Assembly (NCBI GenBank): GCA_029879765.1 | Contig: JAOUPQ010000001.1 | Span: 1-44,396, forward strand | Source of the DNA: Nitrospinota bacterium | GTDB taxonomy: Bacteria; Nitrospinota_A; UBA7883 | Direction of reading: 5' to 3' | DNA: 44,396 nucleotides | Part shown: in pieces, positions 1-44,396 of the stretch | How positions within the stretch are numbered: the first letter of the stretch is position 1 | How the letters are laid out: every line of letters begins with the position of its first letter | Notes under the pieces: generated by a model | Database searches by the model: none | What the model was told of the DNA's origin: nothing | What the model saw: the letters and a program-made list of their open reading frames with translations, nothing else | Translations under genes and position numbers: made by a program

Positions 1-1467
1 GACAGGTTCGACCGTTGCTCCTCCGCCGGTTGCCACGACAGCAGGCAGCGCGGGGATGTGCATGGCGACCAGTTCCGGGGCCGCGATTGCGACGAGTGCC
101 ATACCCTGCGAGGATGGGAACCGCCGCTATTCTCCCACAAGGATCCCAAATACACAGGCTACAAGCTCGAGGGGAAACACGCCGGGGTGGAGTGCGCCAA
201 GTGCCACCCAAAAGGCCCGTTCAGCGTGGTGAAGTATCGTCCCATAAAATACGACACCTGCATGGGACAGGGGTGCCACGATATCCCGAATCGCGGGGCG
301 ATCCATGGCAAGCAGTTCAACGGAACTAATTGCGACCAGTGCCATAATATGGAGGGATGGAAGCCTTCCGTGTTCTCCCACGATTCCCCCTCATATGGAG
401 GCTACAAACTTTATGGCAAACACCGCCCGCTGAAGTGCGAAAAATGCCATCTGTCGAGCCTGTTCGGTGTGGTGAACTATAAACCTATCAAATACCAGCT
501 GTGCGATGACTGCCACAAGGATCCGCACAAGGGCCAATTCGGTTCCACCGCCTGCGCCACCTGCCATACGGAAGACGACTGGAAGAAGCTTCAGTTCGAC
601 CATAATCGCAACAGCCGGTTCTCTCTGTATGGAAAGCATGTGGGGCCGAAGTGCGAAAAGTGCCACCTGAAGAAGGGAGTGCTGGGCGACACCATGGTGT
701 GGAAACCGGTGGATAGGGAGTGTATCGCCTGTCACGCCGATAAGGACAAACATAAAGGGGCTTTCGGCAAGCAGTGCGACCAGTGCCATACGGAAGAGAC
801 GTGGAAGACAGACCGGTTCGCGCATGAGTTGACCGGCTTCCGGCTCGAATACTCCCACCTGCGGCTTACATGCACGGCATGCCACGAGAAGAGGGACACC
901 TGGGCCGGCATCGGGGAGAACTGCCGAAACTGCCACACAGACCCGCACTTCAACCAGTTTGGAGCCCAGTGTTCCGACTGTCATAACGCCAGGGACTGGG
1001 AGCCGCGCAAGTTTAAACATGGTCTGTTCGGGTTCCGTCTGGAAGGCGCCCATCGGATAGTGGAGTGCAAGGAGTGTCACCAGAACCGGCTCTACGCCAA
1101 CACTCCCACGGACTGTATCGCCTGTCACCGGGCCGAGTTTTTCAGCCCCGGCGCCGCGGCGATCCACTCTCCGAACAATATTGACTGCCAGTTCTGCCAC
1201 AAGCCATATTCCTGGCGGCCGGCCTCGGGGCATTTCCACCAGTCCATGACTTTCAGCGGCGCCCATAAACAGATCCAGGGTCAATGCGACTACTGCCATA
1301 CAAGCAACTATGGGCTGCGGTGGCCCGGCGCCAGGACGGAGCAGGATTGTGAGTACTGCCACATGGCGGATTACAGAAAAGAGCACAGGAATTGCCCAAC
1401 GACTTGCGGCATGTGCCATAACACCAGTGATTTTGACGACGGCAAGGAGACGATTAAGTGCGACTGA
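1..1467 (+). CDS. multiheme c-type cytochrome built of tandem triheme modules; 5' end cut by window edge
   Basis: Frame +1 is open from nt 1 to TGA 1465-1467, so the ATG at 58 is probably internal. The visible part has 18 CXXCH sites: CDECH, CAKCH, CDQCH, CEKCH, CDDCH, CATCH, CEKCH, CIACH, CDQCH, CTACH, CRNCH, CSDCH, CKECH, CIACH, CQFCH, CDYCH, CEYCH, CGMCH. It also has 2 CX4CH sites (CSSAGCH nt 16-36, CMGQGCH nt 259-279). Five consecutive repeats of about 75 aa share conserved W, F-x-H, L-x-G-x-H and D-x-H-x-G-x-FG spacing. Confidence 0.9.
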   Translation, partial: DRFDRCSSAGCHDSRQRGDVHGDQFRGRDCDECHTLRGWEPPLFSHKDPKYTGYKLEGKHAGVECAKCHPKGPFSVVKYRPIKYDTCMGQGCHDIPNRGAIHGKQFNGTNCDQCHNMEGWKPSVFSHDSPSYGGYKLYGKHRPLKCEKCHLSSLFGVVNYKPIKYQLCDDCHKDPHKGQFGSTACATCHTEDDWKKLQFDHNRNSRFSLYGKHVGPKCEKCHLKKGVLGDTMVWKPVDRECIACHADKDKHKGAFGKQCDQCHTEETWKTDRFAHELTGFRLEYSHLRLTCTACHEKRDTWAGIGENCRNCHTDPHFNQFGAQCSDCHNARDWEPRKFKHGLFGFRLEGAHRIVECKECHQNRLYANTPTDCIACHRAEFFSPGAAAIHSPNNIDCQFCHKPYSWRPASGHFHQSMTFSGAHKQIQGQCDYCHTSNYGLRWPGARTEQDCEYCHMADYRKEHRNCPTTCGMCHNTSDFDDGKETIKCD

Positions 1468-2714
1468 CGCTGTTGGCGGCCATAACAGCCGCTCTATTGG
1501 CCCTATGGCCAGCCCCGGCGAACGCTGTATCTGTCAGCGGCAGAATATCCGGATCGTACTACAACCATGATGACGACATCAGCGAGCAGGACCGGAGCAT
1601 AAGCAGGATCAAGCTGCGGCTGGATGTGGACGATTTCATGCCCTACGACTCCTCTTTCCATTTAAGAACCATCACCCGCTCCGTTTCGGGGCATGACTAC
1701 AACAGCAACCTGCCCGGACAGAGGATCGAACAGGCGGAATTCGAAATGAACGGCCTGGGCGGATTCATGGATCTGCATCTTGGCAGGATGAACATAGAAG
1801 ACATCTTTTCCACCAGGGTGGATGGGGCGAATGTGGATTTCCACCTGGGAAAGACTTTCGGCTTTGGCCTGTTTGGCGGCCAGACTCCCGATCCGTTTTC
1901 CGACCAGATAAACTCCAGCTACTCCACTTATGGAGGATACCTGTTCAACCGTGGGCTGGGGAGCAGGTTTTCCCTCGGATATGTGGCCACGGCCAAGGGG
2001 GGGGAGGACTCCACATACATATCGGGTATGTACTATTCTCTATCATCCGCATCGTTCAACTGGATGGTCGACTTCCGTATGGATGAGGACAAGGCTAACA
2101 GCGAATGGCGGGTCACCGAGTCCATGTTGAACATGACATACCGGCCCAGCAAAAGGACCAAGGTAAACCTTAACTACACCGAATACCGCTCCATTCAGCT
2201 GTTCGAGTCGATGGACTACGACGCGAGTTATGACATGCAGCGTTCCACCCGGCTGTCAGGTGATATCTACATCTTGAAAAGCACGTTGCTGTATGCCCGG
2301 TTCGATGGCCGCATGCGCGACATCGACAACGGAACCGCCACCCTTGTCACCGCAGGGGTGCGCCAGGACGATATGTTCGGCTTCATGCGGATGGATTTCT
2401 CATATAACGGCATCAGCTATTTCACCACCTCTTCCAGCAGGATTAACTTCATGGTGGGGGCGGATTTAATACGGGATTTGAGCGGCGAGATAGAAATTAC
2501 ATCCATCGACACGACCCAGGAGGGGCAGAGCAACTCCATGTCCCAGTTCGTGTTTGGCGCCTCGCTGGACTGGTGGTGGAAGAATTTCTTCGTCTCGGCC
2601 ATGCTCCAGTATTCCAACGAAAAATACCTGGACGTGGACGCGATTTATACCAACAAGGCTTCGGACCACTTTTCCACCGTCGTTTACTATCTGAACCTCG
2701 GCTACAAGTTCTGA
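1458..2714 (+). CDS. outer-membrane beta-barrel protein (porin-like), translationally coupled to the cytochrome
   Basis: GTG start at 1458, with AAGGAG at 1444-1449, overlaps the cytochrome stop by 10 nt. Signal peptide MRLTLLAAITAALLALWPAPANA|V. No Cys or heme motifs. Rich in alternating aromatic/polar stretches. C-terminal beta-signal-like ...YYLNLGYKF ends in Phe. Confidence 0.65.
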   Translation: MRLTLLAAITAALLALWPAPANAVSVSGRISGSYYNHDDDISEQDRSISRIKLRLDVDDFMPYDSSFHLRTITRSVSGHDYNSNLPGQRIEQAEFEMNGLGGFMDLHLGRMNIEDIFSTRVDGANVDFHLGKTFGFGLFGGQTPDPFSDQINSSYSTYGGYLFNRGLGSRFSLGYVATAKGGEDSTYISGMYYSLSSASFNWMVDFRMDEDKANSEWRVTESMLNMTYRPSKRTKVNLNYTEYRSIQLFESMDYDASYDMQRSTRLSGDIYILKSTLLYARFDGRMRDIDNGTATLVTAGVRQDDMFGFMRMDFSYNGISYFTTSSSRINFMVGADLIRDLSGEIEITSIDTTQEGQSNSMSQFVFGASLDWWWKNFFVSAMLQYSNEKYLDVDAIYTNKASDHFSTVVYYLNLGYKF

Positions 2715-2715
2715 C

Positions 2716-2743
2716 CTGGGGGGAGGATAGCCATCCCCCCCAG
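2716..2743 (+). terminator. GC-rich hairpin downstream of the beta-barrel gene (possible terminator, no U-tract)
   Basis: CTGGGGGG (2716-2723) pairs with CCCCCCAG (2736-2743) across a 12-nt loop. No T-run follows, so the call is weak. Confidence 0.25.
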
Positions 2744-2777
2744 TGATATAATCATCCTGCAGAAAAGAAAGGCTGGC

Positions 2778-3203
2778 ATGGAACTATACCGGGCGTTCAC
2801 CATCAGGGAAAACTATAAGAACCGCGATAGCGTGGTGGTGGATTGGTTCTGTGAGAGCAGGCAGAGACCTGTGGCGCGGATAGAGGATCTGGTGGAAAGC
2901 CTGCCGGAGATGGACGATAAAGAAAGAGCCGAGCTCCAGGCCCGGCTGGATCAATTGCTCACCACCGCCGAAGTGGACGAATTGGCCCGATACATCAGGG
3001 CTACCACGGGTTTTGAAGTCAAGCGAACCAGGATAGAGCTTCCTGTATCTGATGCGAAAAAAATCCCGGATTTTTCCGGCAAGTCCTCCGTCCAGGAAGG
3101 GGAATACTTTCATATCCATGAAAGCCGCGACTATAACCTGTCTGCGTTGATCACAGGCTACGTGGACCTTTCCGAGCCTCCCAACACCATCTCCATGGGT
3201 TAG
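2778..3203 (+). CDS. hypothetical cytoplasmic protein (141 aa)
   Basis: ORF with no signal peptide or TM segment and no motif I recognise. It sits between the cytochrome/barrel pair and the convergent tpx. Confidence 0.45.
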   Translation: MELYRAFTIRENYKNRDSVVVDWFCESRQRPVARIEDLVESLPEMDDKERAELQARLDQLLTTAEVDELARYIRATTGFEVKRTRIELPVSDAKKIPDFSGKSSVQEGEYFHIHESRDYNLSALITGYVDLSEPPNTISMG

Positions 3204-3270
3204 ACCCCATATCCGGCCGGATGGCGGCTCCCCCGAGCCTGTCGCCCGGGGGCCTTGCCATCGACCCGTT

Positions 3271-3771
3271 TTATTTCAAAGCCGCCAGGGCCTTTTCGTA
3301 ATCAGGCTCCTCAGTTATATCCGGGACCTGCTGGGTGTACACCACATTGCCATCTTTCCCCACGATAACCACCGCCCTGGACAGAAGGCCGGCCAGGGGG
3401 CCATCCACCATGCGAACGCCATAGTCCTCACCGAATTTTCGCTCTCGAAGCTCGGTGGATGTATCCACGTTTTCGATCCCCTCGGCGGCGCAGAACCGTT
3501 TGTGCGCGAAAGGAAGATCCAGCGACACACACAGGCACACGGTGTCCGGCACAGAGGTTATATCCTTGTTGAACCGTCGCACTGAAGCGGCGCAGACCGC
3601 AGTGTCCACGCTGGGGAAGATATTGATCACAAGGTTTTTCCCCGCATAGTTTTTCAGGGAGACATCGGACAGGTCAGATTTTGTGAGCAAAAAATCCGGA
3701 GCCTTGGAGCCGATGGCCGGCAGGGCGCCGCAAGTGTTCACAGGATTGCCCTTTAACGTAATTTTAGACAT
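3271..3771 (-). CDS. tpx: thiol peroxidase (atypical 2-Cys peroxiredoxin Tpx)
   Basis: MSKITLKGNPV...APDF...FPSVDTAVCAAS (peroxidatic Cys) and ...HKRFCAAEG (resolving Cys). Length of 166 aa is typical of Tpx. Confidence 0.95.
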   Translation of the reverse strand: MSKITLKGNPVNTCGALPAIGSKAPDFLLTKSDLSDVSLKNYAGKNLVINIFPSVDTAVCAASVRRFNKDITSVPDTVCLCVSLDLPFAHKRFCAAEGIENVDTSTELRERKFGEDYGVRMVDGPLAGLLSRAVVIVGKDGNVVYTQQVPDITEEPDYEKALAALK

Positions 3772-4082
3772 GTTTAGCCTCTTGCCTTTAGAATGATAAT
3801 AATGCGATATATTCTACAACAAGCCACCCTCTACAAAAAATGTTATTTGCCTTCGGGTGTCTGGTTTTGGAAAAGTCCGCCAGATTCGGGAAGGTATAAA
3901 AACGCTGAAACTGGGCAGATATAATCTTACAATTGATAATGCCTTCCCCGGAATGTATTATAGAGATGGAAGCATCGGGGTGAACAGAAGAGTCGGAATT
4001 GCGGGGGTTGAATCAGAATGGACCCAGGCTGGCCCCGCGCGAATTATAACTCGGACGCCATAATGATCTATGTGCTAATGCC

Positions 4083-5093
4083 ATGAACGCCAAGCCTCTT
4101 GAGGAAATGAGCATCCTGCTTGTGGATGACTCCCGCTTCAGCCGGGATGTAATCTGTAGCGTCCTGGAAAAACACAATTTCAAAAACCTGCATTTGGCCT
4201 GTTCCTCCGCCGAGGCGATGGATTTGTTGGGCCTTTCCTCGGCAAAAAAGGATGAGCTGAAGGTGGACCTTATCCTCATGGATGTGGTGATGAAGGACAT
4301 GGATGGGATCGAGGCCACCCGGGGGATAAAGAAAAACTTTCGTCTGCGGGACGTTCCCATTGTGATGGTTTCCGGCGTTACGGAAAAAGAGAAGCTCAAG
4401 GAAGCCTTCGCCGCAGGAGCGTCGGACTATATAGAAAAGCCGGTGAACGAGGTCGAGCTGGTGGCCAGGGTGAGATCTATCCTGAGCCTGAGCCGGGAGA
4501 TATCGGAAAGAAAGGACAGGGAGCTAAAGCTTCTTAAGCTTACAAAGGAGCTGGAAGAGGCCAACAAGAAGCTGGAGATCCTCTCTTCTCTCGATGGCCT
4601 CACCGGTGTGGCGAACCGAAGGGTGTTCGATCAGACGCTTCTCAAGGAGTGGAAACGGATGGAACGGGAGTCCAAACCTATTTCCCTCATCCTTATCGAC
4701 GTAGATTATTTCAAGAACTTTAATGACACTTACGGGCATTCGTCCGGGGATGAGTGCCTGAAGAAAGTGGCCAGGGCGATCAGTTTTTCCGTCTCCCGGC
4801 CAGGAGACCTGGTGGCCAGGTATGGGGGAGAGGAATTCGTGATCGTTCTGCCGGATACCGATGGCCCCGGCGCCCAGAAAGTGGCGGTGGAGGTGATGGA
4901 TAAAATCGGAAAGATGGGAATCAGGCATGAACGCTCCGAAGTGGGAAATCGCCTCACCGTAAGCCAGGGAGTGGCCACCATGCTCCCTGGGAGCTCCGGC
5001 GGCAAATCCTCCGATCTTCTGGAATTGGCCGATAAGGCGCTGTACAGGGCCAAACACGAAGGCCGCGCCAGAGTGGTCGCTCTTAAATCATAA
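4083..5093 (+). CDS. response regulator with receiver domain and GGDEF diguanylate cyclase domain
   Basis: Receiver: ILLVDDS...[14 protein letters not shown]...PIVMVSG. A coiled-coil linker follows. The GGDEF domain has active site RYGGEEF, preceded by the I-site RxxD (RPGD). No adjacent sensor kinase. Confidence 0.93.
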
Positions 5094-5213
5094 TCTTCAA
5101 TGCGCTGGCATGTTCCTCCCGGACGGTTTCCCCAAACCTGTCAGGCGAACGGGTCAGAATTTGCATGATTTTTCAAAAGAGAGTATAGTTATGGCTATGA
5201 TGGAGCTTATATA

Positions 5214-5570
5214 ATGATGATCACGCGGATACTGGTGTTGGTGATATTCGCTCTGTCGGTGGCCCTGCCCGCCGGAGCGGGGGCTTCGCCCCATTCCCCC
5301 AGCGTCTCCCTGGGAGCTCCAGATTGCGAAAGCCAGCATGCCCAGGGTCCGGATGATATGCAACATCATGGCGCTCCCGCCACCCCTTCTGGTGATTGTG
5401 GAGACTGTGCACAGATGGTTTTCTGCTGCGCCCATGTCTCCATGACCTGTGACGGCTCGATACTGGGCAAAAGCCATGTCCTGGGCGCATTCATCATCAT
5501 CGGGCAGATTCAGCGTTTCAAAGCCAAATCCCTGTCCTCCAATCTATACCATCCCCCTAAAGCCCGGTAA
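5214..5570 (+). CDS. small secreted Cys/His-rich protein upstream of the cus operon (putative metal-binding accessory, DUF2946/CzcI-like by eye)
   Basis: GGAG sits 8 nt upstream of the ATG. Signal peptide MMITRILVLVIFALSVALPAGAGA. The mature part has CESQH, DMQHH, GDCGDC, FCCAH and a C-terminal HPPK. Located directly 5' of cusCBA. Confidence 0.55.
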   Translation: MMITRILVLVIFALSVALPAGAGASPHSPSVSLGAPDCESQHAQGPDDMQHHGAPATPSGDCGDCAQMVFCCAHVSMTCDGSILGKSHVLGAFIIIGQIQRFKAKSLSSNLYHPPKAR

Positions 5571-5613
5571 GGGCTCGCCCTGCAAGGGCTCGCCCTGGAA
5601 GGGCATGCCCGCA
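5569..5613. repeat. three tandem 15-bp units with palindromic GGGC-NN-GCCC core, followed by a T-run
   Basis: AAGGGCTCGCCCTGC (5569-5583), AAGGGCTCGCCCTGG (5584-5598), AAGGGCATGCCCGCA (5599-5613). TTATTTTTT follows at 5622-5630. Lies in the gap between the small Cys/His gene and cusC. Confidence 0.7.
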
Positions 5614-5782
5614 GCGGCAGGTTATTTTTTGGGCATTTCTCGCTTGCGGTGTGGCCACTGTGGTCCAGGGCCTCGGGCGCCGCGTTGAAAAACCCAGTAA
5701 AAGAGCGATCTTCCGTATCAACCAAAACGCATCGGAAAGTTTTGCGCAGGTTTACTCTCCGGCCAGGGAAACAGGCTGGACA

Positions 5783-7072
5783 ATGGATGGTAGGAAAATG
5801 AGGAACAGGAAGCATATATCAGTCATCATATTCAGTTTTGTGATGGTGGCCCTGGCCCCTGGGGCGCGGGCGGATGGAAACTGGTGGCCCTCTCTGCGGG
5901 CGGAGCTGTTGGAGCAAAATCAGGGGATCGCCGCCGCCAGGAAAAAGGTGGAGGCTCTTTCCCATATCCCCGAGTCAAAGATGGCCCTGGCCGATCCTGT
6001 GGTCACTGCGGGTTTGATGAGTGTGCCGGTGGACACCTTTGCCATGGACAAGGCGGATATGACCCAGAAAATAGTCGGTGTCCGCCAGGATGTTCCCGCA
6101 GGCTCCATGCGCTCCGCCCAGGCCACCCTGGCTCGGGTGGATGTGCTGGAGGCGCAGGCCATGTTTTCCAAAGACGTGGCGACGGCGGCCATGGAACTGA
6201 AGATGGCGGTCAACGAGATAGTATTCATAAACAGGGCGCTGTCCATCCTCAATGAAACCGACATGCTGTTGGACAACTTCGTCAGGACCAGCATGGCCAA
6301 GTACTCATCGGGGAAAGGGATCCAGGCCAATGTGATCCAGGCCCAGCTGGAGAAGAGCAAGCTCGTGCGCAAAAGGCTCAAATTCGACGAGCAGCTTGAA
6401 CTGGGCAGGGTGAGGATCAACCGGCTGCTGAACCGGGGGGAGGAAAAGGCCTTTCTGGCGCCGAAGGAATACATAACCCCCGCTTACCCGGTGGATACCT
6501 CCTCGCTGTGGAAAATGGCCCAGTCCTACTCCCCCATGCTTCTGATGGCCAGGGCCAGGGTGAAAAAAGCGGAAGCCAGCCTGGAGGCGGCGCGCGCATC
6601 CACGGCGCCCATGTGGATGTTTTCCGCCACCTATGGCCAGAGGGATGACAAGCAGGATATGGCCCGGCCGGACTTTATTTCCGTCACCGCCGGATTCACC
6701 ATTCCTTTATATAAATCACGAAAGCAGGAGATGGTGATAGCCGGAGCGTCGGTGGCGGTGACGGGACAGGCCGATGCGGCGCGAGACACAGCCAGGGAGG
6801 TCCAGGCGCGGATCGCCTCCGCCGTGACCAGCCTGGAACAGGAAGCCAGGCTCATAGACCTGTACCAGACAGGACTTATCCCCCAGGCGACGCTGGCGCT
6901 GGAGAGCGCCATGTCTTCCTATCAGCTGGACAAGGCAGATTTTCTGACGCTGCTGTCCAACCAGATAAACCTGCTGGATATGCAGATGGAACTGGAGAGC
7001 GCAAGAATGCGCAAAGCAAACCTATACGCCAAGCTGGACGCCCAGATCGGGACTGACGGAGTGGAGGAATGA
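5783..7072 (+). CDS. cusC: outer membrane efflux protein, TolC/CusC/CzcC family
   Basis: The tracked ORF starts at 5651, but the first 44 aa have no signal peptide. ATG 5783 (or 5798) gives MDGRKMRNRKHISVIIFSFVMVALAPGARA, a normal signal. The rest is two-repeat, coiled-coil-rich OMF-like sequence. The stop overlaps the cusB ATG (ATGA at 7069-7072). Confidence 0.82.
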   Translation: MDGRKMRNRKHISVIIFSFVMVALAPGARADGNWWPSLRAELLEQNQGIAAARKKVEALSHIPESKMALADPVVTAGLMSVPVDTFAMDKADMTQKIVGVRQDVPAGSMRSAQATLARVDVLEAQAMFSKDVATAAMELKMAVNEIVFINRALSILNETDMLLDNFVRTSMAKYSSGKGIQANVIQAQLEKSKLVRKRLKFDEQLELGRVRINRLLNRGEEKAFLAPKEYITPAYPVDTSSLWKMAQSYSPMLLMARARVKKAEASLEAARASTAPMWMFSATYGQRDDKQDMARPDFISVTAGFTIPLYKSRKQEMVIAGASVAVTGQADAARDTAREVQARIASAVTSLEQEARLIDLYQTGLIPQATLALESAMSSYQLDKADFLTLLSNQINLLDMQMELESARMRKANLYAKLDAQIGTDGVEE

Positions 7073-8610
7073 ATATGGAAAAAAACAAGGACGTTAATGC
7101 TGGTGGGGTGAACTACACCCTGAAATTCTGGATCTGGCTCATCATGGCCCTAATGCTGGGAGCAGGATTCTCTTTTCGCCACCAGATTGTGGGCGCTTTT
7201 TCTGGCTCGGAGGAATCGAGGATGGAACAGGCTACCCTGATGGAAGGGAAAGACGCCAAACAAAGAGTAGTCAAATATTGGCGAGCGCCCATGAATCCCG
7301 CGGAGATATACGACAGGCCTGGCAAGTCCAAGATGGGCATGGACCTGGTGCCGGTATACGAGGACAACGAGGAAGGGGGGATCATCAAGATCAATCCCGC
7401 CGTGGTGCAGAACATCGGGGTGAAGACGGCCGTGGCGCAAAGGACTGATATCGCCAGCTCCTTTCGGACCATCGGTGTGGTCACATACGACGAGACCACA
7501 ATGTCCAAGATCCAGAGCAAGGTTCAAGGATGGGTGGAGAAGCTGTATGTGAACAGTACAGGAGAGGCTATAAGCAAGGACACCATCTTGCTGGAATTGT
7601 TCAGCCCGGATCTGGTGGCCACCCAGGAGGAGTTTCTGCTGGCCCTGGCCTATCGCGACACATTGCGCAAAGGGAGCCATAAGGGGCTTGCCAAAAGCGG
7701 CGATGAGCTTTTGGCCGCCGCCAGAAGGCGCCTGATGCTCTTCGACGTTCCCGCCCACCAGATCGCCGAGCTGGAAAAAAATAAGCAGGTAAAAAAGACC
7801 CTCCATATCCACTCTTCGGCTGAAGGGGTGGTGATAAAGAAAAATGTCATCGAGGGGATGCAGGTGATGCCGGGCCAGACCCTGTACGAGGTGGCGGATC
7901 TTTCCAATGTGTGGGTGAACGTGAATGTGTATGAAGCGGAGATACCTCTGGTGGCGGTGGGGCAGGAGGCCTTGTTGACCCTCACCGCCGCGCCGGGGAA
8001 GGTCTTCCGCGGAAAGATCACTTATGTGTATCCCTTCATAGACCAGAAAAGCAGGACCGTCACCGTGCGGCTGGAATTCAAAAATCCAGACCAGACCCTC
8101 AAGCCGGATATGTACGGCAATGTGGTTCTGCAGGCGGACAAGACAAAGCAGGCTGTCACCATTCCTGCCCAGGCGGTGATACGCACAGGGGAGCGGGCCA
8201 TAGTGTTCATCGACCTGGGGGGAGGAAGGTTCGCCCCCAGGGAAGTGAAGTATGGAACGGAGAACGACGGGAAGATGGAGATTCTCTCCGGCGTGGATGC
8301 CGGGGAAAGAGTTGTGACTTCCGCCCAGTTCCTGCTCGATTCCGAGTCGAAACTGCGGGAAGTGGTGAACAAAATGTCCTCGCCATCGGAGGAGCAACAG
8401 AAAACCGGCGCAGACGTCATGGACCATGCGGGCATGGACCATGCGGGCATGGAATCTGGGGAGATGGATTATTCGAAGCTTAAGGATCCAGTGGTTGATA
8501 ATTCAAAAATGGACCATACGAATATGGATCACGGCGCGATGGATCACGGCGCGATGGATCACGGCGCGATGGATCGCGGCACTATGGATCACTCGAAGAT
8601 GGGTCATTAA
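7069..8610 (+). CDS. cusB: efflux RND periplasmic adaptor (membrane fusion protein), CusB/CzcB family, with C-terminal MDHxx repeat tail
   Basis: N-terminal TM anchor. Lipoyl/beta-barrel MFP motifs are present (IQSKVQGWVEKLYV..., LYEVADLSNVWVNVNVYE, FRGKITYVYPFIDQKSRTVTVRLEF). Positioned between the OMF and RND pump genes. The last ~65 aa are Met/Asp/His pentapeptide repeats. Confidence 0.9.
   Translation: MNMEKNKDVNAGGVNYTLKFWIWLIMALMLGAGFSFRHQIVGAFSGSEESRMEQATLMEGKDAKQRVVKYWRAPMNPAEIYDRPGKSKMGMDLVPVYEDNEEGGIIKINPAVVQNIGVKTAVAQRTDIASSFRTIGVVTYDETTMSKIQSKVQGWVEKLYVNSTGEAISKDTILLELFSPDLVATQEEFLLALAYRDTLRKGSHKGLAKSGDELLAAARRRLMLFDVPAHQIAELEKNKQVKKTLHIHSSAEGVVIKKNVIEGMQVMPGQTLYEVADLSNVWVNVNVYEAEIPLVAVGQEALLTLTAAPGKVFRGKITYVYPFIDQKSRTVTVRLEFKNPDQTLKPDMYGNVVLQADKTKQAVTIPAQAVIRTGERAIVFIDLGGGRFAPREVKYGTENDGKMEILSGVDAGERVVTSAQFLLDSESKLREVVNKMSSPSEEQQKTGADVMDHAGMDHAGMESGEMDYSKLKDPVVDNSKMDHTNMDHGAMDHGAMDHGAMDRGTMDHSKMGH
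8419..8607 (+). repeat. in-frame tandem 15-bp repeats encoding (M-D-H-x-x)n at the 3' end of cusB
   Basis: ATGGACCATGCGGGC occurs twice perfectly (8419-8448). ATGGATCACGGCGCG occurs three times perfectly (8524-8568). Degenerate copies flank these. Peptide: MDHAG MDHAG MESGE MDYSK ... MDHTN MDHGA MDHGA MDHGA MDRGT MDHSK MGH. Confidence 0.95.
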
Positions 8611-8628
8611 AGGGCCGGGAGGAGAGAA

Positions 8629-11600
8629 ATGTTAAGTTGGATTATTGAAGCTTCGGCGAGGAACAGGTTTATCGTGATCCTGGGCGCTGCCTTCATCGCC
8701 CTGGGTGGATACTATGCCACGATGAACATTTCGCTGGACGCGATCCCGGACCTCAGCGACGTCCAGGTTATCGTATATACCGAATACAAGGGGCAGACCC
8801 CCAAGGTGGTGGAGGAGCAGGTGACCTATCCCATCACCACGGCCATGCTCTCGGTGCCATACGCCAAGACGGTGCGGGGATATTCTTTTTTTGGAATCTC
8901 CTTTGTCTATGTGATTTTCGAGGATGGCGCCGACCTTTATTGGGCTCGCAGCCGGGTGCTGGAGTATCTGAATTTCGCCTCCAAAAGGCTCCCTCCGGGA
9001 GTCACCCCAAACCTGGGGCCGGACGCCACCGGAGTCGGCTGGATATACCAGTACGCGCTGGTGGACAGGACAAACCGGCGAGACCTCTCGGAGTTGCGTT
9101 CCATCCAGGACTGGTACATGCGATATGAATTGCAGAGGGTCTCCGGCGTCTCGGAAGTGGCCAGCGTGGGAGGCTTCGTCAAGCAATACCAGGTGGAGGT
9201 GGATCCGAACAAGCTGGTCGCATTTGAAATCACCATGCCGCAGATAATATCGGCCATCCAGCGAGGGAACAGCGATGTGGACGGCAGACTCATCGAAATG
9301 GCCGAGACGGAGTATATGGTGCGGGGGTTTGGCTATGTGAAGAATGTGGAGGATCTGAAGAATATCGCATTGAAGGTGGATGCCAACGGCGCCCCGGTGC
9401 TGCTCAAGGATCTGGCCAACATTTCCATCGGTCCGGAATTGCGAAGAGGGCTGGTGGAGCTGGACGGCGAGGGAGAGGTGGCCGGAGGTGTGGTGATCAT
9501 GCGCTTTGGCGGCAACGCTTTGGCCACCATAGAGCGGGTCAAGGCGAAGATCGAAGATCTGAAGAAGGGTTTGCCGGAAGGGGTGGAGATCGTCACCACA
9601 TACGACCGTTCCGGGTTGATCCATCGCGCGGTGGCTTTCCTCACCGAGAAGCTTTTTGAAGAGAGCGTGATAGTGGCGCTTGTGTGCATGGTGTTCCTCC
9701 TCCACTTTCGCTCCGCTCTTGTGGCGATTCTCACCCTGCCCTTGGGAATCATGATTTCCATGCTGGTAATGTATTCCCTGGGAGTCTCCGCCAATATCAT
9801 GTCGCTGGGAGGGATAGCCATAGCCATCGGGGCGATGGTGGACGCCTCCGTGGTGATGATAGAAAACGCCCACAAGCGTCTGGAGCGCGACGGCGGAAAG
9901 CTGCCCCATACACAGATCGTGCTGGAGGCGGCCAAGGAGGTGGGGCCGGCGCTGTTTTTCAGCCTGTTGATAATCACCCTTTCATTTCTGCCGGTGTTCG
10001 CTTTGGAAGCCCAGGAGGGGAGGCTGTTCAAGCCCCTGGCGTTCACCAAGACTTTCGCCATGGCCGGCGCGGCGTTTTTATCCATCACCATAACCCCGGT
10101 GCTGATGATCTACCTGGTTCGGGGCGCCATCGTCCCGGAACGGCAGAATCCTATTAACAGGTTCCTGATATGGGTGGTCCGGCCTGTGGCCCGGCTTTCC
10201 CTGCGGCACAAGGGGGTGACCCTTCTTCTTGTGGCGGCGCTGGCTGGAGCGTCCATGCTCTCCCTGAACAGGCTCGGCAGCGAGTTCATGCCGTTGCTGA
10301 ATGAGGGGGATATCCTGTATATGCCCACCACCTTGCCGGGGATATCGATCACCAAGGCAAAGGAGGTTTTGCAACAGACCAACAAGATCCTGCGACAGTT
10401 TCCAGAGGTGGAACGGGTGTTCGGCAAGATCGGCCGGGCGGAGACCGCCACCGACCCTGCCCCTCTTAGCATGATAGAAACGGTGGTGATGCTCAAACCC
10501 CGGGAACAGTGGCGGCCGGGGATGGACGAGAAAATCCTGACCGATCAGATGGACAAAGCCATCCAGTTCCCCGGGCTGACCAACGCCTGGACCATGCCGA
10601 TCAAAACCAGAATCGACATGCTCTCCACAGGGATCAAGACCCCTGTGGGGGTGAAGGTGGCCGGGCCGGACTTGCAGGAGCTGGACCGGGTGGCGGCCAG
10701 CATAGAGGGGGCGCTGCGGAAGGTGAAAGGAACCCGCAGCGTCATAGCGGAGCGCGCCTGGGGAGGGAACTATCTGGATTTTGATATCGATCGGGAAAAG
10801 ATCGCACGGTATGGATTGAGCATCGCCGATGTGCAGGATGTGATCAAAAGCGCCATCGGTGGGATGAATGTGAGCTACACCGTGGAGGGGTTGGAGCGAT
10901 ACCCGATCAACGTGCGGTATGGCCGGGAGCTGCGGGATGACCTGGGGAAACTGAAAAGAACCCTGGTTCTCACCAAAACTGGCCAGCAGGTGGCGATCAG
11001 CCAATTGGCCCAGATTCGCCTCTCCAAGGGCCCCATGGTGGTGAAGACAGAAAACAGCCGTCCCAACGTGTGGGTGTTCGTGGATATTGAAGGGGTGGAT
11101 GTGGGGACATATGTCAAGGAAGCCCGGGCGGTGGTGGACCGGGAGGTGGCCGTGCCTGTCGGGGTGACCATCGCATGGAGCGGGCAGTATGAGTATATGC
11201 AGCGGGTCAAGGCGCGGCTGGCGCTGGTGGCGCCTGTGACTCTGGGAATAATCTTCACTCTGCTGTTCCTCTATTTCAGGAAGGTCACAGAAAGCCTCCT
11301 GGTGATGCTCACGGCTCCCTTGTCGGCGGTGGGTGGCCTGATATATCTCGACATGATGGACTACGACCTGTCGGTGGCGGTGGGGGTGGGGTTTATCGCG
11401 CTGATGGGAGTGGCGGCGGAGATCGGGGTGTTGATCCTGGTGTATATCGGCCATGCCATCGAGAAACGGAAGAAGGAAGGGAAATGGCGGGACAGGGAAG
11501 ACGTGCGCGCCGCGGTTCTGGACGGGGTGTCCGAGCGAGTGCGGCCGATCATGATGACCGTATGCGCCATCCTGGGGGGGCTTGGGCCGATAATGTATGG

Positions 11601-11778
11601 CCATGGGGCCGGGGCGGAGGTGATGAGACGTATCGCCACGCCGATGGTGGGGGGGATGGTGAGCGTGACCATTTTATCCCTGCTGGCCCTCCCGGCGCTC
11701 TATTGTCTGGTCCATGAGCTCCGGATGAAATATGGAATTAAAGAGGAGTACTCCATGGATGGAGGAAAAAGTGTATAA
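8629..11778 (+). CDS. cusA: heavy-metal efflux RND transporter, CusA-type (Cu(I)/Ag(I))
   Basis: 1049 aa. The N-terminus AIPDLSDVQVIVYTEYKGQTPKVVEEQVTYPITTAMLSVP...VRGYSFFGISFVYVIFEDGADLYWARSRVLEYLN is very close to E. coli CusA as I remember it. The sequence contexts of the CusA three-methionine Cu site are all present (GDILYMPTT, APLSMIETV, RIDMLSTGIK). Confidence 0.96.
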   Translation: MLSWIIEASARNRFIVILGAAFIALGGYYATMNISLDAIPDLSDVQVIVYTEYKGQTPKVVEEQVTYPITTAMLSVPYAKTVRGYSFFGISFVYVIFEDGADLYWARSRVLEYLNFASKRLPPGVTPNLGPDATGVGWIYQYALVDRTNRRDLSELRSIQDWYMRYELQRVSGVSEVASVGGFVKQYQVEVDPNKLVAFEITMPQIISAIQRGNSDVDGRLIEMAETEYMVRGFGYVKNVEDLKNIALKVDANGAPVLLKDLANISIGPELRRGLVELDGEGEVAGGVVIMRFGGNALATIERVKAKIEDLKKGLPEGVEIVTTYDRSGLIHRAVAFLTEKLFEESVIVALVCMVFLLHFRSALVAILTLPLGIMISMLVMYSLGVSANIMSLGGIAIAIGAMVDASVVMIENAHKRLERDGGKLPHTQIVLEAAKEVGPALFFSLLIITLSFLPVFALEAQEGRLFKPLAFTKTFAMAGAAFLSITITPVLMIYLVRGAIVPERQNPINRFLIWVVRPVARLSLRHKGVTLLLVAALAGASMLSLNRLGSEFMPLLNEGDILYMPTTLPGISITKAKEVLQQTNKILRQFPEVERVFGKIGRAETATDPAPLSMIETVVMLKPREQWRPGMDEKILTDQMDKAIQFPGLTNAWTMPIKTRIDMLSTGIKTPVGVKVAGPDLQELDRVAASIEGALRKVKGTRSVIAERAWGGNYLDFDIDREKIARYGLSIADVQDVIKSAIGGMNVSYTVEGLERYPINVRYGRELRDDLGKLKRTLVLTKTGQQVAISQLAQIRLSKGPMVVKTENSRPNVWVFVDIEGVDVGTYVKEARAVVDREVAVPVGVTIAWSGQYEYMQRVKARLALVAPVTLGIIFTLLFLYFRKVTESLLVMLTAPLSAVGGLIYLDMMDYDLSVAVGVGFIALMGVAAEIGVLILVYIGHAIEKRKKEGKWRDREDVRAAVLDGVSERVRPIMMTVCAILGGLGPIMYGHGAGAEVMRRIATPMVGGMVSVTILSLLALPALYCLVHELRMKYGIKEEYSMDGGKSV

Positions 11779-11870
11779 ATAAGAATCCTTCCCGAAGGAT
11801 CGATCATCAACATCTTTGATATGTGAAAAATCCCCTTATGGGGATAACCCATGGCAATCAAGAGGGATAT

Positions 11871-12227
11871 ATGAAATTTGCTGTACAGGTGCTGGAGGCG
11901 CCATATAACAACCAGGCTTCCGACACGGCATACCACTTCATCAAGGCCGCCCTGGACAAGGGGCACACCATCGTTCGCGTGTTTTTTTATCACAACGGTG
12001 TTGTAAATGCGAACAACTCCGCCGAGCCACCCAATGACGACAGGAATATCTACAAGCGCTGGACAGAGCTGGGAAAGGAAAAGGGGATAGATATCGTGGC
12101 CTGCATCGCCGCCTCCAAGCGGCGGGGAATCAAAGAGGGGCAGATCGTCGAGGGAACCCGGATCTCCGGCCTGGGGCAACTGGCGGATATGACCATAGAG
12201 GCCGACAGGCTGATAACCTTTGGATGA
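11871..12227 (+). CDS. tusD: sulfurtransferase complex subunit TusD / DsrE family
   Basis: The tracked ORF starts at GTG 11823. ATG 11871 has AGAGGGA upstream and gives MKFAVQVLEAPY.... From that start the conserved active Cys in IDIVACIAAS is residue 78, as in TusD/DsrE. Confidence 0.88.
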   Translation: MKFAVQVLEAPYNNQASDTAYHFIKAALDKGHTIVRVFFYHNGVVNANNSAEPPNDDRNIYKRWTELGKEKGIDIVACIAASKRRGIKEGQIVEGTRISGLGQLADMTIEADRLITFG

Positions 12228-12234
12228 GGGGCAG

Positions 12235-12624
12235 ATGATGGACGAAGAGATGGAAGTCAACGAGAACGTAAAGAAGGTAATGTTCGTGATGCGCAAGGCG
12301 CCTCATGGGAGCATATACAGCTATGAGGGCTTGGAGACGGTGCTGATCACCGCCGCCTATGAGCAGGACATGACCATGGTGTTCGTCGGTGATGGCGTGT
12401 TCGCCCTGGTGAAGGGGCAGGACACCACCGATATTGGGATAAAGGGGTTCATCAAGACCTACGGCGCCCTGGAGCATTATGACGTGGAGAAGATTTATGT
12501 GGACCGCGTGTCGATGGAGGAGAGGGGGCTGACTCCCGATGATTTCGCCATCGACGTGGAAGTGAAGGAGGCGGAGGAAATCGCCGCCCTGATGGAAGAA
12601 CAACACGCCACCATCCCTTATTGA
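12235..12624 (+). CDS. tusC: sulfurtransferase complex subunit TusC / DsrF family
   Basis: KKVMFVMRKAPHGSIYSYEGLETVLITAAYEQDMTMVFVGDGVFAL is typical of TusC/DsrF. Start is uncertain (TTG 12220, ATG 12235/12238/12250). Overlaps or abuts the tusD stop at 12225-12227. Confidence 0.82.
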   Translation: MMDEEMEVNENVKKVMFVMRKAPHGSIYSYEGLETVLITAAYEQDMTMVFVGDGVFALVKGQDTTDIGIKGFIKTYGALEHYDVEKIYVDRVSMEERGLTPDDFAIDVEVKEAEEIAALMEEQHATIPY

Positions 12625-12657
12625 TTTCGGGATATAAACGATACAAGGAGCCTGAAA

Positions 12658-12951
12658 ATGTTGCATATGGTCAATAAATCCCCATTCTCCAACAGCGCCC
12701 TGGAGGAGGCGGCCAGGATCGCCTCGAAAGGATCGCCAATTTTGCTCATAGAGGACGGAGTCTACGCCGCCAGGGCGGGGACCTCGTTCGCGCCAAAGCT
12801 TGCGGATATTCTTAAAGATCACCCTGTTTATGTCCTGACGCCGGACCTGAAAGCCCGAGCCGTGGATAAATTGGTGGAAGGAGTGGAGCAGGTGGATTAT
12901 TCCGGATTTGTGGATCTGGTGGAGAAGGACAAGGTTCATTCCTGGGTGTAG
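12658..12951 (+). CDS. tusB: sulfurtransferase complex subunit TusB / DsrH family
   Basis: MLHMVNKSPF...SPILLIEDGVYAA...YVLTPDLKARAV...VDYSGFVDLV matches the TusB/DsrH pattern. Third gene of the D-C-B order. The protein contains no Cys. Confidence 0.8.
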   Translation: MLHMVNKSPFSNSALEEAARIASKGSPILLIEDGVYAARAGTSFAPKLADILKDHPVYVLTPDLKARAVDKLVEGVEQVDYSGFVDLVEKDKVHSWV

Positions 12952-13298
12952 ATTGCCCAAAAAACTCAGTTAATGCGATGGTGCTGTCCGCCGCATCTCC
13001 CATGGGGCTATCGTTTGCCGATCTCATGGCTATATCCGGAATAACGCAGGAAACAGCCAGAGACAATTTGCTCGCGATTCTATAAACCCCCAGCCTGTTC
13101 TTTTCTATGAGTATGTTCAATCAAGCCGATGCCTCCGACGAAGAATCATGGAGAGTCGGCTTTTGAAGGGGGATTAGACAGAATCGAGAGCTTATAGAGC
13201 GTATAAACAAGGGGTATCAGCAAATATTGAATACTTCGGATTCAGTAGGGTGTTTGTGGATAGTGTTATAAAAGTTTGCAATATCCCATAGCTTTGGA

Positions 13299-13325
13299 AT
13301 TTGAATAGAAGCCTGTTATTCAAAT
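13299..13325. promoter_or_regulatory. 9-bp perfect inverted repeat (candidate operator) abutting the -35 element
   Basis: ATTTGAATA (13299-13307), a 9-nt spacer, then TATTCAAAT (13317-13325). The heptamer TTGAATA also occurs at 13227-13233, and TTGAATG forms the -35. Confidence 0.45.
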
Positions 13326-13331
13326 ACTTGA

Positions 13332-13359
13332 TTGAATGTTTCCCCGAAAGTGCTATAAT
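13332..13359 (+). promoter_or_regulatory. sigma70-type promoter with extended -10 for the polysaccharide-export locus
   Basis: -35 TTGAAT (13332-13337), a 16-nt spacer ending in TGC, then -10 TATAAT (13354-13359). This gives the extended form TGcTATAAT. It lies about 55 nt upstream of ATG 13416, which has AAGGGAG at 13403-13409. Confidence 0.55.
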
Positions 13360-13415
13360 GATCCAATTAAGTCAATTACGTTTAGAAATATAACGTTTTT
13401 GCAAGGGAGCATTTT

Positions 13416-15128
13416 ATGAGCGCCTGCAGTCGATTCTTACATCTCCTGTTTATTCCATCAGTCTTTTTTTTCGGATTATTCTCCACTCCAGCGGAAGCGA
13501 ACATGGTGGCTGAAGCCACATTTGTGGAAGGGAGAACTCTGGTTTTTCCATTGGATTCCATAGAAGATTTGGTTATCCAAAAGGGCCACAGGTTCGCGGA
13601 GGGGGATAGGGTTGTGACTATGGAAGGCGCCAAGGTGAAAATCAGGTTCGAGGATGGGAGCACCACCATACTGGAGCCCAAGACACAGATGTTCATCCGG
13701 GGCATGCGAAAAACGGAGAACGGTTCCACAATATTTTCATTCCGGCTTATAGAGGGCAAGATGCGATCGCTGGTGGCCAAACTGAGCGGGAAGGATTCCC
13801 GTTTTGAATACGTGACGAATACTTCGATTTGCGGTGTGGCCGGGGCCGATGTGGGCGCGGAGGTGGCAGACGGAAAGACCAGGTTTTATATGGGATCGAA
13901 AGGGGTGGGGCTGGTTTATCCCAACAAGGAGGGGATTGACCTGCTCAAGGAGGCGGATCTTCTCACTCCGAATGAATCGGTGAACCTGGCCGGGGGCAAT
14001 CTGTTTTTCCCTGTTTTTGCCCAGAGGGGTGAGGAAGGAGTGGGATATTGGCTGGATCGGCCTGGCATGGAAGATTACCGAGCCTTGAAAAACTCCACTT
14101 TCTGGGGCCAAACCGGGTTTCTGGACAGAGACGAAACTGGAAAGACCATCGGGGAAAATGGCGTGGGGGCCACTGGCTCCGCATGGGAAAGCTCGCTCAA
14201 GGCGCGGCGAAACGCCACTTGGGTAAAAAACAGCGATAGCAGGATGTTGTTGGCCACCAATTTTGCAGGGGATATTACACTCAGCCCTGTGGTCGCAGCA
14301 GGCTCGATAAATCAATTTTCCCAACAACTCCGTCTGCTTTCCACAGATGCGTCGGGGGGTGATATCCCAAACGCCTCAATCCTTGCGGCCTCGATCGCCG
14401 GCCGGGATATGGATACCGCCGCCATGAAGGAACTGGCGTCCACCCATAGCTCCGACGCTCCTCTCATCGTCGCTGTGGTTATGAATAGCGCTGCCAGCCA
14501 AAACGCCGGGGCCATCGCCGGGGCCATCACATCAGGCGCCCCTGGGGCCGCGGCGAAAGTAGCCTCGGTTCTTGCCACAATGGCGCCGGATCAAGGAGTC
14601 GCCATCGCGCTTCAGGCGGCCACCAACTCCCCAGACCAGGTTGCCCAGATCGTCGCCAATATCGCAGCGATAAATTCCAGTCTTGTCGTGGATCTGGTCG
14701 CGCAGATTGGCGCCGTATATCCTGAAAGATTGATGGATATTGCAGGCTCGGTGGCCGCGCTTAATCCAGATCTGGCGGCTCAGATACTCAACGCTGTGCA
14801 GCAGATCGATCCTGCAGTCACGGCCACGGATTTGGTAAACGCCGCCACGGCAGCGGCGAACATCGCCAGCATTGCGAAGAATGAAAAGGCTTCCGCTGGA
14901 AATGTTGTGATTCAGGGGCAAGCCGCCGCCCAAAACGCAGCCAACAATTACAAGCCGACCACTAACTCGGTGAACCAGAATGCGGAAAACAAAGCTGCTA
15001 AATCTGCTGAAAATGGCAACGGCAATGGCAATGGCAAAGGAAATGGTAAAGGAAATGGAAATGGCAATACTCCATCGGGCGACGCGCCCCCCACGGAGAA
15101 TCCTGGACAGTCAATTTCAAAGGGATAG
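13416..15128 (+). CDS. secreted protein with FecR-like N-terminal domain, Ala-rich helical repeats and C-terminal (G-N/K)n tail
   Basis: Signal peptide MSACSRFLHLLFIPSVFFFGLFSTPAEA. FecR-like segment: GDRVVTMEGAKVKIRFEDGSTTILEPKTQMFI. The C-terminal half has repeated A-x-x-P-D-x-x-A-x-I-x motifs. It ends in NGNGNGNGKGNGKGNGNGN. Confidence 0.55.
   Translation: MSACSRFLHLLFIPSVFFFGLFSTPAEANMVAEATFVEGRTLVFPLDSIEDLVIQKGHRFAEGDRVVTMEGAKVKIRFEDGSTTILEPKTQMFIRGMRKTENGSTIFSFRLIEGKMRSLVAKLSGKDSRFEYVTNTSICGVAGADVGAEVADGKTRFYMGSKGVGLVYPNKEGIDLLKEADLLTPNESVNLAGGNLFFPVFAQRGEEGVGYWLDRPGMEDYRALKNSTFWGQTGFLDRDETGKTIGENGVGATGSAWESSLKARRNATWVKNSDSRMLLATNFAGDITLSPVVAAGSINQFSQQLRLLSTDASGGDIPNASILAASIAGRDMDTAAMKELASTHSSDAPLIVAVVMNSAASQNAGAIAGAITSGAPGAAAKVASVLATMAPDQGVAIALQAATNSPDQVAQIVANIAAINSSLVVDLVAQIGAVYPERLMDIAGSVAALNPDLAAQILNAVQQIDPAVTATDLVNAATAAANIASIAKNEKASAGNVVIQGQAAAQNAANNYKPTTNSVNQNAENKAAKSAENGNGNGNGKGNGKGNGNGNTPSGDAPPTENPGQSISKG
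15012..15068 (+). repeat. in-frame hexanucleotide (AAYGGN/AAAGGA) microsatellite encoding Asn/Lys-Gly repeats
   Basis: AATGGC AACGGC AATGGC AATGGC AAAGGA AATGGT AAAGGA AATGGA AATGGC AAT. Confidence 0.9.
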
Positions 15129-15231
15129 TCATAGGCAATGTGTGAATATAAATCGCAGGAAATAGCAGCGCTGGATGATGTTTCGCATAATGTGTGGAAA
15201 ACAAGGACAAAAGAATATCTGTTGAGGAAAC

Positions 15232-16452
15232 ATGTTCAGTATGATAAAGGAGTTTGGAATAGTGGCCTTTCTTATTCTGGTTATGAATATGCCTGGGATG
15301 GCATGGGGCCAGACAGCGAGCCAAACACCTGAGGGAATTATAGCCGGAAGTTTTTATTTGTTTCCTGTTCTGGAGATTAAAAGGAGACAGGACGACAACA
15401 TATACGCCTTGCCCAATGGCGAAGTGAATGACGAGATAACCACAGCGAAGGCTGGGGTGAGAATCGCGTCTAACTGGTCGAACCATATGCTCAGCCTCCA
15501 GGGCGGTGTGGATCTTGGCAGGTTTACCAAGGAGACCAACGAAGACTATACTGATTTTTCCGTTTTGGCCAGCGCCAGGATTGATATTCTGCGTGGAGTG
15601 AATATTGGCGCGAACTTTGGGATGAGCGCATTGCATGAAGATCGTGGATCGCCCAACGATCTTTCTGGCAGTGAACCGACCAGATACGGTCTAGTGTCCG
15701 GTGGATTGAGTTTTAAACATGAAGTCTCCGCGTTAAGCCTTCATGCCGACATAAAAACAGAAGTATACAGTTATAACGATACTCCCACCTCCGCCCTGAT
15801 CGATGTGGATCAGAAGGGGCGAAACAGGATCCAGATGGAGGGGACAACCCGCCTTAGCCTGAAGATCATGGATCTGAATTCCTTTTTCATACAGGGGAAA
15901 TACTTCGCCAGAGATTATGAATTCAGAGACAAGTCCAAATATGGATATGACCGCAATTCCGGCGGATATGAAGCGACCTTAGGTTATAAACGGGAATTTT
16001 CCAATACATCATTGATGGAATTGCAGTTTGGACAAAGGGATCAGCAGTATTTGGATGAGGAACTGCCAGACATCAGCGGCCTGCAGATAACCGGATTGCT
16101 TTCCTTGAATCCGTCGCCGCTGACCCACTTTAGGTTATTCGTGAACAGATCTATCGAGGAGACGGTCATGAGTGATGTCTCCGGTTATTTCACCACCAAC
16201 TATGGGGTCAAGTTGGATAAGGAATTTCTCTCCATATTCCTTATGAAGGCCAGCTATTCCCATAATGACCTGGATTATCAGGGGGTGGACAGAAAAGATA
16301 CCCTCAAAACCGCCGAAGTGGGGCTGTATGTCTTCATGGGCAGCTATATTTCCTTCGGGGCTTCATACCAGAATATTAACCGGAGTTCCACGGCGGAGGG
16401 GATGGATTATCAAAAAAGTGTTGTAATGGTCTGTCTTAGTGGAAGAATATAG
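15232..16452 (+). CDS. outer-membrane beta-barrel protein associated with polysaccharide export
   Basis: GAGGAA RBS. Signal peptide ...LVMNMPGMAWG|Q. Alternating beta-strand-like pattern rich in Y/G/N/S/D turns. No Cys motifs. Immediately upstream of the OPX gene. Confidence 0.55.
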   Translation: MFSMIKEFGIVAFLILVMNMPGMAWGQTASQTPEGIIAGSFYLFPVLEIKRRQDDNIYALPNGEVNDEITTAKAGVRIASNWSNHMLSLQGGVDLGRFTKETNEDYTDFSVLASARIDILRGVNIGANFGMSALHEDRGSPNDLSGSEPTRYGLVSGGLSFKHEVSALSLHADIKTEVYSYNDTPTSALIDVDQKGRNRIQMEGTTRLSLKIMDLNSFFIQGKYFARDYEFRDKSKYGYDRNSGGYEATLGYKREFSNTSLMELQFGQRDQQYLDEELPDISGLQITGLLSLNPSPLTHFRLFVNRSIEETVMSDVSGYFTTNYGVKLDKEFLSIFLMKASYSHNDLDYQGVDRKDTLKTAEVGLYVFMGSYISFGASYQNINRSSTAEGMDYQKSVVMVCLSGRI

Positions 16453-16497
16453 CACTTATAGGCTGCATAACCCGTTTAGAAATAGTATAATAAAAAG

Positions 16498-17070
16498 ATG
16501 GTGTTAAACAGCAAAGTGCTTGGCATGGTTATGTTTCTGTTGGCGATAGGTTCGTTTGGAGATGGAATAAACGCCCAGACCGTGTCGTTGAAGGAACAGT
16601 TGAGCGACAATAGCCAATATACCCTGGGACCCGGGGACATACTACGGATCACGGTTTTCAAACACAATGACCTTTCCGGTGATTACAGGGTTGATGGGAC
16701 GGGAAATGTGTCTTTTCCTCTGGTGGGTAACATCATGGCCAGCGGCGCCACTGTAAGCCAGTTCCAAAGCATTCTTGTGGAGAAGCTGAAAGCCGGATTC
16801 CTGGTGAACCCAAACGTAAGCATCGAGGTAACGAACTTCCGGCCTTTCTTCATCCTGGGGGAGGTAAACAGCCCGGGCAATTACCCCTATCAGAGCAGCA
16901 TTACAGTAATAAACGCCGTGGCCCTGGCCGGTGGCTTTACAAACCGGGCGGACAAGGGCGATATTACTATCACAAGGATCGTTGAAGGAAAAGAAGTAAA
17001 AATGCAGGCTTCTCTTAGCCAGGTGGTGTTGCCTGGCGACACGATAGAAGTTTCGCAGAGGTTGTTTTGA
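16498..17070 (+). CDS. short polysaccharide export protein (OPX; Poly_export + SLBB, no Wza-type C-terminal OM helix)
   Basis: YTLGPGDILRITVF...DYRVDGTGNVSFPLVGNIMASGATVSQ...L......NPNVSIEV......FFILGEVNSPGNYPY....TVINAVALAGGFT is the classic OPX signature. Only 190 aa long. Confidence 0.88.
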   Translation: MVLNSKVLGMVMFLLAIGSFGDGINAQTVSLKEQLSDNSQYTLGPGDILRITVFKHNDLSGDYRVDGTGNVSFPLVGNIMASGATVSQFQSILVEKLKAGFLVNPNVSIEVTNFRPFFILGEVNSPGNYPYQSSITVINAVALAGGFTNRADKGDITITRIVEGKEVKMQASLSQVVLPGDTIEVSQRLF

Positions 17071-17119
17071 ACTGTTATGGAAAGATCGCCAGTGTAAGGA
17101 TGGCTGATAAATATTTATT

Positions 17120-19357
17120 ATGAGTGAAGAAGGACATTACCCCGATTTTGCGCTCGACACGCAAGAAGAGAGCGACGGCCTCTATTTCGTCTGGTGGTCG
17201 GCCCTGGTCCATAAACGACTGATATTCTGGATCTGTTTCGGCATTCTTTTCATCACTGTCCTGGTGCTTATGCAGCTGACCCCCCTGTACACCTCCTCCT
17301 CCATGATCTTTCTGGAATCGAGCGTGGTCAAGGTGGTGGATCTGGAAGCTGCCATGGATCAAAACTACGGGGACCGGTACAAGGTGAAAAGCGAAATGGA
17401 GATGATCAAGTCTCCTGAGCTGGCCAAACGGGTTATAAGCAAACTTAAGCTTGGCCAGAAAGATGAATTCAAGGCCTCTTCCCGGGAGCAGTCTATTATC
17501 CGAAGCTTGGTGAATTTGGTTTTGCCGACCGACTGGTCCGAGGGCCTGGCCAACTCCGTCTTGGGCCAGGCGCCTCCCGAGCATGACGAACAGACCCAGA
17601 ATTCCAAGGTCCTGGAAAAATACCTCAAACGTCTGGATGTGGATTCGATCAAGGAATCGCTGGTCATAAAGGTCAGCTTCACCTCCCAGGATCCCAAACT
17701 GGCGGCCCAGGTGGCCAACACCATAGCCGACGAATATACGTCCATGCAGGTGGAACTGAAACTGATGGAGGCTAAAAAGGCCAATTACTGGCTGAAGGAC
17801 CGGCTGGTGGAGCTTAAGGAGAAACTCGAGGCGAGCGAGAACGCCATCGGCGAGTATTTGAAGGATCATACGCTCTTTGAAGCGGGGGGCAAGACCATGG
17901 ACGCCCAGCAGATGTCGGAGATCAACAGCCAGCTTATCATCGCCAAGAGCCAACTGGCCCAGGCCTCCGCCAAGCACAGACATCTGCAAAAGCTGTATGA
18001 GCATGGCGACACCAGGAAAATGGTGGCGGCAGAGGAGGTGCTGGCCTCCCCGGTTATCCAGAAGCTGCGTATTCAGGAGGCGGAGCTGTCCAGCCGGATT
18101 TCGGAGCTGTCCGGGGAGTATGGCGAAAAACATCCGGTGATGATAAACGCCAAAGCCCAGTATCAGGACATAAAGAAAGAGATACGGAATGAAGTCAGCA
18201 ATATTGTAAAATCGCTGGAAAATAACGTGGACGTGGCCCGGGTGAAGGTCTATTCCCTGCAGGACGAGCTTACCAAGGTCGTGTCAAATACGGGGCTGGA
18301 GACCGAAGCCAGAATCAAACTCAAAGCCATGGAGCGGGAAGCCAGCGCCAACCGGAATCTCTATGAGCAGTTCCTAAGCCGGTTCAAGGAAACCAACGAA
18401 GGCCAGAACCTGGAACAACCCGAATCCAGGATCGTGGCCCGGGGCGAAGTGCCCCTCCACAAATCCTTTCCGAAAAGCGGCAACATACTGGGTGGGTCGC
18501 TGTTTTTCTCCCTTTTGATGGGGGTCATGATCTCCTTCCTGGTGGAAAGAAGAAACATAACCCAGGGGTTTATGAACCAGGAGCAGATCAAGTCTATTCT
18601 GGGAGTCAAGGTGCTCGGCGCAGTGCCGGAGTTGGAGTCGCTGGAAATATATGATACTACCCCGGAAGAATGTATCACTGTCTTTCCCTACTCCCCCTAT
18701 TCAGAGGCTGTCCGTTCTATCGCCACTTCGCTATATATAAACTCCACGGAACGAGGGGAGAAAACCTTCTTGTTCACATCCTCCCTGCCGGAAGAGGGAA
18801 AGACCGCCCTTTCCATATCCCTCGCCCGATCCTGCGCCCTGGATTCGTACAAGGTGCTGCATATCGATTTCGACCTGCGCAAGCCGAAAGTGCAAACCCG
18901 GATAAAAGCCAGAACCCAATTCGGCATTCTGGATGTGCTGGAGCGAAAGTGTAAAATCAGCGACGCCATCCTGGTGGACAAGTCCGGCGCCCATTTCATA
19001 ACCAGCGGCGCCAGAAAAGTGAACAAGCCTTTCTCCCTGCGGGTGGCCCATATAAAAGCCATGCTCAGCAGTTTGTCCAAACACTACGACATCATCCTGC
19101 TCGATTCAGCCCCGGTCCTGCCTGTGGGGGACACCCGGTCTTTGGCCCAATGTGTGGATTCGGTCATATACCTGGCGAAATGGAAAATCACCAAGCGCGA
19201 GGCTGTGCAGACGGGGGTGCGAATCCTCATAGACCATAACGCCAAAATGGGCGGGATTGTGCTCACCTCGCTGGATGTGACGGAAAACAACCGGTATTAC
19301 GGATACAAGAAGACATACTACTACTACGGCGACTCCTACAAACACAACTACGGTTGA
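17120..19357 (+). CDS. polysaccharide co-polymerase / chain-length determinant fused to BY-type tyrosine autokinase (Wzc/GumC-like)
   Basis: N-terminal TM plus Wzz-like region and long periplasmic coiled coils, then a second TM. Walker A-like SSLPEEGKT and Walker A'/B-like IILLDSAPVLPVGDT. C-terminal tyrosine cluster YYGYKKTYYYYGDSYKHNYG. Confidence 0.88.
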   Translation: MSEEGHYPDFALDTQEESDGLYFVWWSALVHKRLIFWICFGILFITVLVLMQLTPLYTSSSMIFLESSVVKVVDLEAAMDQNYGDRYKVKSEMEMIKSPELAKRVISKLKLGQKDEFKASSREQSIIRSLVNLVLPTDWSEGLANSVLGQAPPEHDEQTQNSKVLEKYLKRLDVDSIKESLVIKVSFTSQDPKLAAQVANTIADEYTSMQVELKLMEAKKANYWLKDRLVELKEKLEASENAIGEYLKDHTLFEAGGKTMDAQQMSEINSQLIIAKSQLAQASAKHRHLQKLYEHGDTRKMVAAEEVLASPVIQKLRIQEAELSSRISELSGEYGEKHPVMINAKAQYQDIKKEIRNEVSNIVKSLENNVDVARVKVYSLQDELTKVVSNTGLETEARIKLKAMEREASANRNLYEQFLSRFKETNEGQNLEQPESRIVARGEVPLHKSFPKSGNILGGSLFFSLLMGVMISFLVERRNITQGFMNQEQIKSILGVKVLGAVPELESLEIYDTTPEECITVFPYSPYSEAVRSIATSLYINSTERGEKTFLFTSSLPEEGKTALSISLARSCALDSYKVLHIDFDLRKPKVQTRIKARTQFGILDVLERKCKISDAILVDKSGAHFITSGARKVNKPFSLRVAHIKAMLSSLSKHYDIILLDSAPVLPVGDTRSLAQCVDSVIYLAKWKITKREAVQTGVRILIDHNAKMGGIVLTSLDVTENNRYYGYKKTYYYYGDSYKHNYG

Positions 19358-19385
19358 TCCTCCTCCGGAACGGGGGCAGAATAAA

Positions 19386-20012
19386 ATGAAACTCCACTCC
19401 GCCAGATATCTTCCCCTCCTGTTCGGCATGGCCCTTGCGCTATACGCCGCCCCCAGGCTTGTTGAAAGCCTCATACACCTGCCGGGAGACTCCACCCTGG
19501 GACAGATGGAAAACAGCATGGAGGTCCAGCAAGCAGGCCTGGAAGTCCTGATCCAATCCAGAGAGATGTCTTCTGCGGTATCAGAATCCGGCGAGGGATG
19601 GAATGAGATATCCATGGCCCGCATCCACCTGGCCAACAAACAGCCGGCAGGCTCCCCAAAAAGGGGAGAGATAATGGCCCAGGCCCTGGAGGCCCAACAG
19701 ACCGCCCTCTCGCTCCAACCCGCCAATCCCCATGCATGGCTTCGGCTGGCGTATATAAACGTAAAGCTGGAGCAGAAGGGAAAAGCCGCCGCGGCCATGG
19801 ACATGTCATACCGCACCGGCCCCTATGAACTGCAACTGGCGGAGTATCGGCTTTCCATGAGCGCATATCTGTGGGAAAATCTGGGAGACGACACCAGGAT
19901 GATGGTATATGAAGAGGCCAGGTTGCTGCAGGAGCAAAAGCCCAAAAGACTGGCGGCGCTGATGGAGAAAAATTCCATCATCCGTGAAATAGCGACGGCC
20001 ATAAAACAATAG
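19386..20012 (+). CDS. membrane-anchored hypothetical protein with TPR-like helical repeats
   Basis: N-terminal hydrophobic anchor YLPLLFGMALALYAAP. Includes the TPR-like segment AQALEAQQTALSLQPANPHAWLRLAYINVKLEQKGKA. No other motif recognised. Confidence 0.4.
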   Translation: MKLHSARYLPLLFGMALALYAAPRLVESLIHLPGDSTLGQMENSMEVQQAGLEVLIQSREMSSAVSESGEGWNEISMARIHLANKQPAGSPKRGEIMAQALEAQQTALSLQPANPHAWLRLAYINVKLEQKGKAAAAMDMSYRTGPYELQLAEYRLSMSAYLWENLGDDTRMMVYEEARLLQEQKPKRLAALMEKNSIIREIATAIKQ

Positions 20013-20076
20013 GGAGGCAGCCATTGCCGCCCACCGCGCAGGGTGGATTATGGCTGGGGAATCCGCCGACCGAGGA

Positions 20077-21486
20077 TCAACTCTGGCGCGATGAAAAAGA
20101 GCGGGCGCAGGCGGCCCCGGCAATGGCGGAAAAAGTGGCGGCGACAGCCGGGATCTGCATGGAGAACTCGAACAGGGAATGCGTCCCCACCAGCGCCATG
20201 GCGCAAAGACCAACCGCGGAGAACACTCTTCCCCTGCCTCTGCGAAAAACACCCCGGAGCAGGATGACAAACATGGCCAGAAAGACGGCCAAAAGGGCCA
20301 GTGAAACTGGAACACCCAATTCCATGGCGGTTTCCAGATACACGTTATGCGCCTGATCTATCTGGTGATAAAGCCCTATATTTTTGTGCCGCTTTATGGA
20401 GTGAATATACGCTCCGTGACCCACTCCCGACCAGGGGCGAAAAGCGATCCCCTCTTCGGTGATCTCATATATGGCGAATCGCAGCACGCCGCTCTCCTCC
20501 AGACGCTCCATCCGCTTTTCGAAACCATACCCGCCCACCATGTACACAAGAGCTGTCAGCCCTGCAAGAGCCACGGCCAGACCGGCGCGAATGGCCAAAG
20601 CCCACCTGGAGGACAAAACAAAAATCAATAAGTAGAGCGCCACGGCAAGAAAAGTGAAAATAAGGCCCGCCCTGGAATGGGAAAGCACAATCCCGCTGAC
20701 AAGGATGGCGAAAGCGAGAGATATGACAATCACATTAACCCCCAGGTCGCCGGTTTCCTCGGAGCTGATTTGGGCGCTTTCCCCCACCGAGGATAATAGA
20801 CGCGGGATTCTGTCCGCTGTCAAGCCGAGAAGGCAAACAAGCCCCAGCCCCGCGTATGTGGCGAAATGGTTGTGGTTGAGGAAAGTGGACACCACATCAT
20901 CTTCAAAATAGCGCGCCAGCTCCTCCTGCTTGTACCAAAGGATCATCCTGGCGCCGGACAGATAAATGATTATTCCATACAGCGAATAGGCGACGGCCCC
21001 AGCGGTGATCCAGGAATAAAGCTGCCTGGCCCGGCTGTGGCGTCGGCATAGAGTAAGGGACAGATAAAACAAGGCGCCATAAGCGGCCAGCCGCATCAAG
21101 GCGGTCCTGGTGGCGGCCGGATCCAGGCTCATCCATGGCGCCACCGGTTCTTCCAGCGCGGCGGCGGTCTGGCTCCACAGCGGATCCTCCCAACCCTCCG
21201 GCGGAGGCAGATAGGCCTGGGCGGCGGACCAGGCAAGGACCAGGAGAAAAGGCGCCACCACCCACCAAAAGACCCCGGAGGGAAAGAGACTTTTGGAGGA
21301 GTCTTTGACCATCAACGCCCCCAGCCATAAGGTCAGGATACCAGCCGCCATCGCCAGGATGGACCAGGACCAGGGCCTGTTGGAGCCCAGGGGAAGAGGG
21401 CAGGCCAGCAGCAATATTATAAAGGAGTACAGGATGGTTTTTTCCCGGCCCAACATTGCGCGGAACCTGATTGGCATATGTGGCAA
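20077..21486 (-). CDS. O-antigen ligase-like / Wzy_C family polytopic membrane protein
   Basis: About 10-12 TM segments. Wzy_C-type motifs: LSHSRAGLIFTFLAVALYLL and HQIDQAHNVYLETAMELGVPV. Confidence 0.8.
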   Translation of the reverse strand: MPHMPIRFRAMLGREKTILYSFIILLLACPLPLGSNRPWSWSILAMAAGILTLWLGALMVKDSSKSLFPSGVFWWVVAPFLLVLAWSAAQAYLPPPEGWEDPLWSQTAAALEEPVAPWMSLDPAATRTALMRLAAYGALFYLSLTLCRRHSRARQLYSWITAGAVAYSLYGIIIYLSGARMILWYKQEELARYFEDDVVSTFLNHNHFATYAGLGLVCLLGLTADRIPRLLSSVGESAQISSEETGDLGVNVIVISLAFAILVSGIVLSHSRAGLIFTFLAVALYLLIFVLSSRWALAIRAGLAVALAGLTALVYMVGGYGFEKRMERLEESGVLRFAIYEITEEGIAFRPWSGVGHGAYIHSIKRHKNIGLYHQIDQAHNVYLETAMELGVPVSLALLAVFLAMFVILLRGVFRRGRGRVFSAVGLCAMALVGTHSLFEFSMQIPAVAATFSAIAGAACARSFSSRQS

Positions 21487-21669
21487 AACCCCTTATCAAA
21501 AAGTTGGCGGCGCAACAGCGCTTTCCCGGTCGCCGGTTCCATGATAGTGGCAAATGAAAATAGCGACTGTTTCAGCTTATCAGGAAGATGCAGGATTTGC
21601 CATAATGGAAGGGAAGAAGGAACCGAGGCGAATATATCCCCGCGCGGCAAACGCGGGATCTATAATTAA

Positions 21670-21879
21670 ATGACGATTGGGCAAAGCGAAATGTTAAAGA
21701 CTGTATTTATGATTGTGGGGATCGTGATGATCTTTGAGGGGATTCCATATTTCACCATGCCGGACAAGCTGAAGGCGTTGATGGCCCAGATCATGGAAAT
21801 GGAGGACAGCAACCTGCGGGTGATGGGCTTCATGATGATGATAGGGGGCCTGGGGCTTTTGGCCTTGAGCAAAATATGA
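21670..21879 (+). CDS. DUF2065 (YjeT-like) small membrane protein
   Basis: MLKTVFMIVGIVMIFEGIPYFTMPDKLKALMAQI...LRVMGFMMMIGGLGLL resembles E. coli YjeT (LEGLGPMLYP...LRRFGGGLVV). The true start may be ATG 21691. Confidence 0.72.
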   Translation: MTIGQSEMLKTVFMIVGIVMIFEGIPYFTMPDKLKALMAQIMEMEDSNLRVMGFMMMIGGLGLLALSKI

Positions 21880-22814
21880 TAACCGTTGTCTTGGTGGTCA
21901 CCGGTCTTCTCCTGGCCGCGCTGGGGCTGTTTCTTCTCTTCCTGTACACCATCCGATGGTACGATCTTTCCATAAACCGGTTCGATCCGGCTTTCTCCAT
22001 GACAAAGACGGTGACCCGCCAATTCTGGCGGCCAGTCCGGTCATTTGTGGCGGAGTATGTTTATTGCGTGGCAAATGGGTTTTTTCTGCTGGCGGGGGGC
22101 GCTCTGCGGCTATCTGGCCGTCGAAGCTCCATCCCCTCCGGAGCGAGCGCCGTCAAGGGGGCGCCCTTGGTGGTGCTTATCCATGGATTGATGAGCACCG
22201 GCGCCAATATGTGGGTAATGAAGCAGCGATTGCGGTTTCGGGGGATAAGGAATATCGCCATTTACGATTACCCATCCACCCGGGGAAGCCTGGAGGAAAA
22301 ACGCGACAAACTGCGCGACTTTATCGTGGCCGCCCATGAAGCCACCGGCGCCCAGGGAGTGGCGCTGATCGGCCACAGCATGGGGGGAGTGATCGCCCAT
22401 GACTATGCATGCGAATATGGAACCGAGCGGGGAGGAGTGGTGGCGCTGGTGACCACTGGAGCCCCGCTGCGGGGAAGCCGCCTGGCGGCCCTGGGCCTCT
22501 CCTCCGCCGGCAGGGCGCTGCACCCGCAGAATCCTTATTTCACCAGAACCTCTTCTCGTCGGCCCCAGGCGCCCTTCTTCTGCATCGGCGCGGTATATGA
22601 TGAACTGGTGATCCCATACACCAACTCCTCCCATCCCCTGGCGGACAGCTTCGAGGTGGTGGACATATGCGGGCATGCGGGCCTGCTATACAGCAGCTCT
22701 TCCTTTGCCCTGGTGATGCAGGCTCTGCGGGCGGCGCTTCCTGACGAAGCGGGCGAGGAAACCGGGCCGGTTCCGGATCGCTTGTCAGGCGAAGTGGAAT
22801 CTGGGAAAATCTAG
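21876..22814 (+). CDS. membrane-anchored alpha/beta hydrolase (lipase/esterase-like)
   Basis: N-terminal TM MITVVLVVTGLLLAALGLFLLFLY. Oxyanion-hole region VVLIHGL. Nucleophile elbow GHSMGG (ALIGHSMGGVIAHDY). The start overlaps the DUF2065 stop (ATGA). Confidence 0.75.
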   Translation: MITVVLVVTGLLLAALGLFLLFLYTIRWYDLSINRFDPAFSMTKTVTRQFWRPVRSFVAEYVYCVANGFFLLAGGALRLSGRRSSIPSGASAVKGAPLVVLIHGLMSTGANMWVMKQRLRFRGIRNIAIYDYPSTRGSLEEKRDKLRDFIVAAHEATGAQGVALIGHSMGGVIAHDYACEYGTERGGVVALVTTGAPLRGSRLAALGLSSAGRALHPQNPYFTRTSSRRPQAPFFCIGAVYDELVIPYTNSSHPLADSFEVVDICGHAGLLYSSSSFALVMQALRAALPDEAGEETGPVPDRLSGEVESGKI

Positions 22815-22838
22815 CTATAAAGTAAAAAGGAATAAACC

Positions 22839-23144
22839 ATGTTTGGAATTGGATTTACGGAAATGATGGTCATCCTGGTGGTGGCCCTGGTGGTGCTGGG
22901 GCCCTCGAAGCTGCCGGAGATCGCCCGAAGCCTGGGTAGAGGTTATGCAGAACTCACCCGGTCGATGCGCGAAGTGCGCTCGGAGGTGGACAGGGCCGGG
23001 ATGTCCATGGAGGAAGAGCGCAAAATATTCCAGTCGCCAAACACCATGGTGGACAAAATAATGCAGACCACTTTCCCGGAGCAGGAAAAAGAGGAGCCAA
23101 AACCCAAGGCCCCGGATAATGAAGGGGACGGAGCAAAGGGATGA
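22839..23144 (+). CDS. tatB: Sec-independent (twin-arginine) translocase subunit, TatB-like
   Basis: MFGIGFTEMMVILVVALVVLGPSKLPEIARSLGR has Glu8 and the G-P hinge typical of TatB, followed by an amphipathic helix. No tatA or tatC in the window. Confidence 0.8.
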   Translation: MFGIGFTEMMVILVVALVVLGPSKLPEIARSLGRGYAELTRSMREVRSEVDRAGMSMEEERKIFQSPNTMVDKIMQTTFPEQEKEEPKPKAPDNEGDGAKG

Positions 23145-23222
23145 AACCGGAACCGGCGCCGCCCACCATGCCAGAGCCATCCATTGTCCCGGGCTGACCA
23201 ACCCGGAATCCACCAGAAAATG

Positions 23223-23266
23223 CCTCCTGCCTGTCCCTATTGGGCAAAGGAGGTGAATCATTTTTT
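23223..23266 (+). terminator. possible intrinsic terminator after tatB
   Basis: CCTCCTGCC (23223-23231) pairs with GGCAaaGGAGG (23243-23253, 2-nt bulge) across an 11-nt loop. TTTTTT lies at 23261-23266, 7 nt after the stem, which is sub-optimal. Confidence 0.3.
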
Positions 23267-23363
23267 CCGTACCGTAATCAATACATAATATTGTGTGTTC
23301 CCTGGGGCTGAATGCGGCGGTGAGGGTATAACATAAGGATCGGAAAAGAAAGATTGTCCTGAC

Positions 23364-23816
23364 ATGAGCCAAGACACGGAAAAAAAAGAAGCGGATCCTT
23401 CTGGCGAAAAGAACAAGAATACCGCCCTGCTGGTGGTGGGGACCGAGGATGGCTTTTCCCCCATGCTTATGGACTACTCTCTCGGATTGGCCCAGAGACT
23501 TGGCTATTCCATAGTGGCCCTGAACCTTTTCCGATTGGGGAAAAGGGAGATGCGGCGGTATCAGGGGGAAGCGGGGGAAAAGCTGCTTGATATCCTTCGG
23601 GATCAGGCCCGGGCCTCCACGGAAAAATTCGGGGGCCAGGCATGGACCAGGAAAGTGCAATTCAAAAGCGAATGGGGCATGGGCCAGCTGGACCAGGTCA
23701 CCAGGCAGATCATGGCCAGGGAAGGGAATATCAGGCTGGTGCTGGTGGAGCCGGAATATTTTGGGGAGAGTGACGAGAAAAACATGTCCATCCCCACGTT
23801 CATGTATTCTGATTGA
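23364..23816 (+). CDS. hypothetical protein, USP-like fold suspected
   Basis: ALLVVGTEDGFSPMLMDYSLGLAQRLGYSIVALNLF and ...GNIRLVLVEPEY resemble the first and last beta-alpha elements of universal stress proteins. I could not find the G-x2-G-x9-G(S/T) ATP motif. Confidence 0.4.
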   Translation: MSQDTEKKEADPSGEKNKNTALLVVGTEDGFSPMLMDYSLGLAQRLGYSIVALNLFRLGKREMRRYQGEAGEKLLDILRDQARASTEKFGGQAWTRKVQFKSEWGMGQLDQVTRQIMAREGNIRLVLVEPEYFGESDEKNMSIPTFMYSD

Positions 23817-23876
23817 TATTGCCATGGGAGAGGACGAAATGAGCCGGGGAATGGTGGAAACAAAAATGAGGGAAAG

Positions 23877-25709
23877 ATGGAGCCGGTAGCGCTTACACCC
23901 CAGATCATCACGGTGATCATAGTCATCGCCGTGGCCATATTCCTCTTTGTCACGGAACTGGTCCGGGTGGACGTGGTGGCGATAATCATTATGGTTATGT
24001 TGCCGATACTGGGGCTTGTGGGCCCCAAGGAGGCGTTCGCCGGATTGTCCTCCAACGCGGTGGTGTCGATTATAGCCGTCATAATCCTGGGGGCCGGTTT
24101 GGACAAAACCGGAATCATGAACAAAGTGGCGGCGCCGATCGTCCGCTTTGCCGGGGACAGCTACCCCAGGGTGGTGCTGGGGATAAGCGGCGCGGTGGGG
24201 ATAATATCCAGCTTTATGCAGAACATCGGAGCCGCGGCGCTGTTTCTCCCCGCCACCATGCGGGTGAGCCGACACATGAACATCCCCCTATCCCGGCTAT
24301 TGATGCCCATGGGATATTGCGCCATATTGGGCGGAACTGTGACCTTGGTGGGCTCCAGCCCCCTGATCCTGCTCAACGACCTGTTGCCGCCGGGGACAGA
24401 GCACTTCGGCCTATTTTCCGTCACTCCCATCGGGCTGATGTTGCTGGCCTCCGGGTTGGCTTATTTTATTTTCCTGGGCAAACATATCCTGCCGGAGCAA
24501 AAAGGAGCCAAGGGAGAGCCGAAAAGCGGAGCGCTGCGCATCCTGAAGGAATACAGCGCCACGCAGAAGATCATGGAATTGGCCGTGCCGCAGGATTTTG
24601 CCGAAAGCGGAAAAACCCTGGAGGACCTGGCCCTGCGAAAAGCCTTTCTGGTCACAGTTATCGGAAGGGCCAGAAAAGAGGGAACGGAAAAAGTGATCTC
24701 CCCTTTAAGAACCCACCGCGTATTGGCCGGGGATGTCCTGGCCGTCATAGGGGAGGAGGAGAACATCAAGAAGATGGCGACCCATTTCGGGTTCCATATC
24801 CACCCGGAAAAGGAGATATTCCGTGAGGATATGGCAGTGGAAAACGCGGGGCTGCTGGAGGCGGTGGTGGCGCCGGATTCACCCCTGACGGGTTCCACAT
24901 TGCGAAAGGAAGGATTCCAGCAGAAGTTCCAGATAATGCCGGTGGCGCTGTATCGGGAGGGGATGGTTTTTGTGGCGGGGATAGGGGACATTCCACTGAA
25001 GCAGGGAGACACCTTGCTGTTGCACGGGGTGTGGGAAAGCTTCTCCAGGATGAGAACCTCGCCGGATCTTCTGTTCGCAGGCCCTGCGGGATTTGAATTA
25101 TTCCGCAAGGACAAGGCGGCGGCGGCCCTTTTCGCTTTCGGGCTCACCATCGCCATGGTTATCGGCATGGATGTGTTCGACCTGAAATTGACCCTCTCCA
25201 ACTGCCTCATGACCGGGGCTCTGGCCATGATCCTGCTGCGGGTGCTCAGTGTGGACGAGGCATATAAAAGCGTGGACTGGCGCACGGTCTTTCTGCTGGG
25301 AGGACTGATACCTCTGGGGGTGGCCACGGAAAGAAGCGGCGCCGCAGCCTATATCGCCCAGCACACTTTGTCGCTGATTGGGACGGTCTCTCCTGTCACC
25401 CTTATGGTGGTGATAGCGATCCTCTCCACGGCATTCACCCTGGTGATCTCCAACGTGGGCGCCACGGTGCTTCTGGTCCCCCTGGCATGGAATATGGCCC
25501 AGGGCGCCGGGGCGGATCCGCGAATGGCGGCGCTGGTGGTGGGATTGGTAGCGTCCAATTCCTTCATTCTCCCCACCCACCAGGTTAACGCGCTGCTGAT
25601 GGGGCCGGGGGGGTATCGCACTGTGGACTACATCAGGGCCGGTGGCGGTATGACGGTTATCTTCATCCTGGTGACAGTGCTCGGCGTCTGGCTTTTCTAC
25701 GGTATATAA
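23877..25709 (+). CDS. SLC13/DASS-family anion permease with central TrkA-C (RCK-C) domains
   Basis: Two blocks of multiple TM helices flank a soluble ~200-aa insert with two TrkA-C-like repeats (MELAVPQDFAESGKTLEDLALR...VIGRAR and LLEAVVAPDSPLTGSTLRK...PVALYREG). Length of 610 aa is typical. Confidence 0.82.
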   Translation: MEPVALTPQIITVIIVIAVAIFLFVTELVRVDVVAIIIMVMLPILGLVGPKEAFAGLSSNAVVSIIAVIILGAGLDKTGIMNKVAAPIVRFAGDSYPRVVLGISGAVGIISSFMQNIGAAALFLPATMRVSRHMNIPLSRLLMPMGYCAILGGTVTLVGSSPLILLNDLLPPGTEHFGLFSVTPIGLMLLASGLAYFIFLGKHILPEQKGAKGEPKSGALRILKEYSATQKIMELAVPQDFAESGKTLEDLALRKAFLVTVIGRARKEGTEKVISPLRTHRVLAGDVLAVIGEEENIKKMATHFGFHIHPEKEIFREDMAVENAGLLEAVVAPDSPLTGSTLRKEGFQQKFQIMPVALYREGMVFVAGIGDIPLKQGDTLLLHGVWESFSRMRTSPDLLFAGPAGFELFRKDKAAAALFAFGLTIAMVIGMDVFDLKLTLSNCLMTGALAMILLRVLSVDEAYKSVDWRTVFLLGGLIPLGVATERSGAAAYIAQHTLSLIGTVSPVTLMVVIAILSTAFTLVISNVGATVLLVPLAWNMAQGAGADPRMAALVVGLVASNSFILPTHQVNALLMGPGGYRTVDYIRAGGGMTVIFILVTVLGVWLFYGI

Positions 25710-25795
25710 CCTTTCACTGATCTTTTTCCCCAAATCGCGTAATATATGGGAACCCGCCCCAGGCGGAGACAGATCGCGCCAATATCAGGGAAACT

Positions 25796-27454
25796 ATGAA
25801 AAATACTGTAAGAAAAGAGATAGAAAAGGCTTTTATAGAACTGGATAACCAGGAGGGCTGGGGCAGCGCGAACCCAGGAGCGTTTGACGTGTCGCATCCC
25901 AGGGAGGAAAAATTTGGAGACTTCTCCACCAACCTGGCGATGATAATGGCTTCCAGACTGAAAAAGAAGCCAAGGGACCTGGCGGAACTATTGACCGCCA
26001 TCCTGCGGAAGAACGATCTGTTCGAAACCGTGGAGGTGGCGGGGCCGGGATTTATAAACTTCCGGCTCAGACCCGTGCGCTGGGCTCGGGAGCTAGGCCG
26101 GGTGTTTCGAGAAAAAGAGAGCTTCGGCAGGGTGGAGATAGGCAAGGGGGAGAAGGTTATGGTGGAGTTCGTCTCCGCCAACCCCACCGGCCCCCTGCAC
26201 ATCGGGCATGGCCGGGGCGCCGCCGTGGGGGACGCATTGGCCAGCATCCTGCGATGGGCCGGATACGATGTGGTGCGGGAGTACTACACCAACGACGTCG
26301 GTTTGCAGATGGACAACCTGGGGCGATCCACCCTTTTGCGCGCCAGGGAGCTGGCCGGGGAGATCCTGGCGGAGGAGCCGGCGTATAAGGGGGAGTATAT
26401 GAAGGATGTGGCCAGGGCGTTCATGGAAAAACATGGGCCCGATATCCTATCCGCCCCCGAAGCCGAGGCGCTGGCCATCGCCAGGGATTTCGCCGCGGAA
26501 AACATAATGGAGGGGATCCGGAAAGACCTGGCGGATTTTAACGTCCATTTCGACATCTGGTATTCAGAGAAGACCCTCCATGAGTCCGGCTCGGTGGAGA
26601 AGCTGATCGATATGATGCTCGAGCAGGAGCGGATATATGAAAAAGATGGAGCTCTTTGGCTGAAGACCGATGAGCAGGGGGATGAAAAGGACCGGGTGGT
26701 GCGCCGCGCCAACGGGGTCACCACATACCTGGCGGCGGATATCGCGTATCACAAGACGAAGCTGGATCGCAACTTCAGCACTCTTGTGAATATATGGGGC
26801 GCGGACCACCATGGCTATGTGCCCCGGATGAAGGCGGTGATATCCGCTTTGGGGGGGGATCCGGACAAGCTGGTGGTCCGTCTGGTCCAGCTGGTGAGTC
26901 TTAAAAAGGGGGGCCAGACATACGCCATGAGCACCAGGGAAGGAGTGTTCACCACTCTGCGGGAGATCATGGACGAGGTGGGCGCCGATGCCGTGCGCTA
27001 TTTTTTCCTTATGCGCTCCTCCGACAGCCAGATGGAATTTGATGTGGAACTGGCCAAAAGCCAGAGCAGTGAAAACCCGGTGTTCTATGTCCAGTACGCC
27101 CATGCCCGCTGCAGCAGCATCTTCCGGCAGGCGGAGGAAAAGGGGGTGGCGACGCCAGACTTTCAGCATGTGAATCCGGAGCTGCTGACCGGCGAAGGGG
27201 AACTGCGGCTGATACGCAAGCTTATGGAGCTTCCGGAAATTGTGGAGGTGGCGGCCAGCAGCTTCCAGCCTCATCACCTGACCCAGTATATGTATGAAGT
27301 GGCCGGGCTGTTCCACCATTTCTATAAACACAACCGGGTGGTGGGGGAGGACGAGGCTCTATCCGCCGCCAGGCTGTCGCTGGTGATGGCGACGCAGATG
27401 ATCCTGAAGAACGGATTGGGGATTCTGGGTATTAACGCTCCGGATAAAATGTGA
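25796..27454 (+). CDS. argS: arginine--tRNA ligase
   Basis: Class I HIGH motif SANPTGPLHIGHGRGAAVGD. MSTREG in place of KMSKS. C-terminal DALR anticodon-binding region ending ...LGILGINAPDKM. Confidence 0.97.
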   Translation: MKNTVRKEIEKAFIELDNQEGWGSANPGAFDVSHPREEKFGDFSTNLAMIMASRLKKKPRDLAELLTAILRKNDLFETVEVAGPGFINFRLRPVRWARELGRVFREKESFGRVEIGKGEKVMVEFVSANPTGPLHIGHGRGAAVGDALASILRWAGYDVVREYYTNDVGLQMDNLGRSTLLRARELAGEILAEEPAYKGEYMKDVARAFMEKHGPDILSAPEAEALAIARDFAAENIMEGIRKDLADFNVHFDIWYSEKTLHESGSVEKLIDMMLEQERIYEKDGALWLKTDEQGDEKDRVVRRANGVTTYLAADIAYHKTKLDRNFSTLVNIWGADHHGYVPRMKAVISALGGDPDKLVVRLVQLVSLKKGGQTYAMSTREGVFTTLREIMDEVGADAVRYFFLMRSSDSQMEFDVELAKSQSSENPVFYVQYAHARCSSIFRQAEEKGVATPDFQHVNPELLTGEGELRLIRKLMELPEIVEVAASSFQPHHLTQYMYEVAGLFHHFYKHNRVVGEDEALSAARLSLVMATQMILKNGLGILGINAPDKM

Positions 27455-27476
27455 TAATATCTAAACCGAGGAGAAT

Positions 27477-28217
27477 ATGAAACCTGAACTCGTAACCATC
27501 CAGAAGATCAGGCTTGTTCAACTTGGCGCCATAGCTTTGCTGGGTTTTGTTCTGTCGTTCACCGCCGGTTATTTCTATGGCGGTTCTTCGGAAACGCAAA
27601 ACAAGATGGACGAGCAGCCCGACATGCTGGTGAAAAGCTCCCCGAATGTGGGAAAACATGTCATCAAGCGTGTAATCCCGCCCAAACAGGCCGTGGAAAC
27701 CCCCACCCGGGAGCCAGGGAATACAGCCGCCGATCCAGAATCCCCACCTCCGCCAAAATCCGCCTTCGTACCCCAGAAGCAACCAAACTCTGCAAAGCAG
27801 ACGACCCCTGTGTGGCGCACTTCGCCAGAAAAGAGCGCCGGCGCCACTCCAAAGCCAAAGCTGGTGGCCAAGTCCACGAAGGACGATAATCCCACCTCCC
27901 CCAGCGCCGAGGCTGCCAGGGCAGGGGCTGCCAGGGCGGCCACCACAAAAGCAGCAAGCGCCAGAGAGAAAGCCCCCTCCGGCCCGAAATATACTTTGCA
28001 GGTGGCTTCCTTCATGAAGGAGGAAGACGCAAAGAGGTTGATGGACTCCCTGATCCAGAATAACTACCCAGCCTATAGCAGAAAAGCGGTGATAAAAGGG
28101 AAAACGTGGCACAGGGTGCGAGTGGGGGTTTATAGCTCCCGGGAGATAGCGAAGGAAGTGGCGGAGAAAATCGAGAAGCAGAAGAAACTCAAATCAATGG
28201 TGATCCGTCATGAATGA
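27477..28217 (+). CDS. SPOR domain-containing membrane protein
   Basis: N-terminal TM, a Pro/Ala/Lys-rich linker, and a C-terminal SPOR fold: YTLQVASFMKEEDAKRLMDSL...GKTWHRVRVGVYSSREIAKEVAEKI. Confidence 0.82.
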   Translation: MKPELVTIQKIRLVQLGAIALLGFVLSFTAGYFYGGSSETQNKMDEQPDMLVKSSPNVGKHVIKRVIPPKQAVETPTREPGNTAADPESPPPPKSAFVPQKQPNSAKQTTPVWRTSPEKSAGATPKPKLVAKSTKDDNPTSPSAEAARAGAARAATTKAASAREKAPSGPKYTLQVASFMKEEDAKRLMDSLIQNNYPAYSRKAVIKGKTWHRVRVGVYSSREIAKEVAEKIEKQKKLKSMVIRHE

Positions 28218-28223
28218 CACAGC

Positions 28224-28835
28224 CTACAGCAGGGTCATGCCAGCCGTCGCCCCATCGAAACCCAGGACTACCACCGTCTCTTCGTCTATCTGGAAATAAT
28301 CTTCGGCGGGAAAACCGGCATAGCGTTTCACCATGGTCTCTATGACGCCATAATGCGAGATGGCCAGCACATGCTCCCCATGGTGTTGCCGGCAGGCGTC
28401 GTGGATGAACTCCTCCACCCTGGCCCGCAGATCGTCCCCCGATTCGCCTCCCGGATATTTTATGGACGTGGTGGATTTATGTCTTTTTATTGTCTCCCAG
28501 ATATCCTGCTTCACCGAGCCGGTATATTCGCCAAAATCTATTTCCCGCAATACGCTGGTGAAAGTCGGCGCCGGAAGGTCTGGCGATCGCTTCTGGATGA
28601 TGGCCAGGGTGGATCGGGCGCGGGGCAGGTCGCTGCAATATATGGCTGAAACCGGAAAGGGCGCCAACTTGTCCGCTTTCACCACGGAAGACCGGATTCC
28701 CACCTCCGTCAGCGGGCTGTCCGCATGGCCCTGGATGACGCCGGTCTGGTTCGCCTCCGTTTTTCCATGGCGGATCAGCAGCAGGGTCAGCCGACACGAC
28801 GGTGGAAGTTGGCTTTTGTCTTGATGGCGTGTCAT
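28224..28835 (-). CDS. histidine phosphatase family protein (phosphoglycerate-mutase-like)
   Basis: LLLIRHGKTEANQTGVIQGHADSPLTEVG (RHG motif) and ...VLAISHYGVI. The tracked ORF extends to 28943 and would overlap tsaE and its RBS. ATG 28835 (MTRHQDK...) is the likely start. Confidence 0.85.
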   Translation of the reverse strand: MTRHQDKSQLPPSCRLTLLLIRHGKTEANQTGVIQGHADSPLTEVGIRSSVVKADKLAPFPVSAIYCSDLPRARSTLAIIQKRSPDLPAPTFTSVLREIDFGEYTGSVKQDIWETIKRHKSTTSIKYPGGESGDDLRARVEEFIHDACRQHHGEHVLAISHYGVIETMVKRYAGFPAEDYFQIDEETVVVLGFDGATAGMTLL

Positions 28836-28867
28836 GTAGACTAGTTTAGCATGCAAGGAGAGATTGA

Positions 28868-29386
28868 ATGACCATAAGCTGGCCCACCCGCGACGGATCG
28901 ACGACGCGTTTGAAGCGGGTTTTGTCGAGCGTGGAAACCACACTGGCCCTGGCCGAGGCCATAGGCTCGATTTTGAAACCTGGGGATATGGTTCTGCTGA
29001 TTGGAGAATTGGGAGCGGGGAAAACCACCTTCACCCAGGGATTGTGCAAGGGGATCGGTATGGCTCCCGGATCATGGGCCAGGTCGCCCACGTTCACGTT
29101 GATCAACGAATATCGGGCAAAATCCCCCATCAGGCACGCGGATTTGTACAGGATAGATTCACCGGAGGATTTCGAGAGCATCGGGCTTTTCGACACGGCG
29201 TTCGACGGAATAACGATAATCGAATGGGCGGACAAGCTTCCGCTGGATTTGGAGCTGGGCGTCACATTGGTGGTGGAACTCAAAGAAATATCCCAGACGG
29301 CCCGGGAGATTGCGCTGGAGTGTGGCACGGAGTTAGGCTCCGCGCTAACTCAATGTATAACAACGCAATACGATATCTCCGGATAG
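28868..29386 (+). CDS. tsaE: tRNA t6A37 threonylcarbamoyladenosine biosynthesis ATPase TsaE
   Basis: AAGGAG RBS at 28854-28859. P-loop GELGAGKTTFTQG, SPTFTLINEY, and HADLYRI. Confidence 0.9.
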   Translation: MTISWPTRDGSTTRLKRVLSSVETTLALAEAIGSILKPGDMVLLIGELGAGKTTFTQGLCKGIGMAPGSWARSPTFTLINEYRAKSPIRHADLYRIDSPEDFESIGLFDTAFDGITIIEWADKLPLDLELGVTLVVELKEISQTAREIALECGTELGSALTQCITTQYDISG

Positions 29387-29388
29387 AC

Positions 29389-29439
29389 GTTTACAAAGCA
29401 TATGGCGGTATGGCACACTAATTGCCTATGTTTGTAAAC
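29389..29439. repeat. 9-bp perfect inverted repeat bracketing the tsaE-lptC gap and the lptC start codon
   Basis: GTTTACAAA (29389-29397) and TTTGTAAAC (29431-29439), with a 33-nt spacer that contains the sigma54-like motif and ATG 29428. Confidence 0.8.
29411..29425 (+). promoter_or_regulatory. sigma54 (RpoN) -24/-12 consensus element
   Basis: TGGCAC-ACTAA-TTGC is a perfect match to TGGCAC-N5-TTGC. It lies in the 41-nt tsaE-lptC gap, and its -12 element overlaps the tracked TTG start of lptC. Confidence 0.45.
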
Positions 29440-29994
29440 TCACCGATATTTCGGATTTTCCTGGCCCTCTCCATCGCGGGGATGGTCGGGCTGATGATAT
29501 GGTTCGTCGTCAGCAAGAAGACAGAGGCGCCTGCGGCCATCGTGGCCAACGCGCTGATGGAAGGTGAGGAGATGGCGATCCAGTGGGCGCAGTTGCTGGA
29601 GAAGAAGGACAACAAGATAACCCTTCGAATAAAGTCGGAGAAAGCTGTTATATCGGAGGATCGCAAACGGATAAATTTGACCAACTTTTCCATGGTGTCA
29701 TATGGCGAAGGATCCGGGCGGACGACCATCATCGCCAGGGACGGGCTGCTGGATAACGACACAAAGGACGTGACGGCCAATGGCGGCGTGTTGGTGATGG
29801 ATGGCGAGGGGAGGGCGATGTACACTGAAAAGCTATATTGGTATGAAGGGAAGAAAACCCTCTCCAGTGATTCGCTGGTGAAAATATTCGGAGGAAACTT
29901 CGTGATAAAAGGGAGCGCTCTGGAAGTGGATACCATGGCAGGTATGGCCAGGATCAGCGGCGGCGTGACCGCCATATTCAGCGGCAGGAAATGA
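29428..29994 (+). CDS. lptC: LPS export system protein LptC
   Basis: N-terminal TM IFRIFLALSIAGMVGLMIWFVV, then an OstA-like beta-jellyroll pattern. Lies immediately upstream of and overlapping lptA (ATGA at 29991-29994). The tracked start TTG 29422 is the alternative. Confidence 0.72.
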   Translation: MFVNSPIFRIFLALSIAGMVGLMIWFVVSKKTEAPAAIVANALMEGEEMAIQWAQLLEKKDNKITLRIKSEKAVISEDRKRINLTNFSMVSYGEGSGRTTIIARDGLLDNDTKDVTANGGVLVMDGEGRAMYTEKLYWYEGKKTLSSDSLVKIFGGNFVIKGSALEVDTMAGMARISGGVTAIFSGRK

Positions 29995-30839
29995 CCTGCG
30001 CTCGAATACTGGCAACGCTGGTCATAATCCTGGCCCTCACCTCGGGCCATGCCCAGGCGGCCAGCAAGGCGCAGCAGGGATCCGCGGATAATAAGGCTCC
30101 CCTTAAAATCACCTCCAACGAAATGATCACCGACAAGAAAAACAGGAAAATCATCTTTTCAGGGTCGGTGGTGGCGGTGAAAGGGAAACTTACCATAAAG
30201 ACAGACGAGATGACCGTCTGGACCGATGAGGAGCAGCGTGAGTTCAAAAGAATCGTGGCCCGAGGGTCGGTGAAAATTGTGCGGGACAACAAAACCGCCA
30301 CCGGGGACACAGCGGAATATTTTAACGTAAATCCCAAAACGGGGGAGCAGGAGCGCATCGAGATTACTGGAGACGCTTTTTTGCAGGATGAGAGGACCAC
30401 GGCATCCGGAAAAAAGGTGGTTTACTATTTCCAGACGGAGGATATGAAAATATACGGCGGAGCGGAAAAACGCTCCGTCATCACCATATTCGGCGAGGAT
30501 GCGGCGCCGCCGGAGCAACCCATGGAAAGGGAACGCGCAGCATCGCCGGAAAGGCCACCTGTGGCGGAGAAACATGCGCCTCAGCATTCTGCGATCTCAG
30601 GTCCGGTATATGTGGTCCAGGCGGCCTCCTTCCCCAATATGGAAGACGCCTCGGAGATGGCGGATAAACTGACCTCCAGAGGATTCACGGTATTCGTGGA
30701 GAAAGCGCAACTGAAAACCGGAACATGGTACCGTGTTAAGGTGGGGCGCTATCAGAGCCCGGAAGAGGCTGAAACAGCCGCCAGCCGTATCCGAAGCGAA
30801 ATGGGCCTCAAGCCGATTATAATACAGAAAAATGAGTAA
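29991..30839 (+). CDS. lptA: LptA (OstA N-terminal-type) periplasmic LPS transport protein fused to a C-terminal SPOR domain
   Basis: Signal peptide ...ALTSGHAQA|A. OstA_N-like repeats ([40 protein letters not shown]...ARGSVKIV...ATGDTAEY). Pro/Glu linker at aa ~168-204. SPOR domain at aa ~205-279 ([22 protein letters not shown]...[24 protein letters not shown]). Confidence 0.8.
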
Positions 30840-30877
30840 ACGAATCTTGGGCGCCTCCGCAAGCCAGACAAAAGGAT

Positions 30878-31684
30878 TTGGTGTATTCGCCGATGCATAA
30901 AGAAGTGACGCCCGAAGAGAAGAAGAATCCACCGGGCGAGGAAAAGAATAAAAAACCGGTGATGTCCCTCAGATCCGAGAACCTGTTCAAGGCGTACAGG
31001 AACAGGAATGTGGTCAATGGAGTGTCGTTGACCATGAACAGCGGCGAGGTGGTGGGGCTATTGGGGCCCAACGGCGCGGGCAAAACCACCACATTTTACA
31101 TGATAGTTGGGCTGACCCGCTGTGACTCGGGAAAAGTGTATTATGGCGATGAGGATGTAACCTATCTGCCCATGTTTCAAAGGGCCAGGATCGGGATAGG
31201 CTATCTTCCCCAGGAGCCATCGGTTTTCAGGAAGCTGACGGTTTTTCAGAACATATACGCCATTATGGAAACCCTTCCATACACCCGGTTCGAAAGGGTC
31301 CGCCGGACAGAGGAACTGATGGAGGAGTTTGGGATAAGTCACATATCCTCCGAAAAGGCGGTATCGCTATCCGGAGGGGAGCGCAGGAGGCTGGAGATAG
31401 CCCGGGCGTTGTGCGCCAACCCATCCTTCATCCTGTTGGACGAGCCCTTCGCTGGCATAGACCCGATCGCAGTGGGGGATATCCAGAAGATAGTGCTGAA
31501 ACTAAAAGAGATGGGAATTGGCGTATTAATTACCGATCATAACGTAAGATACACCCTGGGAATAACCGACAGGGCTTATATTATAAGCGAGGGTTGCGTG
31601 CTGGAGGAAGGGACGCCGGAAGAGATCGCCTCCTCGGAACGGGCCAGAAAAATCTATTTAGGAGAGGATTTTTCGCTAAAATAG
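30878..31684 (+). CDS. lptB: LPS export ABC transporter ATP-binding protein LptB
   Basis: Walker [15 protein letters not shown]-loop YLPQE, signature [15 protein letters not shown], Walker [14 protein letters not shown]-loop ITDHN. Start is uncertain: TTG 30878 as tracked, or ATG 30962 ([12 protein letters not shown]), which would give a canonical length. Confidence 0.95.
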
Positions 31685-31720
31685 AATCTTTCAAGGAAAA
31701 GAGGCGAGAATCATAAAGAT

Positions 31721-33190
31721 ATGGGCATAGAATTAAAGCTTCAGATGCGCCAGGCGCAACGCCTGGTTATGACGCCCATGCTCCAGCAAGCGATCAAACT
31801 GCTGCCCATGACCAGGCTGGAGCTTATCCAGGCAATTCGTAACGAATTGGAGCAAAACCCCCTTCTGGAGGAAGAGGGGGAGGAAGCGCTGGAGACCACC
31901 GGAAGCGAAGCCGCCGAAGCGCCCAACCAGGAGGAAGAGTCTATCCAGCCCCAGGAAAAAGTCTTCGAGGAGCAAACCACCCTGGAGGATGGGAAATCTC
32001 CCGAAAAGAAAGACGATGTGGACTGGGACACATATATGCAGAACGACCTCTATGAAGGGCGCACGGGAGATGGGAACACGGAGTTTCCCAGCATCGAAAA
32101 CACCCTGCGGCAAAAAGAGAGCCTGGAAGCCCATCTTATGTGGCAGCTTGGCGCCTCGGCCCTGGACGAAGAGGAAGAGCGCCTGGGAGAGCTGATAATC
32201 GGCAACATCAACATGGAAGGCTACCTGGTGGAGAGCCTGGAGGAACTGGCCAAAGAAGCGGAAGTTGATGTGGAAGCAATTGAGGATGCGCTGATTCTGG
32301 TGCAAAGCTTCGATCCGCCGGGGGTGGGGGCCAGAGACCTGAAGGAATGCCTGTTGTTGCAGGCCCACAGCGCCAAGTTGAAGGGAACCGTGGTGGAGAA
32401 GCTGATCCAGAGCCATCTGGAAGAGCTGGACGAAAGGAATTACAAAAAAATCGCCAAATCGATGGATGTGACCCAGGAGGATATCATCGATGCGGTGCGA
32501 ATCATAAAGGAATTCGATCCCAAGCCGGGGCTGGAGTACAACCCGGAGGAGGCGGTGTATATCACGCCGGATCTTTATGTGGTGAAGGTGGACAACGAGT
32601 ACCAGGTCTATCTGAACGACGAAGATATCCCCCGGCTTCGGATAAACTCCTATTATCAGTCCATATTGAAAAACAAATCGAAAGACACCACCCAGACCCG
32701 GGAATACGTGGAGGAGAAGTTTCGAGGCGCGTTGTGGATGATAAAGAGTATAGAGCAACGTCGCCAGACAATGCTCAAGGTGGGCAGAAGCCTGTGCAAA
32801 TTTCAAAGAGAGTTCATGGACAACGGACTCGAATTCCTCAAGCCTCTGGTGCTAAAAGATGTGGCCGAGGATATCGGGATGCACGAATCCACCATCAGCC
32901 GGGTGACCACCAACAAATATATCCACACCCCCCAGGGGCTATTTGAGCTAAAGTTCTTTTTTCATTCAGCGGTGGGCAGCTTCGTGGGAAGCGATATGTC
33001 CTCCGTTAGAGTCAAGGAGATGATAAGGATAATATGTAAGGAAGAAGACGCCAGTAAACCATATACAGACGACCAGATCGCGGCTATCCTGAAGGAGAAG
33101 AATGTCAGGATAGCGCGCAGGACAGTCACCAAGTATCGAAAAGAGCTGAAAATACCATCCACTTCCAAAAGGAAGAAACTGTTTTTATGA
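31721..33190 (+). CDS. rpoN: RNA polymerase sigma-54 factor
   Basis: N-terminal region I (LKLQMRQAQRLVMTPMLQQAIKLL), an acidic region II, ARDLKECLLLQ, an HTH, and the RpoN box ARRTVTKYR. Confidence 0.97.
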   Translation: MGIELKLQMRQAQRLVMTPMLQQAIKLLPMTRLELIQAIRNELEQNPLLEEEGEEALETTGSEAAEAPNQEEESIQPQEKVFEEQTTLEDGKSPEKKDDVDWDTYMQNDLYEGRTGDGNTEFPSIENTLRQKESLEAHLMWQLGASALDEEEERLGELIIGNINMEGYLVESLEELAKEAEVDVEAIEDALILVQSFDPPGVGARDLKECLLLQAHSAKLKGTVVEKLIQSHLEELDERNYKKIAKSMDVTQEDIIDAVRIIKEFDPKPGLEYNPEEAVYITPDLYVVKVDNEYQVYLNDEDIPRLRINSYYQSILKNKSKDTTQTREYVEEKFRGALWMIKSIEQRRQTMLKVGRSLCKFQREFMDNGLEFLKPLVLKDVAEDIGMHESTISRVTTNKYIHTPQGLFELKFFFHSAVGSFVGSDMSSVRVKEMIRIICKEEDASKPYTDDQIAAILKEKNVRIARRTVTKYRKELKIPSTSKRKKLFL

Positions 33191-33217
33191 TCCAGAAAGG
33201 ATCCATAGGAGAGGAAA

Positions 33218-33544
33218 ATGCAAATTACAATTACAGGACATCATGTGGAAGTGACACCAGCCATAAGGCAATACGCCGAGGAAAAAGTGGCCAAAGTGCG
33301 CAAATATCTTAACACCACCATAAACGCCCATGTGACGTTGAAAGTGGAGAAGCTTTTGCACATTGCCGAAGTGACAATCCACGCCAACGGGGTTGATCTG
33401 CATGGCATGGAGAAAACCGACAACCTGTACGCCGCCATCGACAAGGTCATGGACAAGATCGACCGCCAGGCCAAAAAAGTGAAGGGGAAAATCCAGGACA
33501 AGCGCAAGGACGTCACCCAGGTCATAGCCGGCAGCGAAGACTGA
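33218..33544 (+). CDS. hpf: ribosome hibernation promoting factor (short HPF/YfiA type)
   Basis: MQITITGHHVEVTPAIRQYAEEKVAKVRKYL...HIAEVTIHANG...LYAAIDKVMDKIDRQ. At 108 aa it has no long C-terminal dimerisation domain. Confidence 0.93.
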   Translation: MQITITGHHVEVTPAIRQYAEEKVAKVRKYLNTTINAHVTLKVEKLLHIAEVTIHANGVDLHGMEKTDNLYAAIDKVMDKIDRQAKKVKGKIQDKRKDVTQVIAGSED

Positions 33545-33576
33545 TCCATGGCTTTACTGCGAAGAGGTGTACGCCC

Positions 33577-34041
33577 TTGAAAATCACAGATTTCCTTCAG
33601 CCTGAAAACTGCGTGGCATCGCTGGCTTCCTCCGGAAAGGAGGAAGCCTTGCGAGAGCTGACAGAGCAAGTCCGGATCGAGGGGGAACCTTCCGATGTGG
33701 AAACCATATTCAAGGCCCTTATGGAGAGGGAAAAACTGGGGTCCACAGGCATTGGCGATGAGGTGGCCATACCCCACGCCAAAATCAAGGGCCTGCCGCC
33801 ATTGGTGGGGGCGTTTGGACGCTCCGAAAAAGGAATAGAGTATTACTCTGTGGATGACAAACCAGTGAAGTGGATATTCCTCCTGCTGGCGTCGGACAAC
33901 TCCACCGGATATCACCTAAAGGCCCTGGCCCGGATTTCCCGCCTGATGAAAAGCAAGGGATTCCGGGAAAAAATGAGCAAAGCCTACACTTCCGAGGATA
34001 TATACGCGCTGATCATGGAAGAAGACGACAAGTTGGGATAA
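33577..34041 (+). CDS. ptsN: PTS IIA-like nitrogen regulatory protein PtsN (EIIA-Ntr)
   Basis: TTG start. MEREKLGSTGIGDEVAIPHAK carries the phosphorylatable His in the canonical context. Position after rpoN-hpf is canonical. Confidence 0.9.
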   Translation: MKITDFLQPENCVASLASSGKEEALRELTEQVRIEGEPSDVETIFKALMEREKLGSTGIGDEVAIPHAKIKGLPPLVGAFGRSEKGIEYYSVDDKPVKWIFLLLASDNSTGYHLKALARISRLMKSKGFREKMSKAYTSEDIYALIMEEDDKLG

Positions 34042-34075
34042 CCGGCCTTTATACAAGAGAAAAGTACAAATAAAT

Positions 34076-34513
34076 ATGGGGAATGGTGAAGATAACAAAG
34101 CCAAGCCCACGGGCCATCTTCTGATTGCTCATGGGGCCCTGGCTGGCGAGATGCTCTCCGCCCTGGAATTCATCAGCGGCAAACGGCCAAACTACCAGGC
34201 CCTGGCCATCGACCACGCCCTGGATGTGGACAGGGCGCGACGGATTGTGGAAGACGCCGTGGACAAGCTGATGGGGCAGACCGGGGTGCTGGTGTTCACA
34301 GACTTGTTCGGCGGAGCCCCCTCCAATATCGCCCTTTCCCTGCTTGAGGAAAAGAACATCGAAATCATAGCAGGGGTGAACCTGCCCATGTTGCTCCACT
34401 CCACCACCCTGGCCGATGATATGCCTCTGGCGAAGAGGGCGCTGGTGCTTCGCGAATACGGCCGGGAGAATATCTTCATAGCCTCCGAAGTTCTTTCCGG
34501 AAAGAAAAAATGA
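34076..34513 (+). CDS. PTS EIIA component, mannose/fructose/sorbose family
   Basis: GHLLIAHGALAGEMLSALEFISG (phospho-His in IAHG), and VLVFTDLFGGAPSN, IIAGVNLPML. Confidence 0.85.
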   Translation: MGNGEDNKAKPTGHLLIAHGALAGEMLSALEFISGKRPNYQALAIDHALDVDRARRIVEDAVDKLMGQTGVLVFTDLFGGAPSNIALSLLEEKNIEIIAGVNLPMLLHSTTLADDMPLAKRALVLREYGRENIFIASEVLSGKKK

Positions 34514-34553
34514 TGAAAGGAACGCCTTGCCGATCGGGCGTTGGATCTGCGCC

Positions 34554-34829
34554 ATGACCGTGGAATCCCAGGCCAGGGTCACCCTGGTCAACAAATGGGG
34601 TCTGCACGCCCGGGCCTCTTTCCGGCTGGCGAGCATGGCGATGACCTATGAATCCCGGATCATAGTGGAAAAAGAGGGCTCCGCCGCCGACGCCAAAAAA
34701 ATGGATGAGCTGTTATTGCTTATCGCCCAGGCGGGCGACACCCTGATGATAAAAGCCATCGGCCCCGATGGGCCAGAGGCGGTGGAAAACCTGGCCAGCC
34801 TGATACAGTCCGGTTTCGCAGAAGGATAA
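34554..34829 (+). CDS. HPr/NPr family phosphocarrier protein
   Basis: The likely start ATG 34554 gives MTVESQARVTLVNKWGLHARAS (His15-equivalent in GLHARA). The C-terminus ...LIQSGFAEG resembles E. coli NPr. The tracked start 34527 adds 9 atypical residues. Confidence 0.85.
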   Translation: MTVESQARVTLVNKWGLHARASFRLASMAMTYESRIIVEKEGSAADAKKMDELLLLIAQAGDTLMIKAIGPDGPEAVENLASLIQSGFAEG

Positions 34830-34839
34830 AGGGAAAACC

Positions 34840-36633
34840 ATGAACGCGCAGGCAACCAACGGCAGGATTGTAAAAGGAATTCCCGCCTCCGCCGGGATCG
34901 CCATCGGCAAGGCCTATGTGCTGGACGAGCAATATTTCTGCGTCCTGCGTCAGTTGATAGCCCCCGAGGAGATTGAAGACGAGATCGAGCGTTTTCATGC
35001 CGCTGTGGAGTCGTCCCAGCAGGAGATAAACAACATAAGGGAAGGCGCCCTGGAGGAAATGCCGGGGGAGCTGCCTGTCATGCTTTTGAACACCCACGCC
35101 CAGATTCTCAGAGATCCGACCCTGATCCGGGAGATCGAGGAGCATATCCGCAAGGAGAAGCATAACGCCGAGTGGGCGCTGAAGACCGTGCTGGAGGAAT
35201 ATTCTTCCCGGTTCACGAAAATCCGGGATGGATACTTCCGGGATCGGCTGCTGGACATAAAAAGCGCAGTGGAAAGGCTCCAGCGGAACCTTATCCTCAG
35301 CGAAGAAGTGGACGCTTCGCTGGTGGAGCCGGTGATCCTGGTGGCCCACGACCTGACTCCGGCGGATACCTTGAAACTGGACACACGAAAAGTGCTGGGC
35401 ATCGCCACCGACGCCGGAGGAAAAACTTCCCACGCAGGCATCCTGGCCGCTTCCATGGATATCCCTGCGGTGGTGGGGTTGAAGACCCTGGCCTCCGGGG
35501 TCCGCACCGGGGACACACTGATAGTCGACGGAAGCTCGGGAATGGTGGTGAGCAACCCCAGCAGGGAGCAGTTCCTCGAGTACAACACCAAACGGCAGAA
35601 GTTCATCTATGCGGACAAGGAACTGCACGAGCAGATAGACCTGGATGCCACCACTCTCGATGGCGAAACCGTCCGGATCATGGCCAATATCGAATCCTCC
35701 AACGACCTTTCCCACCTGCAAAAACATGGCGCGGAGGGAGTTGGGCTTTTCCGGACCGAGTACCTGTTCCTGCGCAGCGCCAAGCAGCCGGGGGAGGAGG
35801 AGCAATATCAGGATTACAGGAAACTGGCGGAGTTTCTGGAAGGGAAAGAGGCGATAATACGAACCTTCGACCTGGGGGGGGACAAACTGGCCAATTTCAA
35901 CCGGGGGCAGGGGGCGGAGCAGAACCCCGCGCTGGGCCTGCGGGCGATCCGGTTCAGCCTGGCCCATGTCTCCATGTTCAAAACCCAGCTTCGGGCCATC
36001 CTTCGCGCCTCCGCCCACGGGAACATACAGATCATGTATCCGTTGATCACCACTCTGGAGGAGCTGCAACAGGCCAACTCCATCCTGGACGAGGTGAAAG
36101 AGGATTTGCGCAAAGAGGGAATACCATTCAAGGACCCGATAAGAGTGGGGATAATGATAGAGACCCCATCCTCGGTGATGATAGCCAGGGAACTGGCGGC
36201 CCATTGTGATTTTTTCTCCATTGGCACCAACGACCTGATCCAGTATGCCATGGCCATCGACAGGGTGAACGAGTGGGTGGCGTACCTGTATCAGCCTCTT
36301 TCGCCCGCCATACTGCGGATGCTGCAAATGGTCATCCGCGCCGCCGGAGAAGGGGGAGTGGATGTCTCCGTGTGTGGCAAAATGGCCGGGGATCCGGTAT
36401 ACGCCCTGCTCCTGCTCGGTTTTGGCGGCGTCCGGGAGCTTTCCATGGATCCCCATTCCATCCCAATGATGAAAAAGACTATCCGCTCTGTCCGGATGGA
36501 GGACGCCAGGAAAATGGCCTCCAGGGTTGTGGAGTTGGGATCCACAAAAGAGATCCATGATTACCTGCGCCATTCGATCAAAGAGATTCTTGGCAAGGAT
36601 CTAACCTCAGATCTTTTTGAAGATGACATCTGA
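34840..36633 (+). CDS. ptsI: phosphoenolpyruvate--protein phosphotransferase (PTS Enzyme I), no GAF domain
   Basis: Active-site His in GGKTSHAGILAASMDIPAVVG. PEP-utilising C-terminal barrel motifs: GLFRTEYLF, IMIETP, FFSIGTNDLIQY. Length of 597 aa. Confidence 0.95.
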   Translation: MNAQATNGRIVKGIPASAGIAIGKAYVLDEQYFCVLRQLIAPEEIEDEIERFHAAVESSQQEINNIREGALEEMPGELPVMLLNTHAQILRDPTLIREIEEHIRKEKHNAEWALKTVLEEYSSRFTKIRDGYFRDRLLDIKSAVERLQRNLILSEEVDASLVEPVILVAHDLTPADTLKLDTRKVLGIATDAGGKTSHAGILAASMDIPAVVGLKTLASGVRTGDTLIVDGSSGMVVSNPSREQFLEYNTKRQKFIYADKELHEQIDLDATTLDGETVRIMANIESSNDLSHLQKHGAEGVGLFRTEYLFLRSAKQPGEEEQYQDYRKLAEFLEGKEAIIRTFDLGGDKLANFNRGQGAEQNPALGLRAIRFSLAHVSMFKTQLRAILRASAHGNIQIMYPLITTLEELQQANSILDEVKEDLRKEGIPFKDPIRVGIMIETPSSVMIARELAAHCDFFSIGTNDLIQYAMAIDRVNEWVAYLYQPLSPAILRMLQMVIRAAGEGGVDVSVCGKMAGDPVYALLLLGFGGVRELSMDPHSIPMMKKTIRSVRMEDARKMASRVVELGSTKEIHDYLRHSIKEILGKDLTSDLFEDDI

Positions 36634-38230
36634 CAGATCCCCGACCGAAGATACCGAGGGACTGAAAAAACGGGTTACTAAAACCGCTGGCTTTGTGGGG
36701 CTGGCCACTTTGCTCTCCAGGATCACCGGCTTTCTCCGGGACATGGTCATAGCTCATTTCTTTGGCGCGCGGGAGGTGGCGGACGCCTTTTTCATCGCCT
36801 TCAGAATCCCCAACCTTCTGCGTCGATACACCGCCGAAGGAGCGCTCACCGCCGCCATGGTCCCGGTATTTTCAGAAAAGCTGCGCAAGGACCGTCCAGG
36901 CGCCTTTCGCCTGGGGAGAAACCTGTTGACCCTCATGACCATGGTTTTGGTGGTGGTGGTGGTCATCGGTATGGTGGCCACCTCCCTGGTGGTCATGGTG
37001 ATCGCGCCGGGATTTATGGACGACCCCAAACTGTTTGGCCTTACGGTGGATCTGACCTGGATAATGTTCCCATACATTCTGTTGATATCGCTGGCCTCGG
37101 CGCTGATGGGAATGTCCAACTCCATGGGCAGATTCTTCGTCCCCGCCACGGCGCCGGTGCTGCTCAACCTTTCGATAATATTGAGCGCATACCTGTTGCG
37201 GGATATGTTCGAACGACCTGTGATGAGCCTGGCGGCAGGAGTGCTTATCGGAGGAGTGGCGCAACTGGCGCTGCAATACTCCCAGATTGTAAAACTGGGG
37301 TTCGTATACAAGCCGCTTTTTGATTTCAAGGATAAGGATACGCTGCGGATCGGGACACTGATGATCCCGGCGGCGATCGGAATGGCCGCAGTGGAGATCA
37401 GCCTGCTCATCGACACAATCCTGGCCTCATTTCTCCCCGAGGGGAGTGTGTCCTACCTGTATTACGCCAACAGGGTGGTGCAACTGCCCATGGGGATATT
37501 CGGCGCCGCAGTCAGCCTGGCCACTCTGCCTGCCATGTCCCTGGAGGTTGACGATAATGGCGCTGTGGGCAGGCTGGTGGATATCTTCTCCCATGCGCTC
37601 CGGATCACCATGCTGGTGTCGATCCCGTCCATGGTGGGGATCATACTGCTGGCGGATCCCATCACCAACCTGCTCTTCGAACGGGGCCAGTTTGACCATG
37701 TGGCCAGGGCGGGATCTGTGTACGCCCTGGTGATGCTGGCGATCGGGTTGCCGGCTTTTTCGCTGATCCGGGTGGCGGCCAACGCCTTTTACGCCATGAA
37801 GGACACCGCCACGCCGGCCAAGGTGGCCGGATGGTGTCTGCTGCTCAAGTTCGCCACAAGCCTGGCTTTGATCGGCCCCATGGCCCATGGGGGGCTGGCT
37901 CTTTCCACCTCCCTGGCCTCCACCGCCAATATCCTCATCCTGGTCTGGCTCCTGCGCCGCCGGCTGGGCAGCATCGATGGAGGAAGGATCATCAGATCCA
38001 CCCTCAAGATGGTGGGCGCTGTGATCGTGATGGGATCGGTGACGCTGCTCTATCAATGGGCCTTCTACTCTCTTGAGGATTCCCTCCTTATAAAATCGAT
38101 ACATATGGCCCTGATGATAGGATTATCCGCCGGGGCGTACTTTGCGGCGCTGGCGATAATCGGCTGCCAGGAGATCACGGAATTCTGGGGCATGGTCCGG
38201 GGGCGACTGGCAAGGAGGAGATCCTTGTGA
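36623..38230 (+). CDS. murJ: lipid II flippase MurJ (MviN)
   Basis: LLSRITGFLRDMVIAHFFGAREVADAFFIAFRIPNLLRRYTAEGAL is the MurJ N-terminal signature. About 14 TM segments. The start (ATG 36623 or TTG 36617) overlaps the ptsI stop. Confidence 0.93.
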   Translation: MTSDRSPTEDTEGLKKRVTKTAGFVGLATLLSRITGFLRDMVIAHFFGAREVADAFFIAFRIPNLLRRYTAEGALTAAMVPVFSEKLRKDRPGAFRLGRNLLTLMTMVLVVVVVIGMVATSLVVMVIAPGFMDDPKLFGLTVDLTWIMFPYILLISLASALMGMSNSMGRFFVPATAPVLLNLSIILSAYLLRDMFERPVMSLAAGVLIGGVAQLALQYSQIVKLGFVYKPLFDFKDKDTLRIGTLMIPAAIGMAAVEISLLIDTILASFLPEGSVSYLYYANRVVQLPMGIFGAAVSLATLPAMSLEVDDNGAVGRLVDIFSHALRITMLVSIPSMVGIILLADPITNLLFERGQFDHVARAGSVYALVMLAIGLPAFSLIRVAANAFYAMKDTATPAKVAGWCLLLKFATSLALIGPMAHGGLALSTSLASTANILILVWLLRRRLGSIDGGRIIRSTLKMVGAVIVMGSVTLLYQWAFYSLEDSLLIKSIHMALMIGLSAGAYFAALAIIGCQEITEFWGMVRGRLARRRSL

Positions 38231-38676
38231 TCGCCGTGGTCCAAAGGGTGGCCCATGCCCAGGTGGAGGTGGATGGGGCTGTGGTGGGATCTATCGGGCG
38301 AGGGCTTTTGATCCTGGTGGGGGTGGCAAATGAAGATGGCGCCTCGGAGGTGGAATATCTGTGCCGCAAGATTGTGAACATGAGGATATTCGATAACGAA
38401 GAGGGCAAGTTCGACCTCTCCTTGATGGATATAAAAGGGGAAGCGCTGGTGGTCAGTCAGTTTACGCTGCTGGCCGCATGGCGCAAAGGGAGAAGACCCG
38501 GTTTCGACAATGCGGCCCCACCCCGGGAGGCGGCCGGTCTGGTGGAAATGTTCGCAAAAGAGCTGGCAACGCATGGAGTGCAAGTCAGCCGGGGAATATT
38601 TGGCGCCCATATGAAGGTCAGCCTGCTCAACGACGGACCGGTGACCTTCTGCATGGATACCAGGTCCGGAATCTAG
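38227..38676 (+). CDS. dtd: D-aminoacyl-tRNA deacylase
   Basis: GTG start overlaps the murJ stop (GTGA). MIAVVQRV...GLLILVGV...SQFTLLA...GRRPGF...AHMKVSLLNDGPVTF. Confidence 0.95.
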   Translation: MIAVVQRVAHAQVEVDGAVVGSIGRGLLILVGVANEDGASEVEYLCRKIVNMRIFDNEEGKFDLSLMDIKGEALVVSQFTLLAAWRKGRRPGFDNAAPPREAAGLVEMFAKELATHGVQVSRGIFGAHMKVSLLNDGPVTFCMDTRSGI

Positions 38677-38804
38677 AAAATGCCGATTTTGATGTTAATA
38701 CTCGGAAAAAACCATTAAAATAAGGAGTTAGACTGGTGGGATAAAGTGTACTGGAATATTTCAAGCGCCTTTTAGTTGATTCTGGTCCAAGGGAATGATA
38801 AAAA

Positions 38805-39287
38805 ATGTCTAATGAGCAAGAGCACGAGCTGTATCAGCATCTGCGGAAGGATTACTTCGGCAGGGCTCTGCTATTTCATATAGAAAAATATTTTCCCACG
38901 GACAGGGAGACTTCCAAAAGGATCCTTGTGGAGCCGGTGGACGGGTTTTTGCCCCGGCAGGTCGCCCAGGGGATCATAAACGCCATCAAGGAATCCCAGT
39001 CAAAAAACGCAGGGCACTTTGCCAACGTGTTCAACCGAAACGTGGCCCGCCACACATTCTCTTCCAACGGCCCGGACTATATCGCTTTCGCCAGCGACGG
39101 CAACATGCGTTCCATGGTCGCGTTTATCATAAAGAAGTTCGAGAAATACTACAAAGAGTTGAACGGCGCATCCAGCCGCCAGTGGCTGGTGAACCATATC
39201 GTCAGCACACCATCGTTTTCTTCCATGCAAAGAGAGCTTACCGAGCAGGAGGTGGATCTTTTGATGGAGAATATTTTCAAGATATAG
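38805..39287 (+). CDS. hypothetical protein (160 aa), orphan
   Basis: ORF flanked by AT-rich non-coding DNA. No signal peptide or TM and no motif recognised. It looks less GC-rich than its neighbours by eye. Confidence 0.5.
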   Translation: MSNEQEHELYQHLRKDYFGRALLFHIEKYFPTDRETSKRILVEPVDGFLPRQVAQGIINAIKESQSKNAGHFANVFNRNVARHTFSSNGPDYIAFASDGNMRSMVAFIIKKFEKYYKELNGASSRQWLVNHIVSTPSFSSMQRELTEQEVDLLMENIFKI

Positions 39288-39364
39288 CAGGCCTCCTCTT
39301 GAAGACCGCCTGCGCCGGGCGCGATCCGGATGGACAAAGCTCCACGTCATGCTCTATCAACCCG

Positions 39365-40501
39365 CTAGGATAGGGATTCTTCCCCTTCTTTATCCGGGCC
39401 CGGGTCGCTCTTCTTTTCATCAGGTTCCGCGCCCTCCACTTTCTCATGAAAACCCAGACGCTCCTTGCGTTCTTCATATTGGGAGTGGCTCAGAACATCC
39501 AGCCCCCAGCCGGTGATCCGCTGGGCCATTTGTATGTTGACCCCCTTTTTGCCTATGGCGGGGGAGAGCTGGCTTTCAGGCGCCACCACGCAAGCTTTTC
39601 GGATTCCCGCAATGGGGATGACCATCAGGTCTCGGGCGGGGGTGAGCGCCCGCTTGATAAGCACGGCGGGGTCGTCGCTGTATTCAAACACGTCTATCTT
39701 CTCGCCGGAAAGCTCCTGCACGATGGGCTGGATGCGGCCCCCGCGCACGCCCACGCAAGAACCCACAGGGTCCACTCCCTGTTTCCGGCTGCGCACAGCC
39801 ACCTTGCTCCGGCCGGTGCGGTCCCGGACAATATCCACGATCTCCACCTGTCCATCCGCCACTTCGGGCGACTCTATGGTCAAAAGCCTGCGAAGCAGGG
39901 GAGGGCGGTTGCGCGACACTATGGCGATCGGCTCCTTTTTTCCCCTCTCGGCGCCTATGATGAGCAGCTTGATTCTTTTCCCCCGTTCAATCCGGTCCAG
40001 ATCCAGTTGCTCCTCCTTTGGCAAAATCGCATCGGCCACGTCTATTTCGAACAGATAGCCATCCCCGGCGCGCTTGACCATTTTGCCGGAAGTCACTTCA
40101 CCCTCCCTGTTTTTCAGTTGGGCGTAGATCCTGTCCAGTTCCAGCTCCTTCCCCTTCTTATGGATCATCTGGCGCACGGACTGGGCGGCGATCCTGCCCA
40201 GGCCTTCCATCTGGATCTGGCGACGGAACATTTCCCCCAGCATGGAGGAGGGGTTATAGTCGAGGGCCTCCTCCAGGGAAATCTCCACATTACTGTCGGT
40301 GGCTTCTTCTTTGATTTCCAAAAGCTCGAACAGGTCGAACTCTCCTCTGTCCGTATTAAAACTTGCGGCCAGGTTCTGCTTGCCCAGGCGCTTTGCGGCG
40401 GCGGCGGTCACAGCTTCCTCGATAATGTGGATCAGATCCTCTATCTTGATGGCCTTTTCGTCCGCCACCATTTTCAGCGCGTTGATTAGTTCGGAAGTCA
40501 T
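39365..40501 (-). CDS. nusA: transcription termination/antitermination factor NusA (short form without AR1/AR2)
   Basis: N-terminal domain (LINALKMVADEKAIKIEDLIHIIEEAV), S1 domain (GEVTSGKMVKRAGDGYLFEI), KH1/KH2 (RTGRSKVAVRS...DPVGSCVGVRGGRIQPIVQELSGEKIDV). Downstream of rimP with an ATGA-type overlap. Confidence 0.95.
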   Translation of the reverse strand: MTSELINALKMVADEKAIKIEDLIHIIEEAVTAAAAKRLGKQNLAASFNTDRGEFDLFELLEIKEEATDSNVEISLEEALDYNPSSMLGEMFRRQIQMEGLGRIAAQSVRQMIHKKGKELELDRIYAQLKNREGEVTSGKMVKRAGDGYLFEIDVADAILPKEEQLDLDRIERGKRIKLLIIGAERGKKEPIAIVSRNRPPLLRRLLTIESPEVADGQVEIVDIVRDRTGRSKVAVRSRKQGVDPVGSCVGVRGGRIQPIVQELSGEKIDVFEYSDDPAVLIKRALTPARDLMVIPIAGIRKACVVAPESQLSPAIGKKGVNIQMAQRITGWGLDVLSHSQYEERKERLGFHEKVEGAEPDEKKSDPGPDKEGEESLS

Positions 40502-40971
40502 ATACCAGGCTCAATTTCCAGATTCGCTTTTTTTATATCCGTCATCGCCAGGGTGATAAGCTCGCCGGTCTTCAGCCGCAGCGCCACTTTTCCCTCTTCG
40601 GCAGTTTCTATAATTCCAACAAACTTGCCCCCTGCGCCGCCAGGACCCCCCGCGCGGGAGGTCACTGCGGCCAGCTTTCCCTGAGCTTTTTGAAAATCGG
40701 AAGGCTTTTTCAAAGCCCGGGTGAGCCCGGGAGAGGAGACTTCCAGAGTGTATGCTCCGGGGATCACATCTTCGGTATCCAGCAGGAATCCGAGTTGCCG
40801 GGACACATTGGCGCAATCCTCCACCCCCACTCCCCCATTTTTATCAATATAAACCCGGAGAATGGACGAACCCTTCCCCATCTTTAGCTCCAGGTCAAAC
40901 AGGCTGCATCCTTCCGCCCGAGCCACAGGCTCCGCCAGCGCAATCAGTTTTTCTATAACAGTAGATTCCAC
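40498..40971 (-). CDS. rimP: ribosome maturation factor RimP
   Basis: IEKLIALAEPVARAEGCSLFDLELKMGKGSSILRVYIDKNGGVGVEDCANVSRQLGFLLD...YTLEVSSPGLTRAL. The tracked ORF runs to ATG 41103 and adds 44 atypical residues. GTG 40971 (VESTVIEKL...) gives a canonical ~157-aa RimP. Confidence 0.86.
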   Translation of the reverse strand: MESTVIEKLIALAEPVARAEGCSLFDLELKMGKGSSILRVYIDKNGGVGVEDCANVSRQLGFLLDTEDVIPGAYTLEVSSPGLTRALKKPSDFQKAQGKLAAVTSRAGGPGGAGGKFVGIIETAEEGKVALRLKTGELITLAMTDIKKANLEIEPGI

Positions 40972-41178
40972 GGGTGATCTTTCCCCGAAAAGGTCAGACA
41001 AAAATTTCCCATCGGTTTTTTCAGGGCTTAGGTAATTATCACATAACCCGAACCGGGGCGCCAGATTTATCCCCCCGGCGGGAGCCTGGCCATAATAAAA
41101 CATCCTTGTGAAACCCGGGATTTACACAGGGAGCACAACAGGGTAACCTATACGATCATTTTCTGGGAGACTTTTTAA

Positions 41179-42369
41179 GTGACACAACCGGATACTAACG
41201 GACATTTCGGCGTTTTCGGCGGCCAGTATGTCATAGAGACCCTGATGCCCGCCCTCAAGCAACTGGATACGGAATACGAGAGGGCCATGAAGTCCCCCAA
41301 GTTCCACAAGCGGCTGGAGCGATATCACTCCACATATATCGGTCGGCCCACTCCGCTGTACTTTGCCGAGAGCCTGACCAAAGCCGTGGGGGGCGCCAGG
41401 ATATACCTCAAGCGCGAGGACCTGACCCACACCGGCGCCCACAAGATAAACAACACCATAGGGCAGGGGCTGCTGGCCCTGGCCATGAAGAAAAAACGGA
41501 TCATCGCCGAAACCGGCGCCGGACAGCATGGTGTGGCCACCGCCACCGCCGCAGCCCTGATGGGGCTGAAGTGTGATGTCTTCATGGGGGCGCGGGATAT
41601 GGAACGCCAGGCCCTCAACGTCTTCCGCATGCGGCTTCTGGGCGCCAGGGTCATCAAGGTGGAAAGCGGAACCCAGACCCTGAAGGACGCCACCAGCGAG
41701 GCGATTCGCGACTGGATCGGCTCCGTCAAGGACACTCACTACATAATCGGCTCGGTAGTGGGGCCCCATCCCTTCCCGAAGATCGTCCGCGACTTCCAGA
41801 GCGTCATAGGCCACGAGGCCAAGTTTCAGATCATGGTGAAGGAGGGCCGCTTGCCGGATCTGCTGATCGCTTGCGTGGGGGGTGGTTCGAACTCCATGGG
41901 GCTGTTCCACCCATTCCATCACGACGAAGAAGTGGCCATGGTGGGGGTGGAGGCGGCGGGCCTGGGCATATCCACCGGCCATCACGGCGCTCCCCTGGCC
42001 AAAGGCAAGGTCGGCACTCTCCATGGCTCCAAGAGCTATGTCATGCTGGACAAGGATGGCCAGGTGATGGAGACCCACTCCATCAGCGCCGGGCTGGACT
42101 ACCCCGGCGTGGGCCCGGAGCACGCGTGGTATCGGGACACCGGCCGCGCCGAATATGCGGCGGTGACAGACAAGGAGGCCCTGGCCGCGTTTGAAAAACT
42201 TTCCCGGCTGGAGGGGATCATTCCCGCGCTGGAATCGGCCCATGCCATCGCCCATGCCATGAAGGCTGGGGCGAAAATGAAAAAGAACCAGGTGATCATA
42301 GTCTGTCTTTCCGGTCGGGGAGACAAAGACGTGGTCACTGCCCAGCGCGCGCTGGGATACGAGGAGTAA
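41179..42369 (+). CDS. trpB: tryptophan synthase beta chain
   Basis: GTG start. [16 protein letters not shown] (PLP Lys), [23 protein letters not shown]. Confidence 0.97.
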
Positions 42370-42375
42370 GCCGCC

Positions 42376-43176
42376 ATGAGCAGGATAACGGACACAATGA
42401 ATAAACTGCGCACGGAGCGCAAAAGCGCCCTGGCCATTTTTCTCACCGGCGGCGATCCTTCCATAAGCGCCTCGAAAAACCTGATTTTGGCCGCGGCGAA
42501 AGCTGGCGCTGATATCATAGAGATCGGCATTCCCTTTTCCGATCCTCTGGCGGATGGACCGGTGATCCAGCGCTCGTTTCTGCGGGCCATCAAGGCGGGA
42601 GCCAATGTGACCGCCATACTGAAACTGGTGGAATCTGTGCGCAAGGAGATCGAAACCCCGATCGTGTTCATGGTGGCCACCACCCTGGTGATAAACCACG
42701 GGGTGGGCAAGTTCATGAAAGACTCCGCCAAAGCCGGGGTGGATGGGATCATCCTGCCGGACGCCCCGCCGGAGGAGGCGGATGAGTTTATCCCCGCCGC
42801 CCGCGCCGCCGGGCTGGACACCATCTTCCTGGCCGCCCCCACTTCCACTCCACAGCGGCTCAAGTCAGTGGCCAGGCTCTGCACCGGATTTATGTATTAC
42901 ATCAACGTAAGCGGAGTCACGGGGGACAAGTCCGCCACTGTGGCGGATGTGGGCGCCCAGATTCGCAAGGCCAAAAAAGTGTCCAAGGCGCCGGTGATGG
43001 CGGGGTTCGGAGTGAAGACCCCGGAGCAGGCCAAAGCGCTGTCCAAAGTGGCCGATGGAGTGATCATCGGCTCGGCTGCCGTGGATATCGTCGCTTCGGC
43101 GAAAAATCAATCCGCCGCCCCGGAAGCCCTGGCCAGATATATACGTTCTGTCCGCAAAGCGATGGATAGCCATTAG
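42376..43176 (+). CDS. trpA: tryptophan synthase alpha chain
   Basis: GADIIEIGIPFSDPLADGPVIQ, YYINVSGVTG, AGFGV...VADGVIIGSA. Lies 6 nt downstream of trpB. Confidence 0.95.
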   Translation: MSRITDTMNKLRTERKSALAIFLTGGDPSISASKNLILAAAKAGADIIEIGIPFSDPLADGPVIQRSFLRAIKAGANVTAILKLVESVRKEIETPIVFMVATTLVINHGVGKFMKDSAKAGVDGIILPDAPPEEADEFIPAARAAGLDTIFLAAPTSTPQRLKSVARLCTGFMYYINVSGVTGDKSATVADVGAQIRKAKKVSKAPVMAGFGVKTPEQAKALSKVADGVIIGSAAVDIVASAKNQSAAPEALARYIRSVRKAMDSH

Positions 43177-43196
43177 CCCGCAGTCCGGCTTGTTGT

Positions 43197-44063
43197 TCAG
43201 GCGGTTCCTTTTGCGGCGGAGACTATCATCGCCTCACCGGAGAAGCGGACGACCCCATCCGGGGATTCGAACTTTCTGACCTCATCCACAATGGCGTCCA
43301 TGGCTCGGGCGCGGGTTTCGTCATCCATCTTCTCCATGATGGCCCGCACCGGCGCCGCCATTTCCTTCATGTTGGAGATATAGAAGTCCAGCGAGGGGAA
43401 GGTCATCTCCACCGGCGCCGCTTCCTCCACCGCGTCCACAAACCCCGCCTCGGTCATCCTGGCCGCCAGCGCGCCAGGCTGGCCCTGGCTGAAGGGGCCT
43501 GGAGCGGAAGGGTCGGGCGAGGGGAGGGCGGTGAACTTTTGCAGCACCCTCATCGCCAGGGTGAAGGAGAGGTTCTTGTCCGCTGTCCCCCACACCGCCG
43601 CGGTGAACCTGGCGCCCGGCTTCAGGGCTCGGTGGATGCTCTTCAACGCGCCTGGCACGTCCGGCAGAAACATCAGGCAAAACCGGCTGGTGGCGGCGTC
43701 GAAGGTTTCCGAATCAAACGGGATATCCCCCGCGTGGCATGTGTGGAACTCTATATTGTCCAGCCCCTGGTTTTTGGCGCGGCGTCGGGCCACTTCCAGC
43801 ATCTTCTCCGCCACATCCACGCCCATCACGCGCCCCTCCGGCCCTGCGATCTTGGCCGCGGCCAGGGCAGGGTTGCCGGTGCCGCTGCCCAGATCCAACA
43901 CCTTATGTCCCGGCTGGATCCCCGCTCGCTGGATCAGGATCTGGTCAAAGTAGGCGAAGTTGTCCGCCAGCCACTGGTCGTATTTTTCCCAAGCGTTCGC
44001 CACGGCGTTCCAGTCATCGCGCTGCTTGTCGATATATTCCTTGTGATCCACATCATCCGTCAT
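43197..44063 (-). CDS. class I SAM-dependent methyltransferase
   Basis: Motif I VLDLGSGTGNPALAAA, post-I acidic GVDVAEKM, motif II-like FDAATSRFCLMF. Substrate unknown. Confidence 0.85.
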   Translation of the reverse strand: MTDDVDHKEYIDKQRDDWNAVANAWEKYDQWLADNFAYFDQILIQRAGIQPGHKVLDLGSGTGNPALAAAKIAGPEGRVMGVDVAEKMLEVARRRAKNQGLDNIEFHTCHAGDIPFDSETFDAATSRFCLMFLPDVPGALKSIHRALKPGARFTAAVWGTADKNLSFTLAMRVLQKFTALPSPDPSAPGPFSQGQPGALAARMTEAGFVDAVEEAAPVEMTFPSLDFYISNMKEMAAPVRAIMEKMDDETRARAMDAIVDEVRKFESPDGVVRFSGEAMIVSAAKGTA

Positions 44064-44105
44064 CGCCTGATCTCCATAAATGAGTCATATCTTCCCAGTC
44101 TACCA

Positions 44106-44396
44106 CTATTCCGGCTGCTCCGGCTTCCCTCCGTTGTCCGAGTTCATCTGCCTATAGAGGCTATAGCTCATCCACCCCAAGGCGCATACCCCCAGGATCA
44201 AAATGGCCCACAGGATAATGACCTTCCAGTCATACCCCGGCGCCTGGGGGCGAAGGGCGGCGTCTCCTCCCAGGGTGAACAGTCGCCCGATGGCGGCTTT
44301 TTTCACGCTGGTTTCATCCCTCTGCGCCTTTTGCAGCTTGTCCAGCAGGTTGGTGGTCTTTCCGCTGCATGAGGGATTCAAGGCGCTGGCGAAGGC
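44106..44396 (-). CDS. C-terminal fragment of a membrane-anchored protein (5' end outside window)
   Basis: The reverse frame stays open to the window edge beyond the tracked TTG at 44381. One TM near the C-terminus (VIILWAILILGVCALGWMSYSL). No family recognised. Confidence 0.4.
   Translation of the reverse strand, partial: AFASALNPSCSGKTTNLLDKLQKAQRDETSVKKAAIGRLFTLGGDAALRPQAPGYDWKVIILWAILILGVCALGWMSYSLYRQMNSDNGGKPEQPE

Follow-up and report, generated by a model that had tools for sequence, protein, structure and literature searches.

The window analyzed here, a 44,396-nt stretch of a Nitrospinota contig, starts within the gene of a 36-heme cytochrome, which is followed by the gene of an outer-membrane beta-barrel. 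The host is probably a sulfur-oxidizing, uncultured Nitrospinota of estuarine sediment. The features of the locus are the following.

1..1470, + strand: 3′ end of the 36-heme cytochrome c gene, comprising 488 codons and the stop codon, from the ORF, its heme sites, Pfam and the 99%-identical contig L001
985..1464, + strand: divergent triheme modules 11 and 12 and the conserved tail ...CPTTCGMCHNTSDFDDGKETIKCD, from module identities and the alignment of homologues
1444..1449, + strand: Shine-Dalgarno sequence AAGGAG inside the cytochrome coding sequence, 8 nt before the barrel GTG, read from the sequence
1458..2714, + strand: gene of a 418-aa outer-membrane beta-barrel of an unannotated family, from the ORF (TGA 2712-2714), AlphaFold and homologues
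1458..1526, + strand: barrel signal peptide MRLTLLAAITAALLALWPAPANA with an A-x-A cleavage site and no lipobox, from the sequence and the N-terminal helix of the AlphaFold model
2716..2743, + strand: G/C-rich hairpin CTGGGGGG...CCCCCCAG just 3′ of the barrel stop (-18.4 kcal/mol; z = -1.1 against shuffles)
2744-2752, + strand: extended -10-like TGATATAAT ahead of the next gene, read from the sequence

Frame 1, that of the cytochrome, has no stop codon before the TGA at 1468-1470, and positions 1-1467 encode the last 488 residues of the protein. This part carries 18 CXXCH and 2 CX4CH heme sites (the latter at aa 6 and 87), the same counts as in the initial annotation, and contains 42 Cys and 40 His, a His content compatible with bis-His ligation. 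In 5000 shuffles of its residues the mean number of CXXCH sites was 0.28 and the maximum 3, compared with the 18 observed. The Pfam model Cytochrome_C7 matched it in five stretches (4.4e-20). The missing upstream sequence was taken from near-identical contigs (99% identity) such as L001, in which the full-length cytochrome (L001 7269-10010) has 913 aa, bearing out the proposal that the protein extends beyond its visible part, and carries a cleavable signal peptide followed by 36 hemes in twelve c7-type triheme modules. The leader is of the signal-peptidase-I type, and a Cys inside it is not kept in L009 or L011. Heme spacing is regular (about 33/18-22/18-24 residues), giving 12 repeats at 25.4 aa per heme, and Cytochrome_C7 (PF14522) matched the full protein in seven stretches (1.4e-37, 127.7 bits against a cut-off of 24.8). 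When the twelve modules are aligned, the positions of the distal His prove to be conserved and, since the protein has 75 His, all 36 hemes could be bis-His ligated.

The window covers part of module 6 (its last two hemes) and the complete triheme modules 7-12. The c7-type triheme modules of the initial annotation therefore stand, whereas its division into five modules and a four-heme tail does not, as there are six complete modules and the “tail” consists of two divergent triheme modules. These modules, 11 and 12, are 20-31% identical to the other modules, with a top value of 41% for module 11 against module 7; modules 3-5 are 68-72% identical to one another, which points to recent module duplication. 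The tail ending in ...CPTTCGMCHNTSDFDDGKETIKCD contains a further pair of conserved Cys residues, at window aa 465 and 487, and its motif is kept in L009, L011, L012, L015, L020 and L021 and co-varies with the barrel clade. Moreover, shorter homologues with 20 and 30 hemes align anchored at the C terminus of the 36-heme protein. From these sequence features we consider modules 11-12 and the tail a candidate barrel-docking or barrel-inserted segment.

Directly 5′ of the 36-heme gene, in both L001 and L009, lie the genes of two lipobox-bearing multiheme cytochromes with 10 and 8 hemes and flexible G/S/N/P linkers, which are predicted lipoproteins on the basis of the lipobox motif. L021 encodes a lipobox-bearing 12-heme cytochrome, and L012 and L028 contain fragments of lipoprotein cytochromes. 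A search of the ~10 kb that precede the locus in L001, and of the 44-kb window itself, revealed no quinol- or NAD(P)H-linked partner of the inner membrane. The upstream sequence thus supplied a cleavable signal peptide and two putative lipoprotein multiheme cytochromes as neighbors, a finding that speaks against the possibility, raised in the initial annotation, of a periplasmic respiratory subunit with partners encoded upstream.

The barrel ORF starts at GTG 1458, within the final codons of the cytochrome and 8 nt after AAGGAG, as first annotated, and overlaps the cytochrome gene by 13 nt. This overlap is kept in relatives: it measures 10-13 nt in L001, L009, L011, L015, L020, L021 and L022 and is shorter in L014 (4 nt) and L025 (1 nt). 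The signal peptide would be cut at MRLTLLAAITAALLALWPAPANA|V, and the protein has no Cys and no heme motif and ends in ...LNLGYKF, a Y-x-F beta-signal in which G415, Y416 and F418 vary little or not at all among homologues; the signal peptide, the lack of Cys and the C-terminal beta-signal had been recognized in the initial annotation. The AlphaFold model, computed from an alignment of 32 sequences out of an exhaustive protein search, has an N-terminal helix at residues 2-16, followed by 22 strands, the first starting at residue 25, and no plug (pLDDT 88, pTM 0.75). An earlier run with only seven close homologues (pLDDT 60) was not relied on. The loops of the model are short, the longest comprising 12-15 residues, and none forms a constriction loop. 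A predicted plug-less barrel of 22 strands, whose width calls for a filling, should accommodate a c7-type heme domain, and the concern that it might have too few strands to hold one is thus not borne out by the model. The barrel has no match in Pfam or NCBIfam, where no family reached its cut-off, and a profile search of PDB sequences found none either, so that these searches assign it to no well-characterized unrelated family. A separate candidate for kinship, the BBP2_2 porin encoded in the window (15232-16449), was ruled out (hhalign probability 0.4%).

We searched 1.84 billion proteins exhaustively with the barrel and found 83 relatives, to which a word-indexed search with the 32-sequence profile added only three proteins. 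All are from uncultured MAGs and annotated as “hypothetical protein”. Relatives were also sought by a genome scan with an alignment of 10 closer sequences. Of 17 distinct loci, 16 have a multiheme cytochrome gene that runs up to or into the start of the barrel gene, at barrel identities of 24-100%, in agreement with the expected conservation of the cytochrome-then-barrel synteny, which holds down to ~24% identity. The paired cytochromes of relatives have 20-77 hemes (36 in L009, L011 and L012, 30 in L021 and L035, 20 in L020, 42 in L033 and L014, and 77 in L025), and cytochrome fragments lie beside the barrel in L015, L022, L016, L023, L026 and L029. In L025, a second cytochrome with 97 hemes accompanies the barrel.

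Because the barrel relatives nearly always follow giant cytochromes, the locus is most likely a variant of known machinery that moves electrons across the outer membrane. Judging from sequence and the structural model, it is probably the distal end of a three-component porin-cytochrome cluster in Nitrospinota, forming a trans-outer-membrane electron conduit that resembles the Pcc systems of Geobacter. The porin-cytochrome conduit proposed in the initial annotation is thereby supported: the four outcomes that it had named as arguing against such a conduit were looked for, and none was seen. According to this model, the 913-aa cytochrome would be exported by the Sec pathway and, with 36 probably bis-His hemes, would form a long periplasmic heme wire, whose conserved divergent C-terminal modules would be inserted in the plug-less 22-strand barrel. 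Since the barrel gene overlaps the final codons of the cytochrome gene, the two proteins would be made together, possibly by the co-translation and in the set stoichiometry that the initial annotation derived from this arrangement. One or both of the upstream lipoprotein cytochromes (10 and 8 hemes) would sit at the cell surface and exchange electrons with the terminal heme. The cluster as a whole would let electrons cross the outer membrane to or from an insoluble or extracellular partner, for which Fe(III)/Mn(IV) oxides, Fe(II) or sulfide minerals and extracellular sulfur are examples. We lean slightly toward outward flow, as the respiratory sink of a sulfur oxidizer in suboxic sediment, because of the low-potential c7/c3-type hemes and of dsrEFH in the neighborhood.

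Among the alternatives, the one that survives best, although we regard it as unlikely, is that the 36-heme cytochrome is a wire or capacitor of the periplasm only, for example a relay that connects an inner-membrane complex to sulfur or nitrogen enzymes of the periplasm, with the barrel as its outer-membrane anchor and no heme outside the cell. Such a role would agree with the GSU1996-type c7 polymers of Desulfuromonadia, which are periplasmic and lie outside porin operons, and no nearby gene for an inner-membrane or catalytic partner fixes a pathway. However, a plug-less barrel with 22 predicted strands would be a costly and dangerous anchor, the pairing of barrel and cytochrome is kept over very divergent lineages, and the 97-heme second protein of L025 would far exceed the width of the periplasm. 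The linker-bearing lipoprotein multiheme cytochromes directly upstream also argue for contact with the outside.

It is slightly more improbable still that the barrel is an usher-like secretion or assembly channel, which places giant cytochromes on the surface rather than permanently sheathing a heme wire. In its favor, a Foldseek search of the PDB ranks two usher translocation domains first, the 24-strand ones of FimD and PapC (TM ~0.5), and the 77- and 97-heme cytochromes of some clusters would, if extended, be at least partly extracellular. Yet these matches have ~10% identity and an rmsd of 8-12 Å, and ordinary porins score equally; as only generic barrel folds were matched, Foldseek assigns no family. 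The barrel also has neither the plug of an usher nor the periplasmic domains that ushers carry at both termini, while the conservation of the cytochrome at its C-terminal end, the gene overlap and the fixed gene order better suit a stoichiometric complex. Finally, a chance adjacency or loose operon, with the barrel as an ordinary diffusion porin or substrate channel, is very improbable, for although a few distant relatives match Porin_4 (3e-6, 2 of 32 homologues) or BBP2_2 (0.007, 3 of 32) weakly, the barrel itself matches no porin family, has no constriction loop and is unrelated to the BBP2_2 porin of the window, and the synteny, with its retained start-stop overlap, nearly refutes the idea.

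The favored reading, a porin-cytochrome conduit, can be compared with the known systems. The Pcc scheme combines a porin of 18-22 strands with two cytochromes, one periplasmic and one an outer-membrane lipoprotein, in a family defined by context whose porin identities go down to 8% (Shi 2014). As in the Geobacter-type Pcc clusters (OmaB-OmbB-OmcB, ExtABCD; Liu 2014, Shi 2014), the barrel is compact (18-22 predicted strands there, 22 here), a periplasmic multiheme cytochrome is adjacent, and lipoprotein multiheme cytochromes, here identified by motif, belong to the cluster. In contrast, the periplasmic partner has 5-14 hemes in Geobacter-type Pcc and 36, from c7 triheme modules, in the present cluster (20-77 in relatives), which also differs by its cytochrome-then-barrel order, its barrel without a detectable family and its Nitrospinota host. 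The “different architecture” put forward in the initial annotation thus has to be divided: since compact 18-22-strand barrels are already usual in Pcc systems (Shi 2014), the barrel size is not new, whereas the 36-heme c7-polymer partner and, as far as the Pfam, NCBIfam and PDB searches show, the sequence family of the barrel set the cluster apart. The c7-polymer partner and the phylum are thus new elements and, within the scope of these searches, so is the barrel family.

With MtrCAB, MtoAB and PioAB, the cluster shares the tightly linked cytochrome-then-barrel order, as the initial annotation had noted for mtrAB and pioAB (here with the 13-nt overlap, kept in relatives), and the concept of a barrel-sheathed heme wire with a lipoprotein cytochrome partner at the surface. 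MtrB-type barrels, however, have 26-28 strands and their own Pfam/TIGR families, compared with 22 predicted strands here, and in Pfam and NCBIfam neither the barrel nor its 32 homologues gave an MtrB/PioB-family match. The MtrA/DmsE model TIGR03508 scored 30.8 bits against the 36-heme cytochrome, far from its cut-off of 192.2, which places the protein outside the decaheme family and agrees with its first description as a polymer of triheme modules, with 36 c7-type hemes, rather than an MtrA-type decaheme. A match to the MtrC/OmcA family was likewise not found.

The PCC3/PCC4 systems of Fe(II) oxidizers, described in Proteobacteria and Planctomycetes with a periplasmic cytochrome of about 21 or more hemes (He et al. 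2017), are similar in their heme-dense repetitive cytochrome, with few residues per heme, and adjoining porin. They also have an inner-membrane protein of five helices (~300 aa) with two WX3HX13H motifs, and such a protein is encoded beside the distant barrel relatives L014, L025 and L033; L015 encodes a cytochrome b561-type protein. In the clade of the present barrel, unlike in PCC3/PCC4, no two-WX3HX13H protein was found in the window and the flanking loci scanned, which include ~10 kb upstream in L001. Furthermore, the PCC3 porin is predicted to have up to 42 transmembrane segments, against 22 strands here, and the extracellular PCC3 cytochrome a median of 34 hemes, against 8 and 10 in the lipoprotein cytochromes. 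Cyc2, which has been reported in Nitrospinota MAGs, likewise devotes an outer-membrane barrel to a heme protein, but does so within one polypeptide, in which the motif of a single heme is fused to the N terminus of a ~17-strand barrel, whereas the present barrel has neither Cys nor heme motif.

With its tandem c7 triheme modules and one heme per ~25 residues, the cytochrome resembles the GSU1996-type polymers of Geobacter (“nanowire” dodecaheme). Proteins of this type have 4 modules (up to 9), are soluble in the periplasm and have no porin partner gene, unlike the 12 modules, specialized C-terminal end and barrel coupling described here, and a phmmer search of all PDB chains found no match to the cytochrome at E <= 0.01, the GSU1996 structure included. 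A further possibility, which we put forward tentatively, is that of a heme cable of tunable length, formed by one polypeptide that runs from the inner membrane across the entire periplasm and through the dedicated 22-strand barrel to the cell surface. The length of the paired cytochrome varies by lineage (20, 30, 36, 42 or 77 hemes), while its barrel-side C-terminal end is constant; we propose that, in such a cable, the number of N-terminal modules sets the length and the barrel-docking C-terminal end is fixed. If extended like GSU1996, which we take to measure ~12 nm for 4 modules, twelve c7 modules would span ~36 nm, compared with a periplasm width of ~17 nm. Should this cable exist, soluble periplasmic shuttles would not be needed, a new barrel family would be dedicated to such cables, and extracellular electron transfer would occur in rDsr sulfur-oxidizing Nitrospinota, which is unreported for the phylum. 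Lineages that share the C-terminal dock but differ in their number of c7 modules would also provide a natural experiment on what determines heme-wire length.

Nitrospinota have been treated chiefly as marine nitrite oxidizers. The literature that we found on Nitrospinota or Nitrospinae together with porin-cytochrome systems or extracellular electron transfer contains only Cyc2/MtoA hits and generic multiheme counts and does not describe the present cluster, and none of multiheme cytochromes, porins and extracellular electron transfer comes up in the most detailed comparative genomics study of these bacteria. A conserved porin-cytochrome cluster next to dsrEFH would imply electron exchange of sediment Nitrospinota with minerals or with other partners outside the cell, which would connect the cycles of sulfur, iron and manganese in the sediments of estuaries. 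Tools that rely on known families, such as FeGenie, are unlikely to detect these clusters because neither Pfam nor NCBIfam contains a model of the barrel family; a barrel profile would thus serve as a specific new marker of giant-cytochrome conduits.

The remaining ~40 kb of the window encode Cus-type RND efflux genes, dsrEFH and an EPS export cluster, as well as argS, lptA/B, rpoN, ptsI, murJ, nusA and trpA, with no additional cytochrome or respiratory genes. The hairpin 3′ of the barrel gene (2716..2743) is a weak candidate for the end of the operon; as a terminator it was no better than shuffled sequence (z = -1.1), and a consensus terminator scan made no call there because the hairpin has no T-run. 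Terminator-like hairpins also follow both lipoprotein cytochrome genes, which may therefore be separate transcription units.

The cytochrome gene is open from nt 1 of the window (+ strand, frame 1) to a TGA at 1468-1470, and its 488 residues carry 18 CXXCH and 2 CX4CH sites, as counted in the initial annotation, together with 42 Cys and 40 His; when these residues are shuffled (n = 5,000), CXXCH occurs 0.28 times on average and at most three times. Eight public contigs (from two NCBI MAGs named "Nitrospinota bacterium," three ENA assemblies and three Logan assemblies) encode an identical barrel protein; being 99.1-99.9% identical to the window over up to 12.7 kb, they stand in for its missing 5′ side. 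On one of them, L001, the complete cytochrome is 913 aa long, with 34 CXXCH and 2 CX4CH (36 sites) and a signal-peptidase-I type leader, whose Cys does not belong to a lipobox since it is not conserved in relatives. This protein matches Pfam Cytochrome_C7 over seven stretches (127.7 bits, cut-off 24.8; five stretches at 4.4e-20 for the window part). Its heme spacing repeats at ~33, 18-22 and 18-24 residues (25.4 aa per heme), from which we deduce twelve c7-type modules. In the window, six complete triheme modules follow the final two hemes of a truncated one, a phasing that replaces the five modules plus four-heme tail originally proposed. The aligned modules share two His ahead of heme 1 and a further one between hemes 2 and 3; the protein totals 75 His, so that every heme could have bis-His ligation. 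Pairwise identity among modules 3-5 is 68-72%, which indicates recent tandem duplication, and divergence is greatest in modules 11 and 12 (20-31% to other modules; maximum 41%, module 11 versus module 7). The only Cys outside heme motifs in the window part, aa 465 and 487 (window 1393-1395 and 1459-1461; tail CPTTC...KCD), are both kept in the related loci L009, L011, L012, L015, L020, L021 and L022, and could form a disulfide stapling the C-terminal tail.

Recovery of the upstream sequence, a check proposed by the initial annotation, further yielded two paralogous cytochromes directly upstream of the 36-heme gene in L001, of 298 aa (10 CXXCH) and 250 aa (8 CXXCH), both with lipoprotein signal peptides (...MSAGC and ...LVSGC) and Gly/Ser/Asn/Pro-rich linkers; the near-identical contigs carry no respiratory enzyme gene upstream of the cytochrome. 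The C-terminal tails of the two lipoprotein cytochromes (L001 5184-6080 and 6328-7080) are His/Asp/Gly-rich, ending in ...DGDGHGDGHGDGHDD and ...GADGHGGGGHGD, and could bind metal cations at the cell surface.

The barrel gene runs from GTG 1458 to 2714 (+), its first 13 nt shared with the cytochrome gene; AAGGAG lies at 1444-1449, 8 nt before the start codon. As first described, the gene starts inside the end of the cytochrome gene, and its product, of 418 aa, lacks Cys, begins with a signal peptide (A-x-A cleavage site) and ends in ...LNLGYKF. Profile searches, also proposed at the outset, assigned the cytochrome to Cytochrome_C7 and gave no match for the barrel in Pfam, NCBIfam or all PDB sequences. 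The barrel family is small: a word-indexed search returned only 7 homologues, at 55-100% identity, and an exhaustive HMMER search of 1.84 billion cluster representatives returned 83 proteins at E <= 1e-3, 37 of them at E <= 1e-10. Every relative with a source-supplied name is called "hypothetical protein," the MAGs being those of Nitrospinota, "Deltaproteobacteria" and Nitrospirota; among GTDB species representatives, a pattern scan found relatives in Nitrospinota only. Compared with Pfam, 32 family members gave scattered weak matches to generic porin families only.

The AlphaFold model, built with a 32-sequence alignment (pLDDT 88, pTM 0.75), has 22 strands, longest loops of 12-15 residues, and neither plug nor constriction loop, which supplies the strand number that the initial annotation had left to prediction. 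The matches listed by Foldseek against the PDB are generic barrels only, the best being the 24-strand usher pores FimD and PapC (TM ~0.5, ~10% identity), and none of the 50 listed is a porin-cytochrome entry. Standard beta-barrel geometry (n = 22, shear number ~24) gives a calculated C-alpha radius of ~20 Å, a size bracketed by the published model diameters of Cyc2 (~17-strand, 38 Å) and MtrB (26-strand, 50 Å). A plug-less lumen of this size calls for an occupant, and a c7-type domain should presumably fit.

We surveyed every barrel locus that could be fetched. The results show that a multiheme cytochrome gene ends at or overlaps the barrel start in 16 of 17 distinct loci, the focal one counted, most overlaps being 1-13 nt; a check of synteny had been proposed by the initial annotation. 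The 17th locus, L024, says nothing on pairing, as its upstream coding sequence extends for 115 nt only.

Cytochromes upstream of the barrel gene in related loci (identity of barrel to query)
L009/L027, L011/L028, L012: 55-74%; 36 hemes each
L029: 55-74%; cytochrome fragment
L021: 30-40%; 30 hemes, plus a 12-heme lipoprotein cytochrome
L020/L032: 30-40%; 20 hemes
L033: 30-40%; 42 hemes
L035: 30-40%; 30 hemes
L015: 30-40%; fragment, at least 13 hemes
L022: 30-40%; fragment, at least 16 hemes
L014/L013: <= 28%; 42 hemes
L016/L017: <= 28%; fragment, at least 11 hemes
L023: <= 28%; fragment, at least 4 hemes
L025: <= 28%; 77 hemes upstream, 97 downstream; barrel fused to SPOR domains
L026: <= 28%; fragment, at least 7 hemes

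In L025, a 1931-aa cytochrome with 77 heme motifs (2206-8001) is followed by the barrel (8001-10673), whose SPOR (peptidoglycan-binding) domains are N-terminal, and by a 2449-aa cytochrome with 97 motifs (11318-18667).

By BLASTP, the 20-heme protein aligns to residues 425-913 and the 30-heme protein to residues 203-913 of the 36-heme protein, and the last 25 cytochrome residues (CP..C..CH.T..F......CD) are kept in the Nitrospinota-like clade, the distant clade having another conserved tail. Given these C-terminus-anchored alignments and clade-specific tails, the C terminus co-varies with the barrel while the count of N-terminal modules can vary, as would be seen if docking in the barrel were the task of the C-terminal modules and the others made up a periplasmic wire of variable length. 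We infer a route in which Sec exports the 36-heme wire, the C-terminal modules of this wire thread into the barrel, and the lipoprotein cytochromes would be the surface-exposed terminus of electron transfer. A bolder reading, in which the protein acts as a single length-tunable heme cable spanning periplasm and outer membrane, is possible but less likely than not. A periplasmic capacitor with the barrel as its anchor, an usher-like export pore and chance adjacency of a cytochrome gene with a porin all account less well for the conservation of the pairing, the lack of a plug in the barrel and the presence of lipoprotein cytochromes. As direction of electron flow, an outward sink is slightly more attractive, because of the low-potential heme type and a likely sulfur-oxidising lifestyle in suboxic sediment. 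Bis-His decahemes, MtoA for example, nevertheless serve in Fe(II) oxidation too, and Cyc2 or MtoA-like genes occur in other Nitrospinota MAGs.

In the focal clade no inner-membrane partner was found, either in the ~10 kb upstream (L001) or across the 44-kb window. Three other loci encode a ~300-aa protein with five helices and WX3HX13H on two of them, with a weak Ferric_reduct match in L033; a Fer4 and FAD/NAD(P) oxidoreductase adjoins the barrel in L013, L026 and L033.

Candidate inner-membrane and oxidoreductase genes
L014 4019-4999: five-helix WX3HX13H protein
L025 1245-2171: five-helix WX3HX13H protein
L033 8679-9590 (-): five-helix WX3HX13H protein
L013 3736-5052 (-): Fer4/Pyr_redox protein
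L026 2173-3489: Fer4/Pyr_redox protein
L033 7326-8666 (-): Fer4/Pyr_redox protein

A shorter Pyr_redox protein without Fer4 matches lies near the barrel in L016, and a cytochrome b561-type gene directly follows the barrel gene in L015. Together, the five-helix protein and the ferredoxin-domain oxidoreductase resemble a split NOX/FRE-type module, which could carry reducing equivalents from the cytoplasm across the inner membrane independently of quinones. The two-WX3HX13H five-helix signature is that of the PCC3 and PCC4 inner-membrane proteins, likened to ferric-reductase/cytochrome-b domains (He et al. 2017), and this shared part suggests that the barrel family and PCC3/PCC4 draw on a common pool. 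Membership of the focal cluster in PCC3/PCC4 was rejected because neither the porin nor the extracellular cytochrome fits in size and the inner-membrane protein is lacking. Mtr/Mto/Pio membership was likewise rejected: their barrels have 26-28 strands versus 22 here, the barrel has no MtrB-family match, and the 36-heme protein scores 30.8 bits against the DmsE-family model (cut-off 192).

The functionally closest known system is the Geobacter-type Pcc, which likewise combines a porin-like protein, of 18-22 predicted strands, with a periplasmic and an outer-membrane lipoprotein cytochrome (Shi 2014). With Pcc porins of that size, compactness of the barrel is no sign of a new architecture, contrary to what was first argued. 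One difference lies in the periplasmic cytochrome, which has 5-14 hemes in Pcc and 36 hemes from c7 modules here; GSU1996-type c7 polymers of Desulfuromonadia are not found in porin operons, whereas this one is coupled to a barrel gene. Porin-cytochrome clusters are as a kind already known, since sequence-divergent ones are turning up in many phyla. The barrel appears to fall outside any annotated family, and Nitrospinota is a new host phylum for such a conduit; the literature searched contained no account of this barrel family, a barrel-coupled c7 polymer or such a Nitrospinota conduit.

The MAG names (8_1_July_SF_Bin48 and similar) match site 8.1 of a San Francisco Bay sediment study that reported Nitrospinota with rDsr-type sulfur oxidation. 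Consistent with this, dsrE, dsrF and dsrH lie at window 11823-12960 (+), ~9 kb downstream of the barrel, in a neighbourhood kept in L009 and L012. Directly after the barrel, window 2778-3203 (+), preceded by an extended -10-like TGATATAAT at 2744-2752, encodes a 141-aa protein that lacks a signal peptide and matches no Pfam/NCBIfam family; a 141-144-aa protein occupies this place in the window, L009, L011 and L012, and is missing there in more distant clusters. A thiol-peroxidase-like redoxin (3271-3771, -) and a response-regulator/GGDEF protein (4083-5093, +) adjoin the cluster in L009 and L012 as well; L011 has neither, with other genes after its 144-aa protein.

The remainder of the window holds a Cus-type RND efflux system, an EPS export cluster and housekeeping genes. 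In the Cus/Czc-type operon (5651-11778, +; OEP, MFP, ACR_tran), the C-terminal tail of the membrane-fusion protein (7069-8610, +) is a long Met/His/Asp repeat, MDHAGMDHAGM...MDHGAMDHGAMDHGAMDRGTMDHSKMGH, which probably binds metal. Just upstream, 5214-5570 (+) encodes a 118-aa secreted Cys/His-rich protein without family match, which may bind metal in the periplasm; in L001-L004 the equivalent position holds a gene call that is likewise 118 aa long. Two SPOR-domain proteins, one fused to an LptA-like domain, are encoded at 27477-28217 and 29991-30839 (+), and some distant barrel relatives are likewise fused to SPOR domains.
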